Positions 1 through 64,000 of a stretch of DNA of 64,000 bases are shown piece by piece. The stretch covers positions 385 through 64,384 of the forward strand of contig AWSN01000001.1 in NCBI GenBank assembly GCA_000505065.1. Direction: 5' to 3'. The notes beneath the pieces were generated by a model that searched no databases, was not told the DNA's origin, and was given only the letters and a program-made list of their open reading frames with translations. The position numbers and the translations under genes were made by a program. Numbering within the stretch: the stretch's first letter is position 1; every line of letters starts with the position of its first letter. Origin of the DNA: Parcubacteria bacterium RAAC4_OD1_1 (GTDB lineage Bacteria > Patescibacteriota > Minisyncoccia > Phycocordibacterales > UBA9973).

Positions 1-1556
1 ATCCAAAAGTAAAAATTTTTCATTTTTACAATAACACTGGTAATGCGGTTAGAGGAAGAAATAAGGGAATAAAAGAAGCAAAAGGAGAATTTATTGCTTT
101 TCAAGATAGTGATGATATTGCAGAGAAAGATCGTATAGAAAAATCGATTCAATTTATTAAAAAATATAAAGTTGATATTGTTTATGGAGGCTGGCGTGCT
201 ATTTTAGATGGCACAAGATTAGATACAGGTTTAGTTGATGGGCAAAAAATTTTTAGTCCAGATTGTGATTTTGATACTTTAAAAAATATTTGTGTTCCAT
301 GTCAAAGTACTGTAATGGTTTATAAAAAAGTGTTACATAATGTCGGTGGCTTGAATCCAATAATGAGATATCGTGAAGACCATGAACTCTGGTTAAGATT
401 GGCCTATTTTGGTTATAAATTTAAAGCAATTCCACAAATTCTAACAAACCTTCGTTTAAACAAAAATAATAATGAATTAAATTTCAAAAAAGATGACAAT
501 CATTGGCTTGATTTAATGTTTAAAGAATATAATAAAAAGGGGGTAATTTCTCCCAAAATAGTATATATTATTCCAGGAACTGGAATATCTGGGGGTGTTT
601 CCGTAATCATGTATCATCTTAATGGCTTATTAAATAGAGGGTATGATGTTTCTGTTGTTTCTATGGATAATAAAACATCTATAGATTGGTTTCCGAATCA
701 AAAAGTACCAATTATTCCACTTAGTGATTTGTTTGATGTTAATAAAAATTATGTTTTTAATAATATAGATATTTTGGTTGCTACTCATTGGTCCACATTT
801 GATAAAATATTGAAAATTGAAAGTAAAAGAAAATTATATTTTATTCAGTCAGATGAGCGTGATTTTGAAAATGGTGAAAAATATAAAAAAGAAGTTCAAA
901 AAACTTATGAATATAAAGGTAATCAAAATATAGAATTTTTTACCATGGCAAAATGGATACAAAGATGGCTTAAAGAAGAATTTAATAGAGATTCTATCTA
1001 TATACCAAATGGGCTGGATTTAAGTTTATTTAAACAAACAAATGTTTTTGAAAAAGGAGGCAGAAAGACCCGAGTTTTATTAGAAGGACCAATTAATATT
1101 CCATTTAAAGGAATGGAAAATGCTTTTAATGTTGTCAAAAATTTAGATTGTGAAGTTTGGGCAATTTCTAGTCACGGTAAACCAAAACCAGAATGGAGAT
1201 GTGATAAATTTTTTGAAGGAGTTAATTTGTCTGATATGCCAAAATTATATTCAAGTTGCGATATTCTTTTAAAAATGAGTGAAGTTGAAAGTTTCTCATA
1301 TCCTCCATTAGAGATGATGGCTTGTGGTGGTGTACCAGTAATAAAAAATGTTAGAGGTATAGATGAGTATGCAAAAGATAACTTTAATTGTCTTATTGTT
1401 AATAATAATGAAGAAGCAAAAAAATCAATAGAAAAATTAATTTCTGATAAAGTTTTTTATAATAAATTGAGAAATAATGCATTAGAGACAGCAAATAGGT
1501 TTAATTGGGATAATGCTATAGATATTTTAGAGAAAGAAGTTATAAATAAAAATTAA
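1..1556 (+). CDS. fused glycosyltransferase, GT2-like N-terminal half plus GT4-like C-terminal half (5' partial; ORF is open from window edge)
   Basis: Frame of ORF 315..1556 stays open back to nt 3 with no stop. The upstream part reads ...GEFIAFQDSDDIAEKDRI... (GT2 DxD region) and ...EDHELWLRLAYFGY (GT2 C-terminal motif). The downstream half carries the GT4-type ...FSYPPLEMMACGGVPVI... E-x7-E region. Confidence 0.7.
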   Translation, partial: PKVKIFHFYNNTGNAVRGRNKGIKEAKGEFIAFQDSDDIAEKDRIEKSIQFIKKYKVDIVYGGWRAILDGTRLDTGLVDGQKIFSPDCDFDTLKNICVPCQSTVMVYKKVLHNVGGLNPIMRYREDHELWLRLAYFGYKFKAIPQILTNLRLNKNNNELNFKKDDNHWLDLMFKEYNKKGVISPKIVYIIPGTGISGGVSVIMYHLNGLLNRGYDVSVVSMDNKTSIDWFPNQKVPIIPLSDLFDVNKNYVFNNIDILVATHWSTFDKILKIESKRKLYFIQSDERDFENGEKYKKEVQKTYEYKGNQNIEFFTMAKWIQRWLKEEFNRDSIYIPNGLDLSLFKQTNVFEKGGRKTRVLLEGPINIPFKGMENAFNVVKNLDCEVWAISSHGKPKPEWRCDKFFEGVNLSDMPKLYSSCDILLKMSEVESFSYPPLEMMACGGVPVIKNVRGIDEYAKDNFNCLIVNNNEEAKKSIEKLISDKVFYNKLRNNALETANRFNWDNAIDILEKEVINKN

Positions 1557-1603
1557 TCTTATTTATAAATTTATAAAATAATCCCAAAAATAGTTAATTT
1601 CAT

Positions 1604-2566
1604 ATGTCCCCCAAAATTTCAATTATCATTCCCACTTACAATGGTGAGAAGTACATACAGAAAGCGATTGAGAGTGTTTTGAATCAAACATTTAAGGATT
1701 TTGAGGTTATTGTTGTAGATGATTTTTCTAAAGATAATACAGTTTCAGTAATTGAGGAATTACAAAAAAAGGATGAAAGGATAAAAATTATCTGTTTAAA
1801 TGAAAATTCTGGTGGCCCAGCTAAACCAAAGAATGAAGGTTTTAAAATTGCAAAAGGGGAGTACGTGGCTTATCTAGATCAAGATGATGAATGGCTCAAA
1901 GAAAAATTGGAAGAGCAGATTAAATTTTTTGAAGATTCAAAAGATAAAAATTTAGGGTTAGTCTATTGTGGAGGGAATCTTGTAGATGAAGATAATAAAT
2001 GTTTTAGTCAATATATTCCCAAAATGAAAGATAATCCATTTCCAGAGATGCTGTTGAGGAATCCAATATATAGTAATAGTAGTGTTCTTATAAAGCGTGA
2101 AGTTATAGAGAGGGTGGGAGAGAGAGATGAAAATATGAAGTATTCAGAAGACTTCGATATGTGGATTCGTGTCGCTAAATCTGGGTATGGTATTGGGGTT
2201 ATATCTAAACCATTGTTTAATTATTTTTTTCATAAAAATAATGTTACAAAAACGATAAATCAAATTCTTAAAGTAAAAGATATGGAATATCTTTTTAATA
2301 AAAATGAAGACATATATAGAAAGTATAATTATACCCACATTGGATTTTTTAGAATTGGAGTAATGTATTATCTAGCAGGGGATTCAAAGGAAAGTAGGAA
2401 ATTCTTTATAAAATCTATAAAAACAAATAAAATTTTTTTACCAGTATATTTTGGATATATTCTTTCATTATTCGGGGATTTTGGCAAAAGAATTATTTAT
2501 TTCCTTATATTCTTGTATCGTATAGCAAAAGGGAAAAGATATTTAATTTTTAAAAAGAATAATTAG
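1604..2566 (+). CDS. family 2 glycosyltransferase
   Basis: N-terminus ISIIIPTYNGEKYIQKAIESVLNQTFKDFEVIVVDDFSKDNT, then YLDQDDEW (DxD) and ED.DMW motifs. Typical GT2. Confidence 0.8.
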   Translation: MSPKISIIIPTYNGEKYIQKAIESVLNQTFKDFEVIVVDDFSKDNTVSVIEELQKKDERIKIICLNENSGGPAKPKNEGFKIAKGEYVAYLDQDDEWLKEKLEEQIKFFEDSKDKNLGLVYCGGNLVDEDNKCFSQYIPKMKDNPFPEMLLRNPIYSNSSVLIKREVIERVGERDENMKYSEDFDMWIRVAKSGYGIGVISKPLFNYFFHKNNVTKTINQILKVKDMEYLFNKNEDIYRKYNYTHIGFFRIGVMYYLAGDSKESRKFFIKSIKTNKIFLPVYFGYILSLFGDFGKRIIYFLIFLYRIAKGKRYLIFKKNN

Positions 2567-2586
2567 ATAAACAAAAAAAGAAGGGG

Positions 2587-2763
2587 TTAACTCTTCTTTT
2601 TTAATTCAATTTTAATTTTGAATGTGTGTTCTGTTTTGCATTTGAACTTAAAAGTCTTTGTGTCTTTTTCAAAATTTGTCTTATCTGAAATAAGGGCACA
2701 AAGGACCTGCTTTTTACATTCTGGGCAATACTCCAGAAATGTATAACTTTTTTCTCCTTCCAT
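2587..2763 (-). CDS. small Cys-containing protein (58 aa), possible zinc-ribbon-like; not in ORF track
   Basis: Minus-strand ATG at 2761-2763. Reads MEGEKSYTFLEYCPECKKQVLCALISDKTNFEKDTKTFKFKCKTEH..., stop at 2587-2589. It fills an otherwise empty 300-bp gap between convergent and divergent genes. No homology claimed. Confidence 0.25.
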   Translation of the reverse strand: MEGEKSYTFLEYCPECKKQVLCALISDKTNFEKDTKTFKFKCKTEHTFKIKIELKKKS

Positions 2764-2875
2764 AATAACCTCCTTTTTTGTCTATACTAGTACTTTCTCA
2801 AAAATAAGCAAGAAACCTTTAATAAGAAGATAACTCATTGCAATAAATTTATATTGATGTGATAATATAAATGTA

Positions 2876-3376
2876 ATGGAAAAAGATATTAATAATATAG
2901 CATTTATAGATGGTCAAAATTTATATTTGGGAACAAAACAGGATGGATGGTCTGTTGATCTTACTAAATTAAGAATATATTTAAAAGATAAATATAAAAT
3001 TAAAGATGCTTACTATTTTTTGGGTTATTTAAATGAGGAAAATAATGAACTATATAAGCAAATACAAAAATCAGGATTTATAGTTGTGTTTAAGGAACAC
3101 AATGAATATGCTCTAACAAAAAAGAAAGGAAATGTTGATACTGATATAGTTTTTGAAATAATGAAAAGTATGATTGATAATAATTTTAATAAAATAGTTT
3201 TAGTTTCTGGAGATGGGGATTATAAAAAGGTTGTAGATTATCTTATAGAAAAAGATAGATTTGAAAAGATTTTATTTCCAAATATTAAGTTTGCTTCATC
3301 TTTATATAAAAAATTAGGTAATAATTTCTTTACCCATCTTGGAAGGGAGGATGTTAAAATTAAAATAAAGAATTAG
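2876..3376 (+). CDS. NYN-domain (LabA-like, PIN-like) protein
   Basis: IAFIDGQNLY... and ...VLVSGDGDY motifs typical of the NYN/DUF88 family. Confidence 0.65.
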   Translation: MEKDINNIAFIDGQNLYLGTKQDGWSVDLTKLRIYLKDKYKIKDAYYFLGYLNEENNELYKQIQKSGFIVVFKEHNEYALTKKKGNVDTDIVFEIMKSMIDNNFNKIVLVSGDGDYKKVVDYLIEKDRFEKILFPNIKFASSLYKKLGNNFFTHLGREDVKIKIKN

Positions 3377-3479
3377 ATAAAAAGAAAAGGGTGCCTAAGG
3401 CACTAACACCCTTCGGACCCCTTTTCGTATTGATGTTTATATTATATACCCATATGATATAAGTGTCAATGTTATGTAT

Positions 3480-3501
3480 ATAAATAATCTCTAACGGGGT
3501 T
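3480..3501. repeat. 22-bp direct repeat copy A (ATAAATAATCTCTAACGGGGTT), also the left arm of the hairpin CTCTAACGGGG-TTCA-CCCCGTTAGAG (3490-3516)
   Basis: Exact 22/22 match to 3763-3784. Flanks the GIY-YIG gene. Confidence 0.7.
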
Positions 3502-3516
3502 CACCCCGTTAGAGAT
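3490..3516. terminator. hairpin (11-bp stem) overlapping the stop codon of the GIY-YIG gene; likely bidirectional terminator between NYN and GIY-YIG genes
   Basis: Perfect inverted repeat CTCTAACGGGG/CCCCGTTAGAG with a 4-nt loop. AT-rich flanks. Confidence 0.4.
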
Positions 3517-3763
3517 AGGAAGCGCCTAATCTATTTTTAAGATATCGCTTACCAATTCCAGATTTTAAATAAATTTCTCTTGATCTAGCTTTCTCTTCTA
3601 ATAAACATGCTTCATAATAAATAACTTCAAATGGTCCTTTTCCTTTTGTATAAGTAGAATAACCTCTATTGTGTTGTGTAAGGCGCTTCCGTAAGTCTTT
3701 TGTATTTCCAGTGTATAATTTACCATCTTTTTTACTTTTTAATATATATGTGTAATAAAACAT
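3509..3763 (-). CDS. stand-alone GIY-YIG nuclease-domain protein (COG2827/YhbQ-like)
   Basis: YYTYILKSKKDGKLYTGNTKDLRKRLTQHN...GPFEVIYYE matches the GIY-(x10)-YIG motif plus the conserved R and E. 84 aa. Confidence 0.8.
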   Translation of the reverse strand: MFYYTYILKSKKDGKLYTGNTKDLRKRLTQHNRGYSTYTKGKGPFEVIYYEACLLEEKARSREIYLKSGIGKRYLKNRLGASYL

Positions 3764-3784
3764 AAATAATCTCTAACGGGGTTA
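3763..3784. repeat. 22-bp direct repeat copy B (ATAAATAATCTCTAACGGGGTT)
   Basis: Exact copy of 3480-3501. Overlaps the GIY-YIG start codon (3761-3763) and the stop codon of the sugar transferase (3782-3784). Confidence 0.7.
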
Positions 3785-5089
3785 ATGTGTAAAAATTATG
3801 ATAATTGTGCGGAGGATTATGCCGATGTCTATGAATATATTTCTGTTCTTTATGTAGTATAAGTCATATTCAAACTTTTCTTTAGATTCATCTATTGTTT
3901 TTGCATAGTGGTACTTGATCTGTGCCCAGCCAGTGAACCCAGGGGTTATGGTGTGTCTCATATTGTAGTGGGGGATTTCTTTTTCTAATTTCTCCACAAA
4001 TTCTGGTCTCTCTGGTCTGGGTCCTACGAGAGTGATGTCTCCTTTTAAAATGTTTATCATTTGGGGAATTTCATCTATATGAAGTCTCCTTGTTATGTTT
4101 CCGATACGAGTTATACGAGGATCATCTTTACCTGTGGACCATTTAACCCCATCTCTTTCTGCATTTATAGACATAGATCTCAACTTGTATAATTTGAAAA
4201 TTTTACCATTTAGACCTACTCTTGTCTGGGTATAAAATATAGGGCCTTTATCTTCTAGATAAATAAGTAATCCACAAATAATTAAAACAGGGGATAATAC
4301 AATAAGTAAAATTAAAGAAAAAACTATATCTAAAATTCTAGAGAATATATAGTATAAAATATCTTTTTTAATATTTATATTATTTGTTATAAATTCTGTG
4401 TTTATATATTCAACGGGTATTTTGTAAAGATATTTCTCATAAGCGGTCGCTGTATCCATAACCTCGATATTTCTATTGTGTAAATCAAGTAAAAATTTTT
4501 CACCAACATCCTTTTTGTTATCTATAATTATAATCGTGCCATCTATAAGTAAATCATCTTTCAAATCCTCAACCTTACTACTTAAAGATATCTTTTTTGA
4601 TAGTCCGGTTTGGGGATTGATATCTATTAGTGTCTCCAATTCTTTTAAATATTTAGATTCTCCTATTAAGATGGTGTTTTTTGTAAAAGTTTTTGCAAAA
4701 AGACTGTAAATGATTCTTCTAAAAATAAAAGAAAATAATCCAAAAAGTCCAACTTGAATGAAAAGGTTTACCTTGGGAGAGATACCAAACATGGGAACAA
4801 AATAAAAGAACATAAGCCCCACAACAAAAGATGTGAAGAGAGCAAAGAACCATCTTTTTAAAAATGGAATAGTCGGCTTGATGGAAATTAGATCATAAAG
4901 ACCAAATATATAAAATATATTTACCCAAAAAACATAGAGTATAAGAAATGGCAGAGCATGAGTGCTAAATGCCCAAGAGTATAAACTGCTATCAAATCTG
5001 ATAAATATAAGTGATATGAAAGCAATTAAAAAAGAAAAGAAGTCACCCAATATTATAAATAAAACTCTATTCATCCCGTTAGAAATCAT
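3782..5089 (-). CDS. polyprenyl-phosphate sugar phosphotransferase (bacterial sugar transferase family, WbaP/CpsE-like)
   Basis: Five N-terminal TM segments. C-terminal ILDIVFSLILLIVLSPVLIICGLLIYLEDKGPIFYTQTRVGLNGKIFKLYKLRSM...DEIPQMINILKGDITLVGPRPERPE is the PF02397 signature. Confidence 0.85.
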   Translation of the reverse strand: MISNGMNRVLFIILGDFFSFLIAFISLIFIRFDSSLYSWAFSTHALPFLILYVFWVNIFYIFGLYDLISIKPTIPFLKRWFFALFTSFVVGLMFFYFVPMFGISPKVNLFIQVGLFGLFSFIFRRIIYSLFAKTFTKNTILIGESKYLKELETLIDINPQTGLSKKISLSSKVEDLKDDLLIDGTIIIIDNKKDVGEKFLLDLHNRNIEVMDTATAYEKYLYKIPVEYINTEFITNNINIKKDILYYIFSRILDIVFSLILLIVLSPVLIICGLLIYLEDKGPIFYTQTRVGLNGKIFKLYKLRSMSINAERDGVKWSTGKDDPRITRIGNITRRLHIDEIPQMINILKGDITLVGPRPERPEFVEKLEKEIPHYNMRHTITPGFTGWAQIKYHYAKTIDESKEKFEYDLYYIKNRNIFIDIGIILRTIIIIFTH

Positions 5090-5253
5090 ATATGTTGTAT
5101 TACCAATAATAATTATATTTAGACTTAAATAATATTTTGATTAAATATTTTCCATCACAAACGGGAGTCTAATGACTTCCTATTTCTAACGGGATAAATA
5201 TTCTTTATTTTACCACATTTTGATATTTATATGTATTTTGGTATTATGGGGTT

Positions 5254-5349
5254 ATGTTTAGTAAACACACATTAAAAGTTATATTTGCTTTTGGTTTAGT
5301 TATCGCGTTTAGCCTTATTATCCTAGTCTTTCTAGACGGGAAGAAGTAA
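5254..5349 (+). CDS. possible 31-aa hydrophobic peptide (MFSKHTLKVIFAFGLVIAFSLIILVFLDGKK)
   Basis: Short ATG ORF with one TM-like segment in the intergenic region upstream of rplJ. No other support. Confidence 0.15.
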   Translation: MFSKHTLKVIFAFGLVIAFSLIILVFLDGKK

Positions 5350-5357
5350 AATAGCAT

Positions 5358-5385
5358 TTGACAAATCCTGTGTATTTGCTACAAT
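5358..5385 (+). promoter_or_regulatory. sigma70-type promoter for rplJ-rplL (TTGACA, 16-nt spacer, TACAAT)
   Basis: TTGACA at 5358-5363 and TACAAT at 5380-5385. Near-consensus -35/-10 about 130 nt upstream of the rplJ ATG. Confidence 0.55.
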
Positions 5386-5514
5386 ATAAATATAGCCGTA
5401 GAAAGCGAGTGGCCCAAAGCCTTAATCTCTCGCCGAGGTCGAAAAACTCTTTAAAGGAGTTTGACTACGTGTACGGCCCTTATCGGGGCTTTTTTTAATT
5501 TAAAACAAATTATT
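5386..5514 (+). promoter_or_regulatory. ribosomal protein L10 leader (candidate L10(L12)4 autoregulatory structure with attenuator-like hairpin GCCC-uuauc-GGGGC followed by U7)
   Basis: GC-rich structured leader (GCCGTAGAAAGCGAGTGGCCC...GGCCCTTATCGGGGCTTTTTTT) immediately upstream of rplJ. Analogous to the rplJ leader in other bacteria. Confidence 0.4.
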
Positions 5515-6000
5515 ATGATTTCAAAACAAAAAAAAGAAGAGGTTGTAAGCGAATTGAAAGATTCTCTTAAGGATGCCAAATCAATTGTTTTTGTAAAATT
5601 CGATAGACTAAAGGTAGGAGATGTGAATAGTCTTCGCAGAAAATTACAAAAAGAAAATGTTGGATACTCTGTATCAAAGAAAACTCTACTAAAGCGTGTG
5701 CTAGATACAAAAGGAATAGAAGGTGAACTACCTGAAATACCTGGGCAGATAGCTATCGCTTATGGAGAAGACTTACTTACTCCAGCCAGAGAAGTGTTTA
5801 ATTTCTCTAAAGCTTTAAAAGAGAATGTTTCAATCGTCGGTGGAGTTTTTGAAGGGAAGTATAAGAATAAAGATGAGATGATGTCCATTGCAAATATTCC
5901 TTCTCTACAAGTTCTACGTGGAATGTTTGTGAACCTTATCAATTCACCAATACAAAGATTTGCAGTGGTTATGAATGCTATTGCAGAGAAAAAGGGATAA
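5515..6000 (+). CDS. rplJ: 50S ribosomal protein L10
   Basis: MISKQKKEEVVSELKDSLKDAKSIVFVKFDRLKVGDVNSLRRKL... matches L10. The ORF-track start at 5461 is a TTG extension running through the leader hairpin, so the first ATG (5515) is used. Confidence 0.85.
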   Translation: MISKQKKEEVVSELKDSLKDAKSIVFVKFDRLKVGDVNSLRRKLQKENVGYSVSKKTLLKRVLDTKGIEGELPEIPGQIAIAYGEDLLTPAREVFNFSKALKENVSIVGGVFEGKYKNKDEMMSIANIPSLQVLRGMFVNLINSPIQRFAVVMNAIAEKKG

Positions 6001-6024
6001 ATTATAAATTAATTAAATAAAATT

Positions 6025-6420
6025 ATGGATACAGAAAATAAAGTAGTAGAAGTTCCTGCAAAATTCAAAGACATAGTTTCTAAAATAGAAGAAATGTCTG
6101 TTATCGAATTACACGAACTCGTAAAAGTATTAGAAGAAAAGTTTGGAGTCTCAGCTTCTGCAGTAGCAGTCGCAGGACCTGCAGTAGCAGGGGAAGTAGC
6201 AGAAGCAAAGTCTACATTTGATGTAGAACTTACAGCATCTGGTGAACAAAAGATTGCAGTTATGAAAGTTGTCAAAGAAGTTCTTGCTCTTGGACTTAAA
6301 GAAGCAAAAGACTTGGTTGACGGAGCACCAGCAGTCCTTAAAGCAGGTATGAAAAAAGAAGAAGCAGAAGAACTAAAGAAGAAACTTGAAGAAGTTGGAG
6401 CTAAAGTCACCCTCAAATAG
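6025..6420 (+). CDS. rplL: 50S ribosomal protein L7/L12
   Basis: N-terminal dimerisation region, Ala/Val/Glu-rich hinge, and C-terminal ...[56 protein letters not shown]. Confidence 0.95.
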
Positions 6421-6427
6421 GGTGACT

Positions 6428-6624
6428 TTAGAGCCGGACCGCGACGGCGGGAGGCGGGTGAGGAAGCGAATACTTGAAGTTTCCGCAAGACCTTGAATAT
6501 TTTTTAATAAAAATGTGAAAGGTGTACAGAATCTGTAAGATTCGCGGAAATTTTCAACAGAAAATTATCCGTGACAAGGTGACTTTGAAATAAAATCATT
6601 TTGGTACTGGGATTACATCTCACA
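6428..6624 (+). other. GC-rich non-coding stretch after rplL (candidate small RNA or vestigial leader), ends at the intrinsic terminator 6625-6650
   Basis: No ORF. Local GC is far above background (CCGGACCGCGACGGCGGGAGGCGGGTGAGGAAGCG). Long-range complementary TTTCCGC(6479-6485)/GCGGAAA(6544-6550). Direct repeat GGTGACTTT at 6421 and 6578. Confidence 0.25.
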
Positions 6625-6650
6625 AAAAACACCCTTTACAGGGTGTTTTT
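6625..6650 (+). terminator. rho-independent terminator (AAAAACACCCT-TTAC-AGGGTGTTTTT)
   Basis: 7-bp GC-containing stem flanked by an A-run and a T-run. Confidence 0.65.
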
Positions 6651-6670
6651 TGTGGCATATAATAGACCTC

Positions 6671-7285
6671 ATGGAAACACTAGCAAAACTTTTTGGAGGG
6701 CACGCAAGAATAAAAATTATGCGACTTTTCCTTTTGAATGAAAATAATTTTGAAATAGAAGATATCGTGAGTCGTACTAGAGTAACAAAAGGTAATGTAA
6801 GAAAAGAGATCAATGCTCTTTCTGGTATGGGATTTATAAGGAGTAAAAATATAACCAAAGAAGGTTCTCGTGGTGCTAAAAAGAAAATACAAACATGGTA
6901 TTTGAATAATTCTTTTGGATATTTGGGGCCAATAAAAGATTTACTAATAGATCCTAATCTTTTGGTGGAAGATAACTTTTTAAATAGATTTAAATCTATT
7001 GGTAAGATTAAACTTCTTGTGATCTCGGGTGTATTCATTGGGGATTCTCAAAGTAGGGTAGATGTATTAATTGTTGGAGATAAATTAAAGAAAAATATTT
7101 TACAGCAAGTTATTAAAAGTTTGGAGTCAGAAATAGGGAAAGAGCTTATTTATGTTGTCTTTGATTCAGCAGAATTTAAATATAGACTCGATATGTATGA
7201 TAAACTTGTTTGTGACATCCTAGATCTTCCTCACGAGAAGCTTATAGATATTGGGCAACTTTCTACATATATTTCTAAAAAATAA
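6671..7285 (+). CDS. winged-helix (ArsR/MarR-like HTH) domain protein, putative transcriptional regulator
   Basis: N-terminal LAKLFGGHARIKIMRLFLLNENNFEIEDIVSRTRVTKGNVRKEINALSGMGFI is wHTH-like. The track start at 6650 is TTG inside the terminator, so ATG 6671 is used. Confidence 0.45.
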   Translation: METLAKLFGGHARIKIMRLFLLNENNFEIEDIVSRTRVTKGNVRKEINALSGMGFIRSKNITKEGSRGAKKKIQTWYLNNSFGYLGPIKDLLIDPNLLVEDNFLNRFKSIGKIKLLVISGVFIGDSQSRVDVLIVGDKLKKNILQQVIKSLESEIGKELIYVVFDSAEFKYRLDMYDKLVCDILDLPHEKLIDIGQLSTYISKK

Positions 7286-7292
7286 AATAAGA

Positions 7293-7316
7293 ATGCCCCG
7301 GCCGAAGGCCGGGGCA
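7293..7316 (+). terminator. hairpin ATGCCCCGGCC-GAA-GGCCGGGGCAT
   Basis: Perfect 11-bp GC-rich stem directly after the stop codon. Weak T tail (GTTTCC). Confidence 0.5.
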
Positions 7317-7421
7317 TGTTTCCCCCTATACCCAAATTCTTTATAGAATGATATAATAATATTGTACTTGGAAGGGTCGAACTTTGTAAGTATCTTATTA
7401 TTTTTTGTATTTAATTTAATT

Positions 7422-8114
7422 ATGTCTTTAATACAAACATGGGGAGACGTCTTTAGCACATCTCTCATAAATCTATGGCAAGGGTTCATTGGTTTTGTTC
7501 CAAATTTATTGGGTGCAATAATTCTTTTTATAATTGGCTGGGTCGTAGGCTCTGTCGTTGCAAAAGCAATTACACATTTACTCGATATGGTAAAACTCAA
7601 CAAGCTTTTTGAAAGTGCAGGGGTAGAAGGTTTTGTTGCGAGAGCGGGCCTCAAGCTTAATGTCAGTGGTTTTATTGGTGCTATAGTCAAATGGTTTTTG
7701 ATTGTGGTCTTTCTAATGGCATCACTTGAAATAATTGGTCTCACACAAGTAAATGACTTTCTACGTGAAGCAGTGCTTTACTATTTACCAAAAGTTATTA
7801 TTGCAGCATTTGTGCTTATTATTGCTACCGTCATTGCTGATGCAATGAAGAAGCTTGTGCTTGCTTCTGCAAAAGCAGCAAATGTAAAGTCTGCAAATAT
7901 GCTAGGGTCTATTACTCTTTATGCAATCTGGATTTTTGCATTTATCATTGCTTTAGCTGAGCTTGGAATCGCAAGTGCATTTATGCAAATACTATTTACA
8001 GGGTTCATAGCAGCGCTTGCTATCGCACTTGGGCTTGCATTTGGAATTGGAGGTAAAGATGTCGCAGCGAAAATTTTAACAAAAATTTCTAACGATGTTT
8101 CTTCTAAAGAATAG
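7422..8114 (+). CDS. multi-pass membrane protein with repeated 'conserved TM helix' segments (MscS-associated TM_helix-like)
   Basis: Repeated segments such as KWFLIVVFLMASLEIIGLTQVNDFL and AIWIFAFIIALAELGIASAFMQIL. The track start at 7362 is TTG, so ATG 7422 is used. Confidence 0.45.
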   Translation: MSLIQTWGDVFSTSLINLWQGFIGFVPNLLGAIILFIIGWVVGSVVAKAITHLLDMVKLNKLFESAGVEGFVARAGLKLNVSGFIGAIVKWFLIVVFLMASLEIIGLTQVNDFLREAVLYYLPKVIIAAFVLIIATVIADAMKKLVLASAKAANVKSANMLGSITLYAIWIFAFIIALAELGIASAFMQILFTGFIAALAIALGLAFGIGGKDVAAKILTKISNDVSSKE

Positions 8115-8146
8115 GAATATTCTTAAGAAAAAATAAGTTAGATAAA

Positions 8147-8179
8147 CTGCCCCGCAGGCAAAGCCTGCGGGGCAGTTTT
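8147..8179 (+). terminator. rho-independent terminator CTGCCCCGCAGG-CAAAG-CCTGCGGGGCAG + TTTT
   Basis: 12-bp perfect stem followed by a T-run. Confidence 0.7.
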
Positions 8180-8341
8180 AAGTATAGATTTAAGAGCTTG
8201 ACCCCCACACCTATATTTTTATTTTTTGCTTCACAAAATTGTATTTTTTCATATTAATTATAGTTAGAAAATAATCCTTATATTTCAAGCTTAAAATGTC
8301 TCTTTTTAGAGGTTATAAAAATATGGGTGTGGGGGTTGACT

Positions 8342-8370
8342 TTATTTTTAATTTCGTATATCATACCAAG
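8342..8370 (+). promoter_or_regulatory. candidate rRNA promoter (TTGACT ... TATATCAT), embedded in a 17-bp inverted repeat pair (8196-8212 / 8330-8347)
   Basis: TTGACT at 8342-8347 with an A/T-rich -10-like element about 17 nt downstream. It is 290 nt upstream of the 23S 5' end. A hairpin TCCGC-TCTAAAG-GCGGA + T7 lies at 8440-8462 inside the leader. Confidence 0.3.
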
Positions 8371-8656
8371 CACGATGTTAATAAGTCAAAAACAGTTGAA
8401 AAAGCGGTAAGAGTAATCTCTAAACGGTTTTACTTTTGTCCGCTCTAAAGGCGGATTTTTTTATTAAAGACATCGAGATGATATTTGAAAACTGAATGCT
8501 GTTCTAGCCCACTGTTATCCTATATTTTTAGGGTCTTTTAATCGGGCTGGAAACAGAGACGCAAAATTAGATATTTTTATTTGTTAAGGAAGCGGTTCCT
8601 TTGTTTAAAAATATCGCATTTTGATTTTTATCAAAATGGTTTTCAAATTTCCTAAT

Positions 8657-12078
<3,422 letters not shown>

Positions 12079-12195
12079 ATTAGGAAATTTGGAAATATTA
12101 TATTTGCGTCCGTCGCCCGACAATTTATTTGTTTAGGGTTATAGCATTCAGTTTTCAGGTATTATCAAATACTTGGATGTAAATTCCATTATTGT

Positions 12196-12306
12196 GTCTT
12201 GGTGATTCGTCGCAGTGGCCACACCTCTTTCCATTCCGAACAGAGAAGTTAAGCACTGTAGAGCTGATGATACTCAATTTAGGGGAAAGTAAGCAGTCGC
12301 CAGGAC
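12196..12306 (+). rRNA. rrf: 5S ribosomal RNA
   Basis: ...CCACACCTCTTTCCATTCCGAACAGAGAAGTTAAGCACTGTAGAGCTGATGATACT...GGGGAAAGTAAGCAGTCGCCAGGAC. Terminal helix GTCTTGGTG/CGCCAGGAC. Confidence 0.85.
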
Positions 12307-12342
12307 AGAGTAATGGAATTTTTTTATTGAATAAAAATAACA

Positions 12343-12384
12343 AAACCCCATACTTGGGAGCTCAGCTCCCAAGTATGGGGTTTT
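12343..12384 (+). terminator. long hairpin AAAACCCCATACTTGGGAGC-TCA-GCTCCCAAGTATGGGGTTTT terminating the rRNA unit; core is REP-1
   Basis: 19-bp perfect stem with A-run/T-run flanks. Central 21 nt are identical to the palindrome copies at 32.8 and 33.0-33.5 kb. Confidence 0.65.
12353..12373. repeat. REP-1 palindrome copy 1 (CTTGGGAGCTCAGCTCCCAAG)
   Basis: Exact 21-mer. Four full copies plus one partial copy in the window. Confidence 0.8.
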
Positions 12385-12436
12385 GACTTTTGTATTTTAT
12401 GGGTATATAAAGTAGATAAATTTAAAATATATTACC

Positions 12437-13009
12437 ATGAAAACATTTGCTATTTTAGGAGCAATTGTTTCTCTAATTGGAGATATTTTATTATTGAAAT
12501 TATTATTAAAAAAAAGATACATAGATCAGAGTTTTCTAACTTTTCTTCTTTGGGGATTTATGGATGGTATAACATCTATAATAATATTTAGAGAAAATGG
12601 AAATTTTTTATTACCATTTAGTTGTTCTCTGGGGTCGTTTGTAATTTCTTATTTTCTTTTATCAAAAGATAGTTTTTCTTTTGGCAAAGAAGAATATTTT
12701 ATATTGGTCTTATCTTTCTTGTTTATTTTTATTTGGTTTACTTTTGGAGGAATTGCAGGAATAATTGCTTCATCTTTAGCTTTATTTTTAGCTAGTATTC
12801 TTCAGATAAAAAAATCTTGGAAAAACCCTAGATCAACTCCAACTTCTGTTTATATTATTTTTCTTTTTTCCACAATATTGTCATATTTGGGTGGAGGAGA
12901 GGATTTTATAAAAGAAAGATTATATTCAGTTGTTGCTTTTTTAATAATATTTTTAATAATAATTTCTTCTCAGAAGAGAAATATTGCTAAGTTTATTGGG
13001 GACTTATAA
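12437..13009 (+). CDS. hypothetical polytopic membrane protein (190 aa)
   Basis: Five or six hydrophobic segments. No recognisable motif. Confidence 0.45.
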   Translation: MKTFAILGAIVSLIGDILLLKLLLKKRYIDQSFLTFLLWGFMDGITSIIIFRENGNFLLPFSCSLGSFVISYFLLSKDSFSFGKEEYFILVLSFLFIFIWFTFGGIAGIIASSLALFLASILQIKKSWKNPRSTPTSVYIIFLFSTILSYLGGGEDFIKERLYSVVAFLIIFLIIISSQKRNIAKFIGDL

Positions 13010-13067
13010 ATCCGTTCTTGTGAAAATGAGGCGGATTTTTGTTTATTTATGTGATATAATAATTATT

Positions 13068-13844
13068 ATGTCATGGGCAAGCAAAAGAAAAACTTTATAT
13101 GTGAGTATTGTTTTGGGTATTATAATAATAATAATTTTTGCCTTTATTTATCCTGTTATATTTAAAGAGCCAACTTGTCGTGATGGAAAACAAAATGGAA
13201 GTGAGACGGGGATAGATTGTGGAGGTGCTTGTTCTTTGGTTTGCAAAGAAGAATCAAGAGATCCTGTCGTTTTGTGGAGTAGGGCTTTTCCTGTAATAGA
13301 TGGAAATTATAATTTTGTTGCTTTAGTTGAGAATAAAAATAGGGATGCATCTCTTATGGAGGTTTCTTATGAATTTAAAGCTTATGATTCTTCTAATAAA
13401 TTTATAGGAAGAAGAGAAGGGAAAACTTTTCTCCCACCTAATGAACGTTTTGCTATTTTTGAGCCGAGATTTAAGGCTCTCGATGGAGAGATTAAAACTG
13501 TTTCTTTTGAGTTTGTACCTCCTTATGTTTGGTTTAAAAAAGAACCCAAGATACAGTCTTTACCTATAAAGGTTGATAATATAACTCTTGAAAACGAATC
13601 AATTTCTCCACTTTTGCGTGCTCGAGTGGTCAATGATTCTAATTACGATTTACCTTCTTTTTCTGTTGTTGCTATAGTTTATAATATAGATGGCAATGCT
13701 ATCAACGTATCTAAAACTGTTAAAAATGGAATAAAAAGTGGGGAAAGTATAGAAGTTTATTTTACTTGGCCCGTACCTTTTTTAGAAACGGTAGTTTCAT
13801 TTGATGTTTTACCTTTGTTTGATCCTTTCACCTTACCTTTTTAA
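13068..13844 (+). CDS. hypothetical N-terminally membrane-anchored protein with Cys-rich segment (TCRDGKQNGSETGIDCGGACSLVCKEE)
   Basis: The track start at 12984 is TTG. The first ATG at 13068 gives MSWASKRKTLYVSIVLGIIIIIIFAFIYPVIF (signal-anchor). Confidence 0.45.
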   Translation: MSWASKRKTLYVSIVLGIIIIIIFAFIYPVIFKEPTCRDGKQNGSETGIDCGGACSLVCKEESRDPVVLWSRAFPVIDGNYNFVALVENKNRDASLMEVSYEFKAYDSSNKFIGRREGKTFLPPNERFAIFEPRFKALDGEIKTVSFEFVPPYVWFKKEPKIQSLPIKVDNITLENESISPLLRARVVNDSNYDLPSFSVVAIVYNIDGNAINVSKTVKNGIKSGESIEVYFTWPVPFLETVVSFDVLPLFDPFTLPF

Positions 13845-13848
13845 TAGA

Positions 13849-14988
13849 ATGATTCAAAATAAAAATATTTTTAATAAAATTTCATCAGGAATAGATTGGC
13901 CTCTTATTATTTTTATAGCTCCAGTTTTAGTTTTTGGGCTTATTACAATGAATTCTTTTACTGGGGAGTCTTTACTTTTTAATCATCAGCTTATCTGGAT
14001 AGGGATATCTTTTATAGTTTTATTTTTTCTTTCTTTTTTTGATTTTAGATTTTTAAAAAGGACAGATGTTTTGGTTTCTTTATTTTTATTCTTTTCTTTT
14101 CTTTTAATACTTTTATTTTTTATAGGGCATATAGCTAAAGGTGCTCAATCCTGGTTTTCTTTTGGTGGATTTTCTTTTCAACCATCAGATATGATGAAGC
14201 TTGTCGTAATTCTTATGCTTGCTAAATACTTTTCTCGTAGGCATGTAGAGATAGAGAACTTCAAACATCTTTTTATATCAGGTCTTTATGCTTTCATACC
14301 ATTTCTGTTGGTTTTTCTACAACCAGATTTTGGTGGAGCGATAATTATTTTTCTAATTTGGTTTGGGATGATACTTGTTTCTGGTGTATCTAGAAAACAT
14401 CTTTTAGTTATTTTAAGTATTTTACTTATTTCTTTTGGTTTACTTTGGGGTTTTGTTTTTAAGTCTTATCAAAAGGCTAGAATTATAAGTTTTATTAATC
14501 CAATGTCTGATCTGCAGGGTTCGGGGTATAATGTATATCAGTCTACTATTGCTGTCGGAAGTGGACAGGTGTTTGGGAAGGGAGTAGGATTTGGGACACA
14601 GTCTAGATTGCAATTTTTACCAGAGTATGAGACAGATTTTATTTTTGCAGCATTCTCTGAAGAGTGGGGGTTTGTTGGTGTGATAATTTTATTTATCTTA
14701 CTTGGACTTATTGTATGGAGAATACTACATATATCAACACTTGGAACTTCAAATTTTGAAATTTTGTATGGGGCAGGATTAGCTATTTACCTTATGAGTC
14801 ATTTTATTATTAACATAGGGATGAACATAGGGCTTATGCCTGTCACGGGTATAACCTTACCATTTATGAGCTATGGGGGGTCGCACTTACTGACAGAATT
14901 CATAGGAATTGGTATATTGATGGGTATGAGTAGATATAAGAGAGTAGCTCATAAAGATGATATGAGAAACGAATTTTTAGGAATATAG
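13849..14988 (+). CDS. SEDS-family peptidoglycan polymerase (FtsW/RodA)
   Basis: 10 TM segments. ...QPSDMMKLVVILMLAKYFSRR...QPDFGGAIIIFLIWFGMILVSGV...GSGYNVYQSTIAVGSGQVFGKGVGFGTQSRLQFLPEYETDFIFAAFSEEWGFVGV... are canonical SEDS motifs. Start chosen after the upstream stop (13844). Confidence 0.85.
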   Translation: MIQNKNIFNKISSGIDWPLIIFIAPVLVFGLITMNSFTGESLLFNHQLIWIGISFIVLFFLSFFDFRFLKRTDVLVSLFLFFSFLLILLFFIGHIAKGAQSWFSFGGFSFQPSDMMKLVVILMLAKYFSRRHVEIENFKHLFISGLYAFIPFLLVFLQPDFGGAIIIFLIWFGMILVSGVSRKHLLVILSILLISFGLLWGFVFKSYQKARIISFINPMSDLQGSGYNVYQSTIAVGSGQVFGKGVGFGTQSRLQFLPEYETDFIFAAFSEEWGFVGVIILFILLGLIVWRILHISTLGTSNFEILYGAGLAIYLMSHFIINIGMNIGLMPVTGITLPFMSYGGSHLLTEFIGIGILMGMSRYKRVAHKDDMRNEFLGI

Positions 14989-14997
14989 TTGATATTT

Positions 14998-15056
14998 CCA
15001 TAGGTCCGACCTATGGACAAAGTTTTAAAATAAAAGCCCATAGGTCGGACCTATGG
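14998..15056. repeat. REP-3 doublet: two inverted copies of palindrome CCATAGGTC(C/G)GACCTATGG (14998-15016 and 15038-15056) separated by 21 nt (REPIN-like)
   Basis: The two units are reverse complements of each other, differing only at the central base. The stem CCATAGG/CCTATGG is shared with REP-2 at 61 kb. Confidence 0.6.
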
Positions 15057-15098
15057 AAACAAATAAAAATTCTCAAAGTAAGGCTTTGGGAAAATAAT

Positions 15099-15929
15099 AT
15101 GCAAATTATTGATGGACGAAAAATTAGAGATGAGATTTTAGAAGACTTAAAAAAAGAAGTTGAAGAGCTTTCTTTTATGCCAATTTTCTGTGATATTTTA
15201 GTAGGGAGCGATTCAGTTTCAGCGTCTTATGTTCGTATAAAAGCAAAGACTGCTGAATCTATTGGTATAAAATTTAGAACCGCAGAATTTGATGAGAATA
15301 TAACCACTGAAGAGCTTATTGCTGAGATAGAGAATCTAAATAAAGTTCCTTATATGTGTGGAATTATTGTTCAGCTTCCTCTTCCTTATCATATAGATAG
15401 AGAAAGAGTTTTAAATGCCATTGATCCTAATTTAGATGTGGATTGTTTAGGAGAAATCGCCAACAATAAATTTTATAATGGGGAAGATGTGATGGGGTAC
15501 CCCACAGCGCTTTCTTGTATGCATATACTTGATAATTTAAATTTAGATTTAAAAGAAAAAAATATTTTAGTTTTAGGACAAGGAAAATTAGTTGGTCTTC
15601 CAGTCTCATATCTTTTAAAAGAAAGAAGTTTGAATGTGAATGTTGTAAATAGTAAAACCGAAAATACAGAAGAATTAATTAAAAATGCAGATATTATAAT
15701 TTCTGCTATTGGGCAAGGTGGTTATATAAAAGGTGATATGATTAAAAAAGATGTGATTATAGTAGATGCAGGGACTTCTGAAGACAATGGCTCTGTGGTG
15801 GGGGATGTGGATTTTCCATCTGTTTCTCTTTATGCATCTCATATTACTCCTACTCCTGGTGGAGTGGGGCCTATTACAGTTGCAATGCTCCTTAGGAATG
15901 TATTACAAGTAGCAAAGAATAAAAAATAA
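15099..15929 (+). CDS. folD: bifunctional methylenetetrahydrofolate dehydrogenase/methenyl-THF cyclohydrolase
   Basis: MQIIDGRKIRDEILEDLKKEVEEL...YVRIKAKTAESIGIKF...PLPYHIDRERVLNAIDPNLDVDCL...GGVGPITVAMLLRNV. Confidence 0.9.
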   Translation: MQIIDGRKIRDEILEDLKKEVEELSFMPIFCDILVGSDSVSASYVRIKAKTAESIGIKFRTAEFDENITTEELIAEIENLNKVPYMCGIIVQLPLPYHIDRERVLNAIDPNLDVDCLGEIANNKFYNGEDVMGYPTALSCMHILDNLNLDLKEKNILVLGQGKLVGLPVSYLLKERSLNVNVVNSKTENTEELIKNADIIISAIGQGGYIKGDMIKKDVIIVDAGTSEDNGSVVGDVDFPSVSLYASHITPTPGGVGPITVAMLLRNVLQVAKNKK

Positions 15930-15931
15930 TT

Positions 15932-16456
15932 ATGAATAATGATATATTTTTTTTATTATATAATTTATCTCACAAAAATTATTTTTTAGATAAATTTTTT
16001 ATTTTTTGTGCAGAATATTTTATCTTTGTGGTTGTTATTTTTTTGTTTTTATTTATTTTTATAAAACATAAAAATAATATTAGAAATGGTTTAAAAAAGA
16101 TTATTTTTATAATATCTCCAGCTGCAATAGGGTGGGCATTTACTGATGTACTTAAGAGTATTTTTGATACACCAAGACCATTTATGGTTTTTGAAGAAGT
16201 TAAACCAATATTTTTACATGGGGGATTGGATTCTTTTCCATCTGGACACTCCACTTTTATGGCAGCGCTTTCTTTGTCGGTATTTTATTTTAATAAAAAA
16301 ATAGGAATTACATTTTTTATAGCAACTTTAATTATTGGTATTTCGAGAATTATCTCAGGGGTTCATTTCCCGATCGATATAATAGGAGGATTTTTTATAG
16401 GAATTATATTTACATTTATTTTTGAAGAAGCATTTAAAAACAGAAATAAGTTTTAA
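15932..16456 (+). CDS. PAP2-family phosphatase (undecaprenyl-diphosphatase/lipid phosphatase-like)
   Basis: KSIFDTPRPF...SFPSGHSTFMAALSL...SRIISGVHFPIDIIGG is the PAP2 tripartite motif. Confidence 0.75.
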   Translation: MNNDIFFLLYNLSHKNYFLDKFFIFCAEYFIFVVVIFLFLFIFIKHKNNIRNGLKKIIFIISPAAIGWAFTDVLKSIFDTPRPFMVFEEVKPIFLHGGLDSFPSGHSTFMAALSLSVFYFNKKIGITFFIATLIIGISRIISGVHFPIDIIGGFFIGIIFTFIFEEAFKNRNKF

Positions 16457-16472
16457 TTTTTTGGGATAATAT

Positions 16473-16507
16473 AAAACCCCGCGAATGTAATCGTTCGCGG
16501 GGTTTTA
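16473..16507 (+). terminator. rho-independent terminator AAAACCCCGCGAA-TGTAATCGT-TCGCGGGGTTTT
   Basis: 9-bp GC-rich stem with A/T flanks. Confidence 0.65.
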
Positions 16508-16614
16508 GGAGATTATTTTTATTTATAAGTATATTATACCATATTTATTAGTAAAAATCAATATATAGATTTTTAATTGATTTTTAATGGAAAAAGGGCT
16601 AAAATAGGCCTATT

Positions 16615-18030
16615 ATGTGGAAAATAAGAATTAAAGCTTTGGTTATATTAATAATTGGTGTCGGTATCGGTTTATTCGTTTATCAATCAGAAATGAGTAG
16701 TAAGATACTTACTTCTAGTAAAGAAAGTGGAGAAGTTGTAACTGATCCTTTTAAATGGACTGCGAGATTTCCATTTAAATTAGGACTTGATCTTTCAGGT
16801 GGGACACATTTGGTGTATAAAGCAGATGTATCACAGATAGAACAATCAGGAATAGCTGATTCTATGAGTGCACTTCGTGATGTTATTGAACGCAGGGTTA
16901 ATGCTTTTGGTGTCGGAGAGCCTAGTATTCAAATTCAAAATAGTGGATTTTCAAATCAAGGAGAAGAGCGTCTTATTGTTGATCTTCCTGGGGTGACTGA
17001 TGTTTCAAAAGCCATAGAAATGATTGGTCAAACTCCAATGCTTGAATTTCGTACAGAAAATCCAAATACAGATATTGTCACTCAGAACGTTAAGGTTGAT
17101 GAAAACGGTAATGCTTTTATTGATTCAAATATACAATATCTTAGCACAGAGCTTACAGGGAAATATCTTGATAAGGCATTACTTGAATTTGATCCTACAA
17201 CAGGAGAGCCTATAGTTTCTCTTATTTTTGATAGTGAAGGTTCAAAGTTGTTTGAAAAAATAACAAGTGAAAATGTCGGCAAAACAGTTGCAATATTTTT
17301 AGATGGACAAGTTATTTCTGCTCCTGTAGTCAATGAATCAATCTCTGGAGGGCGCGCTCAGATATCTGGAAACTTTACTCCAATAGAAGCAAAAACTTTA
17401 GTAGGAAGGCTTAATTCGGGAGCACTTCCAGTACCTATTTCACTCATTTCAACAGAAACAATTGGACCATCTTTAGGTGGAGAAGCTACGGAAGCTGGAG
17501 TAAAAGCAGTAATTATTGGATTTCTTGCTATAGCAATATTTTTAGTATTTTGGTATAGATTACCAGGATTGGTTGCTATTATTGCACTTTCTATGTATGT
17601 AATTGCAATGCTTGCAATATTTAAACTTGTTCCTGTCACATTGACGGCTGCCGGAATTGCTGGATTTATTATTTCTATCGGTATTGCTGTTGATGCAAAT
17701 GTTCTTATCTTTGAACGTATCAAAGAAGAGCTTCGTAGTGGAGATGGAGTTGGGGATTCAATTCATCATGGATTCAAGCGTGCATGGCTTTCAGTTAGAG
17801 ATTCAAACATCTCAAGTATTATCACAGCTATAATTCTTTACTGGTTTGGAACTTCTCTTATAAAAGGATTCGCTCTCGTTTTCTTGATTGGAGTAATCGC
17901 TTCTCTTGTTTCTGCTGTTTCTGTCACAAGATTATTTCTTTATGCTCTTGATATCAAAAAGAAAAACAAATTTACAGAATTTATTTTCGGGTCGGGTTTT
18001 AGTAATGCTAAACAAGTTATTAAAGCCTAG
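16615..18030 (+). CDS. secD: protein translocase subunit SecD
   Basis: LGLDLSGGTHLVYKAD...VIERRVNAFGVGEPSIQ...TETIGPSLG...SIHHGFKRAW... Confidence 0.9.
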   Translation: MWKIRIKALVILIIGVGIGLFVYQSEMSSKILTSSKESGEVVTDPFKWTARFPFKLGLDLSGGTHLVYKADVSQIEQSGIADSMSALRDVIERRVNAFGVGEPSIQIQNSGFSNQGEERLIVDLPGVTDVSKAIEMIGQTPMLEFRTENPNTDIVTQNVKVDENGNAFIDSNIQYLSTELTGKYLDKALLEFDPTTGEPIVSLIFDSEGSKLFEKITSENVGKTVAIFLDGQVISAPVVNESISGGRAQISGNFTPIEAKTLVGRLNSGALPVPISLISTETIGPSLGGEATEAGVKAVIIGFLAIAIFLVFWYRLPGLVAIIALSMYVIAMLAIFKLVPVTLTAAGIAGFIISIGIAVDANVLIFERIKEELRSGDGVGDSIHHGFKRAWLSVRDSNISSIITAIILYWFGTSLIKGFALVFLIGVIASLVSAVSVTRLFLYALDIKKKNKFTEFIFGSGFSNAKQVIKA

Positions 18031-18053
18031 CTTTATAAACTTAACTTAATTAT

Positions 18054-18941
18054 ATGTTTATTGTAAAAAATAAAAAAATATTTGTAATAATCTCTGCTGT
18101 TTTAATTATCCTATCAATCTTTTCTATAAGTTATTTTGGAATAAATTTTGGAATAGATTTTAGGGGAGGTTCACTTCTTGAAATAAAATATGAAGGGATA
18201 AGACCAGACCAAAAATCTGTCGAAGAATCAATAAAAAGTTTATCTTTAGGTGGTGCCATTATTCAGCCAATGGGGGGAGATGGCTATAGTATCAAAATGA
18301 AAGACCTTACAGACGGAGAGAAGAATTTAATTTTAGAATCTTTGGGTAAAGATGCATTAGAAGAAAGTTTTACTTCTATCGGTCCATCTGTTGGAAATGA
18401 GCTTGTTAGGAAATCAATAATTTCTTTTATTCTTGTTGCTTTAGGGATAATCTTTTGGATAGCATTTTCTTTTAGACAAGTTTCAAAACAAGTTTCTTCT
18501 TGGAAGTATGGAGTAATAGCAATCATAGCTCTTATTCATGACACTATTATACCTACTGGAATCTTGGCATTTCTTGGATATTTGAATGGATTTGAAGTTG
18601 ATACTTTATTTGTTGTAGCGATACTTACAATACTTGGACTTTCTGTTTCAGATACTATTGTGGTATTTGATCGTATTAGAGAAAATATTAGAATTGGACA
18701 TTTTAAAACTTTTGAAGAAACAGTAGGGAATAGCTTGAAACAAGTTTATAAAAGATCACTCGCTACTTCTTTTACTGTCATTGTGGCGCTTCTAGCACTT
18801 GTATTTTTTGGTCCAGAAAGCACTAGGATGTTTTCCATAATTCTTGCTATTGGAATGTTTTTTGGGACGTATTCATCTTTGTTTTTGGCAAGTCCACTTT
18901 TAGTGATGTGGAATAATTTTCAGAATAAAAATAATAAATAA
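18054..18941 (+). CDS. secF: protein translocase subunit SecF
   Basis: GIDFRGGSLLEIKYE...LIHDTIIPTGILAFLG...VVFDRIREN... Confidence 0.9.
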   Translation: MFIVKNKKIFVIISAVLIILSIFSISYFGINFGIDFRGGSLLEIKYEGIRPDQKSVEESIKSLSLGGAIIQPMGGDGYSIKMKDLTDGEKNLILESLGKDALEESFTSIGPSVGNELVRKSIISFILVALGIIFWIAFSFRQVSKQVSSWKYGVIAIIALIHDTIIPTGILAFLGYLNGFEVDTLFVVAILTILGLSVSDTIVVFDRIRENIRIGHFKTFEETVGNSLKQVYKRSLATSFTVIVALLALVFFGPESTRMFSIILAIGMFFGTYSSLFLASPLLVMWNNFQNKNNK

Positions 18942-18961
18942 TAAATTATAAATACGGATAA

Positions 18962-18994
18962 GGTCCCGCCCCAGCCTTTGGCTGGGGCGGGACC
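18962..18994 (+). terminator. hairpin GGTCCCGCCCCAGCC-TTTG-GCTGGGGCGGGACC after secF
   Basis: Perfect 14-bp GC-rich stem. Weak T tail. Confidence 0.5.
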
Positions 18995-19055
18995 CTGTGT
19001 TATAATGGATATATAATATTTAAAGTCGTTTTATTAATTTAATTTTTGAAAATTT

Positions 19056-19622
19056 ATGATAGTTTTATATATAATTTTAGGTGTTATAGTTTTACTTGGA
19101 TTTTATTTGGTTGCTAAATATAATGGTTTTATTACTCTTAGAAATCGTACAGAGGAAGCTTGGGCAGATATTGATGTACAGCTTAAGCGTCGTTATGATC
19201 TTATTCCAAATCTTGTAAATACAGTTAAGGGTTATGCATCACACGAGAGTAGCGTTTTTGAAAAGGTAACAGAAGCTCGCGCTAACTCAATTAATGCTGA
19301 AGGAAAAGGAGATAAAGCAGGTATCGCACAAGCAGAGAATATGCTCTCTGGAGCGCTCAAATCTTTGTTTGCTATTGCAGAAGCTTACCCAGATTTAAAA
19401 GCCAATACAAACTTCCTAGAGCTTCAAAAAGAGCTTGCTGATACAGAGAATAAAATAATGGCTTCACGTAGATTTTACAATGGTAATGTCCGTGATTTTA
19501 ACACTGGTGTTCAAATGTTCCCAGCAAGTATCGTAGCTTCTATGTTTAATTTTAAAGCATTAGAATTCTTTGAACTTGAACAAGACGATATTGCAAAAAA
19601 TCCAGTTGAAGTTAAGTTTTAA
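19056..19622 (+). CDS. lemA: LemA family protein
   Basis: N-terminal TM, then KYNGFITLRNRTEEAWADIDVQLKRRYDLIPNLVNTVKGYASHE...RRFYNGNVRDFNT. Confidence 0.8.
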   Translation: MIVLYIILGVIVLLGFYLVAKYNGFITLRNRTEEAWADIDVQLKRRYDLIPNLVNTVKGYASHESSVFEKVTEARANSINAEGKGDKAGIAQAENMLSGALKSLFAIAEAYPDLKANTNFLELQKELADTENKIMASRRFYNGNVRDFNTGVQMFPASIVASMFNFKALEFFELEQDDIAKNPVEVKF

Positions 19623-19624
19623 AT

Positions 19625-20518
19625 ATGGCGACACTTTATACACATCAAGGACAAAATGTTAGAAAAACATGGTTACTTATGACTACGTTTTTCATCATAG
19701 TTATTGCAATAGGATTTATTTTTGCAAGGATTTATGATAATGCAAGTATCCTTGTTTTCTTTGTTATCTTTTCTGTTTTGATGAATATTATAAGTTATTG
19801 GTATTCTGACAAGATTGCACTTTCTTTAGCTAAAGCTCATCCTGTGACTCGAGAAAAATATTTTGATTTATATAATCTAGTAGAAAATTTATCTATCACA
19901 GCAGGGCTTCCGATGCCTAAGATATATGTGATAGAGGATTCTTCTCCAAATGCTTTTGCAACAGGGAGAAATAAAGATCATGCAGTGGTGGCTGTGACAA
20001 CAGGACTTTTGGCAATTCTTAATAAAACAGAATTGGAAGGTGTGATTGCTCACGAGCTTGCTCATATAGGGAATAAAGATATGCTTGTTTCTACTGTGGC
20101 AGTTGTTTTGGCGGGGTTTGTCTCTATTATATCTGATATGCTTATTCGCGGGGCGATATTTGGTGGAGGAGATAATGATAATCGTGGTAATGGAATTATC
20201 GCTATTGTGGGGATTTTAGTTGCTATACTTGCACCTATTTTTGCGACTTTAATTCAATTTGCAATTTCAAGAAAAAGAGAATATTTGGCTGATGCAACAG
20301 GAGCTTTGCTTACGCGCTACCCAGAAGGACTAGCTTCTGCACTTGAGAAGATATCTTTAAATGCAAGACCTATGAGAGTCCAGTCAGGTGCAATAGCTCA
20401 TCTTTATATTTCTAACCCAAAAGGGGATGGAGCTTTTGCTAAAAAAGTTGGTCATTTATTTTCTACACATCCTCCTGTTCTAGATAGAATAAATAAATTA
20501 AGAGGAAGTTTAAGCTAA
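19625..20518 (+). CDS. htpX: M48 zinc metalloprotease HtpX
   Basis: Four TM segments. HELAHIGNKDM (HExxH) and ...EYLADATGA... (distal E). Confidence 0.85.
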   Translation: MATLYTHQGQNVRKTWLLMTTFFIIVIAIGFIFARIYDNASILVFFVIFSVLMNIISYWYSDKIALSLAKAHPVTREKYFDLYNLVENLSITAGLPMPKIYVIEDSSPNAFATGRNKDHAVVAVTTGLLAILNKTELEGVIAHELAHIGNKDMLVSTVAVVLAGFVSIISDMLIRGAIFGGGDNDNRGNGIIAIVGILVAILAPIFATLIQFAISRKREYLADATGALLTRYPEGLASALEKISLNARPMRVQSGAIAHLYISNPKGDGAFAKKVGHLFSTHPPVLDRINKLRGSLS

Positions 20519-20627
20519 TTTTGCTTTTCTTTAAATTTCTAGTATTATAGGACCCAGATGTTCTTCGTATATTCTAATATCAATTTATTGATATTAGATC
20601 AATATTACCTTCTTTTTGGAAGGTATT

Positions 20628-20714
20628 GGAGAGGTGCGTGAGTGGTTTAAACGGCAGTCCTGGAAAGACTGTGTATGAGAAATCGTACCGGGAGTTCGAA
20701 TCTCCCCCTCTCCG
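20628..20714 (+). tRNA. tRNA-Ser (anticodon GGA), long variable arm, no encoded CCA
   Basis: GGAGAGG-TG-CGTGAGTGGTTTAAACGGCAG-TCCTGGAAAGACTG(anticodon loop CT-GGA-AA)-long extra arm TGTATGAGAAATCGTACC-GGGAGTTCGAATCTCCC-CCTCTCC-G. Close to E. coli tRNA-Ser. Confidence 0.85.
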
Positions 20715-20785
20715 CAGAGTCGTGCTAGCACGAGATACCTAGAAAATAGCTCCTTGAAAGGGCTATTTTTTGTTATAATAAAAAT

Positions 20786-21850
20786 ATGAATTCAGAAGTA
20801 AAAAACGATTATATCGAAAAAGCCTTAAATGAACTTATTACCGAAATTGGAGTAAAAGATTTTGCAGATGAAGATAAATTAGTTTATCTTATTGAATATA
20901 AAAAAGTAAAAGAAGCAATAAAAGAAATTGCTTTGTATTTGGGATTACCTATTGAAGTAAAAATTTCTTATGTCCCAAAAGGATATCGTCCAACAGGTAA
21001 TGATGGTTTTTCTAGTACACATCTTGTAAAAACAGATAATTACAATAGAGGTGTCGGTGGAATAACAGCACAAGTTTCTATTCCATCAAATTTACCTTTT
21101 TATGGAACACCTAGTATGGTCAACTTTCCTATAAATGTTAAATTAAGTGAAAATTGTGCAGAAAACCCAAAAACTCTCATATCTATAATGGCGCACGAAT
21201 TATCTCACATCGTATTAAATTCAATGTGGCATAAAGAAAAAGAAAATGAATTTTATACAGATCTAACAGCAATGATTTTAGGATTCGCAAAGATAATGAA
21301 AACTGGCAGAAAAGTTGTTAAAACGACCCAAGTTTTAAATACTATACACACAGAAACTACAACTTATGGATATCTTTCAGATGATAATTTTAAATATGCA
21401 TTTGATAAAATAAAATTAATATTGAAAAAGCAAAAAGCTGAAGTAAGATCATTAAAAAGAGATGCTGATAAATTTAGTTTAAAATTGAAGGAAGCAAAAA
21501 AGTATTCTCAATATTTTAATAAATATCTAGAGTATTTAGGTAAAAATCCTAGTAATAAAATTTCACAAGAAGATGGACAAAAAATAAGTTCATTTTATCA
21601 GCATGACTATACTGGAAATTTTCAATCATTTATTAATAATAATGATCTTTTAGTCAAAGACGTATTAAAATATTCAGAAAATATTAAAACTTATTCAGAC
21701 AGGAGTATTGAAATGGTTAAAAAATACAAAAGACAAATTGAGTCTTCGTTTTTAGAATTAAATAAACAAAAGCTTTTAATTAAAAAAGATGTTGACTTAT
21801 TAGGTAAGTATATTGGATTTTTTGGTAAAATAAAATTATATTTTAAATGA
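20786..21850 (+). CDS. hypothetical protein with HExxH motif (MAHELSHIVLNS...), possible metallopeptidase-like; cargo gene 1
   Basis: 354 aa. Single HELSH motif followed by a coiled-coil-rich C-terminal half. No secretion signal. Confidence 0.5.
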   Translation: MNSEVKNDYIEKALNELITEIGVKDFADEDKLVYLIEYKKVKEAIKEIALYLGLPIEVKISYVPKGYRPTGNDGFSSTHLVKTDNYNRGVGGITAQVSIPSNLPFYGTPSMVNFPINVKLSENCAENPKTLISIMAHELSHIVLNSMWHKEKENEFYTDLTAMILGFAKIMKTGRKVVKTTQVLNTIHTETTTYGYLSDDNFKYAFDKIKLILKKQKAEVRSLKRDADKFSLKLKEAKKYSQYFNKYLEYLGKNPSNKISQEDGQKISSFYQHDYTGNFQSFINNNDLLVKDVLKYSENIKTYSDRSIEMVKKYKRQIESSFLELNKQKLLIKKDVDLLGKYIGFFGKIKLYFK

Positions 21851-22410
21851 AAATAAAAAGAATTCTAAATGATTTAGAATATGAAATAGTTGATCAAATA
21901 TTAGTTGCTGAAATATGCTTTAATATTTGTAAGACAACTCCTATTATTAACGGAAGAGGTAGTGATTTTATACCTTTTTATTATAATTTAAATTTTTCTA
22001 AAGGGATAATAACTCTTCACAGTTTGCTCTTATCTAAACAATTTGATGAAATAACAATTAAAAATTATTTAAAACAATATAAAACTGAACATCCACTAAA
22101 AAATATAGAAGAATTTGAATGTGAGTTAAGTAAATTATCTAAGGAATGTAAAGATATATTACCTATTTCTTTAAGAAATAAAATTTGTGCACACATAGAT
22201 CAAGGTTTTACACATGTAGATTTTACAAATGCTTATATCTACCCATCAGCAATAGAAATTTATATTAATTTAATAATAAAATTAAAGAAATTATTTTTTA
22301 ATTTTTGTGGACATGCAGAATATGACCGCCCATTTGATAATATTCTGGAACAAAGTAAATTTATAACAAAAATAATTATTAATAACTCCTCAAATGACTA
22401 CAATCTATAA
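21847..22410 (+). CDS. hypothetical protein (187 aa); cargo gene 2, translationally coupled (ATGA overlap) to gene 1
   Basis: Start codon overlaps the upstream stop by 4 nt. Cys/His-containing (CELSKLSKECK, CAHIDQGFTH, CGHAEYDRP). Confidence 0.5.
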   Translation: MKIKRILNDLEYEIVDQILVAEICFNICKTTPIINGRGSDFIPFYYNLNFSKGIITLHSLLLSKQFDEITIKNYLKQYKTEHPLKNIEEFECELSKLSKECKDILPISLRNKICAHIDQGFTHVDFTNAYIYPSAIEIYINLIIKLKKLFFNFCGHAEYDRPFDNILEQSKFITKIIINNSSNDYNL

Positions 22411-22411
22411 T

Positions 22412-23734
22412 TTAATATCTATCTAAAACTATTTTTTTATTTTTCAACAAAATCTTACTTTTTAAACACCCAAGTAGTTCTCTCTTCTCAGCATCTGTTC
22501 CATCTCTTAATACATACTTAGCATATCCTCGAATATCAATATTTGATATTTTTACTTTTTCTTTATTGCCAAGGAAGAAGTTTTGCATTTTAGAGAATCT
22601 TTCTATGTCTTCTTTAATCTTTTCCTTAACTTGGATTTCGTTAATATCTATTTTTTCAATTAATTCCTCAAATTGTTTCAATATTTCTTTCTCTTCTGTA
22701 TATCCACATTTACAATCTGTCCCTCTGGCTTTAGTGCAACCATAATATACATATCTAGTTATTGTTCCATTCTTGTATTTCTTAAACTTTTCATCTGCAC
22801 ATATTCCAGACCCACAAAGTCCACAAGTCATCATTTTAGTGAAAGCGAATTCTTTACCCTCTACTCTTAGTACTTGGCTCTTAATCTGTTCTTGAACTAA
22901 ATTAAATAATTCTTTAGTTATTAAAGGTTCATGTTTTCCTGTGTACCAATTGCCACTCTTTTTTGGATATTCAAATACTCCATAATAGAAGGGATTATCT
23001 AGTATTTTGTATATATTACCTAGACTAAGATGTTTCTTTCCATTAAAAGTTCTGAAGTTTAGGTCAAATCGAAGCCAATTATATAACTTTCTCCCACTCC
23101 AATGTTCATATGCAACTTTCTCAAACATTTTCTTGATTGTTAGTGCTCGTTCAGGATCTAATATTGCTTGGCATTTTCTATCTGTTCTTTTTTCATTTAA
23201 GTACCCAGTCGGTGCCACTCCTGGTCGCAGTCCCATTTCACATCTAGTTCGTAATCCTCGTTTAACATTTACACTTTTATTATCATTCTCTAGTTTTGCT
23301 TGAGAACATAGAATCATTAATAAAAACTTTTCATTTGGTGAGTTTTTAAAATGTTGCCCATATGTTCTGATTTCTAAAAGTAACTGTTGATCCATTAAAT
23401 CTACTACTGATCCAAGATCACCTGCATTTCTTGAAAGTCTATCTGGTGCCCAAGTAAGTATTCCATTAAATCGTCCACGTCGTATATCTTCCAATATTTC
23501 TTTGTATACTGGTCGCTGTCCTGATTCTTTGGCACTATGTGATTCTCTTCTAATTTCCACTACCTCCAAACCATCTCGTTCAGCAAGTTGTAACATTTCT
23601 TTAACCTGTGAATCGATAGAGAGCACCTGTCTTTCTTCAGATTCTGTTGATTTACGAGCATATAGCACATATTTAATTTTTGGTGCTTGAACTAATATTT
23701 CCTTATTAATCCTAGCTGTTGCATATGTTTCCAT
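22412..23734 (-). CDS. large serine recombinase (resolvase/invertase N-domain + recombinase domain + zinc-ribbon)
   Basis: KYVLYARKSTESEERQVLSIDSQ (catalytic Ser region), ...ILTWAPDRLSRN..., and C-terminal CGLCGSGICADEKF...YVYYGCTKARGTDCKCG zinc ribbon. 440 aa. Confidence 0.85.
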   Translation of the reverse strand: METYATARINKEILVQAPKIKYVLYARKSTESEERQVLSIDSQVKEMLQLAERDGLEVVEIRRESHSAKESGQRPVYKEILEDIRRGRFNGILTWAPDRLSRNAGDLGSVVDLMDQQLLLEIRTYGQHFKNSPNEKFLLMILCSQAKLENDNKSVNVKRGLRTRCEMGLRPGVAPTGYLNEKRTDRKCQAILDPERALTIKKMFEKVAYEHWSGRKLYNWLRFDLNFRTFNGKKHLSLGNIYKILDNPFYYGVFEYPKKSGNWYTGKHEPLITKELFNLVQEQIKSQVLRVEGKEFAFTKMMTCGLCGSGICADEKFKKYKNGTITRYVYYGCTKARGTDCKCGYTEEKEILKQFEELIEKIDINEIQVKEKIKEDIERFSKMQNFFLGNKEKVKISNIDIRGYAKYVLRDGTDAEKRELLGCLKSKILLKNKKIVLDRY

Positions 23735-24548
23735 ATACCAATGGTGTCAGAGAATAATAGTATTGCTAAGTCTATGCAGAATTAGGGATTCGTCGCATAA
23801 TCGTATTGAAAATAGTGACATTTATATGTAACCTTATATGTCTAAGTACTGTCACTTTTGTCACTTTTTGAAGTCGCACGAGATACGTCGTTATGGTAAT
23901 ATAAAATTATTAGAAATAATGTTACAGGGCTTATCGGGGAAAGGTCCTAACACGAGGAACACCGCAAAAAAACAAAATCGGGTTTCCCTCGAAAAAATGC
24001 GGCGTCGCGAAGCGACGACGATTGGATTTCCACTAATTTATCTTTTTCATTTTCCACTAACATCCATTTAGCCCAATCGAGTGGCAAAGAAACTTTTTTG
24101 ATTTCATTTATTTTATTGATTAATAATTGGGGTTCATTTTCTACTCTAACTTCTAGTTTTTCCGCGGAAAAAAGTGTATTATATATACATATAGTAGTTA
24201 GTTAATACTAATTATTGTTTTGTGTATATTATTAATCAATAGTTTTTTAAATCAATATAAAATTCTATTATTAGAAATAAATTTTAATAATAGAAAATTA
24301 TAATATGAAATATCAAAAATACACGCTTAGTTTTTTATTTTTATTAATGTTTGTAATTGCTACTCCTTCTTTATATGAGGAATTTTAGAGGTGTGTTAAT
24401 GCAGAATAATCTTGGTTTTAGAGTAGGAGATACTATACAAGTGATAAGTAAAATAATGGAAGATAATACTATCCAAGCTGTATTAATGTGTAAAGTTAAT
24501 TTACCAAAGGGTATTAGAAATATTAATAATTAATTAAAATAAAATAAA

Positions 24549-25382
24549 ATGAAATCTAAATTTGCATTTCTTTTGATTCTAGTCTTCTCATTTTTATTAA
24601 TCTCTCCTCCAATGTTTGCCTCTACAAGTGATGGAACAATAGACTCAACATATAAATATGCATGGGGCGAGAATGTCGGCTTTATAGATTTTGGCTCTAC
24701 GGCAGGAGCAGTACATGTTACAGATACAGCACTCTCTGGCTCCGCGTACGGAGAGAATATTGGATGGATAAATCTATCTACTGTTACAAATAATAATGAA
24801 GGAACTCTCTCTGGCTATGCTTGGGGAGAGAATGTAGGATTTATTGATTTTTCTAAAGTTACTATCGGTACGGATGGTGTATTTTCTGGCTCTGCATATG
24901 GCGAAAATATTGGATGGATAACATTTGGAACTACAGATAATAAAGTAGTAACAGATTGGAAACCAGCAAGCTCTAGAATTACAACCCATCACTCTTTTTC
25001 AGGTTCATTAATAAGACCAATAGTAACTCCTATAACTCCACCAATAACAACACCACAAGTTACACCTACTACCCCCTGTCTAAATGGAGCTTTATTTAAT
25101 ACAAATACTGGTTTTCCTTGTTCTGTTAATACTTCTAATCCTTCGGACGGGCAAGTAACTCTTACAAATATTACTCGTAATTTGAAACTTACCATTCCTC
25201 TTATGAATGGCCCTGACATCAAAGACTTGCAAACATACTTAAATACTCATTCATACAATTGTGGAATAGTTGACGGAATATTTGGCAATAAAACCAAACA
25301 AGCTGTTATTAAATTCCAACTAGCTAATCAATTAAAAGGGGATGGAGTCGTCGGCCCCATGACGAGAAGTAAATTAAAATAA
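24549..25382 (+). CDS. secreted tandem-repeat protein with C-terminal peptidoglycan-binding (PG_binding_1-like) domain
   Basis: Signal peptide. Four repeats of about 30 aa (YAWGENVGFIDF / SAYGENIGWINL). C-terminus LQTYLNTHSYNCGIVDGIFGNKTKQAVIKFQLANQLKGDGVVGPMT. Confidence 0.55.
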   Translation: MKSKFAFLLILVFSFLLISPPMFASTSDGTIDSTYKYAWGENVGFIDFGSTAGAVHVTDTALSGSAYGENIGWINLSTVTNNNEGTLSGYAWGENVGFIDFSKVTIGTDGVFSGSAYGENIGWITFGTTDNKVVTDWKPASSRITTHHSFSGSLIRPIVTPITPPITTPQVTPTTPCLNGALFNTNTGFPCSVNTSNPSDGQVTLTNITRNLKLTIPLMNGPDIKDLQTYLNTHSYNCGIVDGIFGNKTKQAVIKFQLANQLKGDGVVGPMTRSKLK

Positions 25383-25395
25383 TTATTAATAACCT

Positions 25396-25419
25396 TGAGC
25401 TAGGCAAGACCTAGCTCAG
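25396..25419. terminator. hairpin TGAGCTAGG-CAAGA-CCTAGCTCA between convergent-less genes
   Basis: Perfect 9-bp stem. The loop and top of the stem (AGGCAAGACCT) are identical to the hairpin at 28961-28985. Confidence 0.4.
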
Positions 25420-25427
25420 AAAACAAT

Positions 25428-26399
25428 ATGAAAAAACTTTTAAAAACAATTCCATACATAATCATTGCAGTATTAGTCGGAGTAACAGTAGCCTATGCAG
25501 GGACACTTACTCCCCCAGGAGCACCTGCCAAGTCTATGAAGTCACTCTCTGACTTATATGAACTTGTAAATACAGGAGCCAATACTCCCTCTACTGACTT
25601 CACTACTCCATCTACCGTCGCTTCTACTATGACATCTATCGGAGATGTATATGACACTCTTAAGACAAAAATAACAGATATAGACTCTACAAAGATACTT
25701 ACAGGAACTACGATATTTGGAAAAGCTGGAAGTGCGAGTGCTGGAGGTGTCAATTTAGTAAACATGTTCAATGGAACCTGTGGAAATGGAGCAGGTGCTT
25801 GCCCATCTGGAGAATTTACTGGAGGGACCCAAGCTCTCGGAGGAGTTGATGATGCTAACTCTGGCCCAGATATTCCATTAACACCACCAACCGATAGATA
25901 TGAAACTACTTGGACAGCTTGTAATGTTGGGAATAGTTACTGTGGGACAGAAGACACAGGAGCAAATATGAAAGACGAAGCTACAGGATTAGTCTGGAGT
26001 TATCCATTAAAAGGACTAGGTGGAGCAACTTTCGACACAGTAGCCCCAACTCCTGATCCGTATTGTCTATCTGCTACTTATGATGCATTGAGTTGTTATT
26101 GGGATACAGACACTTACTACTCTTGGGATGCTTCAAGAGTAGATAATGATAGTAAAACAGCACAACAGCTTTGTTCTGATCATACCGGCTGGTCTCTTCC
26201 TCATCAGAAACAACTCATGCAAGCTTATATTGATGGTGGATATGGCAATCTTGACCCAGTAGGTGTCGATCGCAATTACTGGTCGGCTACTACCCATTCG
26301 TACTATGCGAACTACGCGTGGGGCATCAATTTGCCGTATGGCTACACAGACACCTACACTAAGTTCAACAACAATAATGTTCGTTGTGTCCGAGAATAG
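25428..26399 (+). CDS. secreted protein with C-terminal DUF1566/Lcl-C-like domain
   Basis: Signal/anchor MKKLLKTIPYIIIAVLVGVTVAYA. C-terminal ...CSDHTGWSLPHQKQLMQAY...NYWSATTH...NNNVRCVRE matches the W(R)LP...L...VRCVR pattern of DUF1566. Confidence 0.5.
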   Translation: MKKLLKTIPYIIIAVLVGVTVAYAGTLTPPGAPAKSMKSLSDLYELVNTGANTPSTDFTTPSTVASTMTSIGDVYDTLKTKITDIDSTKILTGTTIFGKAGSASAGGVNLVNMFNGTCGNGAGACPSGEFTGGTQALGGVDDANSGPDIPLTPPTDRYETTWTACNVGNSYCGTEDTGANMKDEATGLVWSYPLKGLGGATFDTVAPTPDPYCLSATYDALSCYWDTDTYYSWDASRVDNDSKTAQQLCSDHTGWSLPHQKQLMQAYIDGGYGNLDPVGVDRNYWSATTHSYYANYAWGINLPYGYTDTYTKFNNNNVRCVRE

Positions 26400-26477
26400 G
26401 TTTCGCTTTGGTGCATTAGTAGAGCGTAGTAGAAAAATTAAAATTAATATTAAAATCTATGCTATAATATAAAAATT

Positions 26478-27173
26478 ATGGAAAATACAACAAATAACAT
26501 TATAAACAGTAAGAAGTTTCTAGGGATTGCTATTATTATTTTTGCAGTTTTATTATCAGTCGCTTTCTTTTTTGCAGCTATGGGATTTTCTAAACAAGGT
26601 TCCTATGTCGAAGTAAAAGGACTTTCTGAGAGAATTGTAAAAGCAGATACTGCTATATGGTCAATGACATTTGAAGTAAAATCAAATAATGTTGAGCAAA
26701 TGTATTCCGAAATAGAGAAGAATATTACAGCTATTAAAACATTTTTAAAAAGTAAAGGGTTTGAAGATAGTGAAATAAATATTGCTCCAGCAAACATTTA
26801 CCAAGATACTTATGGAAATGCTAATTTCAGATATAATGCAAACAATCAAATTTCTGTTTATACAAAGAAAGTTGATCTAGCGAAAATCACTTCCGCAGAT
26901 ACTCTTCCTTTGATGAAAAGTGGAGTAGTGCTTAACCAAAGTAATGTTTCTTTTGAATTATCAGATATAAACAGTATCAAACCTGAAATGCTAGCTGAAG
27001 CAGTAGAAAATGCTAAAAATACTGCAAATCAATTCGCAGAAAATTCTCTTTCGTCTGTCGGGAAAGTTTCTCGTGGAAATCAAGGAGTTTTTGATATCAC
27101 AGAAAAAGATCCTGGTTCTCCTGAATATAAGAAGATACGTTTAGTTTCCACATTAAGATTTCTTTTGAAATAA
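26478..27173 (+). CDS. SIMPL-domain (DUF541) protein
   Basis: N-terminal TM, then ...VEVKGLSERIVKADTAIWSMTFEV...AVENAKNTANQFAE..., typical of the SIMPL/YggE family. Confidence 0.5.
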   Translation: MENTTNNIINSKKFLGIAIIIFAVLLSVAFFFAAMGFSKQGSYVEVKGLSERIVKADTAIWSMTFEVKSNNVEQMYSEIEKNITAIKTFLKSKGFEDSEINIAPANIYQDTYGNANFRYNANNQISVYTKKVDLAKITSADTLPLMKSGVVLNQSNVSFELSDINSIKPEMLAEAVENAKNTANQFAENSLSSVGKVSRGNQGVFDITEKDPGSPEYKKIRLVSTLRFLLK

Positions 27174-27179
27174 ATTTTT

Positions 27180-27347
27180 ATGATAGAAAATAATATACAA
27201 ATAATTTGGGTATCACTTCTTGCCCTTGGTCTAGTCAAGGTCATAATAATTGTTGTTATTATTGGTATTTTATCCAAGATTCAGCCAATACTTGGACTTC
27301 TTGCTTCAATACTTTTTATCGCTTATTTACTTCATTGGATAGGCTAA
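27180..27347 (+). CDS. possible small two-TM membrane protein (55 aa); not in ORF track
   Basis: MIENNIQIIWVSLLALGLVKVIIIVVIIGILSKIQPILGLLASILFIAYLLHWIG fills the gap between SIMPL and the methyltransferase. Confidence 0.25.
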   Translation: MIENNIQIIWVSLLALGLVKVIIIVVIIGILSKIQPILGLLASILFIAYLLHWIG

Positions 27348-27353
27348 TAAGGT

Positions 27354-28043
27354 ATGTCTCATCAGGGTAATATTTGGGATAGAGAATATAATAATCCAAA
27401 GTTTGTCACAAAAAATGATGGTCCACAGGCGGACACGTTGCGTTTTTTGAAGTTTCTTAAAAAAGAAAAGAAAGTAAAATTAGAAAATCTAAATATCCTT
27501 GATCTTGGTTGCGGAACAGGTAGGAATTCAAATTATTTGAGTGGTTTGGGAAATAGTGTAATAGGAATTGAAATCTCTAAAACTGCTTTAAATCTAGCCA
27601 AAACTCGTTCTGTCCAAACCCAGTTTGGACGAGTGGAATATATTCTTGGTGATATAGGGGAGCCATATAATGTAGATGATAATTGGGCTGATGTGATACT
27701 TGATGTGACATCTTCTAATTCTCTAAATGAAAAAGGAAGAGAAGTTTATTTATCTGAAATGAATAGAGTCCTTAAAAAGGGTGGGTATATTTTTGTGCGT
27801 GCACTTTGTAAAGATGGAAATAAAAATGTAAAAAACTTATTAAAGAATAATCCTGGTAAAGAATACGACACTTATGTGATAAAAGAGATAGGTCTTACCG
27901 AGAGAGTATTTTCACGAGAAGATTTTATAAAAACTTACAGTAGATATTTCAAAATTTTAAAATTAGAAAAGAAAACAAATTATACGACATTTAATGATCG
28001 CATTTACAAGCGTGATTACTTCATTGCTTATATTCAAAAATAA
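27354..28043 (+). CDS. class I SAM-dependent methyltransferase
   Basis: ILDLGCGTGRNSNYL (motif I) and ...DVILDVTSS... (motif II region). Confidence 0.7.
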   Translation: MSHQGNIWDREYNNPKFVTKNDGPQADTLRFLKFLKKEKKVKLENLNILDLGCGTGRNSNYLSGLGNSVIGIEISKTALNLAKTRSVQTQFGRVEYILGDIGEPYNVDDNWADVILDVTSSNSLNEKGREVYLSEMNRVLKKGGYIFVRALCKDGNKNVKNLLKNNPGKEYDTYVIKEIGLTERVFSREDFIKTYSRYFKILKLEKKTNYTTFNDRIYKRDYFIAYIQK

Positions 28044-28172
28044 TTTTAATCATATTTTGGCGAGATTTGATATACTAAATAAGCTTACCTTTTTAAAAGG
28101 AATAGTGTTATAATATACATAGTAGTAGTTTTTAGGTCATTATTAGTTTATTAATTTTTAAATTATAAAAAT

Positions 28173-28937
28173 ATGAAAAATAAAATTTCGATTGTTATAA
28201 CATTTGTTATGGTTTTGTTATTAGTTTTTGTTTCTTCTAGTATTCAAGCAGAAGAAAAAAATACTAAAAGTGGTGGTTTGGAAATAGAAAATCAATTAAA
28301 AACAGAATTGTCTAATCAAGGGGAAAATACACAACTTCAAGTTGAAAATAAAATTGAACTTCAAGTTGGAACCGATGTTGATTCTAGTATTGATGTTAAT
28401 GTAAAAGGTAAATCAAATTTGAATGATGAAAATGAATCTGTTGGAGATGAAGATGAATCTAATAAAACAGATAAAGATAATTCAAACAATAAGGATGAAG
28501 AAGAAAGAAAGGTGAAGAGCGAAGAGCATAGAAGTATGGTATCAATAGCTGTAAAAGAAATGCTTAGTGTAGCAAATAGAATTGGAGGAATAGGCGAGCA
28601 AGTTCGGGTTATTGCTCAAAATCAAGTAAAGGCTCATCAAGAACTAGAAGTAAAATTAGAATCAGTTCAGACCAGGAGTAATTTTTCAAAGTTTTTTATA
28701 GGTCCAAAATATAATGAAATAAATGATTTAAAAAACCTTTTAACTCAAAATAAAGAACAGATAAAAGAATTAAACAAAATAAAATTAGAAGTTTCTAATG
28801 AGAGTGAACAGCAGATTTTAGCAGAACAAATTTCTCTTTTAGAAAAAGTTAACCTAGAAATAGAGAGTTCTCTTCAGGCAGAAGCAGAAAGTTTTAGTTT
28901 GTTTGGTTGGGTATCAAAAATATTTATCAAAAAATAA
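28173..28937 (+). CDS. secreted acidic coiled-coil protein, hypothetical
   Basis: Signal peptide. E/K/N-rich low-complexity sequence. Extended -10 TGTTATAAT at about 28106-28114 upstream. Confidence 0.45.
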   Translation: MKNKISIVITFVMVLLLVFVSSSIQAEEKNTKSGGLEIENQLKTELSNQGENTQLQVENKIELQVGTDVDSSIDVNVKGKSNLNDENESVGDEDESNKTDKDNSNNKDEEERKVKSEEHRSMVSIAVKEMLSVANRIGGIGEQVRVIAQNQVKAHQELEVKLESVQTRSNFSKFFIGPKYNEINDLKNLLTQNKEQIKELNKIKLEVSNESEQQILAEQISLLEKVNLEIESSLQAEAESFSLFGWVSKIFIKK

Positions 28938-28960
28938 TTTTAACATTTAATTTTATTTAA

Positions 28961-28985
28961 CAGAGTAAGGCAAGACCTTACTCTG
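28961..28985 (+). terminator. rho-independent terminator CAGAGTAAGG-CAAGA-CCTTACTCTG + TTTTATTT
   Basis: Perfect 10-bp stem plus T-run. Followed by extended -10 (GGTGTTATAAT) for murI. Confidence 0.6.
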
Positions 28986-29026
28986 TTTTATTTAACTATA
29001 AAAAGGATAGGTGTTATAATACTTTT

Positions 29027-29815
29027 ATGGATAAAAAGGGAAGTATTGGAGTTTTTGATTCAGGGCTCGGAGGGCTCTTTGTTTTAAAGCATTTAAAAGA
29101 GGAATTACCTGACTATGATTATATCTTCTTGGGGGATCAGGCCAATATGCCCTATGGTGATAAGACTAAAGATGAGTTATTTTTACTTGCCACAAAAGCT
29201 TTGGATTTTCTTTATGGAGAGATGAATTGTATGGGGGTGATCCTTGCTTGCAACACCATAAGCTCGACTATTTATGATAGACTCCGCGAATGGAAAGATG
29301 AAAAATATTTTGGGAGAATTCTTTTTGGAATTGTCCGCCCGACAGTAGAATCTTTTGATCCTGATGAAAAGACGGTAATATTTGCAACTCCACGGACGTG
29401 TGAATCAGAAGTTTATGAAGAATTTTTTAAAAATCATATTAAAGATTATATAAAAATTCCAATGAAAGATTTGGCTTATAAGATAGAAAATAAAGAAGAA
29501 ACTTTGTCATACATAGAGTCATTTAAAAAATTAGTGGATGGTAGTATTACAAAAGGGGCACTGCTCTGTACACATTATGGGATAAAGAAAGATGATTTCA
29601 AAAAAGCATTTCCTAAAATTAAAAATTGGATATACCAAGAAGAGCTTATCCCTAATTATCTGCGAGAATATTTTAAAGAATTCCCGGAGAGAGAAGAATT
29701 CTTTTCTAAAAATAGAAAATTGGAAATATATACGACCAAAGAAAATGAGAATTTTAATGATTTTGCAAAAAAGTGGTTTGGGGTGGATTTAAGAATAAAT
29801 TTAATTAATAAATAA
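29027..29815 (+). CDS. murI: glutamate racemase
   Basis: IGVFDSGLGGLFVLKHL..., ...ILACNTISS..., ...CTHYG... Confidence 0.85.
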   Translation: MDKKGSIGVFDSGLGGLFVLKHLKEELPDYDYIFLGDQANMPYGDKTKDELFLLATKALDFLYGEMNCMGVILACNTISSTIYDRLREWKDEKYFGRILFGIVRPTVESFDPDEKTVIFATPRTCESEVYEEFFKNHIKDYIKIPMKDLAYKIENKEETLSYIESFKKLVDGSITKGALLCTHYGIKKDDFKKAFPKIKNWIYQEELIPNYLREYFKEFPEREEFFSKNRKLEIYTTKENENFNDFAKKWFGVDLRINLINK

Positions 29816-29818
29816 TAT

Positions 29819-32803
29819 ATGACTAATAAAGATTTTGAAAAAAAGATTTCTCTACTTAACGAAAGACAGAGAGAAGCTGTAGAGGCTATCGAAGGCCCTG
29901 TGATGGTGGTGGCAGGCCCTGGAACTGGAAAGACAGAAATCCTTTCTCTTCGAATTGGAAATATTTTAAAAAATACTGACACTCCACCAGAATCTATTCT
30001 TTGTCTTACTTTTACAAATTCAGGTGTTTCTGCTATGAAAGAAAGGCTTGAAAGATATATTGGGAAAAGAGGTAGAGAAGTGACTATTTCTACATTTCAT
30101 GCTTTTTCAATATCTCTTATTGAAAAGTATTATGACTTGCTTGATTTTAAGAAAATTCCTGAATTACTTTCAGATGAAGACGCAATTTTCCTTGTGGATG
30201 ATATTCTAAACGAAAATGAATGGGAATATATAAGCCCACTTTCAAACAGGGTAACTTATTTTGGAGAATTAAAACACCTAGTTTCTAATTTAAAAAGAGA
30301 AAGAATTTCCGCAGATACTTTTATGTCTTATATTGATATGGATATTAATGATTTGAAAAATAATCCTGATAGTATATCGACAAGGGGAGATAGTAAGGGT
30401 GAATTTAAAAAAGAAGTTTTGAAAAAGATTGAATCATTAGAAAGAACTAAAGAAGTTGTAGAATTTTATAAGATTTATGAAGACAAGAAAAAGGCAAATT
30501 CTCTAATGGATTATGATGATGTGCTTGATTATGCAGTTTCTTTGGTAGAAAATTTCTCTAATGTGAGAGATGATATTCGTGAGGAGTATCTTTATATACT
30601 TGTAGATGAACATCAAGATTCTAGTGGAGTTCAAAATGATTTTATAAAAGCAATCTGGAGTGGTGTTGAATCCCCAAATATATTTGTGGTGGGGGATGAT
30701 CGCCAGCTTATATATGGATTTTCTGGAGCCAACATTTCTTATTTTGAAGATTTTTCACATATTTTTGGTAAACCAAAACTTATAGTTTTAAATGAAAATT
30801 ATCGCTCGACAGAGCAAATACTTTCTTTGGCTGATGATATTTTACAAAGTTCTATAGCGAAAGAAAAATTAAATAGTAACTTGGGTAAAGGGCAGAAGAT
30901 AAGACTCGGAGAATACTTTTATCCTCGAGATGAGATAATAAGTGCAGGAATTTATTTTAAAGAAAAAATAAATGAAGGAGTAGATCCTAATGAATGTGCG
31001 CTTCTTGTGCCTAGGAATAGCCATGTAAAAACTGCAATAGAGATACTTATAAATATGGGACTTCCTGTTGCGTCTGATTCAAATCTCTCACTTTTTTCTC
31101 AAGTAGAATCAGATTATTTAAAGAGGTTAATGAGAGTAATTACCAATCCTTTTGATTCTCTTTCACTTTCAAAAACTTTATTAGATGAAACAAGTGGAAT
31201 AGAAAAGCTAGAAGCTCTCACTTATTTAAAAGAAAATAAAGGAGAAGAATTGAATATTGATAAACTTTTGTCTTCTAAAAAAGAAGGATTATTTGGGGAG
31301 GATAATAGTATTTATCGTTTCGGTAAAAAATTAGAAAATTGGATTAATTCTTTGAAGGGAGAAAAATTGAGCAACATTGTAAATATTTTGGGTAATGATC
31401 TTCTTGTTAAAACTTCAAAAAATAATAATGAACTTTTAAATAGAGTAGAAATTGTGAGGAGTTTTATTCATTTAGCCATTATGTTTGAAGAAAAGAATAA
31501 GAAAATTGATTTATCTTCTTTTGTAGAATATTTAGATCGTTTGGAATCCTACAATACTCATATAGAGCTTGCAAAATTTGGTGGAGATGAGGGAATAAAA
31601 GTAATGACACTTCATAAATCAAAAGGTCTTGAATATGAAGCCGTTTGGATTGCTCATATGAATGAAGAGATACTTTTGTCTTCTAAAAAAGGAGGTTTTA
31701 CTTTACCAGAAAAAATTAAAGAGAGAATGTCATTACGGAATATAGAGGATGCAAAAAGAGAGCTTTATGTAGCTATTACAAGAGCAAAAAAAATGTGCAA
31801 TATCTCATACTCTCGTGAAGGATATAATGGTGGAGATCTTGAGTTGCTTTCAATAATTAGAGATTTGCCTGATGTACATTTTGATAAGATGTCAGCTAAA
31901 GAAAATGAAGATAAAATTCTTTCCCTTGGGGCAGATATTTATACCAAGTTTGATAGGATCAAATTTGAAGGTAATGAAATAGATGAAGTTAAAAATTTAG
32001 TAAAGAAAAATTATGAAAGTATGAGAGTTTCGGTTTCGATGCTTAATAATTTCTTTGAATGCCCTTGGAAGTGGTACTTTAGAAATTTTCTTAAACTTCC
32101 AGAAGAAAAGCCAATGCATTTAGCTTTAGGGACGGTGGTGCATGCTATGATTGAGTTTGTTTTGAAATCCGATGATTTTCCTAAAGAAAATGAACTGAAA
32201 TTAAAAATAGAAAAAGAATTTAAAAAAGAAGGCATAGAAAATAAAATTGATTTAAAAAGACTTTCAAAAAAGGCTGAAATTGCAATAACAGAATGGATAA
32301 ATAATTATTATAAAAAATTAAATAAAGATTATAAATCAGAAAGGTCTGTGTCTGTATCCTCAAAAGAATTTCCCAATCTTACAATGTATGGCAAGATTGA
32401 CCTTACAGAATATCTGGGTGATAGAGAAATAATGGTGACAGATTTTAAAACAGGAAATTCAAAAACTAAAAATATGATAGAGAAGATAAGTGAGGATGGA
32501 AGGATGTCTGACTTAATGCGTCAACTGGCAATGTATTCATATCTTTTAGAAGGGGATGAAAAGAATGTAAGAGTTGTAAAATCAAGACTGCTATTTCTAG
32601 AAGAAGATATAGAAAATAAAAATGCATTATACGAGACATTAATAGATCAAGAAAAAATTGATTTATTAAAGAGAGATATAAAGGATTACGATGAATCTTT
32701 GAAAAGTGGTGAATTTGTAAACAATGAATGTCATTTTAAGCCATACGGTTCTCTAAATAATGAATGTGAATACTGCAAACTCGCTAACCAACTATTTCAG
32801 TAA
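29819..32803 (+). CDS. UvrD/PcrA-type SF1 helicase fused to C-terminal RecB/Cas4-like PD-(D/E)xK nuclease with Cys cluster (AddA/AddB-like single polypeptide)
   Basis: Walker A AGPGTGKTE, DEHQD (motif II), ...VMTLHKSKGLEYEAVWIAH... (motif V/VI region). C-terminal ...YGKIDLTEYLGDREIMVTDFKTG... and CHFKPYGSLNNECEYC. Confidence 0.8.
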   Translation: MTNKDFEKKISLLNERQREAVEAIEGPVMVVAGPGTGKTEILSLRIGNILKNTDTPPESILCLTFTNSGVSAMKERLERYIGKRGREVTISTFHAFSISLIEKYYDLLDFKKIPELLSDEDAIFLVDDILNENEWEYISPLSNRVTYFGELKHLVSNLKRERISADTFMSYIDMDINDLKNNPDSISTRGDSKGEFKKEVLKKIESLERTKEVVEFYKIYEDKKKANSLMDYDDVLDYAVSLVENFSNVRDDIREEYLYILVDEHQDSSGVQNDFIKAIWSGVESPNIFVVGDDRQLIYGFSGANISYFEDFSHIFGKPKLIVLNENYRSTEQILSLADDILQSSIAKEKLNSNLGKGQKIRLGEYFYPRDEIISAGIYFKEKINEGVDPNECALLVPRNSHVKTAIEILINMGLPVASDSNLSLFSQVESDYLKRLMRVITNPFDSLSLSKTLLDETSGIEKLEALTYLKENKGEELNIDKLLSSKKEGLFGEDNSIYRFGKKLENWINSLKGEKLSNIVNILGNDLLVKTSKNNNELLNRVEIVRSFIHLAIMFEEKNKKIDLSSFVEYLDRLESYNTHIELAKFGGDEGIKVMTLHKSKGLEYEAVWIAHMNEEILLSSKKGGFTLPEKIKERMSLRNIEDAKRELYVAITRAKKMCNISYSREGYNGGDLELLSIIRDLPDVHFDKMSAKENEDKILSLGADIYTKFDRIKFEGNEIDEVKNLVKKNYESMRVSVSMLNNFFECPWKWYFRNFLKLPEEKPMHLALGTVVHAMIEFVLKSDDFPKENELKLKIEKEFKKEGIENKIDLKRLSKKAEIAITEWINNYYKKLNKDYKSERSVSVSSKEFPNLTMYGKIDLTEYLGDREIMVTDFKTGNSKTKNMIEKISEDGRMSDLMRQLAMYSYLLEGDEKNVRVVKSRLLFLEEDIENKNALYETLIDQEKIDLLKRDIKDYDESLKSGEFVNNECHFKPYGSLNNECEYCKLANQLFQ

Positions 32804-32813
32804 ACTTGGGAGA

Positions 32814-32834
32814 ACTTGGGAGCTCAGCTCCCAA
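32814..32834. repeat. REP-1 palindrome copy 2 (preceded by a 9-nt partial duplicate CTTGGGAGA at 32804-32812)
   Basis: Exact CTTGGGAGCTCAGCTCCCAAG, 30 nt upstream of the RAYT-1 start. Confidence 0.8.
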
Positions 32835-32864
32835 GTTAAATGAAATAAAATTTTTATATAAATT

Positions 32865-33527
32865 ATGAGAAATTTAAAATTTGCAAATAAAGAATATTAT
32901 CATATTTATAATAGAGGAACAGACAAAAGAGATATCTTTTTAGAGAAAGAAGATGTCTGGCGTTTTTATAAAAGTTTGATTTTACTGAATTCTGTAGAAA
33001 AGATAGGGAGTTTATATGAAAATTCATTTAAAAAGAAGAATAAAATTAAACTTGGGAGCTCAGCTCCCAAGTTAGTGAATATTGTGGCTTATTGTTTAAA
33101 TCAAAATCATTTTCATTTAATTTTAGAGCAAGTAGCTGATAATGGTATTTCAAAATTTATGCATCGCTTATCTACTGGATATACTAATTATTTTAATGAG
33201 AAAAATAAAAGGACCGGATCTTTATTTGAAGGGAGATATAAAGCTAAACATATATCTTCAAATGAATACTTACTTCATTTAGGGGTGTATGTGAATTTAA
33301 ATGATAGGGTACATAAAGGAATGAATAAGGAGTGGATGAAAGAATTACCCTTTTCTAGTTTTAATGAATATGTAAATAAAAATATAAAAGGTATATGTAA
33401 GAAAGATATAATTCTTGGTCAATTTAAAAATGAGAAAGATTTTATTAAATACTGTCTTGAAGTTTTGCCAATTATAAAAAAAAGAAAGGAAGATTTAAAA
33501 GAGTTCAAAAATATCTGTATAGAATAA
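32865..33527 (+). CDS. REP-associated tyrosine transposase (IS200-like, COG1943 Y1/HUH family), RAYT-1
   Basis: YHIYNRGTDKRDIFLEKEDVWRFYKSL..., ...VAYCLNQNHFHLIL (HUH), ...KRTGSLFEGRYKAKHISSNEYLLHLGVYVNLN... (catalytic Tyr region). Flanked by inverted REP-1 copies. Confidence 0.65.
   Translation: MRNLKFANKEYYHIYNRGTDKRDIFLEKEDVWRFYKSLILLNSVEKIGSLYENSFKKKNKIKLGSSAPKLVNIVAYCLNQNHFHLILEQVADNGISKFMHRLSTGYTNYFNEKNKRTGSLFEGRYKAKHISSNEYLLHLGVYVNLNDRVHKGMNKEWMKELPFSSFNEYVNKNIKGICKKDIILGQFKNEKDFIKYCLEVLPIIKKRKEDLKEFKNICIE
33051..33071. repeat. REP-1 palindrome copy 3, located in frame inside RAYT-1 (encodes KLGSSAPKL)
   Basis: Exact 21-mer. 21 nt is 7 codons, so the reading frame is preserved. The paralogue RAYT-2 lacks these residues at the aligned position. 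Confidence 0.8.
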
Positions 33528-33529
33528 TC

Positions 33530-33550
33530 ACTTGGGAGCTGAGCTCCCAA
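33530..33550. repeat. REP-1 palindrome copy 4, inverted orientation (CTTGGGAGCTGAGCTCCCAAG)
   Basis: Central CTGAG versus CTCAG shows it is the reverse complement of copies 1-3. Lies 3 nt after the RAYT-1 stop. Confidence 0.8.
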
Positions 33551-33606
33551 GTGAATGGATTTTGGTGTAAATTTGAAAATAAGTTTAAAAATGCTATATT
33601 ATAAAG

Positions 33607-34329
33607 ATGGAAGAGGATATTAAAAAATATAAAAAAGGAAGTTTGCATCCACTCACACTAATAACCAATGAGGCAGTTTCTATATTTAAAGATCTTGGTT
33701 TTGTGGTAGAGGTGGGCCCTGAGCTCGAAGATGAATGGTATAATTTTGATGCACTTAATGTCCCTAAGGATCACCCAGCTCGTGATATGCAAGATACATT
33801 CTTTATTAAAGGTCAGAAAGAAAAAGTTCTTCGTACTCATACTTCGAATACCCAGATAAGATTTATGGAAGAATTAGTAAAGAGTGGAGGAGTGCCACCT
33901 TTTGCTATTGTTGTCCCCGGGAAAGTTTTCAGAAATGAATCAACGGATGTAACTCACGAGATGCAGTTTTATCAGATAGAGGGGCTTATGATAGGAGAAG
34001 ATATTTCTGTTGCTCATATGAAGGGTGTGCTTCTTGAATTTTTTAAAAGATTTTTTGATGGGGAAGAAGTAGATATTCGTTTGCGACCATCTTTCTTTCC
34101 TTTTGTGGAGCCAGGATTTGAAATAGATTTGAAGAAAGGAGATAAATGGATAGAGTTACTTGGTGCAGGAATGGTTCACCCAAATGTCTTAAAAAATTGT
34201 GGAATTGATGGGGAAAAATATCAAGGTTTTGCTTTTGGTATAGGACTCGACAGACTTATGATGATGAAGCTAAAAATTTCAGATGTTAGACTTTCTTATC
34301 AGGGAGATTTAAGACTTAATCAATTTTAA
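33607..34329 (+). CDS. pheS: phenylalanine--tRNA ligase alpha subunit (short form, 240 aa)
   Basis: ...HPARDMQDTFFI..., ...LRTHTS..., ...FRNE..., ...FPFVEPGFEID..., ...GAGMVHPNVL... are class II aaRS motifs 1-3. Confidence 0.85.
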   Translation: MEEDIKKYKKGSLHPLTLITNEAVSIFKDLGFVVEVGPELEDEWYNFDALNVPKDHPARDMQDTFFIKGQKEKVLRTHTSNTQIRFMEELVKSGGVPPFAIVVPGKVFRNESTDVTHEMQFYQIEGLMIGEDISVAHMKGVLLEFFKRFFDGEEVDIRLRPSFFPFVEPGFEIDLKKGDKWIELLGAGMVHPNVLKNCGIDGEKYQGFAFGIGLDRLMMMKLKISDVRLSYQGDLRLNQF

Positions 34330-34332
34330 TTT

Positions 34333-36270
34333 ATGAAGATTAGTTACAATTGGCTTAAAAGATATATAAAAGAAATTCCAAAAGAAGAAGATTTAGTAAA
34401 TCTTATTACATTTAAAATTTGTGAATTGGAATCTGTGGAAAAATCACCAAATGGTGATACTGTTTTTGATATGAAAATTTTACCAGATAGGGCGCATGAT
34501 TTGCTTTCTCATTATGGTGTTGCCAAAGAAATTGCTGGGATTTTGGGGATAAATATAACAGAGATTGATCAGAATATTCATTCTGAGAGCACGAATATTT
34601 CCTTGCTAGGAAATAACTCTCTCCGGCCAAGTCGGCCTGCGCAAGGCTCTCCAGAAGAACATTCCGCTTCGCTTACTTCAGGATTTGAAGATTTAAAAAT
34701 TGACGTAGAATCTCCTTTATGTAGAAGATATATGGGGAGAATAATTAGAGATATTGAGATTGGAGAATCTCCTTTGTGGATGAAAGAATTGCTCGAAAGT
34801 GTGGGACAGAGAAGTATAAATAACATTGTAGATATAACAAATTTTATACTTTTTGACAAAGGACAACCAATTCATGCTTTTGATTTAGATAAACTAGAAA
34901 GTGAAAAATTAATAGTGAGAAATGCCAAAATTGGAGAGAAGATAAATTTGCTTTCATATGAAAATTTAGGTAAAGAAAGAATTGTAGAATTAAGTGAGAA
35001 TAATTTAATAATCGCAGATGAAAAAGACCCGGTGGCTATCGCCGGAGTAAAGGGTGGCACAAAAGCTGAAGTAGATAAAAATACTAAAAATATTTTGATA
35101 GAGGTGGCAAATTTTGATCCAGTCTCTGTAAGGAAAACTGCAAGAGGTTTTGGTATTCAGACCGATGCTGTAAAAAGATTTGAGAATGAAATTATTCCTG
35201 ATTGGTGTAGCCCTGTGATGAATGAAGTTTCTTCTTTAATATTGGAAACTTGTGAGAATGCAAAATTAGAAAATATTGTAGATTTATATAATGAGAAAAA
35301 AGAAGAGAGGAAAATCACTTTCAATAGAGGATACATATCTAAAGTTTTGGGAGTAGAAATTAAAAATGAAGAAATAGAGAAAATTTTAAAAAATTATAAT
35401 TACAAATATAACTTTTTGCACAAGTCCGACTTGTGCGAAGTTGATATGTGGGAGATGGTGGTGCCGAAAGAAAGATTAGATATTAGTGGTGGGCACGATA
35501 TGGCAGAAGAGATAGGTAGAGTTTATGGGTATGACAAAATAGCATCTGTTTTGCCTGATTTGAAACTAAATCATAAAGATAGTGATACTTGGACAAAAAT
35601 TTGTTTAGCTAAAAATAAACTTGTAGAAGATGGCTATAAAGAAGTAATGACTTATGCTTTGGTAGAAAAAGGAGAAGTCGAAATAATGGCTAGTGCTTCG
35701 GATAAAAATTTCTTACGTACAAATTTATTAGATGGACTTAATAAATCTTATGAATTAAATAGACTCAATGCTCCGTTTTTAGAAATGCCAGAAATTAAAA
35801 TTTTTGAAGTTGGGACTGTGTTTACAAAAGATGGAGAAGAAATGCGTGTGGCTTATGTTGATAAAAAAAATAAAATTGAGATGAGTTTGGATAAATTTAT
35901 AGAAAAAGAATTTTCATCAGATTTTTTGCGGGAAAAGGCCTTGCCTTTAGAATCCCCAAGGCAAGGCCTTGAGGAGCAAAAAACTTTCAAGCTCTGGAGT
36001 AATTATCCATTCATAACGCGTGATGTCGCTGTGTGGGTGTCTACAGAAAAAGATGGAGAAGAACTTTATAAAATATTAAAAGAAAATGGGGGAGAATTGC
36101 TTATAAAAGATCCATACCTTTTTGATAAATTTACAAAAGGTGAAAAAACTTCATATGCATATCGATTAATTTTTCAATCTTATGATAGAACTTTGAATGA
36201 TGATGAAATAAATGAAATTTTGAATAGAATTTATGAGAAAATTAAACTAAATGGATGGGAGATAAGATAA
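34333..36270 (+). CDS. pheT: phenylalanine--tRNA ligase beta subunit (short form, 645 aa)
   Basis: N-terminal MKISYNWLKRYI, B3/4 and B5-like regions. C-terminal FDV-domain ...ITRDVAVWV.... Contains three GC-rich palindromic islands in frame. Confidence 0.8.
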   Translation: MKISYNWLKRYIKEIPKEEDLVNLITFKICELESVEKSPNGDTVFDMKILPDRAHDLLSHYGVAKEIAGILGINITEIDQNIHSESTNISLLGNNSLRPSRPAQGSPEEHSASLTSGFEDLKIDVESPLCRRYMGRIIRDIEIGESPLWMKELLESVGQRSINNIVDITNFILFDKGQPIHAFDLDKLESEKLIVRNAKIGEKINLLSYENLGKERIVELSENNLIIADEKDPVAIAGVKGGTKAEVDKNTKNILIEVANFDPVSVRKTARGFGIQTDAVKRFENEIIPDWCSPVMNEVSSLILETCENAKLENIVDLYNEKKEERKITFNRGYISKVLGVEIKNEEIEKILKNYNYKYNFLHKSDLCEVDMWEMVVPKERLDISGGHDMAEEIGRVYGYDKIASVLPDLKLNHKDSDTWTKICLAKNKLVEDGYKEVMTYALVEKGEVEIMASASDKNFLRTNLLDGLNKSYELNRLNAPFLEMPEIKIFEVGTVFTKDGEEMRVAYVDKKNKIEMSLDKFIEKEFSSDFLREKALPLESPRQGLEEQKTFKLWSNYPFITRDVAVWVSTEKDGEELYKILKENGGELLIKDPYLFDKFTKGEKTSYAYRLIFQSYDRTLNDDEINEILNRIYEKIKLNGWEIR

Positions 36271-36306
36271 ATCCCCACATCATCAAAGTTATCCACAATT
36301 TTTATC

Positions 36307-36350
36307 AAAATCACCATCAAAATCTATATGATTTTGATGGTGATTTTGAT
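36307..36350. promoter_or_regulatory. perfect 18-bp inverted repeat CAAAATCACCATCAAAAT-N8-ATTTTGATGGTGATTTTG abutting an extended -10 (TGATATAAT, 36349-36357) upstream of the giant gene; candidate operator
   Basis: Seen directly. Palindrome-to-ATG distance is about 19 nt. Confidence 0.4.
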
Positions 36351-36368
36351 ATAATATAATTGTATTTT

Positions 36369-39300
36369 ATGTTCAAAAAAGATAACAAATTAAAAGAAAA
36401 AATAAGTAAAATATTGCCACGTTTTTCTGTGCATTATGTTGCTTATTCTGTCTCATTTCTTTTTGTTGTTTTTTCTATTATTCACATTGTGTCTGCTACG
36501 ACTCCAAACCCAGGGCATCCTTGGAGTGAACTTGGTGATGGAGTCTTTTCTGTGACTTACAATCAGACTGCTCCACGTACTTATACATTTCCAGATGCAA
36601 ACGCAACTGTACTTACTACCAATGCCCCTGTGACTGTGGCTCAGGGAGGGACAGGACTTACAACAATTGCATCAGGATCAATCCTTGGTGCTAATTTAGC
36701 AAACACACTTTCTGCCATCACTTCTACAACAGGGACAAAAGTTCTTACAAATACAGATGGAACAATTAGTTGGGAAAATGAGCCAGACTCTATGGTTTAC
36801 CCATCTGCTGGGATTGCGGTTTCTACTGGCTCTGCATGGGGGACATCGATCACATCATCATCTCTATTAATTTCAAATATTTCAGATGAAGTTGGAACCG
36901 GGTATTTAGTCTTTAATGATTCACCATCTTTCACAACAAAAATTACAACACCACTTATACTCGGTGGAACTTCTACTACACAAGATTTATCTTTCCAAAC
37001 AACATCTGGTATTGGAGCAACAGGTGCTGATATGCATTTCAAAGTAGGGAATAATGGAGCAACTGAAGCGATGACGATTTTGAATAATGGGTATGTGGGA
37101 ATCGGGACGACGGGGCCAAGCGATAAGTTATCTGTAATAGGAGGAAATATTGCAATAGATGCTAGTTCAAAAATATATAATGGATCAGCTGCGGATAGTG
37201 CCGGTATAAGATTTCCAAGTTCTGTTACAGATATTGCTGGTTATAATGGAATAATATTTAGATCTAGCACAGTCGGAATAGCATCACAGACAGAAAGAAT
37301 GAGAATAACAAATACTGGCTCCGTCGGTATTGGGACGACGGCACCTACAGCGGTACTTCACCTAAAAGCAGGAACTGCAACAGCGGGAACTGCACCGCTT
37401 AAATTAACAAGCGGAGTAAATTTAACAACAGGAGAAGCAGGGGCAATGGAATACGATGGTGTAGAATTATATTTCACACCAAGTGGAACAACAAGAGAAA
37501 CTATTGCATATCTTTCTGATCTAACATCTGGATTAACTGGATATGTACCTTATACTGGTGCAACTACAAATGTAGATTTAGGGGTTCATAACTTAACTGT
37601 TGATACAAATACTTTGTTTGTTGATTCTGTGAATCATAGGGTGGGAGTGGGGACGACGACGCCAACTTATCTTTTGACTTTGAAAAGTCCAGCTTCTAAT
37701 ACAATATCTTTTTCTCTTGAAAAAACAGGAGCAACAACAACACCAGCATTGACTGCTTACGAGGGTTCTTCAACTCAAGGAGTAATGAATTTTTATGATA
37801 ACGGAAGTGCAATAGGAGCAAAAATACAAGGATATGGTGATTCATATTTTAACGGCGGCAACGTCGGAATTGGAACGACCTCTCCATTCTCTCCTGCATC
37901 AATAAATAAAGTGTTGAATATATACAAAGATACTGGTAGTGTTGGTCTTAATTTATCCGTTGGTCTTGAAGATTACGAAATAGCAAACGTTGCTGGTGAT
38001 TTGTGGTTTATAGATGATAATTCTACAAAAATAGTTGTAAAGAATACATCTGGCAACCTCCTCATTAACACTACAACCGACAACGGAGTTGACAAATTGC
38101 AGGTTAACGGCTCATTATCCACAGTAGGAAATGTGAGAGTTAATAAAAGAACAGATGCTTATAGGTATGTTGATATTTATAGTGATAATGTATATGGGTA
38201 TATACAAGTTAAAAGAGGAGATACAGATGCTGTAAGAGAATTAATTTTACAACCATCTGGTAGTTCTGTCGGTATCGGCACCACATCTCCCACCGCTGTA
38301 CTTCACCTAAAAGCTGGTACAGCCACCGCAGGCACTGCACCACTTAAACTAACAAGCGGAGTAAATTTAACAACAGGAGAAGCAGGAGCAATGGAATACG
38401 ATGGGACGGATCTTTTCTTTACCCCATCTACCACAAGAGAGACAGTAGCATTCTTGAGCGACATTACGGCTTCTGCTCATAATCCCGTCACTCTAGGTAC
38501 AGCAAACGGTCTCTCACTATCTACTCAACAACTCTCTTTAGCTCTAGCTTCTACTTCTACAACCGGTGCTCTTTCTTCTACAGACTGGAATACATTTAAC
38601 AACAAACAAGCAACTCTAGTATCTGGAACAAACATTAAAACAATCAACAGTGCTTCACTTCTAGGTAGTGGAGATATCGCTTTACAAACTCCACTTGTCG
38701 CTGATACTGATTACTTAACTCCAGGGACAGCAAGTTCTACGTATGCTCTTGCAACTAATGGTACATATTATATAGAAGGAACGGGGACTGTCGCTGGGAC
38801 ATGGCTCGGAAGTCATCCAAATATAACTTCGTATTATGATGGTTTGACTGTTCGATACTACACACCAATTGCTGGAGCTGCTACAACAACTTTAAATATA
38901 AATAGTCTTGGGGCCAAAACTATTTATTATGCTGGTGCAACCAAACTCACTACTCATTACCCAGCTTTGTCTGTTATTACTTTGACTTATTCTGCAACAC
39001 AAAATGGAGGGTCTTGGTTTGTTCAACCTTTTTATGCTGATGGGAATGAATCTTATACAGTTAGATGGAGCTCTACTCTTCAAGCCGGAGCTCCTATCTA
39101 TGATTACAAATTGGTAATGTTTGGAGCAAGTGATGGAAAAGTTTATCCTTTAACATTAGAAACAGGAACGGCTACAACGAAAACAGTTTCTAGTGTTGAA
39201 TTCAATCCAATGTCACCAGTTTTGTATTATGGTTCTACTACTGATATTGCTCTTGATGGAACATCTGCTTCTTATTGGTATGAAGGTGTGACTTCTGCTA

Positions 39301-42300
39301 ACTTACATTACACTGCAAACCAAGCTTCTGGGTGGACGGCATATACACCAATTTATATTAAAGGAACGATAACTTCTAGTGGAAATTTCTTACTAGCTGG
39401 AGCTGGAACTGTTGGCGGTACGGCTTTCTTAACTCAAACTCTTCCGACTACAGAAGATGGATTTGTTTATATGCTTTTGGGTCATACTTACAATACAACC
39501 ACTGCCTTTAGATTGACAACCAGCCATCCGATTTATGAATATAAAGGAGGAAAATTAAGACCATATACAAATGAAGCAGATACGTTAGATAGTGTCCTTG
39601 TAAGAGGAGCAACAACAGATGAGACCCCAACATTTTCAAATGCAACTTATTCAGCATTGTTTACGGGGGGAAATGTCGGGATTGGGACGGCGACACCAGG
39701 GGCGAAATTGCACATATCATCTGCAAGTGATAGTGATATTTTACTTGAAACGACAGGTACGAGCACAGGAGCAAGATTAAGATTAAAAAATTCTGCGAGT
39801 GAGTGGTATTTATACAACAATCAAGCAAATGGAATTTTGAAGTTTTATGCTGGAGCAGATAAATGGACTTTGGATACGAGTGGTAATGTTATACAAACAG
39901 GAAATTTGATAGTTCAGGGAACTGGGAACACAACAATAGCTGGCTCCGTCGGGATAGGCACCACCACTCCCACCGCTGTACTTCACCTAAAAGCTGGAAC
40001 TGCGACCGCAGGCACTGCTCCACTTAAATTAACAAGTGGAATAAACTTAACAACACCAGAAGCAGGAGCAATGGAATACAATGGAACAAGTCTATTCTTC
40101 TCTCCATCTACAACAAGATATCAAATACCATTTGCAACAGGAACAAATACAATATTCTTCACAACAACAGGAGCAACTAATGTCACACTTCCTACAACAG
40201 GAACACTTGCAACAACTGCAAATATTCCTACCGCTGCTAACCCATCAGCTACAATCGGACTCACAGCTGTAAATGGATCCGCTACAACATTTATGCGTTC
40301 TGATTCTGCTCCAGCTCTATCTCAAGCAATCGTTCCTACATGGACAGGAATACATACATTTAGTGCAATCCCTGCCTTCAACGGAGGAACATCTGGCTCC
40401 ACTGCTCCATTTAGTGTTGATTCAAATACTTTAGTTTCAAATTTGAATGCTGATTTGTTGGATGGACATGATACTGCATACTTCCAAACAGCACTTACGA
40501 ATCCTGTCACAGGGACGGGGACACTAAATTATGTTCCAAAGTTTACAGCTACAGGAACTACAATAGGCAACTCCTTAATTTTTGATAATGGAACGAATGT
40601 GGGGATTGGGACGACGACATTAACTGAAAAATTAACCATATCAGGAAATATAGATTTACCCGCTACTAATAATTGGAGGTATATTAAAAATTCTGCAACT
40701 AATGGTGGGCTTAGAATTGGTACAGGTAATAGTTCGGGGGTCTATACAGATGGTATAGAGGTTAGTTCTGGTGGCAGTTATGTTAAATTAAATCATAATA
40801 CGACAGTTACTGGAAATTTATATACTACAGGCAACGTCGGCATAGGGACGACGGCACCATTGAGTGCTCTAAATGTTGCAGGACTCACAGGAATTAATTG
40901 GGTAACTGCGGGCAATTCATATGGACTTGTTACTATTGGTACGCAAGGCACAATGGGAGGTGCTTTGTGGGTCAATACACCATCACTAAACGCCAGTAAT
41001 GCATCAGGTTTGGGAATAACTGGTTCATATGATGCCTCAAAAGTTTCTGTAGTTAATGTTAATGCGTATGGAGTGTATGCTGCTACCTACGGCTCAGCAT
41101 TAGCATTTTCAACTTCTAACGGAACTGCTTTGTCAGAGTGGATGAGAATTGATAAAAACGGCAACGTCGGGATTGGGACGACAAACCCATCAGCAAGATT
41201 AACTATTCAAACTGCGAATGCATCTTCTACTGGTGGTATTCGATTATTAGGAATAACTACTCCTACTGATATAAGTTATTGGGGGGAAACAGAATTGGCG
41301 ATGCAGTATGGTGGTGTTTATAAAAATGTAATTAATAATAATGGGGTTTCTTATTTTAATGGAGGTAACGTAGGAATTGGAACGACCTCACCAACAGCAG
41401 CTCTTCATTTAAAAGCCGGCACCGCCACCGTAGGCACTGCACCACTTAAACTAACCGCAGGTACAAACCTCACTACCGCTGAAGCAGGGGCAATGGAATA
41501 CGATGGGACAGATTTATTCTTTACTCCATCTACAACTAGAGAAACAGTAGCATTTATGAGCGATCTAACATCTGGGTATATCCCTTACACAGGAGGAACT
41601 TCAAATGTAGATTTAGGAGCTCATAATCTTACAGTAGATACAAATACATTATTTGTAGATAGTGTGAATCATAGGGTGGGGGTGGGGACTACTTCACCTG
41701 CTTACAAACTTGATGTGAATGGAGTTATGAGATTATCAACAACCACAGGTGATGTCTTTAGACTAGAAGGAAGCACCACTAATGGATATACAGATTTATT
41801 ATTTACTGGTAATGGAAATAATAATTATATATATAGTTTTGGTAGTTCTTATACTACAAATGGTAGATATGTTGGTGGCTCACAACTTATTGATGCTACT
41901 GGTTCTGGTGGTTTAGGTTTGGCAGCTTCAGCAACAGCAGGGACTATAAGATTTTATACTAATGCAAATAATGAGAGAATGAGGATAGATTCTTCTGGCA
42001 ACGTTGGTATTGGGACTACAACGCCAGACGGAAAATTAAACATAAGTAATGGTAGTATGAATACTTCTCGTGAGTCTGTAAACCATTATAGAGATGTAAT
42101 ACATTATAGTGGTGCTGCTTCTGTTACAGGAACGATGCAGATTACTATGCCATCAACAAAATTATGGTCTAATACAATGATGACAGTAACTATTAAGGGG
42201 TATAATTATAGTGCCCATGGAGCATGGGAAGCTGTTATTTCTGGATACAATTATAGCTCTACTTCACAGTGGTATAATTATACCGCTGAAATTAAAGGTA

Positions 42301-45300
42301 AAGCTCCATTTACTTCTATTAGACTTGCAAGTAATGGCACGAGTAATGTTATTTTACTTGGCACAACAACTACAGTTTGGGTTTATCCAAAAATAGAAGT
42401 CACTGATGTGATTACAGGCTATAGTAGTAATACAGGTTGGGGAGAAGGTTGGTCTATTACTCCAATTATAGATGAAGCTGCAATTGTAAATGCTGTTACT
42501 CCAACTATTCCGTATTTCTTAAATAATGTAGGCAATCTTGGGATTGGAACGACGACGCCGGGTACAAAACTTGATGTTGTGGGTGGTGCAATACGAACAG
42601 ACAATCAATTAATTTCTACAATTGTTACGGGGACATCTCCACTTTCTGTTGCTTCAACAACTTTAGTTTCTAATTTGAATGCAGATTTGTTGGATGGATT
42701 GCATGCTTCATCGTTTGTTACTTCTAGTAGTATTTCAGGAACACAAAATTATGTTTCTAAATTTAATGCCGCAGGGACGGGAGTAGTTAATTCACAGATT
42801 TTTGATAATGGAACGAATGTGGGGATTGGGACGACCAATCCTGATAGTTTTCTTGATGTAAGTGGTAGTGCTTCGGGAGGTAAAAGTCTTAGATTAAGAA
42901 GTGGTGATTCAGCAGGTACTCCTGCAGATTCTACTCAAATTCTTTTTTCTTATGGAGGAACTAATGAGTATTCTCATAATATAAGAACAAGACATGACTC
43001 TGGAGCTGCGGCTAACAATGCAATCGATTTTTATACATGGAATTATGGAGTAGATACATCTACTACAACAGGAACAAAACACATAATGACATTAGGTGGA
43101 ACAGGTAATGTCGGGATTGGGACGACGAGTCCACAGGCAAAATTGCACGTTTCAGGGAATTCATTTTTAGGTACATATTATGCAAACAATACAGCTATTA
43201 CTGATGCAGAAGTTATTACTGCTGGAGAAAATAAAATACTTAGTAATTTAACAAGAGGTAACTTAGATATAACAATGACATCTGTTCTTAATCCTGCTCC
43301 TGACTATGGTGCTTCTTTAACTTTTACTACTAATGCAGGTAATTATGGTACCGGTTATTATTATGTTGGTGGAGCTATTAAAACAGGTAGAACGAGTGGT
43401 GCTAATCAAAACCAAGCGCAATACATGTCGTTTTATACTAATAATGGTACTTCTTTGAGTGAAAAATTAAGAATTACACATGATGGCAACGTCGGAATTG
43501 GGACGACAAGTCCAGAAAGTATTTTACATCTTAGTAAGAGTGCCGCTGGCACATCAGGTCCTATTTTATTCTTAGATAATCCTTCTGCTTCTACTCTTGG
43601 TAGTTCTAGTGATATTAATTTTGCAACTTGGTCTGGAGAGTCTGCTACTACACCTGGAGCAAAAATAAGTTTAGTTAACACAGCGGCTGGAAGTGGTGCT
43701 AATGCTTTTACTTTTTATACTAAAAATACAAGTGGAGTTGTCGCAGAAAGAGTTAGGTTTGATTCACAGGGTAATGTCGGAATTGGAACGACGGGGCCGG
43801 GTACAAAACTTGATGTTGTGGGTGGTGCAATACGAACAGACAATCAATTAATTTCTACAATTGCTACGGGGACATCTCCACTTTCTGTTGCTTCAACAAC
43901 TTTAGTTTCTAATTTGAATGCTGATTTGTTGGATGGGATTAGTTCTACAAGTTTATTTAATAATATGGGACAAAATCATTCAGCACAAACAGATTTTAAT
44001 TCTATAACAGATTTTGGTACAAGATTTGTACAAGGTATTACAAATGGACCAGGGACAGGTTCATCACAATTTTATAGTTTGAATCTTGGCTTGGGAAATG
44101 ATTATGCATTTAGTTCATATGCAATGCAAATTTCAATTCCTAGATATACTGGAACTGATAAATATATATCATTTAGAACAAGAGAAGCTGGAGTATGGGG
44201 AACTTGGTCAAAAATAAGTGCAGGATATGCAGATACAGCAGGAAATGCAGATACTGTGGATGGATTACATGCGAGTGCATTCCAAACAGCACTTACGAAT
44301 CCTGTCACAGGGACGGGGACATTAAATTATATTCCAAAGTTTACAGCTACAGGATCTACAATAGGCAACTCCTTAATTTTTGATAATGGAACGAATGTGG
44401 GGATTGGCACAGCAACACCTAATCAACAACTTGAAATTACTAAAAACTTTAGATTGCCCGCCACCACTTATAATGCTGGTTCTCCCTATGGAATAATTTA
44501 TAAAGATGGGAATAGGTTTATTCACGACTTTAATTACGGAAATAATGGGACAGTGACGACTGCTGGACAGAATACTTTTATAGGTGTTAATGCTGGGAAT
44601 TTGACTATGGGTAGTACTGCTACATCAGTTTCCCATTCGTCATATAATACAGCGGTAGGTTATGTTTCTCTCTATTCCAACACCACAGGATACGCTAACT
44701 CTGCTATGGGGCATTATTCTCTTTTTGCTAATACCACAGGATACGCTAACTCTGCACAGGGGGTTAATTCTCTCTACTCCAACACTGGAGGATACAATAA
44801 CTCTGCTGTGGGATATTATTCTCTCTATTCCAACACTACAGGAAACCACAACTCCGCAATGGGTGTTAATTCTCTCTACTCCAATACTACAGGCTGGTAC
44901 AACTCAGCATTAGGTTATCAAGCAGGAAGATATATTGCTGATGGAACAACAGGTAGAACTACAGGTAACAACGGACTATATCTCGGATACAATTCTAAAG
45001 CTAGTGCAGATGGGACAACTAATGAAATAGTGATAGGGTATAATACTATAGGTGCTGGAAGTAATACCGCTGTCTATGGTAATACTTCAATGACTAAGCA
45101 TATATTTAGTAATGGTAACGTCGGTATTGGGACGACAAGTCCGGGGGCTATTTTATCTTTAGGTAGTTCTGCTGCTTATCAAAAGCTTTTAGTTTTTGAA
45201 TCTGGAAATACAAAAGCTGGCTTCGGACTTACTCCAACTGGAGATTTTAGATCTTTTACTCCAACAGGGACTACTTTGTCTTTTGGTCATATGTCTACTA

Positions 45301-47501
45301 CTGACGGTTCTACTTATTCAGAAAATATGAGTATTAATTCTTCTGGAAAAATTTTAATGGGTGCAACTTCCGACGCTTCAACATCTAGATTATATGTTTC
45401 AGGATCTACTACTTCAAATGGATCAACGACTGCTATTGCGGGTATCTTGGGAGATTATTCATTAAGTAATGGTGGAGGAGCAAGCTATGTACAAGTTGGT
45501 AATAGATTTGTTATCACAAATAGTCCTACTACAAATCCAAATACTGCTGTTGGAGAAATTGTAAGAATGGTAGACAATACAACTCTTGCAAATTTAGTTA
45601 GAGGTCTTGATATTACATCTAATGGAGGTACGAATACTGCAGGGACAAATACAGGACTCCGTGCAAGTGGTGCAACATTTGGTATCCAAGGTGTGACCAC
45701 AGCTCTCGCTGGAGGGGTGTCAGTACCTGCTGCTATTTATGGAGAAAGTACAGGAACAACCCAAGGAGATATCCTTAGACTTTATTCAGATACTGTGACA
45801 TCTGCTCCTTCTTTTGCAACATTCTACCATAATACAAGTACATTTACGGGGACTGGTCTCCTTATGGATTTTGCAACAGGTTCAGGATCGTTTACTGGAA
45901 ATTTTGCGGATTTTCAGAAGAATAATGCATCCTTATTTAAGGTCACCAATACGGGTGTTGTAAGTATGGGTCTTAGTGCTACTTCTTCTACAACAGCAGT
46001 ATGTTCTAGTTTGGCTACTTCTACTTCTCCAACTGCAGGAATTGCTTATGAAATCCGTGATTGTAGTGGAACCCCTGTCGCTGACTATGCCGAGATGTAC
46101 CCAGTTGAAGAAGATGTAACTTATGGAGATATAGTTATAGCAGGAAGTGAGATGATAAATACTTATGATACTACAAATGGAGAAATAGACTGGGATAAAG
46201 TAAAAGCAAAAATTCCTAAATTAAAGAAATCAAGTAAAGCTTATGATAGAAAGGTTGTGGGAGTGGTGTCAGATAACTATGGGGATTTTAGTTCGGTGGG
46301 TTATAACCTAAAAGATGAAGACAATCCTAAACCAATAGCGCTTAATGGGCGTGTGCCTGTAAAGATTTCTCCAAATTCTTCTTCTATACAAATAGGGGAT
46401 TATATTACTACTTCTAATGATATAGGTAAAGGAATGAAGGCTATAAAGGCAGGCTTTGTGATAGGTAAAGCACTTGAATCTTGGGATAATTCAAATCCTA
46501 CAGAAACAATTATGATATATGTAGAGCAGGGATATTATAATGGTGAATCTATTTCTGATTTTCTTGGAATTGTTATAAATGAATCTCCTGTTGATACTGA
46601 AAATATTGAAGTCACCGAAGATGATTCATCTATACTTATTTTAGACAAGCTTCTTTCTTATAAAGAAGAAATAGATACAGAAAATTTATCAGAAATATTT
46701 ATGGACAGACTTGTCGCTGGACTTGAAATAATAACTCCTCGTGTAGTTACAAATAACCTTTATATTAAAGAGGAATTTACAATAGATGGTTTATCTTTCT
46801 TTAATGGAGATTCCACTTTTGCAAATAGTGTCTTGTTTAAAGATATTGTTTCTTTTGAAGTTCCTCCATTATTCAATAAAGATACAGCTGGGTTTGCTAT
46901 TATAAGAGAAGGAGCCTCCCGTGTGAGAATCACTTTTGAAAACTCATATGTTTCTACACCAGTTGTGACATCTTCTGTTTCATATGAAGGAGAAGAAGGT
47001 AATAGCGAGATAGATACAAATTTATTCTTTGAAGAAGATATAAAATACGTTATAACAGAAAAAAGTCAGGACGGATTTACTATTGTCCTTAACAAAGAAG
47101 CTCCATTTGATGTAAAATTCTCTTGGATAGCACTCTCTGTTAAAGATTCAAATATTTTTGAAGGATTAATTGGAGGAATTGAATTTGATAATATATCAAA
47201 TGTAAATAATATTGAAGAACCTAATATATCTTTAGATGGAGAAGTTGCAGGAGAAATAATAACTGAGAATTTATCTGAAAATACTACAGGGGAAGTTTTA
47301 AATGAAGAAGTAATTATTGAAACGATAGAAGAATCATCAATGACAGAAGAACCTATGGTAAATATAAATGAGGAAGTTATAATAGAAGAAGGTGGAACAA
47401 TAAACGAAGTTGTACCTACTGAGACAGATACAAGTATAGATACAAGTACAGATACAAATACAAGTACAGATACTACTAGTCAAGAAGAAGTTGTAATTTA
47501 A
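36369..47501 (+). CDS. giant (about 3,710 aa) secreted/anchored repeat protein, tail-fiber/trimeric-adhesin-like
   Basis: N-terminal TM anchor. About 20 copies of G(N/S)VGIGTTxPxxxLxV. Four copies of a roughly 55-aa unit AVLHLKAGTATAGTAPLKLTSGVNLTTGEAGAMEYDG..LFFTPSxTTRET. 15-aa YadA-head/phage-fiber-like repeats (YSNTTGYANSAMG...) at about 44640-44900. Acidic C-terminus. The track start (36360) is TTG, so ATG 36369 is used. Confidence 0.8.
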   Translation: MFKKDNKLKEKISKILPRFSVHYVAYSVSFLFVVFSIIHIVSATTPNPGHPWSELGDGVFSVTYNQTAPRTYTFPDANATVLTTNAPVTVAQGGTGLTTIASGSILGANLANTLSAITSTTGTKVLTNTDGTISWENEPDSMVYPSAGIAVSTGSAWGTSITSSSLLISNISDEVGTGYLVFNDSPSFTTKITTPLILGGTSTTQDLSFQTTSGIGATGADMHFKVGNNGATEAMTILNNGYVGIGTTGPSDKLSVIGGNIAIDASSKIYNGSAADSAGIRFPSSVTDIAGYNGIIFRSSTVGIASQTERMRITNTGSVGIGTTAPTAVLHLKAGTATAGTAPLKLTSGVNLTTGEAGAMEYDGVELYFTPSGTTRETIAYLSDLTSGLTGYVPYTGATTNVDLGVHNLTVDTNTLFVDSVNHRVGVGTTTPTYLLTLKSPASNTISFSLEKTGATTTPALTAYEGSSTQGVMNFYDNGSAIGAKIQGYGDSYFNGGNVGIGTTSPFSPASINKVLNIYKDTGSVGLNLSVGLEDYEIANVAGDLWFIDDNSTKIVVKNTSGNLLINTTTDNGVDKLQVNGSLSTVGNVRVNKRTDAYRYVDIYSDNVYGYIQVKRGDTDAVRELILQPSGSSVGIGTTSPTAVLHLKAGTATAGTAPLKLTSGVNLTTGEAGAMEYDGTDLFFTPSTTRETVAFLSDITASAHNPVTLGTANGLSLSTQQLSLALASTSTTGALSSTDWNTFNNKQATLVSGTNIKTINSASLLGSGDIALQTPLVADTDYLTPGTASSTYALATNGTYYIEGTGTVAGTWLGSHPNITSYYDGLTVRYYTPIAGAATTTLNINSLGAKTIYYAGATKLTTHYPALSVITLTYSATQNGGSWFVQPFYADGNESYTVRWSSTLQAGAPIYDYKLVMFGASDGKVYPLTLETGTATTKTVSSVEFNPMSPVLYYGSTTDIALDGTSASYWYEGVTSANLHYTANQASGWTAYTPIYIKGTITSSGNFLLAGAGTVGGTAFLTQTLPTTEDGFVYMLLGHTYNTTTAFRLTTSHPIYEYKGGKLRPYTNEADTLDSVLVRGATTDETPTFSNATYSALFTGGNVGIGTATPGAKLHISSASDSDILLETTGTSTGARLRLKNSASEWYLYNNQANGILKFYAGADKWTLDTSGNVIQTGNLIVQGTGNTTIAGSVGIGTTTPTAVLHLKAGTATAGTAPLKLTSGINLTTPEAGAMEYNGTSLFFSPSTTRYQIPFATGTNTIFFTTTGATNVTLPTTGTLATTANIPTAANPSATIGLTAVNGSATTFMRSDSAPALSQAIVPTWTGIHTFSAIPAFNGGTSGSTAPFSVDSNTLVSNLNADLLDGHDTAYFQTALTNPVTGTGTLNYVPKFTATGTTIGNSLIFDNGTNVGIGTTTLTEKLTISGNIDLPATNNWRYIKNSATNGGLRIGTGNSSGVYTDGIEVSSGGSYVKLNHNTTVTGNLYTTGNVGIGTTAPLSALNVAGLTGINWVTAGNSYGLVTIGTQGTMGGALWVNTPSLNASNASGLGITGSYDASKVSVVNVNAYGVYAATYGSALAFSTSNGTALSEWMRIDKNGNVGIGTTNPSARLTIQTANASSTGGIRLLGITTPTDISYWGETELAMQYGGVYKNVINNNGVSYFNGGNVGIGTTSPTAALHLKAGTATVGTAPLKLTAGTNLTTAEAGAMEYDGTDLFFTPSTTRETVAFMSDLTSGYIPYTGGTSNVDLGAHNLTVDTNTLFVDSVNHRVGVGTTSPAYKLDVNGVMRLSTTTGDVFRLEGSTTNGYTDLLFTGNGNNNYIYSFGSSYTTNGRYVGGSQLIDATGSGGLGLAASATAGTIRFYTNANNERMRIDSSGNVGIGTTTPDGKLNISNGSMNTSRESVNHYRDVIHYSGAASVTGTMQITMPSTKLWSNTMMTVTIKGYNYSAHGAWEAVISGYNYSSTSQWYNYTAEIKGKAPFTSIRLASNGTSNVILLGTTTTVWVYPKIEVTDVITGYSSNTGWGEGWSITPIIDEAAIVNAVTPTIPYFLNNVGNLGIGTTTPGTKLDVVGGAIRTDNQLISTIVTGTSPLSVASTTLVSNLNADLLDGLHASSFVTSSSISGTQNYVSKFNAAGTGVVNSQIFDNGTNVGIGTTNPDSFLDVSGSASGGKSLRLRSGDSAGTPADSTQILFSYGGTNEYSHNIRTRHDSGAAANNAIDFYTWNYGVDTSTTTGTKHIMTLGGTGNVGIGTTSPQAKLHVSGNSFLGTYYANNTAITDAEVITAGENKILSNLTRGNLDITMTSVLNPAPDYGASLTFTTNAGNYGTGYYYVGGAIKTGRTSGANQNQAQYMSFYTNNGTSLSEKLRITHDGNVGIGTTSPESILHLSKSAAGTSGPILFLDNPSASTLGSSSDINFATWSGESATTPGAKISLVNTAAGSGANAFTFYTKNTSGVVAERVRFDSQGNVGIGTTGPGTKLDVVGGAIRTDNQLISTIATGTSPLSVASTTLVSNLNADLLDGISSTSLFNNMGQNHSAQTDFNSITDFGTRFVQGITNGPGTGSSQFYSLNLGLGNDYAFSSYAMQISIPRYTGTDKYISFRTREAGVWGTWSKISAGYADTAGNADTVDGLHASAFQTALTNPVTGTGTLNYIPKFTATGSTIGNSLIFDNGTNVGIGTATPNQQLEITKNFRLPATTYNAGSPYGIIYKDGNRFIHDFNYGNNGTVTTAGQNTFIGVNAGNLTMGSTATSVSHSSYNTAVGYVSLYSNTTGYANSAMGHYSLFANTTGYANSAQGVNSLYSNTGGYNNSAVGYYSLYSNTTGNHNSAMGVNSLYSNTTGWYNSALGYQAGRYIADGTTGRTTGNNGLYLGYNSKASADGTTNEIVIGYNTIGAGSNTAVYGNTSMTKHIFSNGNVGIGTTSPGAILSLGSSAAYQKLLVFESGNTKAGFGLTPTGDFRSFTPTGTTLSFGHMSTTDGSTYSENMSINSSGKILMGATSDASTSRLYVSGSTTSNGSTTAIAGILGDYSLSNGGGASYVQVGNRFVITNSPTTNPNTAVGEIVRMVDNTTLANLVRGLDITSNGGTNTAGTNTGLRASGATFGIQGVTTALAGGVSVPAAIYGESTGTTQGDILRLYSDTVTSAPSFATFYHNTSTFTGTGLLMDFATGSGSFTGNFADFQKNNASLFKVTNTGVVSMGLSATSSTTAVCSSLATSTSPTAGIAYEIRDCSGTPVADYAEMYPVEEDVTYGDIVIAGSEMINTYDTTNGEIDWDKVKAKIPKLKKSSKAYDRKVVGVVSDNYGDFSSVGYNLKDEDNPKPIALNGRVPVKISPNSSSIQIGDYITTSNDIGKGMKAIKAGFVIGKALESWDNSNPTETIMIYVEQGYYNGESISDFLGIVINESPVDTENIEVTEDDSSILILDKLLSYKEEIDTENLSEIFMDRLVAGLEIITPRVVTNNLYIKEEFTIDGLSFFNGDSTFANSVLFKDIVSFEVPPLFNKDTAGFAIIREGASRVRITFENSYVSTPVVTSSVSYEGEEGNSEIDTNLFFEEDIKYVITEKSQDGFTIVLNKEAPFDVKFSWIALSVKDSNIFEGLIGGIEFDNISNVNNIEEPNISLDGEVAGEIITENLSENTTGEVLNEEVIIETIEESSMTEEPMVNINEEVIIEEGGTINEVVPTETDTSIDTSTDTNTSTDTTSQEEVVI

Positions 47502-47558
47502 TTATTAGAATAATTTATATAATTCCTATTTTGATGTTGGTATAGTATAATCATAAAT

Positions 47559-50500
47559 ATGTTTTATCAGAATAAAAAATTAAAAAGAAAAATATTTAAA
47601 AATATAAAAATTGGTATTTTTGTATTTTCTTTTATGTTTACTTCTTTGTTTTCTTATTTACCTAATTTAAATACAAATGAAGTAAAAGTTGCCGAAGCTT
47701 ATGTAGGTACAAGAGTAAAAACTGTTGAATTCTTTGCTGGGCAGTATGCTTCTAGTACACTTGCTAATGCTGGAGTACAGAATAATTTTGAAGTACAGAA
47801 TGTAGAAATATCAGAAACTAATGTAGATATTATAAATTCTTATATTGAATTTTCTGCTCAAGTAGGGGCCAATGCTTCTACTACCATTACAGAAGGACTT
47901 CTTTATTTTAGTGCTTGTGCTGGTACTTCTTGTACACCTGCTACTCCTGCTATGGTTATGAACACAGCAGGTTTAGGGACAAGTACAGGAGAGTCTCAAA
48001 CAATAAGACTTCGAACTAATATTGCTACTGCTGGTACTGATACGGATATTTTTTCTACTTTCACAGGAGGGGCTTTTTCTTTTCAAGTTGGGTATTGTAT
48101 AGATGGAGCATCAGGAACTGATGGATCGACTTGTAATGGGACAGTTGCAGCTAGTATCCAAAGTGCTAATGCTAAACTTGTGACAACTTATACTTATGAT
48201 GACACATCTACATATCAAACTAATACAGTTATTTATCCACTTGAGTCTAACACCACAGGGCCTGTCGGGTCAAAGACTATAGTCCAAGCATCTTGTACTA
48301 TGGACTCAAACTGTCCTAAATTTAGTTATAATACGAACATCCCAGAATTATCATCTCAAGTATCTCAATTTTTTCATACTCAATTCTTTGGTGGATCAGT
48401 CTCAACGACAACTGATCATCAATTTCAAGCACAAGTAGATGGTAATACTTCTGGAAGTACGATGTATTTTGAGCAAGCACTTTCTGATAATGGGGGAGCC
48501 ATGGATTATCTTGTCAGTGGGCTTGATGGGTATGAGAACAATACAGCTCAACAGCTTGAAACTCGTGTGAATGGCAATGCTTATGTGCTTGGTGGAGAAA
48601 ATTATGTGACATACAAATACCCCAATAGCGCAGGAGTAAAAACAAAAACAATAGTGCTCCCAGTAGGAGAGGTGCAGACAGTCGGGTCTATTACAAAGTC
48701 ATCTCTTGTGGGTCCAACTGTAAAATTTCCTGAAACTGGAGTAAGTATCAAAAAGGCTTGGTTTAGAGTACACACTAGTGCTGGAGGGCAGACTACAGCA
48801 TCTAATTTAAATATTACAACAAAAGTAGGTTCTAATACAGAATCTTTAGCAACGGCGTACTCTATCGGCGGTACGCTTGAGGGTGTTTCTGATGATGGGT
48901 ATTTTATTCATATGATTCCTTCATCAGATTATTCCCACTTAGAAACTGCCAATATAGATACAGGAATTCCTGTCCAAATGTCGGCTCAATGGTCTACTCC
49001 ATATGGAGCAGTGTCTGGTGAACTTGTGATCACATATACTTATACAGGAGATACAAATGGATTTAATACTACACAAAGACTTTTTGCAGGTCAAAGTACA
49101 ACAACAGCATCAACAACATTTTCTGCTCCTACTGGGGCTGTTGGAGGAATTGTGGATCCATATATATATCAAGGTATAGGGAATGCATCTATCCTTGGGG
49201 TTTCTCTTAAAATGGATGGTAAAGATACATCCGCAACTGCTAATCAAACAGTGGGTGCTAATATGTCAGTTTACCCTAATGCCTGTACAAGTTCAGATAC
49301 TTTTAATTCAACCACACTTACAGATACACAAATCACAAAAGTTTCTCTCTTTAAAGAGATAACAGGTGTTGTGACAAACAACAATACAACGACTTACACA
49401 CCTTGTTATAATAGTAGTCAAGCAACTATCTTTAATGGAACAGTAGCCATAACTACGATGGTAGATTTTAGAGAAGTTGTTGCTTCTGGTGGTACTGAAA
49501 CTACAATAAATGTAGGAGGTATTGATTATAAGGTTCACACATTTCTTTCATCTGGAACTTTTACTGTCACTAGTGGTGGTGGTATTGAGTATTTGGTTGT
49601 TGGAGGAGGGGGAGGTACTGAAAATAATAATGCTGCTGTTGGTGGTGGTGGAGCTGGTGGTGTATTAACAGGATCAACTTCAACAGATGCAGGTTCTTAT
49701 TCTATAACTGTAGGAAGTGGTGGTCTTGGGTATTTTGGTGGAACACCAGGACAAGGGCAACAAGGAGGATCTAGTAGTATTGGTTCTTTAGTTGTTGCGA
49801 CAGGTGGAGGAGCATCCAATAGTTTACCAAACGGGGGATCAGGTGCTGGAGGTACTGCTTATTCATCTTCATATGGTCCTGGAGGTACTGGAATTGCAGG
49901 ACAAGGATATCCTGGTGGTGCAGCTTCGGCAACACGTAGAGCCGGTGGAGGAGGTGGTGCTTCACAAGCTGGAGGAAATTCAGGAATAAATAACTATGGT
50001 GGTGATGGTGGTGATGGAATACAAAGTAGTATAAATGGAACTGCTACATACTATGGTGGTGGAGGTGGTGGTGCTGGATATACAACTAACGGTCAGGGTG
50101 ATGGTGGTTTGGGTGGTGGTGCAAATGGATCATATGGTGCACCAACTTCAAATCAAAATGGAACTCCTAATACTGGTGGTGGAGGAGGTGGTTCAAAACT
50201 TTTTAGTTCTACTGTTAGATCTGGTTCTGGTGGTTCAGGTATTGTCATAATAAGGTATCCTATGAGTACAGAACCTTCTTTTTCTCAACTAGATTATAGA
50301 TTTTTTGAGAATGAAGATGGAAATTTTGTTTATTCATCTTTAGGAAGTCAAAATACTAATGTCTCACTTTCTCAATCTGGGGAAGACTTTAGATTAAGAA
50401 TGCTTTTAAAAATAGAAAATTATAATATGACCGTTGAAAAGAGTCACTTTAAATTACAATTTTCAGAGAAGTCTGGTTCTTGTGATACTTCTTTTGTTGG

Positions 50501-51293
50501 TGAAAATTATATGGATGTATCTTATGATACTGATATTTCTTTTAAAGATAATTTTTATTCAAATGATGGAGTTGCTTTTACAAGCAATGCTCTTGATCCG
50601 ACAGTCGCAGGAACTATCGTAAATCAATCATATGTAGAATCAAATCCTTCAACTAATTTATCTGTTATTAATATTGGTCAATATGGTATGTGGGATTTCT
50701 CTTTGTATGATAAAAGTGTAAGCAATAGTAGCTCTTATTGTTTAAGAGTTGTTAAAGCAAATAATGAACTTTTAGATACTTATTCTTTTATCCCAGAAAT
50801 AACGACAGCTGTATATAGAAGCCGTGGAGGCGGAATCAGGCATATTGCAAATCCTTTATGTATGGATGGTATAGATAATGATTCAGATACATATATAGAT
50901 GGAAATGATTCGAATTGTCATATTAATGGGGTTTTAAGTAATAGTTATATTACTGATTGGAATTCTGAGACTGTTTCCCCTGTAATAGCAGAAGGAGGAA
51001 CTGTAGATGGAGGAGAAGAAGTTACTTTACCAGCTTGTAGTGATTGGATAGATAATGATTCTGATACTGATATAGATAATCTTGACCCAGGTTGCCACTT
51101 AGATGGTAATATAAATAATACTTACATTCCAGAACACAATTCAGAAACTGTCGCTCCTGTTTCAAATACAGGAGGAACTTCCGGAGATGATTCTGGTGAT
51201 CTTGGTTATTTAAATAATAAATTAATATTTCAATTTACTTCTTTAAAGAATCTCAAAAATTTATTACTCGCGATGGTTTTAAGACCCTTTTAA
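47559..51293 (+). CDS. 1244-aa N-anchored Thr/Ser/Gly-rich surface protein with a roughly 230-aa poly-Gly-rich block and two C-terminal Cys-flanked DxDxD (Ca-binding-like) modules
   Basis: Gly block ...GGGGGTENNNAAVGGGGAGG...SGSGGSGIVIIRY (about 49590-50260). Repeated C(M/S)D(G/W)IDNDSDT(Y/D)ID..D..CH(I/L)(N/D)G...NSETV(S/A)PV at about 50850-51170. Confidence 0.7.
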   Translation: MFYQNKKLKRKIFKNIKIGIFVFSFMFTSLFSYLPNLNTNEVKVAEAYVGTRVKTVEFFAGQYASSTLANAGVQNNFEVQNVEISETNVDIINSYIEFSAQVGANASTTITEGLLYFSACAGTSCTPATPAMVMNTAGLGTSTGESQTIRLRTNIATAGTDTDIFSTFTGGAFSFQVGYCIDGASGTDGSTCNGTVAASIQSANAKLVTTYTYDDTSTYQTNTVIYPLESNTTGPVGSKTIVQASCTMDSNCPKFSYNTNIPELSSQVSQFFHTQFFGGSVSTTTDHQFQAQVDGNTSGSTMYFEQALSDNGGAMDYLVSGLDGYENNTAQQLETRVNGNAYVLGGENYVTYKYPNSAGVKTKTIVLPVGEVQTVGSITKSSLVGPTVKFPETGVSIKKAWFRVHTSAGGQTTASNLNITTKVGSNTESLATAYSIGGTLEGVSDDGYFIHMIPSSDYSHLETANIDTGIPVQMSAQWSTPYGAVSGELVITYTYTGDTNGFNTTQRLFAGQSTTTASTTFSAPTGAVGGIVDPYIYQGIGNASILGVSLKMDGKDTSATANQTVGANMSVYPNACTSSDTFNSTTLTDTQITKVSLFKEITGVVTNNNTTTYTPCYNSSQATIFNGTVAITTMVDFREVVASGGTETTINVGGIDYKVHTFLSSGTFTVTSGGGIEYLVVGGGGGTENNNAAVGGGGAGGVLTGSTSTDAGSYSITVGSGGLGYFGGTPGQGQQGGSSSIGSLVVATGGGASNSLPNGGSGAGGTAYSSSYGPGGTGIAGQGYPGGAASATRRAGGGGGASQAGGNSGINNYGGDGGDGIQSSINGTATYYGGGGGGAGYTTNGQGDGGLGGGANGSYGAPTSNQNGTPNTGGGGGGSKLFSSTVRSGSGGSGIVIIRYPMSTEPSFSQLDYRFFENEDGNFVYSSLGSQNTNVSLSQSGEDFRLRMLLKIENYNMTVEKSHFKLQFSEKSGSCDTSFVGENYMDVSYDTDISFKDNFYSNDGVAFTSNALDPTVAGTIVNQSYVESNPSTNLSVINIGQYGMWDFSLYDKSVSNSSSYCLRVVKANNELLDTYSFIPEITTAVYRSRGGGIRHIANPLCMDGIDNDSDTYIDGNDSNCHINGVLSNSYITDWNSETVSPVIAEGGTVDGGEEVTLPACSDWIDNDSDTDIDNLDPGCHLDGNINNTYIPEHNSETVAPVSNTGGTSGDDSGDLGYLNNKLIFQFTSLKNLKNLLLAMVLRPF

Positions 51294-51324
51294 AATTTCT
51301 TTTTTAAAAGTATAATATATATGT

Positions 51325-51747
51325 ATGAAAAGAAATAAATTAATAAATTTTCTTTTAGTTTTTGTTATCATTGGGGTTCTTTCTCTGGGAGGATATTTTT
51401 ATTATAAATTAAATCAATTAGAAAAAGATACAAATATAAGTGGAGACAAAGAGATTAAGAGTCTTATCTTAAAAGTAGAAAGATTATATTTAATTCCAAA
51501 TGATGAAGTCCCTACGATTGCCACAGTGACAGATCCTAAAATACTTAAAGACAAGTCTTTTTTTACTCTAGCAGAAATAGGGGATAAGGTCCTTATTTAT
51601 ACAAAGTTTGGTAAGGCTATACTCTATAGACCTAGTATAAATAAAATTGTTGAAGTTGTTTCTGTTGGTATTGATAATAAATTAGATTTTAGTAAAAGTG
51701 AGAACGTTGAAAATCAAGAAGAAATAGATAATAAAGATGATGAATAA
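51325..51747 (+). CDS. small N-anchored hypothetical protein (140 aa)
   Basis: Single N-terminal TM, acidic C-terminus. Confidence 0.45.
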   Translation: MKRNKLINFLLVFVIIGVLSLGGYFYYKLNQLEKDTNISGDKEIKSLILKVERLYLIPNDEVPTIATVTDPKILKDKSFFTLAEIGDKVLIYTKFGKAILYRPSINKIVEVVSVGIDNKLDFSKSENVENQEEIDNKDDE

Positions 51748-52723
51748 TTTATTTAAAAATATTTTTATAAAAATTTCTGTATTTTTAGTTTTATTTTTAC
51801 CACTTCATTCTTTTGCAGTTCTTTCTTGCTCTATTACTACTTCTGCTTTGTGTTCAGGGACGGTACTTCTTCGTATGTCAAGTAGTGACAATGCTCACGC
51901 TGAGCTCCCAAGTGAATCTACGATAGTTTATGATAATAATGTGGTTTGTTGTACAGGAGTGCCACAACTTTCAAATTCTTGTGCTGAATCTAATAAAGAA
52001 ATTTTTGCAAAATTATCTGGAGTGACGAATGCTCACGTAGAAGAAAATACACAATCAAATTATGTAAACAATGCTTGCATAGCTAGTACTTATGCTGGAG
52101 ATGAGATCACAGTAGGGTACCAGCCAAATGATTGTACTGGGTACGACACAATACTCTTTTCAATGTCTAATACTCCTACGAATTCTCAAGTAGGATCTCC
52201 GTCTTCATATAATAATAAAGTTTGTGCAAAAGTTTTTACGCAATCTATAACATTTAATATAAGTAATTATTCTGCTGGATTTGGGTATCTTTCTCCTTCG
52301 GGGATAAGATATGCTACTTCTGATGGGTTGGGTAGTTCTGTGGAAACAGAAGCTTACAATGTGGATATTAGCACCAATGCTTCTTCTGGTTATACTTTGT
52401 ATGTAAGAGGAGATACTTTAAAGAATGGATCTTATACTATAGATCCTATAGGTGGAACCAACATAACACCATCTCCTGGGTCAAATGCTTTTGGATTAAG
52501 AGCTGTAGCGACAGGGGGCAATGGTATAGTTTCTTCACCTTATGATGGGACTGGTTTTGCTTATGATGCTACAAATGCTACTCCCTCTGAGATAGGTTTT
52601 GCTACTTCGGGGAATGGTTTAAATACAGATTATTCTATTAGGTCTGTGGCCACTATTGATGATATTTTAAACTATGGTCTTTATTCAACTAACCTTACTT
52701 ATATAGTTGTCCCCAACTTTTAA
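51737..52723 (+). CDS. secreted Cys/Ser/Thr-rich hypothetical protein; contains a half REP-1 copy in frame (51901-51917)
   Basis: Signal peptide. TGAGCTCCCAAGTGAAT encodes AELPSE. Confidence 0.5.
   Translation: MMNNLFKNIFIKISVFLVLFLPLHSFAVLSCSITTSALCSGTVLLRMSSSDNAHAELPSESTIVYDNNVVCCTGVPQLSNSCAESNKEIFAKLSGVTNAHVEENTQSNYVNNACIASTYAGDEITVGYQPNDCTGYDTILFSMSNTPTNSQVGSPSSYNNKVCAKVFTQSITFNISNYSAGFGYLSPSGIRYATSDGLGSSVETEAYNVDISTNASSGYTLYVRGDTLKNGSYTIDPIGGTNITPSPGSNAFGLRAVATGGNGIVSSPYDGTGFAYDATNATPSEIGFATSGNGLNTDYSIRSVATIDDILNYGLYSTNLTYIVVPNF
51901..51917. repeat. partial REP-1 (TGAGCTCCCAAGTGAAT), identical to the right half plus flank of copy 4
   Basis: 17/17 match to 33539-33555. Confidence 0.6.
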
Positions 52724-52820
52724 AAATCTGTGGATAACTATATTTTTAAATATTTATTTGTGATATAATACAAGTGTATAATTTATTTTGTTATTTTATT
52801 ATTAATTAATTTATTCAAGT

Positions 52821-53948
52821 ATGATTAAAAAAATTGTTAGTCTCGTAGTTATGACTTCTTTTGTTTTAACTATGACAGGAGTTTTTCCTCTTACCTTGAT
52901 GGCTGCATCTATATCTTCTTCTAAGGCAACATTTGGTAGGTTGAAGGCCTCAACTCCTTCTGATTCTGTTATTATTCAGTTTGTTTCTCCAACGGGGATA
53001 CAGACAGGTGGTGCAGATACCATCTCTTTAACTTTTTCCTCCGATTTTACAGTAGCTCCTGAAGCTGTTGCTAATTTTGATGTAGGACTTGGAAATAGTG
53101 GAGTATGTTCTTCTGCTACATATACAGATGAAATAATTTCTTTGACTGCTTCTGCTACTGACTGGGGAGTTGACGTGACGGGCAATGTTATAACTTTTAG
53201 TCCAGAGACTGATGATGTTTTAACTGCTGGATATTGTATTAGGATTGAAATGGGGACGGCTGCTACAACAGGTGGGGCAGGCTCGGCAAGTACAATAACA
53301 AACGGACTAGCTGACGATGACGATACTATCACAATAGCTGGTGGTTTTGGAGATACTGGAGTTATGACTGTAGATATAGTAGATGATGATCAAGTGACAG
53401 TTACAGCAACAGTGAATCAAACAATGACTTTTGATCTAGATACTTCAGTTACAGATAGTGAGACAGATGCACCTTATACTGTACCACTTGGAGTTCTCTC
53501 TTCTTCATCTGTTAAAGTTTCAGGATCTACCGATTCTGTAAATATGATAATTGCAGAAGGTAATACAAATGCTTCAGGAGGTATGAATGTCACAGTTAAA
53601 AATGCTAATGGGGCAAATGGTTTAGTTTCAACTTCTACTCCAGCTGATAGAATAGAAAGTGCAACAGGCACAATGATAGCAGGGACAGAGAATTATGGTC
53701 TTTGCGTAGCTTCTGCTTCTTTGGCTGGTTTTACTAGAGCAACTGCTTATAATACAAATTGTGCATTAAACTCAGAGACAAATGCCATAATAGGTCTTAC
53801 TACAACCACTGCAGATTTGCTAACATCTTCTGCTCCTATATCAAGTGCTCATGCTGAAATAGTAGTAAACGCTGCTATTGCTGGAGCAACACCTGCACAT
53901 ACAGATTATACAGATACACTTACATTTATCGCTACTGCAAGTTATTAA
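52821..53948 (+). CDS. secreted Thr/Ser/Ala-rich hypothetical surface protein (375 aa)
   Basis: Signal peptide MIKKIVSLVVMTSFVLTMTGVFPLTLMAA. Low complexity. Confidence 0.5.
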   Translation: MIKKIVSLVVMTSFVLTMTGVFPLTLMAASISSSKATFGRLKASTPSDSVIIQFVSPTGIQTGGADTISLTFSSDFTVAPEAVANFDVGLGNSGVCSSATYTDEIISLTASATDWGVDVTGNVITFSPETDDVLTAGYCIRIEMGTAATTGGAGSASTITNGLADDDDTITIAGGFGDTGVMTVDIVDDDQVTVTATVNQTMTFDLDTSVTDSETDAPYTVPLGVLSSSSVKVSGSTDSVNMIIAEGNTNASGGMNVTVKNANGANGLVSTSTPADRIESATGTMIAGTENYGLCVASASLAGFTRATAYNTNCALNSETNAIIGLTTTTADLLTSSAPISSAHAEIVVNAAIAGATPAHTDYTDTLTFIATASY

Positions 53949-53964
53949 TCGCAAGAGATTTATT

Positions 53965-54990
53965 ATGTCAAAAAAATTAATTTTAAGGTTGCTAATACTT
54001 GTTTTTGTCCTTGCCTTAGGTGGTATTTCGAAGTCTCAAGCTATGACCATAACTCCTGTTAGATACGAACTTTCTGGTAATAAAGGTGATACAGTTTCCA
54101 AAGAAATAACCTTGATTAATGATGATGATGCTCCTGTTGTTTATTATTCTTCTTTTGCAAATTTTGAAGCTCAGGGTGAAAGTGGTAGTGCTGCTTTCAT
54201 AGAGAGACCCACAGAAGGCATAGGGACTTGGATGAGGACAGAAAGATCTGTCACTGTGTATCCTGGTGAACAAAAAACAATTGACTTTAGTATAGATATA
54301 CCAAATGATGCAGAATCAGGGGGTCACTTTGGTGTTATTTTTTGGGGGACATCTCCAGAAGATGTTGAAGACAATAAACAGCTTGCTGTTAGTGCCAAGA
54401 CCGGTCTTATCGTTTTGCTTTCTGTAAATGGAGATGTAAAAGAGGCTGGGGGACTTATTGAATTTGATACAAAAGATAGTAAATTTTGGTACAATACACT
54501 TCCTGTAAACTTTTATTATAGATTTAGAAATGATGGAGGTGACAGAATTAAACCAGAAGGGAAAATAAAAATTAAAAGTTTTTTATTTATTCCTGTTAAA
54601 AAGATAGATGCTAATCCAATGGATGGTAATATCTTACCAAATAGTACTAGAAAGTTTTCTATTGATTGGGTGAAATACACAAGACCAAAAGATAATGAAC
54701 CTCGTGAAGGATTAGTTGGTTTGTTCTTTGACAAAGTTGTTTATCAATGGAAAAATTTTGCTCTTGGTATTTATTCTGCTAAGTTAGATATAGCTTACGG
54801 TACACAAAATGAAAAAGCTGAAAAGGTTGCCTATTTCTTTGTTTTTCCTTGGCAACTATTTATATGTTTAATAATAATAATTATCATTATTTTTATTGGT
54901 GGTAAAAAATTAATCAAGAAATACAATAGCTATATAATAAATAAAGCTCATTCTCAAATGCAACTACCTACAAATGAGAACCATGTTTAG
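53965..54990 (+). CDS. cell-surface protein with signal peptide and C-terminal TM anchor (DUF916-like architecture)
   Basis: MSKKLILRLLILVFVLALGGISKSQA signal. C-terminal ...FFVFPWQLFICLIIIIIIIFIGGKKLIKK. The track start at 53878 is a TTG extension. Confidence 0.45.
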   Translation: MSKKLILRLLILVFVLALGGISKSQAMTITPVRYELSGNKGDTVSKEITLINDDDAPVVYYSSFANFEAQGESGSAAFIERPTEGIGTWMRTERSVTVYPGEQKTIDFSIDIPNDAESGGHFGVIFWGTSPEDVEDNKQLAVSAKTGLIVLLSVNGDVKEAGGLIEFDTKDSKFWYNTLPVNFYYRFRNDGGDRIKPEGKIKIKSFLFIPVKKIDANPMDGNILPNSTRKFSIDWVKYTRPKDNEPREGLVGLFFDKVVYQWKNFALGIYSAKLDIAYGTQNEKAEKVAYFFVFPWQLFICLIIIIIIIFIGGKKLIKKYNSYIINKAHSQMQLPTNENHV

Positions 54991-55876
54991 CAAGATTTCA
55001 ATTAAGAAAATAACTATCTTATTTGTTTTAGTTTTTTTTTCGTGTCAAATTTTTGCTGATGATATAATTTCAAATATTTCTATTTCTGCTATTGTAAATC
55101 CAGTAGATGGAGGAGGTGGTGGAGGTGGCGGTGGCGGAGGAGGCATACATATACCCACAGTAGTTAATTTTTCTGGTATGGCTTACCCAATGTCTCGAGT
55201 TTTTATTTTAAAAGATGGTAAAATGGCGGTTAGCACAATAGCAGATATTAATGCGAATTTTTCTGTTTCTATTTCAAATCTTTCTACAGACACTTATAAT
55301 TTTTCTGTTTATGGAGAAGATACAAATGGAAGAAAATCATCTTTTTTTACATTTCCAGTATATATAACATCTGGGACGACTGTAAATATTGGTAATATTT
55401 TTCTTTCTCCAACTATAGATATTGATAAAATAGAAGTTAAAAAAGGTGACAATTTGGCTATCTTTGGTCAAAGTGTACCCAATAGTGAAATTACTATTTT
55501 GATCTCTTCTGGAGTAGAATATTTTTTTAATGTAGCATCAAATAATTTTGGAGCATATTTATACAATCTAGATACTTCTATTTTAGAATTAGGAAAATAT
55601 CAAACTAAATCCAAATCAACTATTTTTAATCAGATAAGTCCTTATTCTAGTCCACTTTCATTTATTGTTGGGCATATAAATAGAAAGAATGAATTACCAA
55701 ATTGTTCTTCTTTGCGAGGTGATTTAAATTGTGATAATCACGTGAATCTTATAGATTTTTCTATTATGGCGTATTGGTATAGAAAAGAAAATCCATTACC
55801 AAGAGTAGATCTTAGTAACGATGGCAGGATAACTTTAGTTGATTTTTCTATAATGGCATTTAATTGGACTGGTTAG
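54974..55876 (+). CDS. secreted protein with poly-Gly linker and C-terminal dockerin-like domain
   Basis: Signal peptide. G12 run (55115-55150). C-terminal duplicated Ca-loop/helix segments DLNCDNHVNLIDFSIMAYWY ... DLSNDGRITLVDFSIMAFNW fit the dockerin DxNxDGx(I/V)xxxDxxxh repeat pair. Confidence 0.55.
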   Translation: MRTMFSKISIKKITILFVLVFFSCQIFADDIISNISISAIVNPVDGGGGGGGGGGGGIHIPTVVNFSGMAYPMSRVFILKDGKMAVSTIADINANFSVSISNLSTDTYNFSVYGEDTNGRKSSFFTFPVYITSGTTVNIGNIFLSPTIDIDKIEVKKGDNLAIFGQSVPNSEITILISSGVEYFFNVASNNFGAYLYNLDTSILELGKYQTKSKSTIFNQISPYSSPLSFIVGHINRKNELPNCSSLRGDLNCDNHVNLIDFSIMAYWYRKENPLPRVDLSNDGRITLVDFSIMAFNWTG

Positions 55877-55900
55877 TAAATTAGCAAAATAATTAAAATT

Positions 55901-56779
55901 ATGAAAAAAATATTTATATTATCTATAATAATATCATTAGGGATCTGTCTTAAAATAGAAGCTTCTTCTTTATTTTTAGATTTATCAAAAGAAGAAGTTT
56001 CTGTGGGTGAACAATTTTATGTTGATATTGTGCTAGATACACAAGGTAAAAGTATAAATGGTATTAATTCTAGTTTTTCGTTTAATAATGATTTATTTAG
56101 ATTAGTTAGGATAGAGGATTCTAAATCAATGATAAACTATTGGATAGATAAACCAAGTGATAATAATTCTGGCAGGATTGATTTTTCTGGTATAATAGTA
56201 AATGGATTTGATGGAGTGATAGATCCTTTTAATTTAGAAAATAAACTTCCAGGAATTATTTTAAGAATAGTTTTTGAGCCTTTATCTTCTGGAACTCATT
56301 CGTTTGATCTTTATGAAGCATCGGCTACATTAAATGATGGTAATGGGACGATTCTTGATTTAGATGATAATCATTTGTCTATTAATATTTTAGATTCAAT
56401 AAAAGATATTTCTATTCCAGTAGAATCAAGCACTCCTCAAATCTCATTTGAAATTATTAAAGAAAAAGATCTTTATGATAATAAATATGTTATAATTTTC
56501 AATGCGACAGACGAAAGTTCTGGGATTCGTGAAGTTTTAATAAAAGAAGGTTTTAGGAAATGGAAGCAAGTTGAGAGTCCGTATTTATTGAAAGATCAAT
56601 CAAGAAAGAGCAAGATAGTTTTAAAAGCAATCAATTTAACTGGTGGCTCTATGGAGCTTAAGATTGATCCAGTATATAAGAATAATATATCGATTTATTT
56701 ATTATCTATATTTGTCATTCTTATTTTGTTTTTAGTTTTTATAAAATATGTCAAGAATAAAAAACAACAGCCTTTATAA
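55901..56779 (+). CDS. membrane-anchored protein with one cohesin-like domain
   Basis: Signal peptide. About 140-aa module VSVGEQFYVDIVLDTQGKSINGINSSFSFNNDLFRLVRIEDS...SGRIDFSGIIVNGFDG...GIILRIVFEPLSSGTHSFDL...ATLNDGNGT resembles type-I cohesin. C-terminal TM ISIYLLSIFVILILFLVFIKYV. Confidence 0.5.
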   Translation: MKKIFILSIIISLGICLKIEASSLFLDLSKEEVSVGEQFYVDIVLDTQGKSINGINSSFSFNNDLFRLVRIEDSKSMINYWIDKPSDNNSGRIDFSGIIVNGFDGVIDPFNLENKLPGIILRIVFEPLSSGTHSFDLYEASATLNDGNGTILDLDDNHLSINILDSIKDISIPVESSTPQISFEIIKEKDLYDNKYVIIFNATDESSGIREVLIKEGFRKWKQVESPYLLKDQSRKSKIVLKAINLTGGSMELKIDPVYKNNISIYLLSIFVILILFLVFIKYVKNKKQQPL

Positions 56780-58784
56780 AGTATTTATATCTTCATTTTT
56801 CGTAGCCTTATTCTTTTTGAGTTACAATCAAGCTTTTTCTGCTGATATAAGAATGGTGTCTACTTTTCATAATTATAAGGTGGGTGATACTATAAAAATA
56901 AATGTAAATGTAAATAGTAAGACTTCTGTTAATGCAGTTTCTGGTGTTATAAATTTTCCGACAGATAAAGTCTCACTTTCTAGTGTTTCTAAAGATGACT
57001 CTATTATAAGTTTGTGGGCCAAAGATCCTGTTTTTTTAAATGATAATGATGGAAGTATCTCATTTGAGGGGATTATTTTAAATGGATTTATAGGTAAAGA
57101 AGGACAAATTTTAACTCTTAATTTTAAAGCTAAAAAAGAGGGAACGGTCAATATTTATTTTAATTATGCTTCTGTTTTAGCTAATGATGGTAATGGATCT
57201 GAAGTTGTTGAAGAAAAAAAATCAATAACTATAAACATAAAAGAAACATTTATTGTGCTTGGTGAAAAATTATCAGAAGCACAAATAGAAGAAGGATCTA
57301 AAGATGAAATACTTAAAATAGTTGAAATACCTAAAGAAGCTATTTTGAAAATAAGAAAAATTGAAGAGATCAACAAAATTCCAGTTAACAATCTTGTTAT
57401 TTTATTTGGTTTGTTGGTTATCCTTATTTTATTTTTAATAATAATATATGGGATATATTATATTTCTAAATTTAAAAAGTATATAAGAAAAAGGTTTTTT
57501 ATTTTTATATTTCTGTTTTCTTTACTATCACCATTACCATCTTTTGCTAATGATATAATAAATCTAAATGCCCCTTCTCTTTTACCAAGGTCAGAATTAT
57601 TTATTTCTCCTCGAACTGGTGATTTTATCGTTGGCTCTACTTTTGATGCTCCCATATATATAAATACTCTTGGAAATGATGTAAATGCTATTAGTGTCAA
57701 AATAAAATTTGACCCGAGAAAACTTTCTATTATAAGACCATCGGGAGGAAAATCTATTTTTGGTATTTGGGTAGAACCTCCTAGTTATGATAATCAAAAA
57801 GGGACAGCTAGCTTGGTAGGGGTTATCCCTGATGGTATAGTTTCTAGTTCTGGTCTTGTGGCTACTATTACTTTCAAAGTTTTATCTTCTGGGGATACGA
57901 ATGTATTTATATCAAATGATTCGAGTGCTAATATGAATGATGGATTAGGGACTCCAGTACGTTTGAGTTTGGGTAATGCATATTATAATTTTACACCAAA
58001 GATTCCAGATGGAGTTCTTGTCTTTTCCGATACACATCCAATGGAAGGTCATTGGTATAATAACAATTCTCCAATTATAAGATGGGAAAATAGTGATACG
58101 ACAGAAGGGTTTAATGTAATTCTTGATAATAATCCTAATACCATTCCTTCGACATCTATACTAACAACAAATTCATCAATTTCATATGAAAATTTAAAAG
58201 ATGGAGTGTGGTATTTGCATGTTAGAGAAAAGAATAAAGAAGTATGGGGGAATCCTTCTCATTTTCAAATAAAAATAGATACAAACAAACCCGCATTATT
58301 TAAACCAGAAGCTAGTATTTTAGAAGAGATTTCTGGGACAAGAAAGTATTCACTTTCTTTTGTCACTACCGATTCATTATCAAATATAAGCCATTATGAA
58401 GTTGGAACCATTGAAAAGAAAAATGAAATAGAGATTGCTTCACCAGTTTTTATTGAAACCGAGAGTCCTTATATTGTACCAAACACTACAGAAGATAGTA
58501 TGAGAGTAATAGTTCGAGCTTTTGACTTTGCTGGTAATATGCAAGAAGCATATGTAGATCTTTATCCAGGATATACTTTATTTAAAAGTTTTAAAAAATA
58601 TGGAGCATATTTACTTGGATTTTTAGTAATATTTATGCTATTTGAGCTTCTATTCCATTATCTTTTTGGGCACCATATTTTGTCTCACGTAAAGAAAGCC
58701 TATTATTACTTCAAGGGAATGTCTGATTATCCCAAAGAAGAAGAAAAACCGACAGAAGAATCTGTAAATAATATTGATAAATAA
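56748..58784 (+). CDS. membrane-anchored protein with two cohesin-like domains and a C-terminal TM segment
   Basis: Modules at about aa 30-150 (YKVGDTIKINVNVNSKTSVNAVSGVINFPTDKVSL...GSISFEGIILNGF...GQILTLNFKAKKEGT) and about aa 270-400 (GDFIVGSTFDAPIYINTLGNDVNAISVKIKFDPRKLSI...GTASLVGVIPDG...ATITFKVLSSGDT). Internal and C-terminal TM segments. Confidence 0.5.
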   Translation: MSRIKNNSLYKVFISSFFVALFFLSYNQAFSADIRMVSTFHNYKVGDTIKINVNVNSKTSVNAVSGVINFPTDKVSLSSVSKDDSIISLWAKDPVFLNDNDGSISFEGIILNGFIGKEGQILTLNFKAKKEGTVNIYFNYASVLANDGNGSEVVEEKKSITINIKETFIVLGEKLSEAQIEEGSKDEILKIVEIPKEAILKIRKIEEINKIPVNNLVILFGLLVILILFLIIIYGIYYISKFKKYIRKRFFIFIFLFSLLSPLPSFANDIINLNAPSLLPRSELFISPRTGDFIVGSTFDAPIYINTLGNDVNAISVKIKFDPRKLSIIRPSGGKSIFGIWVEPPSYDNQKGTASLVGVIPDGIVSSSGLVATITFKVLSSGDTNVFISNDSSANMNDGLGTPVRLSLGNAYYNFTPKIPDGVLVFSDTHPMEGHWYNNNSPIIRWENSDTTEGFNVILDNNPNTIPSTSILTTNSSISYENLKDGVWYLHVREKNKEVWGNPSHFQIKIDTNKPALFKPEASILEEISGTRKYSLSFVTTDSLSNISHYEVGTIEKKNEIEIASPVFIETESPYIVPNTTEDSMRVIVRAFDFAGNMQEAYVDLYPGYTLFKSFKKYGAYLLGFLVIFMLFELLFHYLFGHHILSHVKKAYYYFKGMSDYPKEEEKPTEESVNNIDK

Positions 58785-58884
58785 GGTTATTTGGGAATAT
58801 TATTTGCTTTATTTAATCATATTTTTATGATAGAATATAAGTATACAAAACCATTTTTTTAAATGGATATTTAATTTTTAATTT

Positions 58885-60981
58885 ATGGCTAAAGAAGAAA
58901 AAAATAAAAAAGATAATGTGAAATATGGAGCAGAACAGATTTCAGTTCTTGAAGGTCTTGAGCCTGTGCGTCGTCGTCCTGGTATGTATATTGGTTCGAC
59001 GGGTATAGATGGACTTCATCATTTAGTCTGGGAAATTTTCGACAACTCTCGTGATGAAGCTATGGGAGGGTATTGTGACCATATTGAGGTTGTACTTTTG
59101 CCAGATAATTCTGTGAGAGTAACTGATAATGGTCGTGGAATTCCTGTTGAGATTCATCCAAAGACAAAAGTTTCAGCACTTGAAACTGTAATGACTACTC
59201 TCCACGCTGGAGGAAAATTTGGGGGTGATGATAGTGGGTATAAAGTTTCTGGTGGGCTTCATGGAGTGGGAGCTTCTGTTGTAAACGCACTTTCTATTTA
59301 TACAAAAGCCGAAGTTCATAAAGATGGTGGCAAATATATGCAGGAATATACTCAAGGTAAAAAGAAAGCTAATGTTAAAAAAGTTGCAACTTCTAAAAAT
59401 CATGGGACTATAATTTCTTTTAAACCTGACGAAGAAATATTTAAACAAATTAAATTTGATTGGAATACAATAATAAATCATCTAAGACAGCAGGCTTACC
59501 TTGTTAAGGGTCTTCGGATAGATATCATTGATGCAAGAGAATGGGACCCTATAACAGGAGGAAAGGGTAAATCAAATGATTATGAAAATGTTTTTTGGTT
59601 TAGGGAATTAGATTTAGAATTACCCTCGACTTCATTTTATTTTGAAGGAGGTCTTGTTTCTTTAGTAAAATATTACAATAAGTTAGAAAAGCCAATCCAC
59701 TCATCTGTGTTTTATATAGAAAAGGAGATTGATAGTGTTGGGGTTGAGGTAGCGCTCCAATATGTAGATGATATAGATTCACAAATAATTCCTTTTGCAA
59801 ACAATATTTATAATAACGAAGGAGGTACACATGTGACTGGATTTAAAACTGCTCTCACTCGAGTGCTCAATACTTATGGCAAGAAGAATAATTTAATCAA
59901 AGAAATAGACGGTGGACTTACGGGGGATGATGTCTTAGAAGGTTTGGTTGCTGTTGTATCTGTTAAATTACGTGAAATACAATTTGAAGGTCAGACAAAA
60001 GGAAAACTCGGTTCGACAGAAGCTCAAGGTGCAGTCGCTACTGTTTTCGGAGATGCGTTCTCTAGCTTTTTAGAAGAAAATCCAGATGAAGCAAAAGCTA
60101 TTATAAGTAAATCTTTACTTGCTCTTCGTGCTAGAAAAGCTGCAAAAGCAGCCAAAGATTCAGTGCTTAGAAAAGGAGCATTAGAAGGAATGACTCTTCC
60201 GGGGAAACTTGCTGATTGCCAAGTTAAAGATGCTGAAAATGCAGAGATTTTTATAGTAGAGGGAGATTCTGCTGGTGGTACTGCTAAAATGGGTCGTGAC
60301 AGAAAAACTCAAGCTATTCTTCCGCTTCGTGGAAAAATTTTAAACATAGAACGTGCAAGATTAGATAGGATGCTAGGAAGTGAGCAAATTAAAAATCTAG
60401 TAATAGCTATGGGTACATCAATAGGAGATACTTTTGATTTAGAAAAAATAAGATACCACAAAATAATTATAGCTACTGATGCGGATGTGGATGGTGCTCA
60501 CATTAGGACTCTTATTCTTACTCTTATGTATAGATATTTTAGGCCAGTGCTTGATGCAGGTTATATATATATCGCTCAGCCACCATTATTTAAAATAAAA
60601 AAAGGTAAAGAAATTTTTTATGCTTATTCAGATGAAGAAAGAGACAAGATACTCGGTAAAGAAGCTTCTCATTTAGAAGAATTATTAGTTGAAGAAGGTG
60701 AAGAAGTAAATAATTCTGAAGAGGCTGAAAACGAAAATGAAGAGAAATCAGAAAAGAAAAGTTCCAAGATTCACATTCAAAGATATAAAGGTCTCGGAGA
60801 AATGAATGCCGAAGAGCTCTGGGAGACAACAATGGATCCATCAAATAGAGTGTTGAAACAGGTTACGATTGATGACGCAGAAGAAGCAAATAAAGTGTTT
60901 GATATGCTTATGGGTAGTGAGGTTCCACCTCGTAAATCATTCATCCAATCTAACGCCAAAATGGCAAGATTAGACGTATAA
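58885..60981 (+). CDS. gyrB: DNA gyrase subunit B
   Basis: ...GLHHLVWEIFDNSRDEAMGG..., ...GGLHGVGASVVNALS..., ...EGDSAGG..., ...PLRGKILN..., ...IATDADVDGAHIRTL... Confidence 0.95.
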   Translation: MAKEEKNKKDNVKYGAEQISVLEGLEPVRRRPGMYIGSTGIDGLHHLVWEIFDNSRDEAMGGYCDHIEVVLLPDNSVRVTDNGRGIPVEIHPKTKVSALETVMTTLHAGGKFGGDDSGYKVSGGLHGVGASVVNALSIYTKAEVHKDGGKYMQEYTQGKKKANVKKVATSKNHGTIISFKPDEEIFKQIKFDWNTIINHLRQQAYLVKGLRIDIIDAREWDPITGGKGKSNDYENVFWFRELDLELPSTSFYFEGGLVSLVKYYNKLEKPIHSSVFYIEKEIDSVGVEVALQYVDDIDSQIIPFANNIYNNEGGTHVTGFKTALTRVLNTYGKKNNLIKEIDGGLTGDDVLEGLVAVVSVKLREIQFEGQTKGKLGSTEAQGAVATVFGDAFSSFLEENPDEAKAIISKSLLALRARKAAKAAKDSVLRKGALEGMTLPGKLADCQVKDAENAEIFIVEGDSAGGTAKMGRDRKTQAILPLRGKILNIERARLDRMLGSEQIKNLVIAMGTSIGDTFDLEKIRYHKIIIATDADVDGAHIRTLILTLMYRYFRPVLDAGYIYIAQPPLFKIKKGKEIFYAYSDEERDKILGKEASHLEELLVEEGEEVNNSEEAENENEEKSEKKSSKIHIQRYKGLGEMNAEELWETTMDPSNRVLKQVTIDDAEEANKVFDMLMGSEVPPRKSFIQSNAKMARLDV

Positions 60982-60988
60982 CACTAAA

Positions 60989-61015
60989 TTAGCCATAGGC
61001 CTTGCCTATGGCTAA
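60989..61015. repeat. REP-2 palindrome copy a (TTAGCCATAGG-CCTTG-CCTATGGCTAA)
   Basis: 8 nt after the gyrB stop. Confidence 0.8.
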
Positions 61016-61075
61016 TTTAATTTATAGACATTATTTTAAAAGAGTATTAGAATAATTAAATTTAAAACAAATATT

Positions 61076-61513
61076 ATGATATACAAAGAAAAACCAAAAG
61101 ATTTTACTCCAGATATTGAAGTAGTTGCTTGTTTGGTTGAATTTGATAATAAATTTATTTTATTACATAGACAAGACAACAAGATTCATGGTGGTAAATG
61201 GGGACAACCAGCAGGGAAGGTTGATCCATCAGATTTAAATAGTTTTGATGCTATGGTAAGAGAATTAAGAGAAGAAACTGGGATAATTACCCAAAAAGAG
61301 AATTTGATTTTTTATAAAACTTTTTTTGTTTCTCACCCAGACAGAGATTTTCTTTATCATTACTTTGTTCTGCATCTAAAAGAAAAACCAGAGATTGTTT
61401 TATCAAAAAACGAACACAAAGATTATCTTTTAGTAAAAGCAGAAGAAGCTCTCTGTATGAATTTAATCCCTGATGAGGATTATTGTTTAAAAGATTATTT
61501 TGGTATTAAATAA
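61076..61513 (+). CDS. NUDIX hydrolase
   Basis: Nudix box GGKWGQPAGKVDPSD...MVRELREETGI. Confidence 0.8.
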   Translation: MIYKEKPKDFTPDIEVVACLVEFDNKFILLHRQDNKIHGGKWGQPAGKVDPSDLNSFDAMVRELREETGIITQKENLIFYKTFFVSHPDRDFLYHYFVLHLKEKPEIVLSKNEHKDYLLVKAEEALCMNLIPDEDYCLKDYFGIK

Positions 61514-61528
61514 ATTCTTTAATTATAA

Positions 61529-61554
61529 TTAGCCATAGGCCTTGCCTATGGCTA
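61529..61554. repeat. REP-2 copy b (same orientation as a)
   Basis: TTAGCCATAGGCCTTGCCTATGGCTA, 26 nt upstream of RAYT-2. Confidence 0.8.
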
Positions 61555-61579
61555 GAGATCTTTATATAATATAGGATAT

Positions 61580-62263
61580 ATGAGTTTTAGGAATGAAAAA
61601 ATATTACCAGATGAATATTGTCATATTTATAATCGTGGTAATGGTAAAAGTAAAATATTTTTAGACAAAGAAGATTATGATCGTTTTATTAAGATTCTTT
61701 TTATTTGTAATTCAAAAAATAAATTTGTTTTTCGTGAATCTATTATAAAAAGTAAAATAAATGCATGGGATTTTGAAAGGGGGAATAGATTGGTAGATAT
61801 TGGAGCTTGGGTATTGATGCCAAACCATTTTCATATTTTATTGATTTCTTCTAGCCATAGGCAAGGCCTATGGCAAAAAGATTTAAATCCTATTTCTATA
61901 TTTATGCAAAAAGTTTCAACTGCTTATGCTATGTATTTTAATAAAAAATATAATAGAACAGGTTCGTTATTTGAAGGAAAATTTAAATTAAAAAATATCC
62001 ATAAGGAAAATTATTTAGAATATTTGTTTTCATATATACACTTAAATCCAATAAAATTAATACAAAAAGATTGGAAAGAAAATGGAATAAAAAATAAAGA
62101 TAAAGCATTAGAATATTTAAATAAGTTTAAATATTCTAGTTATTTAGATTATAAAAATCCTAATAGGACAGAAAGTAAAATATTAAATAAAGAATTTTTT
62201 CCAGAATCTTTTGATAATATAAATAATAAAGAACTAATTAATATATTTACTTCATATGTATAA
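61580..62263 (+). CDS. REP-associated tyrosine transposase (IS200-like Y1/HUH family), RAYT-2
   Basis: Paralogue of 32865..33527: YCHIYNRGNGKSKIFLDKEDYDRFIKIL..., ...GAWVLMPNHFHILL (HUH), ...NRTGSLFEGKFKLKNIHKENYLEYLFSYIHLNP... Confidence 0.65.
   Translation: MSFRNEKILPDEYCHIYNRGNGKSKIFLDKEDYDRFIKILFICNSKNKFVFRESIIKSKINAWDFERGNRLVDIGAWVLMPNHFHILLISSSHRQGLWQKDLNPISIFMQKVSTAYAMYFNKKYNRTGSLFEGKFKLKNIHKENYLEYLFSYIHLNPIKLIQKDWKENGIKNKDKALEYLNKFKYSSYLDYKNPNRTESKILNKEFFPESFDNINNKELINIFTSYV
61852..61875. repeat. REP-2 copy c, in frame inside RAYT-2 (TAGCCATAGGCAAGGCCTATGGCA encodes SSHRQGLWQ)
   Basis: Inverted orientation (loop CAAGG). The paralogue RAYT-1 is about 9 aa shorter here. Confidence 0.75.
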
Positions 62264-62274
62264 AATAACCATAG

Positions 62275-62300
62275 TTAGCCATAGGCAAGGCCTATGGCTA
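62275..62300. repeat. REP-2 copy d, inverted orientation (loop CAAGG)
   Basis: TTAGCCATAGGCAAGGCCTATGGCTA, 12 nt after the RAYT-2 stop. Confidence 0.8.
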
Positions 62301-62331
62301 GAAGATTAATTTTAATTTTATGAAGAATTTA

Positions 62332-62634
62332 TTATTTTTCCCCTTTTAATATTATTCTTTTTTCGAAACCGCCTTTTTCGTTTAGTTTATTTATTCTAAC
62401 TTCTTCAACATTGGAGAATTCGGGAAATTTTTTTAATGATTCAATTACTTCTATGATATCTGCAAGTTCTTCAGAATTTTTATCTTTTATAAATTCTTTT
62501 ATTTCCTCGTCTAATTTTTTTATTAGTTCTTCTCTGTATTCTTCTTCGTTTGCTATTCTTTCTTCATAAGGTATATTTTTTGAACTTAAATATTCGGGAA
62601 TTTTATCTCTAACTAATTTATTATATTTTTCCAT
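62332..62634 (-). CDS. MazG-like (all-alpha) nucleoside triphosphate pyrophosphohydrolase, putative
   Basis: YNKLVRDKIPE...EE..EELADIIEVIESL pattern of small house-cleaning NTP-PPases. Confidence 0.45.
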   Translation of the reverse strand: MEKYNKLVRDKIPEYLSSKNIPYEERIANEEEYREELIKKLDEEIKEFIKDKNSEELADIIEVIESLKKFPEFSNVEEVRINKLNEKGGFEKRIILKGEK

Positions 62635-62635
62635 T

Positions 62636-64000
62636 TTAATTTAATGTTCTTTCTTTGATTTCTTTTTGAATTTTTTCTAAGAAAGATTCTTTTGTTATAC
62701 CTTCTAATTTATCAGTACGAGTTTCGACTGTGATTACATTACTTTCTTTTTCTTTATCTCCAATAACAATCATATATGGGACTTTATTCATTTTAGCATT
62801 TCTTATTCTCTTACCGAGTGATTCATTGGAGTCATCGAGTTCTACTCTTATATTATTTTCTTTTAATGTTTTATATATAGACTCAGCATATTCTTTTTGA
62901 TGTTCTGAAATAGGAAGAATAGTAACTTGAACAGGGGATAACCATACAGGAAATGCTCCTGCGAAATGTTCAATCAAAAATCCAATAAAACGTTCATGTG
63001 TCCCAAGTGGAGCACGGTGGATTATGTATGGAGTTTTTTTACTGCCGTCTTTATCTGTATATTCTAACCCAAACCTTTTTCCCATATATAAATCAAGTTG
63101 ATTTGTGGATGCTGTAAAAGATCTTCCTATAGAAGAATATATTTGAAAATCCATTTTAGGTCCGTAAAATGCTGCTCCTTCATTAGCTATTTTAAATGGC
63201 ACCCCAGATGCTTTCATAGCTTCTGTTGTCATTTTTTCTGCTAATTCCCAGTCTGCTTCTTCTCCGTGGTACTTATCTATTTTTTTTGGATCACGAAGAG
63301 CTAATTCCATTTCGTATTTTTCTATCCCTAACACTTTATAGTAATATTCATGCAATTTAATTACATCAATAAATTCTTGCATGGCTTGTTCGTGAGTAGT
63401 GTATATATGTGCATCATTCATTTGCATACCACGAACTCTCATAAGCCCAAATAGACTTCCTGAATCTTCATATCTATGGCACCATCCATATTCTGCTAAA
63501 CGAAGTGGCAAGTCTTTGTAACTTTTAGGTAATGCAGAAAATACTTTGTGATGAAAAGGACAATTCATTGGTTTTATGTAATAATTTTCTTCTTCAATAC
63601 GGATAGGAGCATACATACTTTCTTTATATAAAGGTAAATGCCCAGAAGTATAGAAAAGACTTTCTTTGGTGATTATAGGAGTGGTTACTCTCTGGTAACC
63701 CCAAATCTTTTCTGTTTCTTTTGCCCAATTTTCTAATTCTTCTTTTATTATGTTTCCTTTTGGTAACCAAATAGTTAAACCTTTACCTATCTCTTCATCA
63801 AAAGTAAAAAGTTCTAATTTTTTACCAATCTCGCGATGGTCTCTCTTTTTTGCTTCTTCTTGTTGATGTATATAAGCTTCTAATTCTTCTTTAGTTTCAA
63901 ATGCGAGTCCGTATACACGAGTAAGCATTTTATTTTTTTCATCTCCACGCCAATAAGCTCCTGCTACGCGATCTAATTTCCAAGAATTTCCTTTGATGTC
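62636..64000 (-). CDS. thrS: threonine--tRNA ligase (3' portion; ORF continues beyond window end)
   Basis: ...RDHREIGKKLELF..., ...GHLPLYKESMY..., ...FRLAEYGWCHRYEDSGSLFGLMRVRGMQMNDAHIY..., ...FYGPKMDF..., C-terminal anticodon-binding domain. Reading frame is open to nt 64000 (…DIKGNSWKLDRVAGAYWRGDEKNKMLTRVYG). Confidence 0.85.
   Translation of the reverse strand, partial: DIKGNSWKLDRVAGAYWRGDEKNKMLTRVYGLAFETKEELEAYIHQQEEAKKRDHREIGKKLELFTFDEEIGKGLTIWLPKGNIIKEELENWAKETEKIWGYQRVTTPIITKESLFYTSGHLPLYKESMYAPIRIEEENYYIKPMNCPFHHKVFSALPKSYKDLPLRLAEYGWCHRYEDSGSLFGLMRVRGMQMNDAHIYTTHEQAMQEFIDVIKLHEYYYKVLGIEKYEMELALRDPKKIDKYHGEEADWELAEKMTTEAMKASGVPFKIANEGAAFYGPKMDFQIYSSIGRSFTASTNQLDLYMGKRFGLEYTDKDGSKKTPYIIHRAPLGTHERFIGFLIEHFAGAFPVWLSPVQVTILPISEHQKEYAESIYKTLKENNIRVELDDSNESLGKRIRNAKMNKVPYMIVIGDKEKESNVITVETRTDKLEGITKESFLEKIQKEIKERTLN

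Follow-up and report, generated by a model that had tools for sequence, protein, structure and literature searches.

Serine integrases are expected to depend on a dedicated RDF for excision, and in P2-like prophages and P4-like satellites a fixed slot beside the integrase or the att end swaps diverse anti-phage systems. The 3' ends of tRNA genes are, according to the Islander work, classically the territory of tyrosine integrases. The tycheposons of Prochlorococcus are small cargo elements inserted site-specifically beside tRNA genes, where they pile up in tandem and leave partial tRNA-like repeats; they occur in cargo-type and PICI-like (terS-carrying) forms and 27 out of 937 carry large serine recombinases (Hackl et al., bioRxiv 10.1101/2020.12.28.424599). 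The HEPN signature is Rx4-6H, and genes of the AbiU2 family stand in operons with Sel1-repeat proteins or with restriction-modification (Anantharaman et al. 2013, PMC3710099).

We analysed a 64-kb stretch of DNA (the window) from a Patescibacteria (Paceibacteria-like) genome, in which the island 20716-23965 (3250 bp), as judged from its sequence, is a "mini" integrative element at the 3' end of a tRNA-Ser(GGA) gene. We consider it likely that the locus as a whole is explained by a serine-recombinase mini element at this tRNA carrying a candidate abortive-infection or toxin cargo.

The island at tRNA-Ser(GGA)

The integration target, tRNA-Ser(GGA) (20628-20715, + strand), is intact with the element inserted according to ARAGORN, and the same tRNA follows HtpX in the related loci L096-L121. 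All the features listed in the initial annotation were found where it had placed them, and the insertion that it proposed beside tRNA-Ser, with a large serine recombinase, was borne out by an empty site in relatives: HtpX-tRNA-Ser(GGA) without ORF A, ORF B or the recombinase is present in L096, L098, L099, L101 and L103. In the closest relative, L096, whose SecD and HtpX share 88% protein identity with those of the window, the locus SecD-SecF-LemA-HtpX-tRNA-Ser(GGA) is the same, the tRNA end reads CTCTCCGC|AAAAAAATAA and the order continues as HtpX-tRNA-Ser(GGA)-218 nt-SIMPL-MT.

The limits of the island were set at 20716 and 23965 because window position 23966 is precisely where the native trailer seen after the tRNA in L103 picks up again. 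From its base 1, directly 3' of the tRNA, the L103 trailer aligns with the window from 23966, with a score reached by none of 2000 shuffles, and the displaced trailer starts with AAAAAAA[C/T]AA, as it does in L096. The window sequence just 3' of tRNA-Ser, on the other hand, gave no alignment to the trailer of either relative. The native trailer (23966-24002, + strand), which is host DNA outside the element, and the terminator-like sequence of the tRNA have been displaced to 23966 onward. A hairpin followed by a T-run (ATAGCTCC/GGGCTAT; 20746-20771, + strand), read directly from the letters, is probably a replacement tRNA terminator supplied by the element. The island is flanked by the 5-bp junction repeat CCGCA at 20712-20716 and 23962-23966, and the GC content of the cargo is 21-24% versus 31-36% in the flanks.

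The recombinase family and its cargo

The sole mobility gene of the island encodes a 440-aa large serine recombinase (22412-23734, - strand), convergent with ORF A and ORF B. It matches the Pfam families Resolvase (PF00239, 6.6e-19, residues 23-168), Recombinase (PF07508, 5.2e-14) and, marginally, Zn_ribbon_recom (PF13408, 1.9e-05; 25.4 bits against a cut-off of 25.3), as well as the integrase family phrog_95 (1.5e-59), and a YARKS motif holds the candidate catalytic Ser. Its conserved leader and promoter region (23735-23805, - strand) shows nucleotide homology to related loci up to about 23770-23805. We found at least 527 metagenomic relatives of the recombinase, the best 80 at 68-91% identity, and the island belongs to a large, apparently undescribed family of tRNA-targeting elements: the tRNA downstream of the recombinase was convergent in 35 out of 35 cases (Ser, Gln, Trp, Asn and others). 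Members of full size (10-18 kb) also carry a CI/LexA-like repressor, a ParB-methyltransferase, TerS and TerL (3.8e-75 for TerL), a Sie-like gene and an orphan LOOT RNA.

The window's element, a stripped mini member of this very large family, holds only ORF A, ORF B and the recombinase, and packaging, repressor and structural genes are absent from it. The missing 8-kb backbone of the full-size relatives (repressor, ParB-MTase, TerS, TerL and LOOT RNA), together with the lack of an evident RDF (excision factor) gene within the 3.25-kb element, would also suit a decayed and immobile prophage or satellite remnant, in which the recombinase is kept without moving the island and ORF A and ORF B are ordinary fixed accessory genes; the recurrence of the A-B-recombinase trio in several samples could then reflect vertical inheritance. 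This we find unlikely, given that the element has kept both of its ends, the leader and a full-length recombinase in intact form and that recombinase copies with different cargo share 91% identity with the one in the window. Furthermore, the same mini layout is present at tRNA-Trp with other cargo (L021), and the trio copies of other samples, with 88-90% nucleotide identity and the 4-nt gene overlap kept, stand next to a tRNA whose T-arm differs.

In the relatives of the mini element, the variable slot between integrase and tRNA is a hotspot for defence and holds mostly defence genes (type I, II and IIG restriction-modification, Shedu SduA_C, AbiEii-like AAA_21 and PLD+Snf2). None of the best 80 of the at least 527 recombinase loci has ORF A or ORF B, which are therefore cargo, not backbone. 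The suggestion in the initial annotation of a candidate toxin or phage-defence pair is reasonable because this cargo occupies the slot in which relatives carry known defence genes; from genomic location alone we infer a defence role for the two proteins. At E ≤ 0.1, PADLOC (PADLOC-DB v2) gave no family match to either cargo protein or to the recombinase, Foldseek against the PDB gave no significant match for ORF A or ORF B, and profile searches reached no annotated family.

ORF A (20786-21850, + strand; 354 aa) carries HELSH at residues 137-141 and has more than 525 homologues. Invariant in 63 aligned sequences are H137, E138 and H141, N154 and E155, and D159; E155 lies 14 residues after HExxH, on the next helix, and would be the third zinc ligand. 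The AF2 model (pLDDT 89) places the beta-sheet, the active-site helix and the Glu helix in order, and the C-terminal half forms a long coiled coil of roughly 150 residues; ORF A looks like a HExxH zincin-like (Zn-peptidase-like) N-terminal domain with a coiled-coil tail. It matched no curated family model above threshold (M48: 15.6 bits, under the cut-off of 20.3), and the 63 homologues weakly matched SprT-like (33), M48 (29) and IrrE-like Peptidase_M78 (10). ORF A homologues stand in defence or mobile-element settings (GmrSD, DGR and AAA+VWA).

ORF B (21847-22410, + strand; 187 aa) is translationally coupled to ORF A and overlaps it as ATGA, its ATG with the TGA of ORF A, which confirms the start/stop overlap described earlier. 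The label of a Cys/His partner proved uninformative, the family invariants being E68, R110 and H116, with R110-x5-H116 invariant across 52 close and 37 diverse ORF B sequences. The protein is all-helical (AF2 model, pLDDT 84). While ORF B of the window itself has no Pfam match, 14 of the 52 homologues weakly match HEPN_AbiU2 (PF18734; best E = 3.7e-4), and distant relatives reach 12.6-15.9 bits against a cut-off of 26.8. The best Foldseek hit in the PDB is the HEPN toxin HepT, which at E = 1.5 is not significant. ORF B is weakly predicted to be an AbiU2-type HEPN RNase. It is the constant downstream gene of its operons, with varying upstream partners (KAP NTPase, Trypsin_2, a PsbP-like protein and others), and its homologues are often accompanied by an XRE HTH gene. 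The initial annotation had treated the two genes as a coupled pair, yet each is found without the other elsewhere: ORF A stands without ORF B in L001, L004 and L171-177, and ORF B accompanies ORF A only in near-identical copies. The pairing of ORF A with ORF B is not obligate.

The weak Peptidase_M78 matches of ORF A homologues could instead indicate a regulatory or addiction module, with ORF A an ImmA/IrrE-type anti-repressor protease or both proteins an island-stabilising toxin-antitoxin, and an IrrE-like phage regulator is among the best structural resemblances of ORF A, none of them significant. In addition, ORF A homologues lie directly 3' of an XRE HTH gene in L175-177 and a SocA_Panacea gene pair adjoins an ORF B homologue in L178. 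Such a role in place of defence seems improbable to us, however, since the window's element has no HTH partner or repressor, the two genes are cargo and their slot in relatives holds restriction-modification, Shedu and Abi genes; moreover, addiction and abortive-infection roles can coexist.

Element ends and putative attachment sites

On the left, the putative attL junction with the element-side P' arm (CC-GCAGAG-TCGTGCTAGCACGAGATAC; 20712-20738, + strand) contains CCGCA, the palindrome TCGTGCTAGCACGA (20720-20733) and copy 1 of an 11-mer (20728-20738). The palindrome had been reported as a feature in its own right; it is present, but it corresponds to the P' arm. In 23 of the 31 tRNA-adjacent sites examined in the element family, a dinucleotide, 6 nt and a TCGTG-type pentamer follow one another at an identical offset, and the motif lies within 40 nt of the tRNA for 24 of 30 element-adjacent tRNAs versus 0 of 6 and 0 of 41 other tRNAs.

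On the right, a conserved end module of roughly 155 bp (23811-23965, + strand) comprises TGTCACTTTTGTCAC (23850-23864), 11-mer copy 2 (23876-23886), an extended -10-like TGGTAATAT (23894-23902), the P arm TAACACGAG (23948-23956), CC at 23962-23963 and the element end at 23965. More than 12 related loci have a homologous module at a distance of 0.1-8 kb upstream of their recombinase, and host housekeeping genes (MurA-like, MiaA and TruB, among others) come after it. In L042 and L048 the element end abuts the element start, a picture that tandem insertion could also give.

We infer that crossover would take place at a CC that ends the 3' strand of the acceptor stem at 20712-20713 and recurs at 23962-23963, a position drawn only from symmetry and junction identity. 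The 6-nt spacing is equal on both att arms, and the crossover dinucleotide varies with the target (CC at tRNA-Ser and tRNA-Trp, CA at tRNA-Gln, GA at tRNA-Asn) and is equal at both ends in 8 out of 8 loci having both. The attP reconstructed in this way would read ...TAACACGAG-GAACA-CC-GCAGAG-TCGTGCTA..., an imperfect inverted repeat with TARCACGA arms 6 nt on each side of CC. The P arm ends like a tRNA 3' end, with CCGC(CA) or CAGCCA, and the P' arm rewrites the tRNA terminus, often adding an encoded CCA. No excised circle or attP junction was recovered, and a pattern scan of viral contigs yielded chance matches only.

The 11-mer GCACGAGATAC is present in exactly two copies in the 64 kb, at 20728 and 23876 and in direct orientation. 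With at most one mismatch, 0.25 matches were expected and two were reached in 2 of 100 shuffles; the window has 5 copies of the wider motif T[A/C][G/A]CACGAG versus 0.43 expected, a count equalled by 0 of 100 shuffles, and 3 of these 5 copies are at the island ends. The repeat is not due to chance. Both copies coincide with motif positions conserved in related elements. The condition under which the initial annotation would have counted as refuted, an 11-mer belonging to a widespread repeat, holds true in a limited sense: the motif recurs subterminally throughout this element family but is not genome-wide. The two 11-mers are subterminal copies of the CACGAG motif and probably serve as extra protein-binding or regulatory sites rather than in crossover. 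That the direct repeat bracketing the three genes bounds the element (about 20728-23886) as its att core, as was first proposed with a right end at 23886 and despite a homologous pair GCACGAGATGC in L073, is highly improbable: related elements that sit at other tRNAs and in other hosts share the 79 bp right of copy 2 (23887-23965) in conserved form, host trailer homology begins at 23966 and not at 23887, long repeats at these positions are lacking in most family members, and the second copy of L073 lies 21 nt from the recombinase start within the conserved leader.

Proposed mechanism and comparison with known systems

For the mini element ending at 23965, we propose that integration would proceed by recombination between attB, formed by the tRNA acceptor and T-arm with its trailer, and attP, formed by the two joined element ends. 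The element-side arm would rebuild the last bases of the tRNA and bring a new terminator, which would keep the tRNA intact. For excision, help in trans would probably be required, or the element may be fixed in place. We read the two cargo genes as a putative module of the abortive-infection or toxin type, in which ORF B would be the RNase effector and ORF A a sensor or regulator that restrains or activates it, possibly via proteolysis. A bolder reading, which we offer tentatively and hold to be rather doubtful, takes the integrase as representing a clade specialised for the terminal base pairs of tRNA acceptor stems and, at the same time, ORF A and ORF B as a new protease-gated HEPN abortive-infection system. 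If both parts held, attP would mimic the tRNA 3' end, rewrite the terminus and often install an encoded CCA, and the role of a dedicated partner, as regulator or cofactor, would fall to the orphan LOOT RNA. ORF B would then be a portable RNase effector with interchangeable sensors (zincin-like protein, trypsin-like protease, KAP NTPase or PsbP-like protein).

Compared with described families, ORF A resembles ImmA/IrrE (M78), SprT-like and M48 proteins in its invariant HExxH with a likewise invariant Glu 14 residues further on, and some of its homologues follow an XRE HTH gene as in ImmA/ImmR pairs; it differs in that all matches are below threshold and in its coiled-coil half, which those families lack. 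ORF B shares with AbiU2 the R-x5-H motif, a small size with all-helical structure, an operon with variable partners and the vicinity of restriction-modification genes, whereas its PF18734 matches are sub-threshold and confined to homologues, the structural match is not significant, and its partners (zincin-like, Trypsin_2, KAP NTPase and PsbP-like) are not those listed for AbiU2.

The recombinase has the three-domain architecture of phiC31, Bxb1, the A118 prophages and SCCmec CcrA/B, and it matched the CcrB model at 4.9e-33, far below the cut-off of that model. As in other serine-integrase elements, junction identity is very short and the att sites are imperfect inverted repeats. In contrast to them, this family inserts at the very 3' end of the genes for tRNA-Ser, tRNA-Gln, tRNA-Trp and tRNA-Asn, with a P arm resembling that end and a P' arm rewriting the terminus, and at 440 aa the window's recombinase is short. 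With tycheposons, compared by description, the family has in common the small size, the site-specific insertion beside a tRNA, probable tandem pile-up, partial tRNA-like repeats and both cargo and terS-carrying forms. Nevertheless, the host here belongs to the Patescibacteria, the serine recombinase is the rule instead of a rarity, the window showed no replication genes, and the cargo is mostly defence as opposed to nutrient acquisition. Finally, a serine-type integrase, CPR hosts and a window copy without phage or satellite backbone set the family apart from the P2 and P4 hotspots, which it resembles in that the slot of its relatives carries restriction-modification, Shedu and AbiEii-like genes.

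The insertion at tRNA-Ser(GGA) and its boundaries

The tRNA-Ser(GGA) gene (20628-20715) is followed by ORF A (20786-21850), encoding a 354-aa protein with a HELSH motif, and by ORF B (21847-22410; 187 aa), whose ATG overlaps the TGA of ORF A (ATGA). Convergent to them lies the gene for a 440-aa large serine recombinase (LSR; 22412-23734, minus strand) with Resolvase, Recombinase and Zn-ribbon domains and a strong match to a phage-integrase PHROG. The 11-mer GCACGAGATAC occurs in exactly two copies, at 20728 and 23876, and the palindrome TCGTGCTAGCACGA at 20720-20733; all features listed in the initial annotation are thus present in the sequence. The two cargo genes are much poorer in GC (21-24%) than the recombinase gene and the flanking DNA (31-36%). 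A sigma-70 promoter scan gave a signal no higher than in shuffled sequences of this AT-rich DNA. Housekeeping genes for SecD, SecF, LemA and HtpX lie upstream; on the downstream side there are 0.8 kb without an ORF, then genes for PG_binding_1, Lcl_C and SIMPL proteins and a methyltransferase. Matches and relatives were labelled Patescibacteria, Paceibacterota or Nomurabacteria. Elsewhere in the window, which holds no 16S rRNA gene, the 23S rRNA gene (8651-12086) measures 3436 nt versus 2925 nt for the model and carries a group-I-intron-like segment (11575-11745; 41.8 bits, E = 1.6e-8, under the gathering score of 50); no ORF of at least 90 aa lies inside this gene, the ORF at 8621-8959 merely overlapping its 5' end.

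An exact look-up of the window HtpX matched only the sediment metagenome SRR944699 and hence yielded no empty site. Relatives' loci were obtained by scanning species-representative genomes with HtpX. The closest of them, L096, whose SecD and HtpX proteins are 88% identical, has the order SecD-SecF-LemA-HtpX-tRNA-Ser(GGA)-218 nt-SIMPL-methyltransferase, with neither ORF A, ORF B nor the recombinase, so that the empty tRNA-Ser site sought in relatives does exist. Upstream of the tRNA the window is ~94% identical to L096; as this holds for the intergenic region, the idea that the element carried the tRNA was dropped. The tRNA is directly followed by AAAAAAATAATG... in L096 and by AATAAAACGAAATCGGAATTCCCCGCGAAAATAAAATGC in L103, a second relative with an empty site. 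In the window, the homologue of this native trailer, AAAAAAACAAAATCGGGTTTCCCTCGAAAAAATGC, is displaced and begins at 23966, right after ...GGAACACCGC. From 23966 onward the window matches the L103 trailer from its first base, with a score reached by none of 2000 shuffles, and the sequence that now stands 3' of the tRNA, from 20716 on, aligned with neither the L096 nor the L103 trailer. The insertion therefore spans 20716-23965 (3250 bp), and CCGCA stands at both junctions (20712-16 and 23962-66). The element is a real insertion at tRNA-Ser; the proposed LSR integrative element with a small coupled cargo was upheld, while its boundaries and its att sites had to be corrected.

Outside the element lie the ORF-less stretch 23966-24548, with a GC-rich hairpin at 24003-24020, and the PG_binding_1 (24549-25382) and Lcl_C (25428-26399) genes, all missing in L096 between tRNA and SIMPL. 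The two genes were treated as variable host genes; the element end in L082, a related locus, is also flanked by PG_binding/Lcl_C-like genes. Rfam gave no credible match over 23700-24600, and 24365-24401 weakly resembles (73%) the promoter and 5' end of the tRNA.

The relatives' sites carry traces of their own. At the "empty" site of L096 (8905-9060), ...ATCCACGAGAGTGACCGACCTCCCCCCCTCCGCCA resembles the P arm of the element end, and in L099, L100, L101 and L120 an inverted GCGGAGGGTAGCACGAC...GTCGTGC block lies just 3' of tRNA-Ser(GGA). Such scars point to earlier insertion and excision events, or to decay, at this hotspot.

Recombinase family, element ends and proposed att sites

A metagenome scan found recombinase relatives encoded in at least 527 of 600 matching stretches. 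Among the best 80 recombinase loci (68-91% identity, full length), all 35 tRNAs downstream of the recombinase are convergent with it; they are of Ser, Gln, Trp, Asn and a few other types and lie 96 nt to 9.3 kb away. Neither ORF A nor ORF B was found in any of these 80 loci, so the cargo is variable. Just 3' of 24 of 30 element-adjacent tRNAs stands the motif (AG)TCGTG[C/A]TAGCACGAG or a variant, found after none of 6 other tRNAs on the same contigs and none of 41 tRNAs in the HtpX loci. Several elements adjoin a tRNA-Ser to which ARAGORN assigned the unusual ACT anticodon (L001 7778-7867, L022 5800-5889, L056 11689-11778, L073 17791-17880, L102 15713-15800). These genes encode CCA and neighbouring tRNAs do not; the contigs of L001, L056 and L102 also carry an ordinary tRNA-Ser(GCT), which in L001 and L102 is the adjacent gene.

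Upstream of the recombinase, a conserved end module (about 23811-23970 in the window) spans the second 11-mer and recurs 0.1-8 kb from the recombinase in many loci. Its order is TGTCACTTTTGTCACTTTTT, CGCACGAGATGCGTCG, a TGnTATAAT-like box, CCTTACAGGGCTT...GGTTCTAACACGAG, then 6 nt and CC-GC(CA); host housekeeping genes lie beyond it (MurA-like and MiaA in L036, TruB and a class-V aminotransferase in L016). The motif T[A/C][G/A]CACGAG has four copies at the element ends (20720-27, inverted; 20726-34; 23874-82; 23948-56) and five in the window against 0.43 expected. As the second copy of the 11-mer falls within this family-conserved module, with host genes beyond, the 11-mer is one of the four end-motif copies. 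It is not the att core that it was proposed to be: in a longest-common-substring search across family loci, long att repeats were confined to the window and L073, and this model was dropped. The end module was also considered as a tRNA-like or structured RNA, and this was abandoned when inspection by eye saw no consistent pairing.

Across the family, the crossover-side dinucleotide is separated from the pentamer by 6 nt in both arms. On the tRNA side, 23 of 31 loci show (CC|CA|GA)-GCxxxx-TCGTG; of about 14 true end modules, 12-13 show CACGA-xxxxxx-(CC|CA)-GC. The dinucleotide follows the tRNA (CC for Ser and Trp, CA for Gln, GA for Asn) and is the same at both ends in the eight loci having both. 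Joining the window's ends gives a putative attP, ...TAACACGAG-GAACA-CC-GCAGAG-TCGTGCTA..., in which, as we infer from the sequence, an imperfect inverted repeat would surround a non-palindromic CC, as expected of a serine-integrase attP. In this model, linking 23930-23965 with 20716-20750 would give attP, and linking 20680-20715 with 23966-24000 would give attB; the predicted junctions are CCCCCTCTCCGCAAAAAAACAAAATCGGG for the empty site and CACGAGGAACACCGCAGAGTCGTGCTAGC for the circle. The bases 3' of the crossover would come from the element-side arm, which would explain why tRNAs beside elements usually encode CCA (GCCAAG-TCGTG) and other tRNAs on the same contigs do not; the arm in the window, GCAGAG, restores the native CCGCA. 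In two loci, L042 and L048, the end of one element runs directly into the start of another, and in L039 and L043 tRNA 3' fragments lie between repeated motifs, arrangements consistent with serial insertion. A scan of viral contigs with the attP pattern returned five chance matches in GC-rich DNA, with no recombinase.

Full-size relatives, the defence slot and LOOT RNA

Full-size members of the family carry an 8-kb backbone between end module and recombinase, encoding a CI/LexA-like S24 repressor, a ParB-methyltransferase, TerS, TerL (phrog_38, 3.8e-75) and a Sie-like gene; it lies at 2016-10000 in L041 and is likewise present in L042, L048, L053, L060, L062, L066, L076, L082 and L083. Some recombinase relatives lie within IMG/VR viral contigs. 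No capsid or portal genes were recognisable in the full-size relatives and whole elements span only about 10-18 kb; they look more like phage satellites than complete prophages. Defence genes dominate the slot between recombinase and tRNA, among them type I, II and IIG restriction-modification, Shedu SduA_C, AAA_21 (AbiEii-like), PLD+Snf2 and MADS components.

Of 24 loci scanned for it, 21 contain LOOT RNA (Rfam RF03000), always on the opposite strand to the recombinase, divergent from it and about 150-300 nt upstream of its start (L064 9722-9840, L041 9724-9841, L023 6388-6521 and 18 further loci, including L031 3362-3486). It is a fixed neighbour of this recombinase family; we are aware of no function or associated gene that has been reported for this RNA. 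The window copy lacks both backbone and LOOT RNA, as does L021, an element at tRNA-Trp with other cargo, and in these two elements the leader of the recombinase runs straight into the end module.

The cargo pair and the wider setting

ORF A has more than 525 homologues, in which HExxH, NE and D are invariant. Its model predicts a zincin-like order of secondary structure followed by a long coiled-coil half. Matches to SprT-like, M48 and M78 proteins were weak only, its profile found just coiled-coil noise among PDB sequences, and Foldseek of the model against BFVD gave nothing at E <= 0.001. Without ORF B, ORF A homologues occur as the gene nearest the tRNA in a 70%-related LSR island with a DGR and AAA_5/VWA genes (L001); beside GmrSD, a DGR and PIF1; close to genes for a transposase and a tyrosine integrase; behind an XRE HTH gene beside AAA/VWA genes; and alone, adjoining ribosomal protein genes. 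DGR genes (RVT_1 + bAvd) adjoin ORF A homologues on two unrelated contigs (L001 9201-10610, L171 1-1090), and no DGR template/variable repeat was found around the homologue in L001.

The ORF B family is small, with 56 close homologues; an exhaustive profile search gave only 29 representative clusters, none annotated, and a profile including distant members gave 82 matches, none with a Pfam domain. E68, R110 and H116 are invariant, distant members included, and R-x5-H is the HEPN signature. HEPN_AbiU2 matched 14 of 52 homologues weakly; no match of the family attained a curated threshold, and the ORF B profile found nothing among PDB sequences. For both ORFs, Foldseek of the models against PDB gave nothing at E <= 0.001, and PADLOC, PHROGs and NCBIfam nothing usable. 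Homologues of ORF B stand last in their gene clusters, and the partners ahead of them differ widely: a PsbP-like protein and HTH gene beside other LSRs, a 150-aa protein, a KAP NTPase in a DpnI/AAA island, an HTH gene with a Trypsin_2 protease, or an HTH gene with 175-aa and 79-aa proteins next to a SocA_Panacea pair. The A-B-recombinase trio with its ATGA overlap recurs in other samples at 88-90% nucleotide identity. The description that fits the cargo best is a candidate HEPN-type module (abortive infection or toxin) in a defence-gene slot.

The genomes of Patescibacteria are tiny, and mobile elements and immunity in this group are poorly known. Our literature search found no work combining Patescibacteria, prophage and serine recombinase, nor a description of the tRNA-3'-end targeting, the tRNA-mimicking attP, the abundance in CPR or the LOOT RNA link. 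The island opens onto a very abundant family of serine-integrase elements that land at tRNA 3' ends, accumulate in tandem and shuttle defence genes; one metagenome collection yielded at least 527 copies. The compact integrase (440 aa), with a simple att architecture legible from sequence, is a lead for engineering, the orphan LOOT RNA motif gains a genomic context, and the HExxH/HEPN-like pair is a directly testable candidate for a new anti-phage or toxin module. In the way it works, the element resembles serine-integrase islands and also tycheposons or satellite defence hotspots.

Follow-up and report, generated by a model that had tools for sequence, protein, structure and literature searches.

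An in-frame copy of the flanking palindrome within a RAYT gene of the Patescibacteria and its counterparts in homologous loci

The RAYT-1 gene lies between two copies of a palindrome, REP-1, and carries a third, exact copy within its own reading frame. This raises the question whether the internal copy was acquired recently by this gene or belongs to the regular organization of the gene and its repeat. We followed it in the 64-kb window (the whole stretch of DNA that was analyzed) and across homologous loci. At a probability of roughly 0.6, we favor the reading that RAYT-1 and its own perfect 23-nt palindrome form a REPtron-type unit, in which the in-frame copy belongs to a set of cognate hairpins at stereotyped positions.

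REP-1, RAYT-1 and the copy inside the gene

The palindrome reads ACTTGGGAGCT[C/G]AGCTCCCAAGT and occurs four times in the window, where 0 matches are expected by chance (100 shuffles). Its 21-mer CTTGGGAGCTCAGCTCCCAAG is present as an exact copy on the + strand at 12353-12373, 32815-32835 and 33051-33071; the fourth exact copy, 33531-33551, is on the − strand and has G as its centre base when read on the + strand. These copies lie after the 5S rRNA gene and 5′ of, within and 3′ of the open reading frame at 32865-33527. The exact matches confirm the palindrome as described by an earlier, sequence-only reading of this DNA; the positions 32814 and 33530 given there are the starts of the 23-mer ACTTGGG...CCCAAGT and are correct within 1 nt. 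The features are the following.

12341-12385, + strand: dispersed REP-1 within a palindrome with a 22-bp stem, 36 nt past the 5S rRNA
32804-32813, + strand: half-copy of REP-1, 10 nt, ACTTGGGAGA, as read from the sequence
32814-32836, + strand: upstream REP-1, a perfect 23-nt palindrome with centre C, ending 28 nt before the ATG
32865-33527, + strand: RAYT-1 open reading frame, 220 aa, a Y1/HUH enzyme by Pfam, alignment and fold
33050-33072, + strand: internal REP-1 (site A), with the 21-nt core at 33051-33071 forming codons 63-69
33530-33552, − strand: downstream REP-1, flipped, with centre G on the + strand, beginning 3 nt after the stop codon

The half-copy, a detail that had gone unmentioned, adjoins the upstream REP-1 and begins right after the stop codon of the preceding gene, which encodes a UvrD/PD-(D/E)XK helicase according to its domain matches. 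It was not found in the orthologous loci L001 and L161-L163. At the other end of the gene, the downstream copy resembles a terminator. The dispersed copy at 12353 lies 48 nt past the end of the 5S rRNA (12198-12305), inside the hairpin with the 22-bp stem, which is followed by a run of T; the entire palindrome at 12341-12385 resembles a bidirectional terminator. The notion that the same 21-mer stands at the end of the rRNA operon was borne out by this exact copy in its terminator-like setting.

Dispersed copies are few in the DNA covered; classically, a REP family numbers more than 100 copies per genome. The window contains one of REP-1 and one of REP-2, the palindrome of a second RAYT gene described below, corresponding to about one per 30-60 kb, and 23 cognate dispersed copies were counted in 1.09 Mb around the homologs. 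The exact REP-1 sequence was found in none of 167 homologous loci, including 20.7 kb around a third paralog.

RAYT-1 is an AT-rich gene (33% GC), and its product is identical to the protein DIC38_02625 of Candidatus Nomurabacteria. The Pfam family PF01797 (Y1_Tnp) matched it with 32.2 bits, compared with a gathering cut-off of 23. The key residues are H82 and H84 (33108-33116), Y142 (33288-33290), N146 and H150; in an alignment of 35 sequences (alignment A1), the first four are invariant and H150 is nearly so. For the AlphaFold2 model (pLDDT 87.7), the top 25 Foldseek matches in the PDB were all Y1 transposases, led by 4ER8, the E. coli TnpA-REP in complex with a REP hairpin (E 9.5e-7). The fold is the RRM-like four-stranded sheet typical of Y1 transposases. 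Searches of the PDB with the RAYT-1 sequence and profile yielded no sequence-level match and no usable alignment to 4ER8. The Y1/HUH fold, the top match to 4ER8 and the gene's own palindrome on both sides in flipped orientation uphold the REP-RAYT arrangement that had been proposed for this locus. No promoter-like site of its own was called for RAYT-1, for which the distance between hairpin and ATG gives a non-consensus geometry.

The internal copy is, as had been stated, exact and in frame within the transposase gene. Its core spans exactly 7 codons, L63 G64 S65 S66 A67 P68 K69, and the resulting LGSSAPK ends 12 residues ahead of H82-F-H84. Residues 60-70 form a low-confidence coil in the AlphaFold2 model, in the loop between alphaB and beta2, in agreement with the surface loop that structure prediction had been proposed to reveal.

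According to the sequence-only reading, a mobile REP-1 had recently inserted into this gene alone, adding 7 residues that are absent from the paralog and would not be found in unrelated homologs. In its favor, the internal and upstream copies match at 100% identity, and REP-type hairpins do enter other genes in frame, namely pheT in the window and, in other loci, a holB-like and a membrane-protein open reading frame. However, LGSSAP(K) is the subfamily consensus in alignment A1, the kind of finding that the sequence-only reading had itself named as speaking against an insertion, and in 48 of 80 homologs this position is likewise occupied by a hairpin, with no change of frame. The syntenic orthologs (73-78% identity) all have the copy, with changes that are matched by those in the flanks. 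The paralog RAYT-2 does not show a 7-aa gap at this position but an unrelated segment of equal length. A private insertion is therefore hardly credible.

Fixed hairpin positions and concerted change

Among 80 homologous loci, we found hairpins at four fixed positions: upstream of the gene, in the alphaB-beta2 loop (site A, the one used in RAYT-1), just past the catalytic helix (site C) and at the stop codon. Together with the beta3-alphaC loop (site B, used in RAYT-2), sites A and C are the internal positions occupied among homologs. With at least 10 of 12 symmetric positions taken as a hairpin, the upstream site was occupied in 66 of the 80 genes and the stop-codon site in 62; for sites A and C, the counts were 48 and 44. 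Just 5 of 160 control windows of the same genes reached this symmetry (p = 3e-29). Perfect GC-rich palindromes occur at 1.41 per kb in the homologous reading frames, 71 of the 72 falling within two 110-nt windows, and at 10.8 per kb in the 60-nt flanks, compared with 0.154 per kb in the other 1.09 Mb. Cognate palindromes flank the gene in most of 160 homologous loci. Upstream copies (66) and downstream copies (62) have the joint consensus (C)ACTTGG-N11-CCAAGT(G), without GTAG or CGTC next to the hairpin foot. The positions are stereotyped, with a spacing of about 200-280 nt. Even subfamilies of just 40-50% identity repeatedly use the same two or three sites in an unchanged frame.

It is possible, although we consider it doubtful, that the hairpins are neutral hitch-hikers, of which in-frame hits in permissive loops survive while the internal copies have no function. 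If RAYT enzymes preferred to act in cis, their own gene would most often receive a REP insertion or replacement. Consistent with this, a 21-nt core preserves the frame at any insertion point, all three internal sites are loops, and in many homologs the hairpins are decayed or missing. Two or three hairpin types even coexist within single genes (L010, L035 and L037), for which replacement by other REP families fits better than simple conversion within the gene. REPs are also known from within unrelated genes (PMC3733652), and the passages by Quentin et al. on such insertions place them peripheral to the active site (PMC6006769). Difficult to reconcile with mere hitch-hiking are the very large enrichment, with the above density in RAYT genes facing only a handful of intragenic hairpins across 1.09 Mb of neighboring, mostly coding DNA, and the recurrence of sites and frame between such distant subfamilies. 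Otherwise, this explanation largely overlaps with the REPtron-type reading and differs only in whether the copies have a function.

To the genomic context, we can add the following details. RAYT-1 orthologs sit before pheS-pheT, mostly after the helicase gene, and RAYT-2 orthologs between gyrB/NUDIX and thrS. Synteny does not hold throughout the subfamily, as the pheS context is common only to L001 and L161-L163. The window contains divergent paralogs only, and paralogs are 39-65% identical. We conclude that RAYT-1, from a Nomurabacteria (Patescibacteria) genome, is a single-copy gene with vertical inheritance among close relatives, and that its internal copy was inherited and is not a fresh private insertion.

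In the syntenic orthologs, the lineage-specific changes of the site-A copy are shared by the flanking copies. All three copies shift together, with GGGAGC in the window, AGGAGC in L001, GAGGAGC in L161 and GGAAGC in L163, by which LGSSAPK is turned into LRSSAPK, LRSSTPK or LGSSASK. More generally, the 7-nt variable arm is identical in 57% of the hairpin pairs within one gene, but in 1.8% between loci. Among 57 site-A hairpins, 9 of 10 stem pairs have changed on both sides, giving 102 double-change cells compared with 30.7 ± 4.3 in shuffles (0 of 500 shuffles reached 102); the aligned hairpins had been chosen for a symmetry of at least 9 of 12, so that the percentage paired is inflated. The peptide follows the palindrome (LGSSAPK, LRSSAPK, LGGETPK and others), and homologs share the LGSSAP residues because they share the hairpin. 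These results show concerted evolution, on the level of DNA, of the copies that belong to one gene, with the encoded peptide following. The identity of the copies could also originate from selection for recognition by one protein instead of a homogenizing mechanism. Paralogs residing in the same genome have distinct hairpins, such as REP-1 and REP-2, and likewise in L052.

The reverse relationship, in which LGSSAPK is a functional protein motif that happens to be palindromic as DNA, and in which the gene-internal sequence gave rise to the flanking REPs, appears very improbable. The residue K69 precedes the first histidine of the HUH motif by 13 residues, the same offset as for R46 of E. coli TnpA-REP, which touches the hairpin backbone (PMC3479197); this correspondence comes from counting residues from the HUH motif, because the PDB profile searches gave no usable alignment. 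Homologs without a hairpin have a Lys/Arg-rich loop here. Yet the peptide varies (LGSSAPK, LRGLASK, LGGRTPK, CGGPTAT, LRSPAPE) while the stem stays perfect, codon changes come as complementary pairs, and the identical sequence exists at the non-coding flanks.

The second RAYT gene of the window, RAYT-2, has its own palindrome on both flanks and in frame at 61852-61876, which the sequence-only reading had missed.

60990-61014, − strand: extra REP-2, just after gyrB
61530-61554, − strand: upstream REP-2, TAGCCATAGGC-CTT-GCCTATGGCTA, in the 5′ flank of RAYT-2
61580-62263, + strand: RAYT-2 open reading frame, 227 aa, with the motifs PNHFH and YIHLNP, a paralog 39% identical to RAYT-1
61852-61876, + strand: internal in-frame REP-2 (site B), encoding SSHRQGLW, just past the HUH strand
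62276-62300, + strand: downstream REP-2, 13 nt past the stop codon

RAYT-2 had no Pfam match at E ≤ 1e-3. Site B is a 9-aa insertion compared to RAYT-1, located in the beta3-alphaC loop, where residues 94-99 have a pLDDT <50 in the predicted structure. This loop immediately precedes alphaC. The internal REP-2 copy is kept in the orthologs L164-L166. Concerted change is not demonstrable for RAYT-2 because all its orthologs (4 of 4, 79-93% identity) have an identical REP-2. The feet of REP-2, TTAG...CTAA, only resemble a 'double foot'. Judged from the sequence, RAYT-2 appears to have a TATAAT promoter whose −35 region is overlapped by the upstream REP-2.

Reading frame, promoters and the level of action

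The reading frame restricts the internal copies, with 89 of 92 internal hairpins in one frame. Their centre codons were TCA or TTA in 44 cases and TGA or TAA in none, compared with 37 and 33 for the flanking copies (p = 4e-9). Hence, the orientation that creates a stop codon was not seen inside the genes, whereas the flanking copies flip freely.

The upstream copies show a different feature. A TAnnnT hexamer follows exactly 2 nt past the hairpin in 39 of 66 upstream copies; for the three remaining positions, the count is 2 of 154. In 36 of the 39 loci with the hexamer, the hairpin foot provides a −35 box, TTGGnn, and in 31 of the 39 an ATG follows 6-9 nt further on. This arrangement suggests that the upstream copy is usually situated inside the promoter and, in most loci, 5′ of the transcription start.

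Such a location would also be expected if the palindromes were double-stranded operators for a dimeric regulator, with the RAYT (via its C-terminal helices) or a different protein in this role. Occupation of the upstream site would then occlude the promoter, and the internal and downstream copies would serve as auxiliary operators by looping or as a roadblock, comparable to lac O2 in lacZ. The repeats are indeed perfect 23-bp palindromes, the upstream copy fills the gap between −35 and −10 in the 39 of 66 loci, and identical copies stand at stereotyped distances within one gene. However, what the known relatives bind is the single-stranded hairpin and not duplex DNA (PMC3479197), and Pfam detected no HTH, DnaA_C or other duplex-binding domain in RAYT-1 or RAYT-2. 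Moreover, RAYT-1 of the window lacks the promoter overlap, and dispersed copies follow unrelated genes, such as the 5S rRNA. We consider operators of this type unlikely.

Alternatively, the hairpin might work in the mRNA and affect translation or stability, like the stem-loops of the IS200 tnpA mRNA, in which case RNA structure would be conserved. The stem is strong for a gene of 33% GC, the downstream copy is terminator-like, and in the third paralog (L167) two G.T (G.U) pairs maintain the sense-strand pairing of the decayed internal hairpin. Three observations render this explanation improbable. G.T mismatches in imperfect stems are not in excess over A.C or others, the flanking copies change orientation freely, and the upstream copy is placed 5′ of the presumed transcription start in most loci. 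At gathering thresholds, Rfam detected only the 23S rRNA, the 5S rRNA and the L10 leader in the window and had no family for the hairpin. An RNA element was rejected as the main reading given the lack of an Rfam match and of a G.T (G.U) excess. Altogether, the absence of this excess and the position of the upstream copy argue for an action of the hairpins at the DNA rather than the RNA level.

The Patescibacterial homologs have the hairpin set in common, upstream of the start, at sites A, B and C, and at the stop codon. The reading frame only acts as a filter, admitting the 21-nt core (7 codons) in one frame, in the stop-free orientation and in a disordered surface loop. In the REPtron-type reading, the copies would most likely be homogenized while the DNA is single-stranded at the replication fork, with hairpin-templated repair (template switching) and a putative activity of the encoded enzyme, which may cleave and rejoin its own hairpins in cis, as candidate routes. 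In most homologs, the upstream hairpin is probably framed by the −35 and −10 boxes of a leaderless promoter, so that its binding, as hairpin or as palindrome, would repress the gene as well; the internal copies would serve as extra cis sites.

A more speculative extension, to which we assign little likelihood, is that the peptide loops derived from in-frame hairpins adjoin the hairpin-binding surface. Apart from the correspondence between K69 and R46, it is the alphaC helix that reaches into the hairpin's minor groove in 4ER8. If true, the arrangement would be self-referential, since a change in the palindrome would alter the substrate, the recognition loop and, via the promoter copy, expression. 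Enzyme and repeat could then diversify together by a route inherent in the gene itself, yielding the numerous private REP/RAYT pairs of the Patescibacteria.

Relation to known systems

In-frame REPs inside tnpA-REP genes have been described for TnpA-Y1 subclass 2.4, the group 4 RAYTs of Bertels, from Cyanobacteria and Bacteroidetes, in passages of Quentin et al. 2018 (PMC6006769). The internal copy is therefore less unusual than had been assumed. As in subclass 2.4, a Y1/HUH gene is flanked by cognate REPs and contains in-frame copies. The intragenic REPs described in these passages match site B of RAYT-2, an 8-aa insertion at the end of alphaB corresponds to the position of site A, and the HuH motif NH[IFV]H fits NHFH here. 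Several features are different. Subclass 2.4 has WQ and YIxNNP, compared with FE/FQ and YVNLND/YIHLNP in our proteins (motifs according to Table 1, PMC6006769), and REP-1 has no 5′ GT[AG]G foot. The host belongs to the Patescibacteria, a phylum not named in that paper, and sites before the HUH motif and past the catalytic helix are used as well. Concerted evolution, the filter on orientation and frame, and the embedding in promoters are not described in the same passages.

By its motifs, subclass 2.1/TIRYT (Bertels group 1) is the best match, characterized in the corresponding parts of PMC6006769 by NH[YF]H, FQ, Y[IV]HLNP and an SS tail. The consensus of alignment A1 is LFQG, with LFEG in RAYT-1 itself, SS is invariant at 164-165, and RAYT-2 has YIHLNP. 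The general tyrosine motif of class 2, given there as Y---NP, is fitted by RAYT-2, while the RAYT-1 subfamily (YVNLND/YVNLNx) has the N but no P. With 220-227 aa, the proteins are close in length to the median of 238 for subclass 2.1 (Table 1, PMC6006769). This subclass is reported there to lack REP-like sequences, whereas our genes have short perfect palindromes on their flanks and within them, and to possess a C-terminal HTH-like domain (DnaA_C/HTH_23/HTH_28), for which we obtained no Pfam match.

The best structural match to RAYT-1, E. coli TnpA-REP (YafM/RayT; 4ER8; Messing et al. 2012), has the same i, i+4, i+8 spacing, with Y115/N119/H123 corresponding to Y142/N146/H150. Both genes are single-copy and bracketed by cognate hairpins. 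The E. coli REPs, however, number hundreds and have a 5′ GTAG and a bulged stem, in contrast to the perfect stems without GTAG and the few dispersed copies found here. With the NCBIfam model NF047646 (REP_Tyr_transpos), RAYT-1 reached 22.3 bits and RAYT-2 reached 41.7, both far under the equivalog cut-off of 80.

Similar to IS200/IS605 elements, gene and subterminal hairpins form a unit of ~720-740 bp with a Y1/HUH fold and a hairpin by the promoter or 5′ end. In contrast to these elements, the tyrosine motif has N and is not Y---Q, there are no multiple near-identical gene copies, and the same palindrome stands at both ends, not distinct left and right ends. A mobile IS200-like element was rejected because the close orthologs are syntenic. 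Intragenic REPs and Rickettsia palindromic elements (RPE) likewise have an in-frame location within functional genes (Di Nocera et al. 2013, PMC3733652). RPEs are of greater length and lack an enzyme of their own, while here the gene of the presumed cognate enzyme is by far the one hit most.

We found nothing relevant in the literature linking RAYTs to CPR, Patescibacteria or Parcubacteria, and no mention of REPs inside RAYT genes in Nunvar 2010, Bertels 2017 or Corneloup 2021. Compared with the precedent of subclass 2.4, the host phylum, the subclass-2.1-like motifs, the low-copy REPs and the extra insertion sites are new. REPtrons and intragenic REPs are thereby extended to subclass-2.1-like proteins, a class reported as REP-less, and to minimal CPR genomes. 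For annotation, caution is advised, since conserved peptides such as LGSSAPK and SHRSDLW in RAYT homologs and pheT are by-products of DNA palindromes.

The Patescibacterial genes offer a compact natural system for studying how RAYT enzymes and REPs stay matched while they diversify. Each gene has two flanking palindromes and up to two internal ones, with very few elsewhere; there are many diverged pairs of enzyme and repeat, and concerted change is visible even between syntenic orthologs. These traits make co-evolution, the preference for action in cis and a possible autoregulation directly testable.

In-frame palindromes of RAYT-1 and RAYT-2

Scanning the window for the 21-mer CTTGGGAGCTCAGCTCCCAAG, for which 0 matches are expected in shuffled sequence, we found exact plus-strand matches starting at 12353, 32815 and 33051 and one exact minus-strand match at 33531. 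The full unit, REP-1, is a 23-nt perfect palindrome, ACTTGGGAGCT-C/G-AGCTCCCAAGT. Using RAYT-1 as tblastn query, we detected one paralogue in the window, RAYT-2 (39% identity), which has a different palindrome, REP-2 (TAGCCATAGGC-AAG/CTT-GCCTATGGCTA), at four places.

RAYT genes and their palindromes in the window
32865..33527, plus strand: RAYT-1, 220 aa
32814 (23-mer start): REP-1, 28 nt 5′ of the RAYT-1 ATG
33051-33071, plus strand: REP-1, codon-aligned, codons 63-69 of RAYT-1 (LGSSAPK), 12 residues N-terminal to H82-F-H84
33530 (23-mer start): REP-1, 3 nt 3′ of the RAYT-1 stop codon
12353, plus strand: REP-1, 48 nt downstream of the 5S rRNA
61580..62263, plus strand: RAYT-2
upstream of RAYT-2: REP-2, 26 nt 5′ of the start codon
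61852-61876: REP-2, in frame, just after the HUH strand, encoding SSHRQGLW
downstream of RAYT-2: REP-2, 13 nt 3′ of the stop codon
after gyrB: extra REP-2 copy

These exact matches confirm the palindrome positions and the in-frame internal copy proposed in an earlier sequence-only reading, in which the coordinates 32814 and 33530 mark where the 23-mer units begin. The two flanking copies of RAYT-1 are identical except for their central base, C in one and G in the other, and are therefore flipped relative to each other. The reading's interpretation held in part only. It took the LGSSAPK segment for an insertion missing from the paralogue, which is wrong, as RAYT-2 shows no gap there but an equally long, unrelated segment; it also overlooked that both genes hold their own palindrome in frame. 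The SSHRQGLW segment of RAYT-2 is in turn a 9-aa insertion relative to RAYT-1.

The RAYT-1 product matches Pfam Y1_Tnp above the cut-off and the NCBI REP-associated tyrosine transposase equivalog weakly (22 bits; cut-off 80). It is 100% identical to a Candidatus Nomurabacteria protein whose contig is 693,530 bp long. Modelled with AlphaFold2 from 35 sequences (pLDDT 87.7), RAYT-1 has as top PDB match 4ER8, the E. coli TnpA-REP with a REP hairpin, followed by other IS200/IS605 transposases. In the 35-sequence alignment, no variation occurs at H82, H84, Y142 or N146, and H150 is nearly invariant; the spacing of Y142/N146/H150 equals that of Y115/N119/H123 in E. coli TnpA-REP (PMC3479197). In the models, the internal copies sit in protein loops: residues 60-70 of RAYT-1, including the palindrome-encoded peptide, are modelled as low-confidence coil, and the RAYT-2 insertion lies in the modelled beta3-alphaC loop (site B; pLDDT <50).

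Palindrome-encoded peptides at site B of RAYT-2 relatives are SHRSDLW, SSHRQGLW and SPRQGLG, with a site-A-like position (site A, the alphaB-beta2 loop) used in more distant relatives. The same genome has at least a third RAYT-like gene (locus L167, 10001-10672; P0179, DIC38_00110), 65% identical to RAYT-2, with a flanking palindrome of its own and a decayed internal site-B copy in which both of the two mismatches are G.T on the sense strand. Hairpins of co-resident paralogues stay distinct from each other.

Further hairpins were observed elsewhere. The pheT gene (34333..36270) has in-frame REP-like hairpins at 35418-35436 and about 35935-35970 that are lacking in some orthologues. GCACAAGTCCGACTTGTGC encodes HKSDLC within a 7-aa insertion relative to L161-L163, loci with syntenic RAYT-1 orthologues, and a doublet with 13-bp stems, AAGGCCTTGCCTT...AAGGCAAGGCCTT, encoding ...ALPLESPRQGLEE..., also occurs in L163 and is absent in L161 and L162. 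These peptides resemble those encoded at site B in RAYT-2 relatives (SHRSDLC, SPRQGL). Another lineage-specific insertion, of 26 aa, lies at 34594-34683, and two very large ORFs follow directly 3′ of pheT (36360-47501, 3713 aa; 47559-51293, 1244 aa). In other Patescibacterial genomes, in-frame CTTGG-type hairpins occur in two ORFs, one holB-like (L054, 3548-3570; frame LEAELPS), the other for a putative membrane protein (L053, 4805-4833; LGGLASK). A flipped, REPIN-like pair of the palindrome (T)CCATAGGTC-C/G-GACCTATGG(A), 20 nt apart at 14997-15017 and 15038-15056, is intergenic between ORFs 13801..14988 and 15099..15929 and resembles the third-paralogue hairpin GCATAGGTC.GACCTATGC in L167. 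The intergenic hairpins at 25396-25418 (TGAGCTAGGCAAGACCTAGCTCA) and 28959-28987 (AACAGAGTAAGGCAAGACCTTACTCTGTT) have a common AGG-CAAGA-CCT top, also seen in hairpins of RAYT-2-type relatives, and probably belong to REP families whose RAYT paralogues lie elsewhere in the genome.

The REP-1 copy at 12353 is the core of a terminator-like hairpin with a 22-bp stem, being nested within a longer perfect palindrome at 12341-12385 (CAAAACCCCAT-REP-ATGGGGTTTTG). Several hairpins elsewhere have locus-specific stem extensions of up to 22 bp, even within coding sequence, as at site A of L029 (18 bp), which suggests either a process making hairpin flanks symmetric or insertion into pre-existing hairpins. 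The 23S rRNA match (8651-12086) spans 3436 nt compared with a 2925-nt model, so insertions totalling about 500 nt lie in the gene; within the window, it has no 16S rRNA gene as its neighbour. The stretch from rplL to the 23S rRNA (6490-8650) showed nothing but GC-rich hairpins (7293-7317, 8144-8178) and mutually overlapping ORFs on the two strands.

Hairpin positions across Patescibacterial homologues

A database search yielded 3660 relatives of RAYT-1, 35 of which (53-79% identity) were aligned. Their consensus at the internal copy is LGSSAP, and its variants are complementary codon pairs (L/K, F/K, G/P, R/P, S/A, S/T). In 80 loci of diverse Patescibacteria, drawn from species-representative genomes, hairpins occupy four stereotyped positions, scored by the best 25-nt symmetric window per position.

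Hairpin positions and genes with at least 10/12 pairs
U, 3-40 nt 5′ of the ATG: 66/80
Site A, ORF nt ~170-210, used by RAYT-1 of the window: 48/80
Site C, ORF nt ~445-500, directly after the catalytic helix and H150: 44/80
D, at the stop codon or just past it: 62/80
Control windows of the same genes: 5/160

The difference from the control windows is significant (p = 3e-29). Perfect GC-rich palindromes occur at 1.41 per kb inside RAYT ORFs (71/72 within the two site windows), 10.8 per kb in the 60-nt flanks and 0.154 per kb in the remaining 1.09 Mb, where only 23 cognate dispersed copies, mostly intergenic, were found. In these loci the RAYT-associated palindromes are low-copy, gene-centred repeats. 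The internal copy has been inherited as a family-wide feature, which refutes a recent private insertion of REP-1 into RAYT-1, as the sequence-only reading had it. A purely neutral, cis-biased insertion of palindromes is a rival explanation.

A UvrD / PD-(D/E)XK helicase-nuclease gene adjoins the RAYT-1-type gene in the window (29819-32803) and in loci L001, L017, L021 and L027, in some distant loci despite the loss of other synteny; the proximity may be coincidental or may reflect a functional link.

Concerted change and the reading-frame filter

The copies of a gene change in concert. Among same-gene hairpin pairs the 7-nt variable arm is identical in 57%, compared with 1.8% of different-locus pairs, and internal-versus-flank pairs have the same identity pattern as other same-gene pairs. 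The closest RAYT-1 orthologues are syntenic (helicase gene 5′, pheS-pheT 3′), and lineage-specific changes are common to all three hairpin copies: the arm reads GGGAGC in the window, AGGAGC in L001, GAGGAGC in L161 and GGAAGC in L163. Because all three copies carry the same changes, the encoded LGSSAPK shifts to LRSSAPK, LRSSTPK or LGSSASK. Conservation at the protein level is a rival reading of the internal segment; here the DNA palindrome leads and the encoded peptide follows. Two or three hairpin types are mixed within a few genes (L010, L035, L037).

In 57 site-A hairpins, 9/10 stem pairs changed on both sides, with 102 double-change cells versus 31 +/- 4 in shuffles (reached by 0/500); this set was pre-selected for symmetry, which inflates the percentage paired and leaves pair-type diversity unaffected. 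A function of the hairpin as an mRNA element is a further rival; the lack of a G.T excess in imperfect stems speaks against it and for a constraint acting on DNA, not RNA.

Internal copies are filtered by the ORF for both frame and orientation. Between the conserved feet, the core invariably consists of CTTGG, 11 nt and CCAAG, together 21 nt or seven codons, and 89/92 internal hairpins use one common reading frame. At the centre, these internal copies have TCA or TTA as codon in 44 cases and TGA or TAA in none, whereas flanking copies have both centre orientations (37 versus 33; p = 4e-9 against internal copies). Thus, flanking copies flip freely and the internal copy survives only in the stop-free orientation, which explains the C versus G orientation noted from the sequence alone.

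Known systems, promoter embedding and possible mechanism

An in-frame REP in RAYT-1, initially regarded as unusual, is present and is not new in kind, because Quentin et al. 2018 (PMC6006769) describe in-frame REPs in tnpA-REP genes of TnpA-Y1 subclass 2.4 of Cyanobacteria and Bacteroidetes, a subclass with, in addition, an 8-aa insertion at the alphaB end. REPs inside other genes have likewise been described, as have Rickettsia RPEs (PMC3733652). Compared with subclass 2.4 as described by Quentin et al., REP-1 has no GT[AG]G foot, the hosts are Patescibacteria, to which the paper makes no reference, three internal sites are used, and the present analysis documents concerted evolution, the frame/orientation filter and promoter embedding. 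The proteins resemble subclass 2.1/TIRYT in their motifs (NH[YF]H, FQ, Y[IV]HLNP, SS), a subclass reported by Quentin et al. without REPs, unlike the proteins here. A limited literature search returned no description of these differences.

Of the 66 upstream hairpin copies, 39 are followed after exactly 2 nt by a TAnnnT hexamer, compared with 2/154 copies at the other three positions. Among these 39, TTGGnn supplied by the hairpin foot lies 17 nt upstream of TAnnnT in 36, and the ATG follows 6-9 nt further on in 31. From these spacings, the typical family member would have a leaderless promoter with the entire hairpin between the putative -35 and -10 elements, an arrangement that would invite autoregulation. 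RAYT-1 of the window deviates, with a hairpin-ATG spacing of 28 nt and no promoter-like site called. For RAYT-2, we read a candidate TATAAT box 17 nt after TTGCCT, the latter inside the upstream REP-2 copy. The palindromes might alternatively act as double-stranded operators.

Homogenisation of the copies most likely takes place on single-stranded DNA; it could proceed through template switching templated by the hairpin, or through the encoded enzyme cleaving and rejoining hairpins in cis. A role in autoregulation is possible for the internal copies and those embedded in promoters.

What the first reader, a model, noticed from the sequence alone, without database searches (positions are those of the whole stretch)
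34621..35970. GC-rich palindromic islands embedded in frame in pheT (RPE-like behaviour)
pheT is otherwise AT-rich but contains three GC-rich palindromes, all preserving the reading frame.
- CCGGCCAAGTCGGCCTGCGCAAGGC (34621-34652).
- GCACAAGTCCGACTTGTGC (35418-35436).
- The inverted pair AAGGCCTTGCCTT / AAGGCAAGGCCTT (35935-35970).
The last shares the 11-mer AGGCAAGGCCT with REP-2. The centre GTCCGAC recurs in REP-3 (15 kb).

Together with the REP fragment inside the gene at 51901, this resembles Rickettsia palindromic elements, which colonise ORFs in frame.
Basis: partly seen in the sequence, partly recalled or inferred. Interest (0 to 1): 0.6.

Follow-up and report, generated by a model that had tools for sequence, protein, structure and literature searches.

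The report
Palindromic repeat elements translated inside pheT
The gene for an essential tRNA-charging enzyme in this tiny-genome (CPR) bacterium carries three small hairpin-forming repeat elements in its reading frame; the same elements lie between genes, inside other genes and next to their likely transposase genes, so selfish palindromes here become part of proteins, as is known in Rickettsia.

Summary
pheT (34333-36270, 32% GC) carries three GC-rich, hairpin-forming stretches in frame. Against 29 orthologs, each lies in a variable loop or linker, and AlphaFold2 models each as a low-confidence loop.

- **E1 (34577-34692):** a three-helix element of about 110 nt.
- **Site 2 (35416-35436):** a 19-nt perfect palindrome, extra relative to all 29 orthologs.
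- **E3 (35922-35983):** a 62-nt two-helix hairpin made of two inverted REP units, the REPIN layout.

All three belong to dispersed families:
- E1 sits at a different pheT site in other genomes, and between recA and efp in DNA that appears to be this genome.
- E3 occurs about 27 times in Patescibacteria genomes: in pheT, ileS, comEC, a cysteine-desulfurase-like gene, a methyltransferase, and just after stop codons.
- Both show strong compensatory covariation.
- Site 2 matches intergenic REPs and the in-frame REP inside RAYT-like transposase genes.

The window encodes two such transposases. Each is flanked by its own REPs and carries one in frame.

Most likely these are REP/REPIN-type selfish palindromes that survive in coding DNA only where they keep the frame. 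Mobilisation by the RAYTs is inferred, not shown. They behave like Rickettsia palindromic elements but are not members of that family. I found no prior report for CPR bacteria.

The parts
34333..36270 (+). pheT (phenylalanine--tRNA ligase beta subunit), the host gene: 645 aa against about 600-610 in most orthologs
   Evidence: Pfam B3_4, B5, tRNA_synthFbeta and FDX-ACB. 100% identical to a Nomurabacteria PheT. Ortholog alignment A1.
34577..34692 (+). E1: a three-helix GC-rich element read in frame (residues about 82-120, IHSESTNISLLGNNSLRPSRPAQGSPEEHSASLTSGFED). The structured core is 34577-34659. The 90-nt indel relative to the closest relative is 34603-34692.
   Evidence: Codon alignment with L001. 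Copies at pheT site 3 in L004, L005 and L007, with the first 36 nt identical to L004. Model R2 also finds copies at L064:13892-14002 (intergenic, apparently the same genome), in L001 pheT site 3, and at L054:3803-3912, where no ORF of 50 aa or more covers it. 93% of cells pair and 14 of 27 pairs show compensatory change. pLDDT is below 50 for residues 79-118.
35416..35436 (+). Site 2: a 7-codon insertion (LHKSDLC) holding the perfect 19-nt palindrome GCACAAGTCCGACTTGTGC (35418-35436), in a B5-domain hairpin loop
   Evidence: Absent from all 29 aligned orthologs. Perfect 9-bp stem. The related palindrome GCCACAAGTCGGACTTGTGGC is in frame in L003 pheT and intergenic at L054:6230-6256. L007 pheT has CATAGGTCGGACCTATG, which is the window's REP-3. 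The right arm GACTTGTGC is identical to the internal REP of the third RAYT. pLDDT is below 50 at residues 365-368.
35922..35983 (+). E3: a 62-nt two-helix hairpin read in frame (DFLREKALPLESPRQGLEEQKT). Outer helix TTTTTTGC/GCAAAAAA, internal loop GGGAA/GAGGA, inner 13-bp helix at 35935-35947 and 35958-35970, 10-nt loop. Each arm is itself a small REP-like hairpin, so the whole is a REPIN-like inverted doublet.
   Evidence: Model R1 scores 83 bits at 35919-35986. About 27 copies in Patescibacteria genomes. Covariation: 90.5% paired, 0 of 500 shuffles reach it. DNA fold -20.5 kcal/mol, z = -5.7. pLDDT is below 50 at residues 534-553.
32865..33527 (+). RAYT-1: a Y1 (HUH) transposase-like gene immediately upstream of pheS
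   Evidence: Pfam Y1_Tnp at 32 bits, above the cutoff of 23. NCBIfam REP_Tyr_transpos at 22 bits, below its cutoff. HUH motif NHFHLIL. The gene is absent from the same position in the closest relative, L001.
32813..32837 (.). REP-1 copy upstream of RAYT-1 (AACTTGGGAGCTCAGCTCCCAAGTT)
   Evidence: (family D13)
33049..33073 (.). REP-1 copy inside the RAYT-1 coding sequence, in frame (KLGSSAPKL)
   Evidence: The L002 ortholog has its own variant REP at the same three positions.
33528..33554 (.). REP-1 copy downstream of RAYT-1
12341..12385 (.). Extended REP-1 hairpin downstream of the 5S rRNA gene
51899..51917 (+). Half of REP-1 (19-nt exact match to 33538-33556) inside ORF 51737-52723
61580..62263 (+). 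RAYT-2: a RAYT-like transposase gene
   Evidence: NCBIfam REP_Tyr_transpos at 41.7 bits, below its cutoff. The best solved-structure match of the AlphaFold2 model is 4ER8, the E. coli REP-associated tyrosine transposase bound to a REP hairpin: E = 3.8e-5, probability 1.00. More than 6,600 homologs, the named ones from Patescibacteria; some are labelled RayT by JGI.
60990..61014 (.). REP-2 copy (TAGCCATAGGCCTTGCCTATGGCTA), 9 nt after the gyrB stop codon
   Evidence: (family D12)
61530..61554 (.). REP-2 copy upstream of RAYT-2
61854..61874 (.). REP-2 copy inside the RAYT-2 coding sequence, in frame (SSHRQGLWQ), just after the HUH motif
   Evidence: It lies in the homologous position of the SHRSDLW/SHRQGLW segment found across the family.
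62276..62300 (.). REP-2 copy downstream of RAYT-2
14997..15056 (.). REP-3 inverted doublet (TCCATAGGTCCGACCTATGGA ... CCATAGGTCGGACCTATGG). It is intergenic and folds as one long hairpin, the REPIN layout.
   Evidence: z = -10

Best explanation
The three islands are in-frame copies of short, GC-rich, hairpin-forming repeat elements of the REP/REPIN type. These elements populate this Nomurabacteria genome and many other Patescibacteria genomes.

**Proposed mechanism (inferred).** The elements are copied as single-stranded DNA hairpins by the RAYT-like Y1/HUH transposases encoded nearby. These are RAYT-1 at 32865 and RAYT-2 at 61580, plus a third paralog on DNA that appears to belong to the same genome. 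Most copies land between genes, typically a few bases after a stop codon. Copies that land inside a gene persist only under three conditions:
- their length is a multiple of three;
- the frame they are read in has no stop codon;
- they fall in a surface loop or an inter-domain linker.

In pheT those places are the B1/B3-4 linker (E1), a B5 hairpin loop (site 2) and the linker before the anticodon-binding domain (E3). There the elements are transcribed and translated as disordered peptide.

**Why the hairpin persists.** Pairing is kept by selection on the nucleic acid, most simply because the transposase recognises a folded hairpin. This produces the compensatory changes seen between copies.

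**Shown:** the insertions, their dispersal, the structure and covariation, the sequence link to the RAYT-flanking REPs, and the RAYT fold.

**Inferred:** that RAYTs move them, that they are translated, and that they are neutral passengers in pheT.
For: **1. They are insertions.**
- Ortholog alignment A1 and codon alignments place all three in indel-rich loops or linkers.
- Site 2 is absent from 29 of 29 orthologs.

**2. They move between sites.**
- The E1 peptide and DNA are at site 1 here but at site 3 in L004, L005 and L007. The first 36 nt are identical to L004 although the proteins are only about 54% identical.
- The E3 motif is at site 3 here but at site 1 in P0120/L006.

**3. They are dispersed beyond pheT.**
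- A genome scan for the E3 core gave 53 hits (about 17 expected by my own back-of-envelope estimate). About 27 carry the full extended consensus. By record title these are Patescibacteria MAGs, apart from two labelled only 'uncultured bacterium'.
- These copies lie in pheT, ileS, comEC, an Aminotran_5 gene and a SAM-methyltransferase. They occur in three reading frames and both orientations. Twelve more are intergenic, sitting within a few nt after stop codons where an upstream gene was seen.
- E1 also lies between recA and efp on L064, in DNA that appears to be this genome, and in L054.

**4. Their structure is conserved.**
- E3: 90.5% of cells pair and all 8 outer-helix pairs covary. The inner pair 21-48 is split CG 12 / UA 11. 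None of 500 shuffles reaches these values.
- E1: 93% paired, with 14 of 27 pairs changed on both sides.

**5. They link to RAYT/REP sequences.**
- Both RAYT genes in the window are flanked by their own REPs.
- The E3 arms share AGGCAAGGCCT with REP-2: 6 matches against 0.01 expected.
- The syntenic RAYT ortholog in L065 is flanked by REPs with the same apex, and its pheT carries an E3-like insert.
- Site 2 shares its right arm with the internal REP of the third RAYT and its centre with REP-3. L007 pheT carries REP-3 itself at this site.
- The RAYT-2 model matches 4ER8 best.

**6. They are tolerated as loops and kept open.**
- pLDDT is below 50 exactly at residues 79-118, 365-368 and 534-553.
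- In the frame where the E3 consensus reads TGA, the two genic copies (L036, L014) have lost that stop.
Against: - **Low copy number where I could look.** One E3, one E1 and one site-2 palindrome occur in 64 kb. There were only two exact-core E3 hits in a complete 704-kb relative. This is far below classical REPIN populations.
- **Unusual conservation across genomes.** E1 and E3 keep near-identical loops and internal-loop sequences across genomes whose PheT proteins are only about 55% identical. That is more than hairpin maintenance alone requires. It could mean a host function or horizontal spread.
- **Variable outer helices.** They differ between copies yet stay paired, which fits in-situ selection at least as well as copy-and-paste.
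- **Some copies look overwritten rather than inserted.** The REP-encoded SHKSDLW and SHRSDLW in L003 and L007 pheT occupy a loop of the same length as in orthologs without a palindrome. The REP-1 inside RAYT-1 likewise adds no length. These suggest conversion or overwriting rather than simple insertion.
- **No polymorphism.** I found no empty-site versus filled-site pair between near-identical genomes.
- **Missing link for E1.** No RAYT was linked directly to E1.
- **No expression data.** Translation is not shown experimentally.
Confidence: 0.7

Rival explanations
1. The hairpins are functional structures kept by the host, not mere passengers. They might be mRNA elements that slow ribosomes at domain boundaries, stabilise or process transcripts, or bind a conserved protein. 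They would be conserved in place across Patescibacteria and inherited mostly vertically.
For: - Loop and internal-loop sequences, not only the stems, are nearly invariant across about 27 E3 copies from distant genomes.
- The outer helices differ between loci yet stay paired.
- Orthologous copies sit at the same position of ileS (4 genomes), comEC (5) and pheT.
- The internal REP of the third RAYT is fully paired only if two G-U wobbles are allowed, which is typical of RNA-level constraint.
- Copy number per genome looks low.
- Intergenic copies sit right after stop codons, where E. coli REPs are reported to affect mRNA stability (the E. coli point is from my own knowledge).
- In pheT, two of the three inserts lie exactly in inter-domain linkers.
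Against: - The same element occupies different sites in orthologs of one gene.
- It occurs in either orientation and in three frames.
- It is missing from many close relatives.
- The closest relative keeps only a remnant of about 24 nt of E1 without apparent harm.
- No Rfam family matches.
- Linkers and loops are also simply the only places where an insertion can survive.
Confidence: 0.17
2. The inserts are not translated. They would be removed from the transcript or bypassed by the ribosome, as with the GC-rich 'byp' elements of some yeast mitochondria or small introns.
For: - GC-rich palindromes in an AT-rich genome resemble mitochondrial GC clusters and byp elements (my own knowledge).
- The 23S rRNA gene in the window is about 500 nt longer than the model, so intervening sequences may exist in this genome.
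Against: - Every genic copy examined is in frame and free of stop codons: three in pheT here, and more than 15 in other genes and genomes.
- Copies in the frame where the consensus has TGA have lost the stop.
- Insert lengths are multiples of three: 90, 21 and about 60 nt.
- No ribozyme or intron family matches.
- There is an ascertainment caveat: only open frames were counted as genic. However, the copies I called intergenic lie between separate genes, not inside split ones.
Confidence: 0.04
3. The islands are ordinary ancestral linker sequence whose GC-richness and self-complementarity are chance or compositional effects.
For: GC-rich stretches are common in the window's genes: 85 islands of at least 62.5% GC. 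Most of these probably encode conserved Gly/Pro/Ala-rich motifs, though only a few were checked.
Against: - The ortholog alignment shows indels, not conserved residues.
- Shuffles give P = 0.0015 for a 13-bp stem and P = 0.019 for two stems of at least 9 bp.
- The same DNA recurs in unrelated genes and in intergenic DNA, with covariation.
- The 11-mer is shared with REP-2: 6 matches against 0.01 expected.
Confidence: 0.02

Closest known systems
REP / REPIN sequences with their RAYT (REP-associated tyrosine transposase), as described in Pseudomonas and Enterobacteria (Bertels & Rainey 2011, PMC3116915; Bertels et al. 2017, PMC5581495; structure 4ER8)
   Same: - Short GC-rich palindromes, 19-25 nt.
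- Inverted doublets that fold into one long hairpin (E3, and the REP-3 pair at 14997-15056).
- Transposase genes of the Y1/HUH type flanked by their own REPs.
- Compensatory changes that keep the hairpin.
- Intergenic copies close to gene ends.
- The RAYT locus is syntenic between genomes (gyrB-NUDIX-RAYT here and in L065), which fits vertical inheritance.
   Different: - Copies lie inside coding sequences, in frame, including essential aminoacyl-tRNA synthetase genes. By definition REPs are extragenic.
- Copy numbers seen here are low.
- At least three RAYT paralogs seem to share one genome.
- Each RAYT gene carries a copy of its own REP inside its reading frame.
- The RAYTs score below NCBIfam's cutoff for the family.
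- E1 is a three-helix composite, not a simple doublet.
- The host is a CPR bacterium. I found no report of RAYT/REPIN systems in CPR bacteria in the library searched.
Rickettsia palindromic elements (RPE; Ogata et al. 2000, cited from my own knowledge; mentioned in PMC1458961 and PMC1166351)
   Same: - Palindromic repeats found both between genes and in frame inside many unrelated protein-coding genes.
- They add surface peptide segments without destroying function.
- The host has a small, AT-rich genome.
   Different: - RPEs are Rickettsia-specific families of about 100-150 bp with no known transposase.
- Two of the three pheT elements here are much shorter (21 and 62 nt).
- The elements here show the REP/REPIN anatomy and sit beside candidate transposases.
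- Sequence relatedness to RPE families was not tested, and none is expected.
MITEs and IS200/IS605-derived palindrome-associated elements (review PMC10969869)
   Same: - Small non-autonomous elements with strong secondary structure.
- They are sometimes found in frame in genes.
- IS200/IS605 transposases are the relatives of RAYTs and act on single-stranded hairpins.
   Different: - No shared terminal inverted repeats and no target-site duplications are visible in the 27 aligned E3 copies.
- No full-length parent IS was found.
Mitochondrial GC clusters and byp translational-bypass elements of yeasts (from my own knowledge)
   Same: GC-rich palindromes invading the protein-coding genes of an AT-rich genome.
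   Different: Byp elements break the reading frame and are skipped by the ribosome. Here every genic copy keeps an open frame.

Membership tests
REP/REPIN | Short, GC-rich, imperfectly or perfectly palindromic unit that folds as a hairpin | tested here: met
   Site 2 has a 9-bp stem. The E3 arms and REP-1, -2 and -3 are hairpins.
REP/REPIN | Two REP units in inverted orientation separated by a short spacer, folding as one long hairpin (REPIN) | tested here: met
   E3: 13-nt arms, 10-nt spacer, each arm itself a mini-hairpin. The REP-3 pair at 14997-15056 folds with z = -10.
REP/REPIN | A cognate RAYT gene flanked by the same REP sequence | tested here: met
   This holds for REP-1/RAYT-1 and REP-2/RAYT-2 in the window and for the L002, L045, L064 and L065 loci. 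For the pheT elements the link is indirect. E3 shares an 11-mer apex with REP-2. Site 2 shares an arm and centre with the RAYT-3 and REP-3 sequences. No RAYT was linked to E1.
REP/REPIN | High copy number within a genome (tens to hundreds) | tested here: inconclusive
   Only 64 kb of the window plus about 20 kb of apparently the same genome were available, giving 1-5 copies per family. There were two exact-core E3 hits in a complete 704-kb relative. A whole-genome census was not possible.
REP/REPIN | Extragenic location | tested here: not met
   The pheT copies, the copies inside both RAYT genes, and the E3 copies in ileS, comEC, the Aminotran_5 gene and the methyltransferase are all intragenic and in frame.
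RAYT (REP-associated tyrosine transposase) | Y1/HUH transposase fold with an HUH motif and a catalytic tyrosine region | tested here: met
   HUH motifs are NHFHLIL and NHFHILL, and the YIHLNP motif is present. Pfam Y1_Tnp is above its cutoff for RAYT-1. The RAYT-2 model's best solved-structure hit is 4ER8, E = 3.8e-5, followed by IS608 and ISDra2 TnpA.
RAYT (REP-associated tyrosine transposase) | Score above NCBIfam's curated cutoff for REP_Tyr_transpos (NF047646, 80 bits) | tested here: not met
   Scores were 22.3 and 41.7 bits. A profile search of PDB sequences found nothing at E <= 0.01. These are distant relatives at best.
RAYT (REP-associated tyrosine transposase) | Binds and cleaves its REP as single-stranded DNA | not testable with these tools
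   This needs biochemistry.
Rickettsia palindromic elements (RPE) | Palindromic repeats found both intergenically and in frame in many unrelated ORFs | tested here: met
   E3 is in five gene families plus intergenic sites. E1 is in pheT at two sites plus intergenic sites.
Rickettsia palindromic elements (RPE) | Sequence membership in one of the RPE families of Rickettsia | not tested
   No RPE reference sequences were available. The host is a Patescibacteria bacterium, so membership is not expected.
MITE | Terminal inverted repeats shared by all copies, and target-site duplications | tested here: not met
   In the 27 aligned E3 copies the outermost helix differs between loci, and no flanking direct repeats are visible. 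This was by inspection only.
Translational bypass (byp) elements / introns | The insert interrupts the frame or carries stops and must be skipped or spliced | tested here: not met
   All genic copies are open and in frame, and stops have been lost where the consensus has one. No intron or ribozyme family matched.

The most novel reading that the evidence does not exclude
These hairpins may be more than junk that happens to be tolerated. They could form a conserved, phylum-wide system in which RAYT-type enzymes and their hairpin substrates are tied into host genes.

- Each RAYT carries its own recognition hairpin inside its reading frame, kept identical to the flanking copies. This could serve self-regulation, or act as a master template.
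- Copies embedded in frame in essential genes (pheT, ileS, comEC) would be protected from deletion.
- They may also act at the mRNA level, for example as pause, stability or processing signals. That would explain their near-identical loops and their compensatory changes through G-U intermediates across very distant genomes.
Probability: 0.15. Interest if true: 0.85.

Novelty: new variant of a known kind. Interest (0 to 1): 0.65.

Why it matters
REP/REPIN elements are treated as strictly extragenic. In-frame 'selfish DNA in proteins' is known mainly from Rickettsia, where no transposase is known.

**What this locus adds.**
- The two phenomena meet in a candidate-phyla-radiation bacterium: hairpin repeats with a plausible transposase next door are written into essential genes and apparently translated.
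- It would help explain the patchy, low-complexity insertions that inflate CPR proteins and confuse alignments and structure predictions.
- It gives a concrete enzyme-substrate pair to test: RAYT plus a 19-25-nt hairpin.
- It raises a new question: why do these RAYT genes carry their own REP in frame, and why does that copy evolve in concert with the flanking ones?

**Practical use.** The covariance models for E1 and E3 could be used to mask or annotate such inserts in Patescibacteria genomes.

Tried and rejected
- **E1 DNA pattern in genome contigs.** Zero hits. The pattern was too strict, and the window's genome is apparently not in that collection. The same pattern in metagenome contigs returned only two contigs, both carrying the P0011-type pheT copy I already had.
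- **Concatenated E3 peptides, three frames, against the 5.8-billion-protein index.** Only 2 candidates and no score.
- **The 40-aa E1 peptide against 1.84 billion representatives.** Nothing at E <= 0.001. The query is too short to be informative, so this is not evidence of absence.
- **Rfam on the pheT region at E <= 10.** Only chance-level snoRNA-type matches.
- **RAYT family profile against PDB sequences.** No hit. The fold comparison was needed instead.
- **blastn-short of the elements against the window.** For E1 and site 2, no second copy in the 64 kb. The E3 part of the output was cut off, so model R1 covered it.
- **GC islands as a signal in themselves.** Rejected, because 85 such islands exist in the window's genes. 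The few I recognised are conserved motifs (for example a P-loop), but I did not check them systematically.
- **The truncated pheS call in L001.** I suspected an element might break the gene, but it is only a run of N.
- **Kink-turn, bulge-helix-bulge, terminator and DNA-uptake-sequence readings of E3.** Dropped after inspecting the sequence. The motifs do not fit, and the T-run is on the wrong side of the hairpin.
- **The palindrome at 27612 in the methyltransferase gene.** The ortholog has the same length, so I did not count it as an insertion.
Full report
**Setting.** The window is AT-rich, about 30% GC outside the rRNA genes and one giant gene. It contains a 23S and a 5S rRNA gene, a tRNA-Ser and densely packed genes. 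The ORF at 34333-36270 is a complete PheT with B3_4, B5, tRNA_synthFbeta and FDX-ACB domains. It is 100% identical to a protein annotated from a Candidatus Nomurabacteria bacterium (Patescibacteria/CPR) on a 693,530-bp contig. It is 645 aa long, whereas most of the 120 best homologs are 592-620 aa.

**The observation.** The three GC-rich stretches exist and lie in frame.
- Island 2 (35418-35436) is a perfect 9-bp stem with a 1-nt loop.
- Island 3 is a perfect 13-nt inverted pair, 35935-35947 and 35958-35970.
- Island 1's quoted string lies at 34623-34647. By itself it forms only a 4-bp hairpin, and it is the centre of a larger structure.

Codon shuffles of pheT give P = 0.019 for two perfect stems of at least 9 bp and P = 0.0015 for any 13-bp stem. 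The gene is 29.8% GC without the elements, and the elements are 47-58% GC. The cross-references also hold:
- AGGCAAGGCCT occurs six times in the window against 0.01 expected, twice in pheT and four times in REP-2.
- GTCCGAC is the centre of REP-3.
- 51899-51917 is a 19-nt exact copy of half of REP-1.

GC-rich islands as such are common in the window's genes: 85 at the threshold I used. The GC content is therefore not the signal. The palindromy and the indel status are.

**Are they insertions?** I aligned this PheT with 29 orthologs. I also fetched the DNA of pheT orthologs (loci L001-L007; L065 came later with a RAYT look-up).
- Site 2 is seven codons (LHKSDLC, 35416-35436) that every other ortholog lacks.
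- Site 1 lies in a 30-codon segment (34603-34692) missing from the closest relative, L001, which is 82% identical in the 30-sequence alignment and 76% by BLASTP.
- Site 3 is a 20-residue cassette (FLREKALPLESPRQGLEEQK) that the closer relatives lack.

An AlphaFold2 model built on that alignment has good confidence in the domains. It has pLDDT below 50 exactly at residues 79-118, 365-368 and 534-553, plus two short regions that are not insertions. These three segments are the B1/B3-4 linker, a B5 hairpin loop and the linker before the anticodon-binding domain.

**Are they mobile cassettes?** The peptide motifs recur in other PheT orthologs, but not always at the same place.
- The E1 motif (NISLLGN...AQGS) is at site 1 here but at site 3 in P0029, P0056, P0118 and P0011.
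- The E3 motif (LPLxSPRQ) is at site 3 here and in six others, but at site 1 in P0120.
- A third cassette (VLGRG...PDHSQK) sits at site 1, at site 3, or at both.

At the DNA level, the first 36 nt of E1 are identical between the window (site 1) and L004 (site 3), although the proteins are about 54% identical. L001 keeps only about the first 24 nt of E1 at site 1, so it looks like a deletion derivative rather than a naive empty site.

**E3 beyond pheT.** I scanned species-representative genomes for the E3 core TTGCCTTTA-N6-CCAAGGCAA. The scan gave 53 hits, with about 17 expected by my own back-of-envelope estimate. About 27 of them carry the full extended consensus. By record title these are Patescibacteria MAGs (Paceibacteria, Nomurabacteria, some labelled Saccharibacteria), apart from two labelled only 'uncultured bacterium'.

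The hosts of these copies are:
- pheT;
- a class I aminoacyl-tRNA synthetase of the IleRS type (4 genomes, same position);
- comEC (5 genomes);
- an Aminotran_5 cysteine-desulfurase-like gene;
- a SAM-dependent methyltransferase;
- 12 intergenic sites.

Genic copies occur in both orientations and in three reading frames, giving LPLGSPRQ, LALGSLKA and LAFREPKA. In the frame where the consensus reads TGA, the two genic copies have lost the stop. Where an upstream gene was seen, the intergenic copies sit within a few nt after its stop codon, between same-strand genes.

**E3 structure.** The aligned copies support a two-helix hairpin:
- 90.5% of cells pair.
- All eight outer-helix pairs covary.
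- The inner pair 21-48 is split CG 12 / UA 11.
- None of 500 shuffles reaches these values.

As DNA the window copy folds at -20.5 kcal/mol, z = -5.7. Each arm is itself a small hairpin (AAAGGC-CTT-GCCTTT and CAAGGC-AAG-GCCTTG). E3 is therefore two inverted REP-like units with a short spacer, which is the REPIN layout. A covariance model finds only the pheT copy in the window and one copy per fetched locus.

**E1 beyond pheT.** A model built from four copies also found three more:
- an intergenic copy between recA and efp on L064, which appears to be DNA of the same genome;
- a diverged copy at pheT site 3 of L001;
- a copy in L054 in a stretch with no ORF of 50 aa or more.

Seven copies support a three-helix structure: 93% of cells pair, 14 of 27 pairs change on both sides, and none of 500 shuffles reaches this.

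**Site 2 and the REP families.**
- L003 pheT has GCCACAAGTCGGACTTGTGGC at this site, encoding SHKSDLW. The identical 21-mer forms an intergenic, terminator-like hairpin in a Nomurabacteria genome at L054:6230-6256.
- L007 pheT has CATAGGTCGGACCTATG here, encoding SHRSDLW. That is the window's REP-3.
- The two versions differ by two compensatory pair changes.

**The transposases.** The window encodes two Y1/HUH transposase-like proteins.
- RAYT-1 (32865-33527) lies between a UvrD-like helicase gene and pheS. RAYT-2 lies at 61580-62263.
- Each is flanked by its own palindrome: REP-1 at 32813 and 33528, and REP-2 at 60990, 61530 and 62276.
- Each carries one more copy in frame inside its own coding sequence, at 33049 and 61854.
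- The RAYT-2 model matches the E. coli REP-associated tyrosine transposase bound to a REP hairpin (4ER8) best, followed by the IS608 and ISDra2 transposases.
- NCBIfam's RAYT model is hit only below its cutoff.
- The family is very large, with more than 6,600 homologs; the named ones are from Patescibacteria.

**Concerted change of REP copies.**
- In L002, a RAYT-1 ortholog (77% identical) has a different REP variant at the same three positions: upstream, internal and downstream. All three copies changed together.
- In L065, a syntenic RAYT-2 ortholog (gyrB-NUDIX-RAYT) has REPs with different stems but the same apex, AGGC-CTT/AAG-GCCT. This includes the internal copy. The pheT next door carries an E3-like insert.
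- Across the RAYT-2 family, the segment after the HUH motif reads SHRSDLW or SHRQGLW. Where I had the DNA, this segment is encoded by the REP palindrome. It is the same peptide seen in the pheT B5 loop.
- A third paralog, P0179, is recorded on a contig of the same length as the window's. It is flanked by GCATAGGTC-N-GACCTATGC.
- Its internal copy is GCATAGGTCGGACTTGTGC. The right arm of this copy is identical to the pheT site-2 palindrome, and the stem is closed only with two G-T/G-U pairs.
- L001 lacks RAYT-1 and its REPs at the helicase-pheS junction.

**Interpretation.** The simplest account is that these are REP/REPIN-type elements. They are probably copied by the RAYT-like enzymes acting on single-stranded hairpins. 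In coding DNA they survive only where length, frame and protein structure allow. That is the behaviour described for Rickettsia palindromic elements. Here, however, the anatomy is that of REP/REPIN sequences and a candidate enzyme lies nearby.

The enzyme step and translation are inferences. Several points do not fit a plain selfish-repeat model:
- low copy numbers where I could count;
- near-identical loops across very distant genomes;
- outer helices that differ between loci yet remain paired;
- cases where the palindrome occupies a loop without changing its length.

These points keep a functional (RNA-level or regulatory) reading alive at roughly one chance in six.

**Prior knowledge.** Four full-text searches combined CPR/Patescibacteria terms with RAYT, REPIN, palindromic or in-frame insertion. 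None turned up a paper describing this. The library is incomplete, so this is absence of evidence only.

**Verdict.** I rate it a new variant of a known kind: REP/REPIN-RAYT elements behaving like RPEs, in a CPR bacterium. A by-product worth following up is that the RAYT genes carry their own REP in frame.

Noticed in passing
window 33049-33073 and 61854-61874; L002:~970-990; L064:10268-10288; L065:4274-4298: Every RAYT-like gene of these two families that I examined carries a copy of its own flanking REP inside its reading frame. The internal copy changes together with the flanking copies from genome to genome, which looks like concerted evolution. One more distant RAYT in L045 has no such copy near the HUH motif, only REPs at its ends. 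Across the RAYT-2 family this segment reads SHRSDLW or SHRQGLW.
   Followed up: partly
L064:10268-10288 (third RAYT, apparently the same genome as the window): The internal REP GCATAGGTCGGACTTGTGC pairs fully only with two G-T/G-U wobbles. It looks like an intermediate between the CATAGG/CCTATG and CACAAG/CTTGTG palindrome variants, which hints at constraint at the RNA level.
   Followed up: no
window 8651-12086: The 23S rRNA gene spans 3,436 nt against a 2,925-position model. It therefore probably contains about 500 nt of inserted sequence, as reported for CPR rRNA genes.
   Followed up: no
window 36360-47501 and 47559-51293: A giant ORF (3,713 aa) directly downstream of pheT has many internal repeats built around GNVGIGTT-encoding units (families D1-D10). 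It is followed by a 1,244-aa Gly-rich ORF. Both are more GC-rich (37-38%) than most other genes in the window.
   Followed up: no
PheT orthologs P0002, P0003, P0009-P0012, P0017, P0031, P0033, P0041, P0097, P0101, P0120 (alignment A1): Further recurrent cassettes occupy the same and other loops of PheT in other genomes: VLGRGGWEPVPDHSQK, VLGSPRKEIGELGQTSSEK, SASAEDYGGTKEE, KPASxxGGD and HPLALAGSPHQAGGEE. In-frame colonisation is therefore widespread and involves several element families.
   Followed up: partly
L001:5243-5280 versus window 32804-33606: The closest relative has no RAYT-1 and no REP-1 between the helicase gene and pheS. The whole RAYT-plus-REP unit is therefore present in one genome and absent in the other.
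   Followed up: partly
L010, L026, L040, L017, L033, L043, L054, L022: Intergenic E3 copies sit within a few nt after a stop codon, and in several cases they abut or overlap the next gene's start. They would be part of polycistronic transcripts.
   Followed up: partly
L023 and L058 (IleRS-type synthetase ORFs): In L058 the class I synthetase that hosts E3 also contains a histidine-phosphatase (His_Phos_1) domain inserted in the catalytic domain. The L023 protein looks similar by eye but was not scanned against Pfam.
   Followed up: no
window 3487-3516, 7293-7317, 8144-8178, 16472-16507, 18962-18994, 25396-25418: Unique GC-rich perfect hairpins lie just downstream of genes. They look like terminators or single-copy REPs and do not belong to families REP-1, -2 or -3.
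   Followed up: no
E1 hairpin B, e.g. window 34626-34638; L007, L064, L001 copies: In three copies (L007, L064, L001) the loop of the second inner E1 hairpin reads CGTC. That tetranucleotide is reported as a tag of one REP superfamily (PMC3733652). The stem below it covaries (GGCC, GGCT/AGCC, GGTC/GACC, GGGC/GCCC, GCGC).
   Followed up: no
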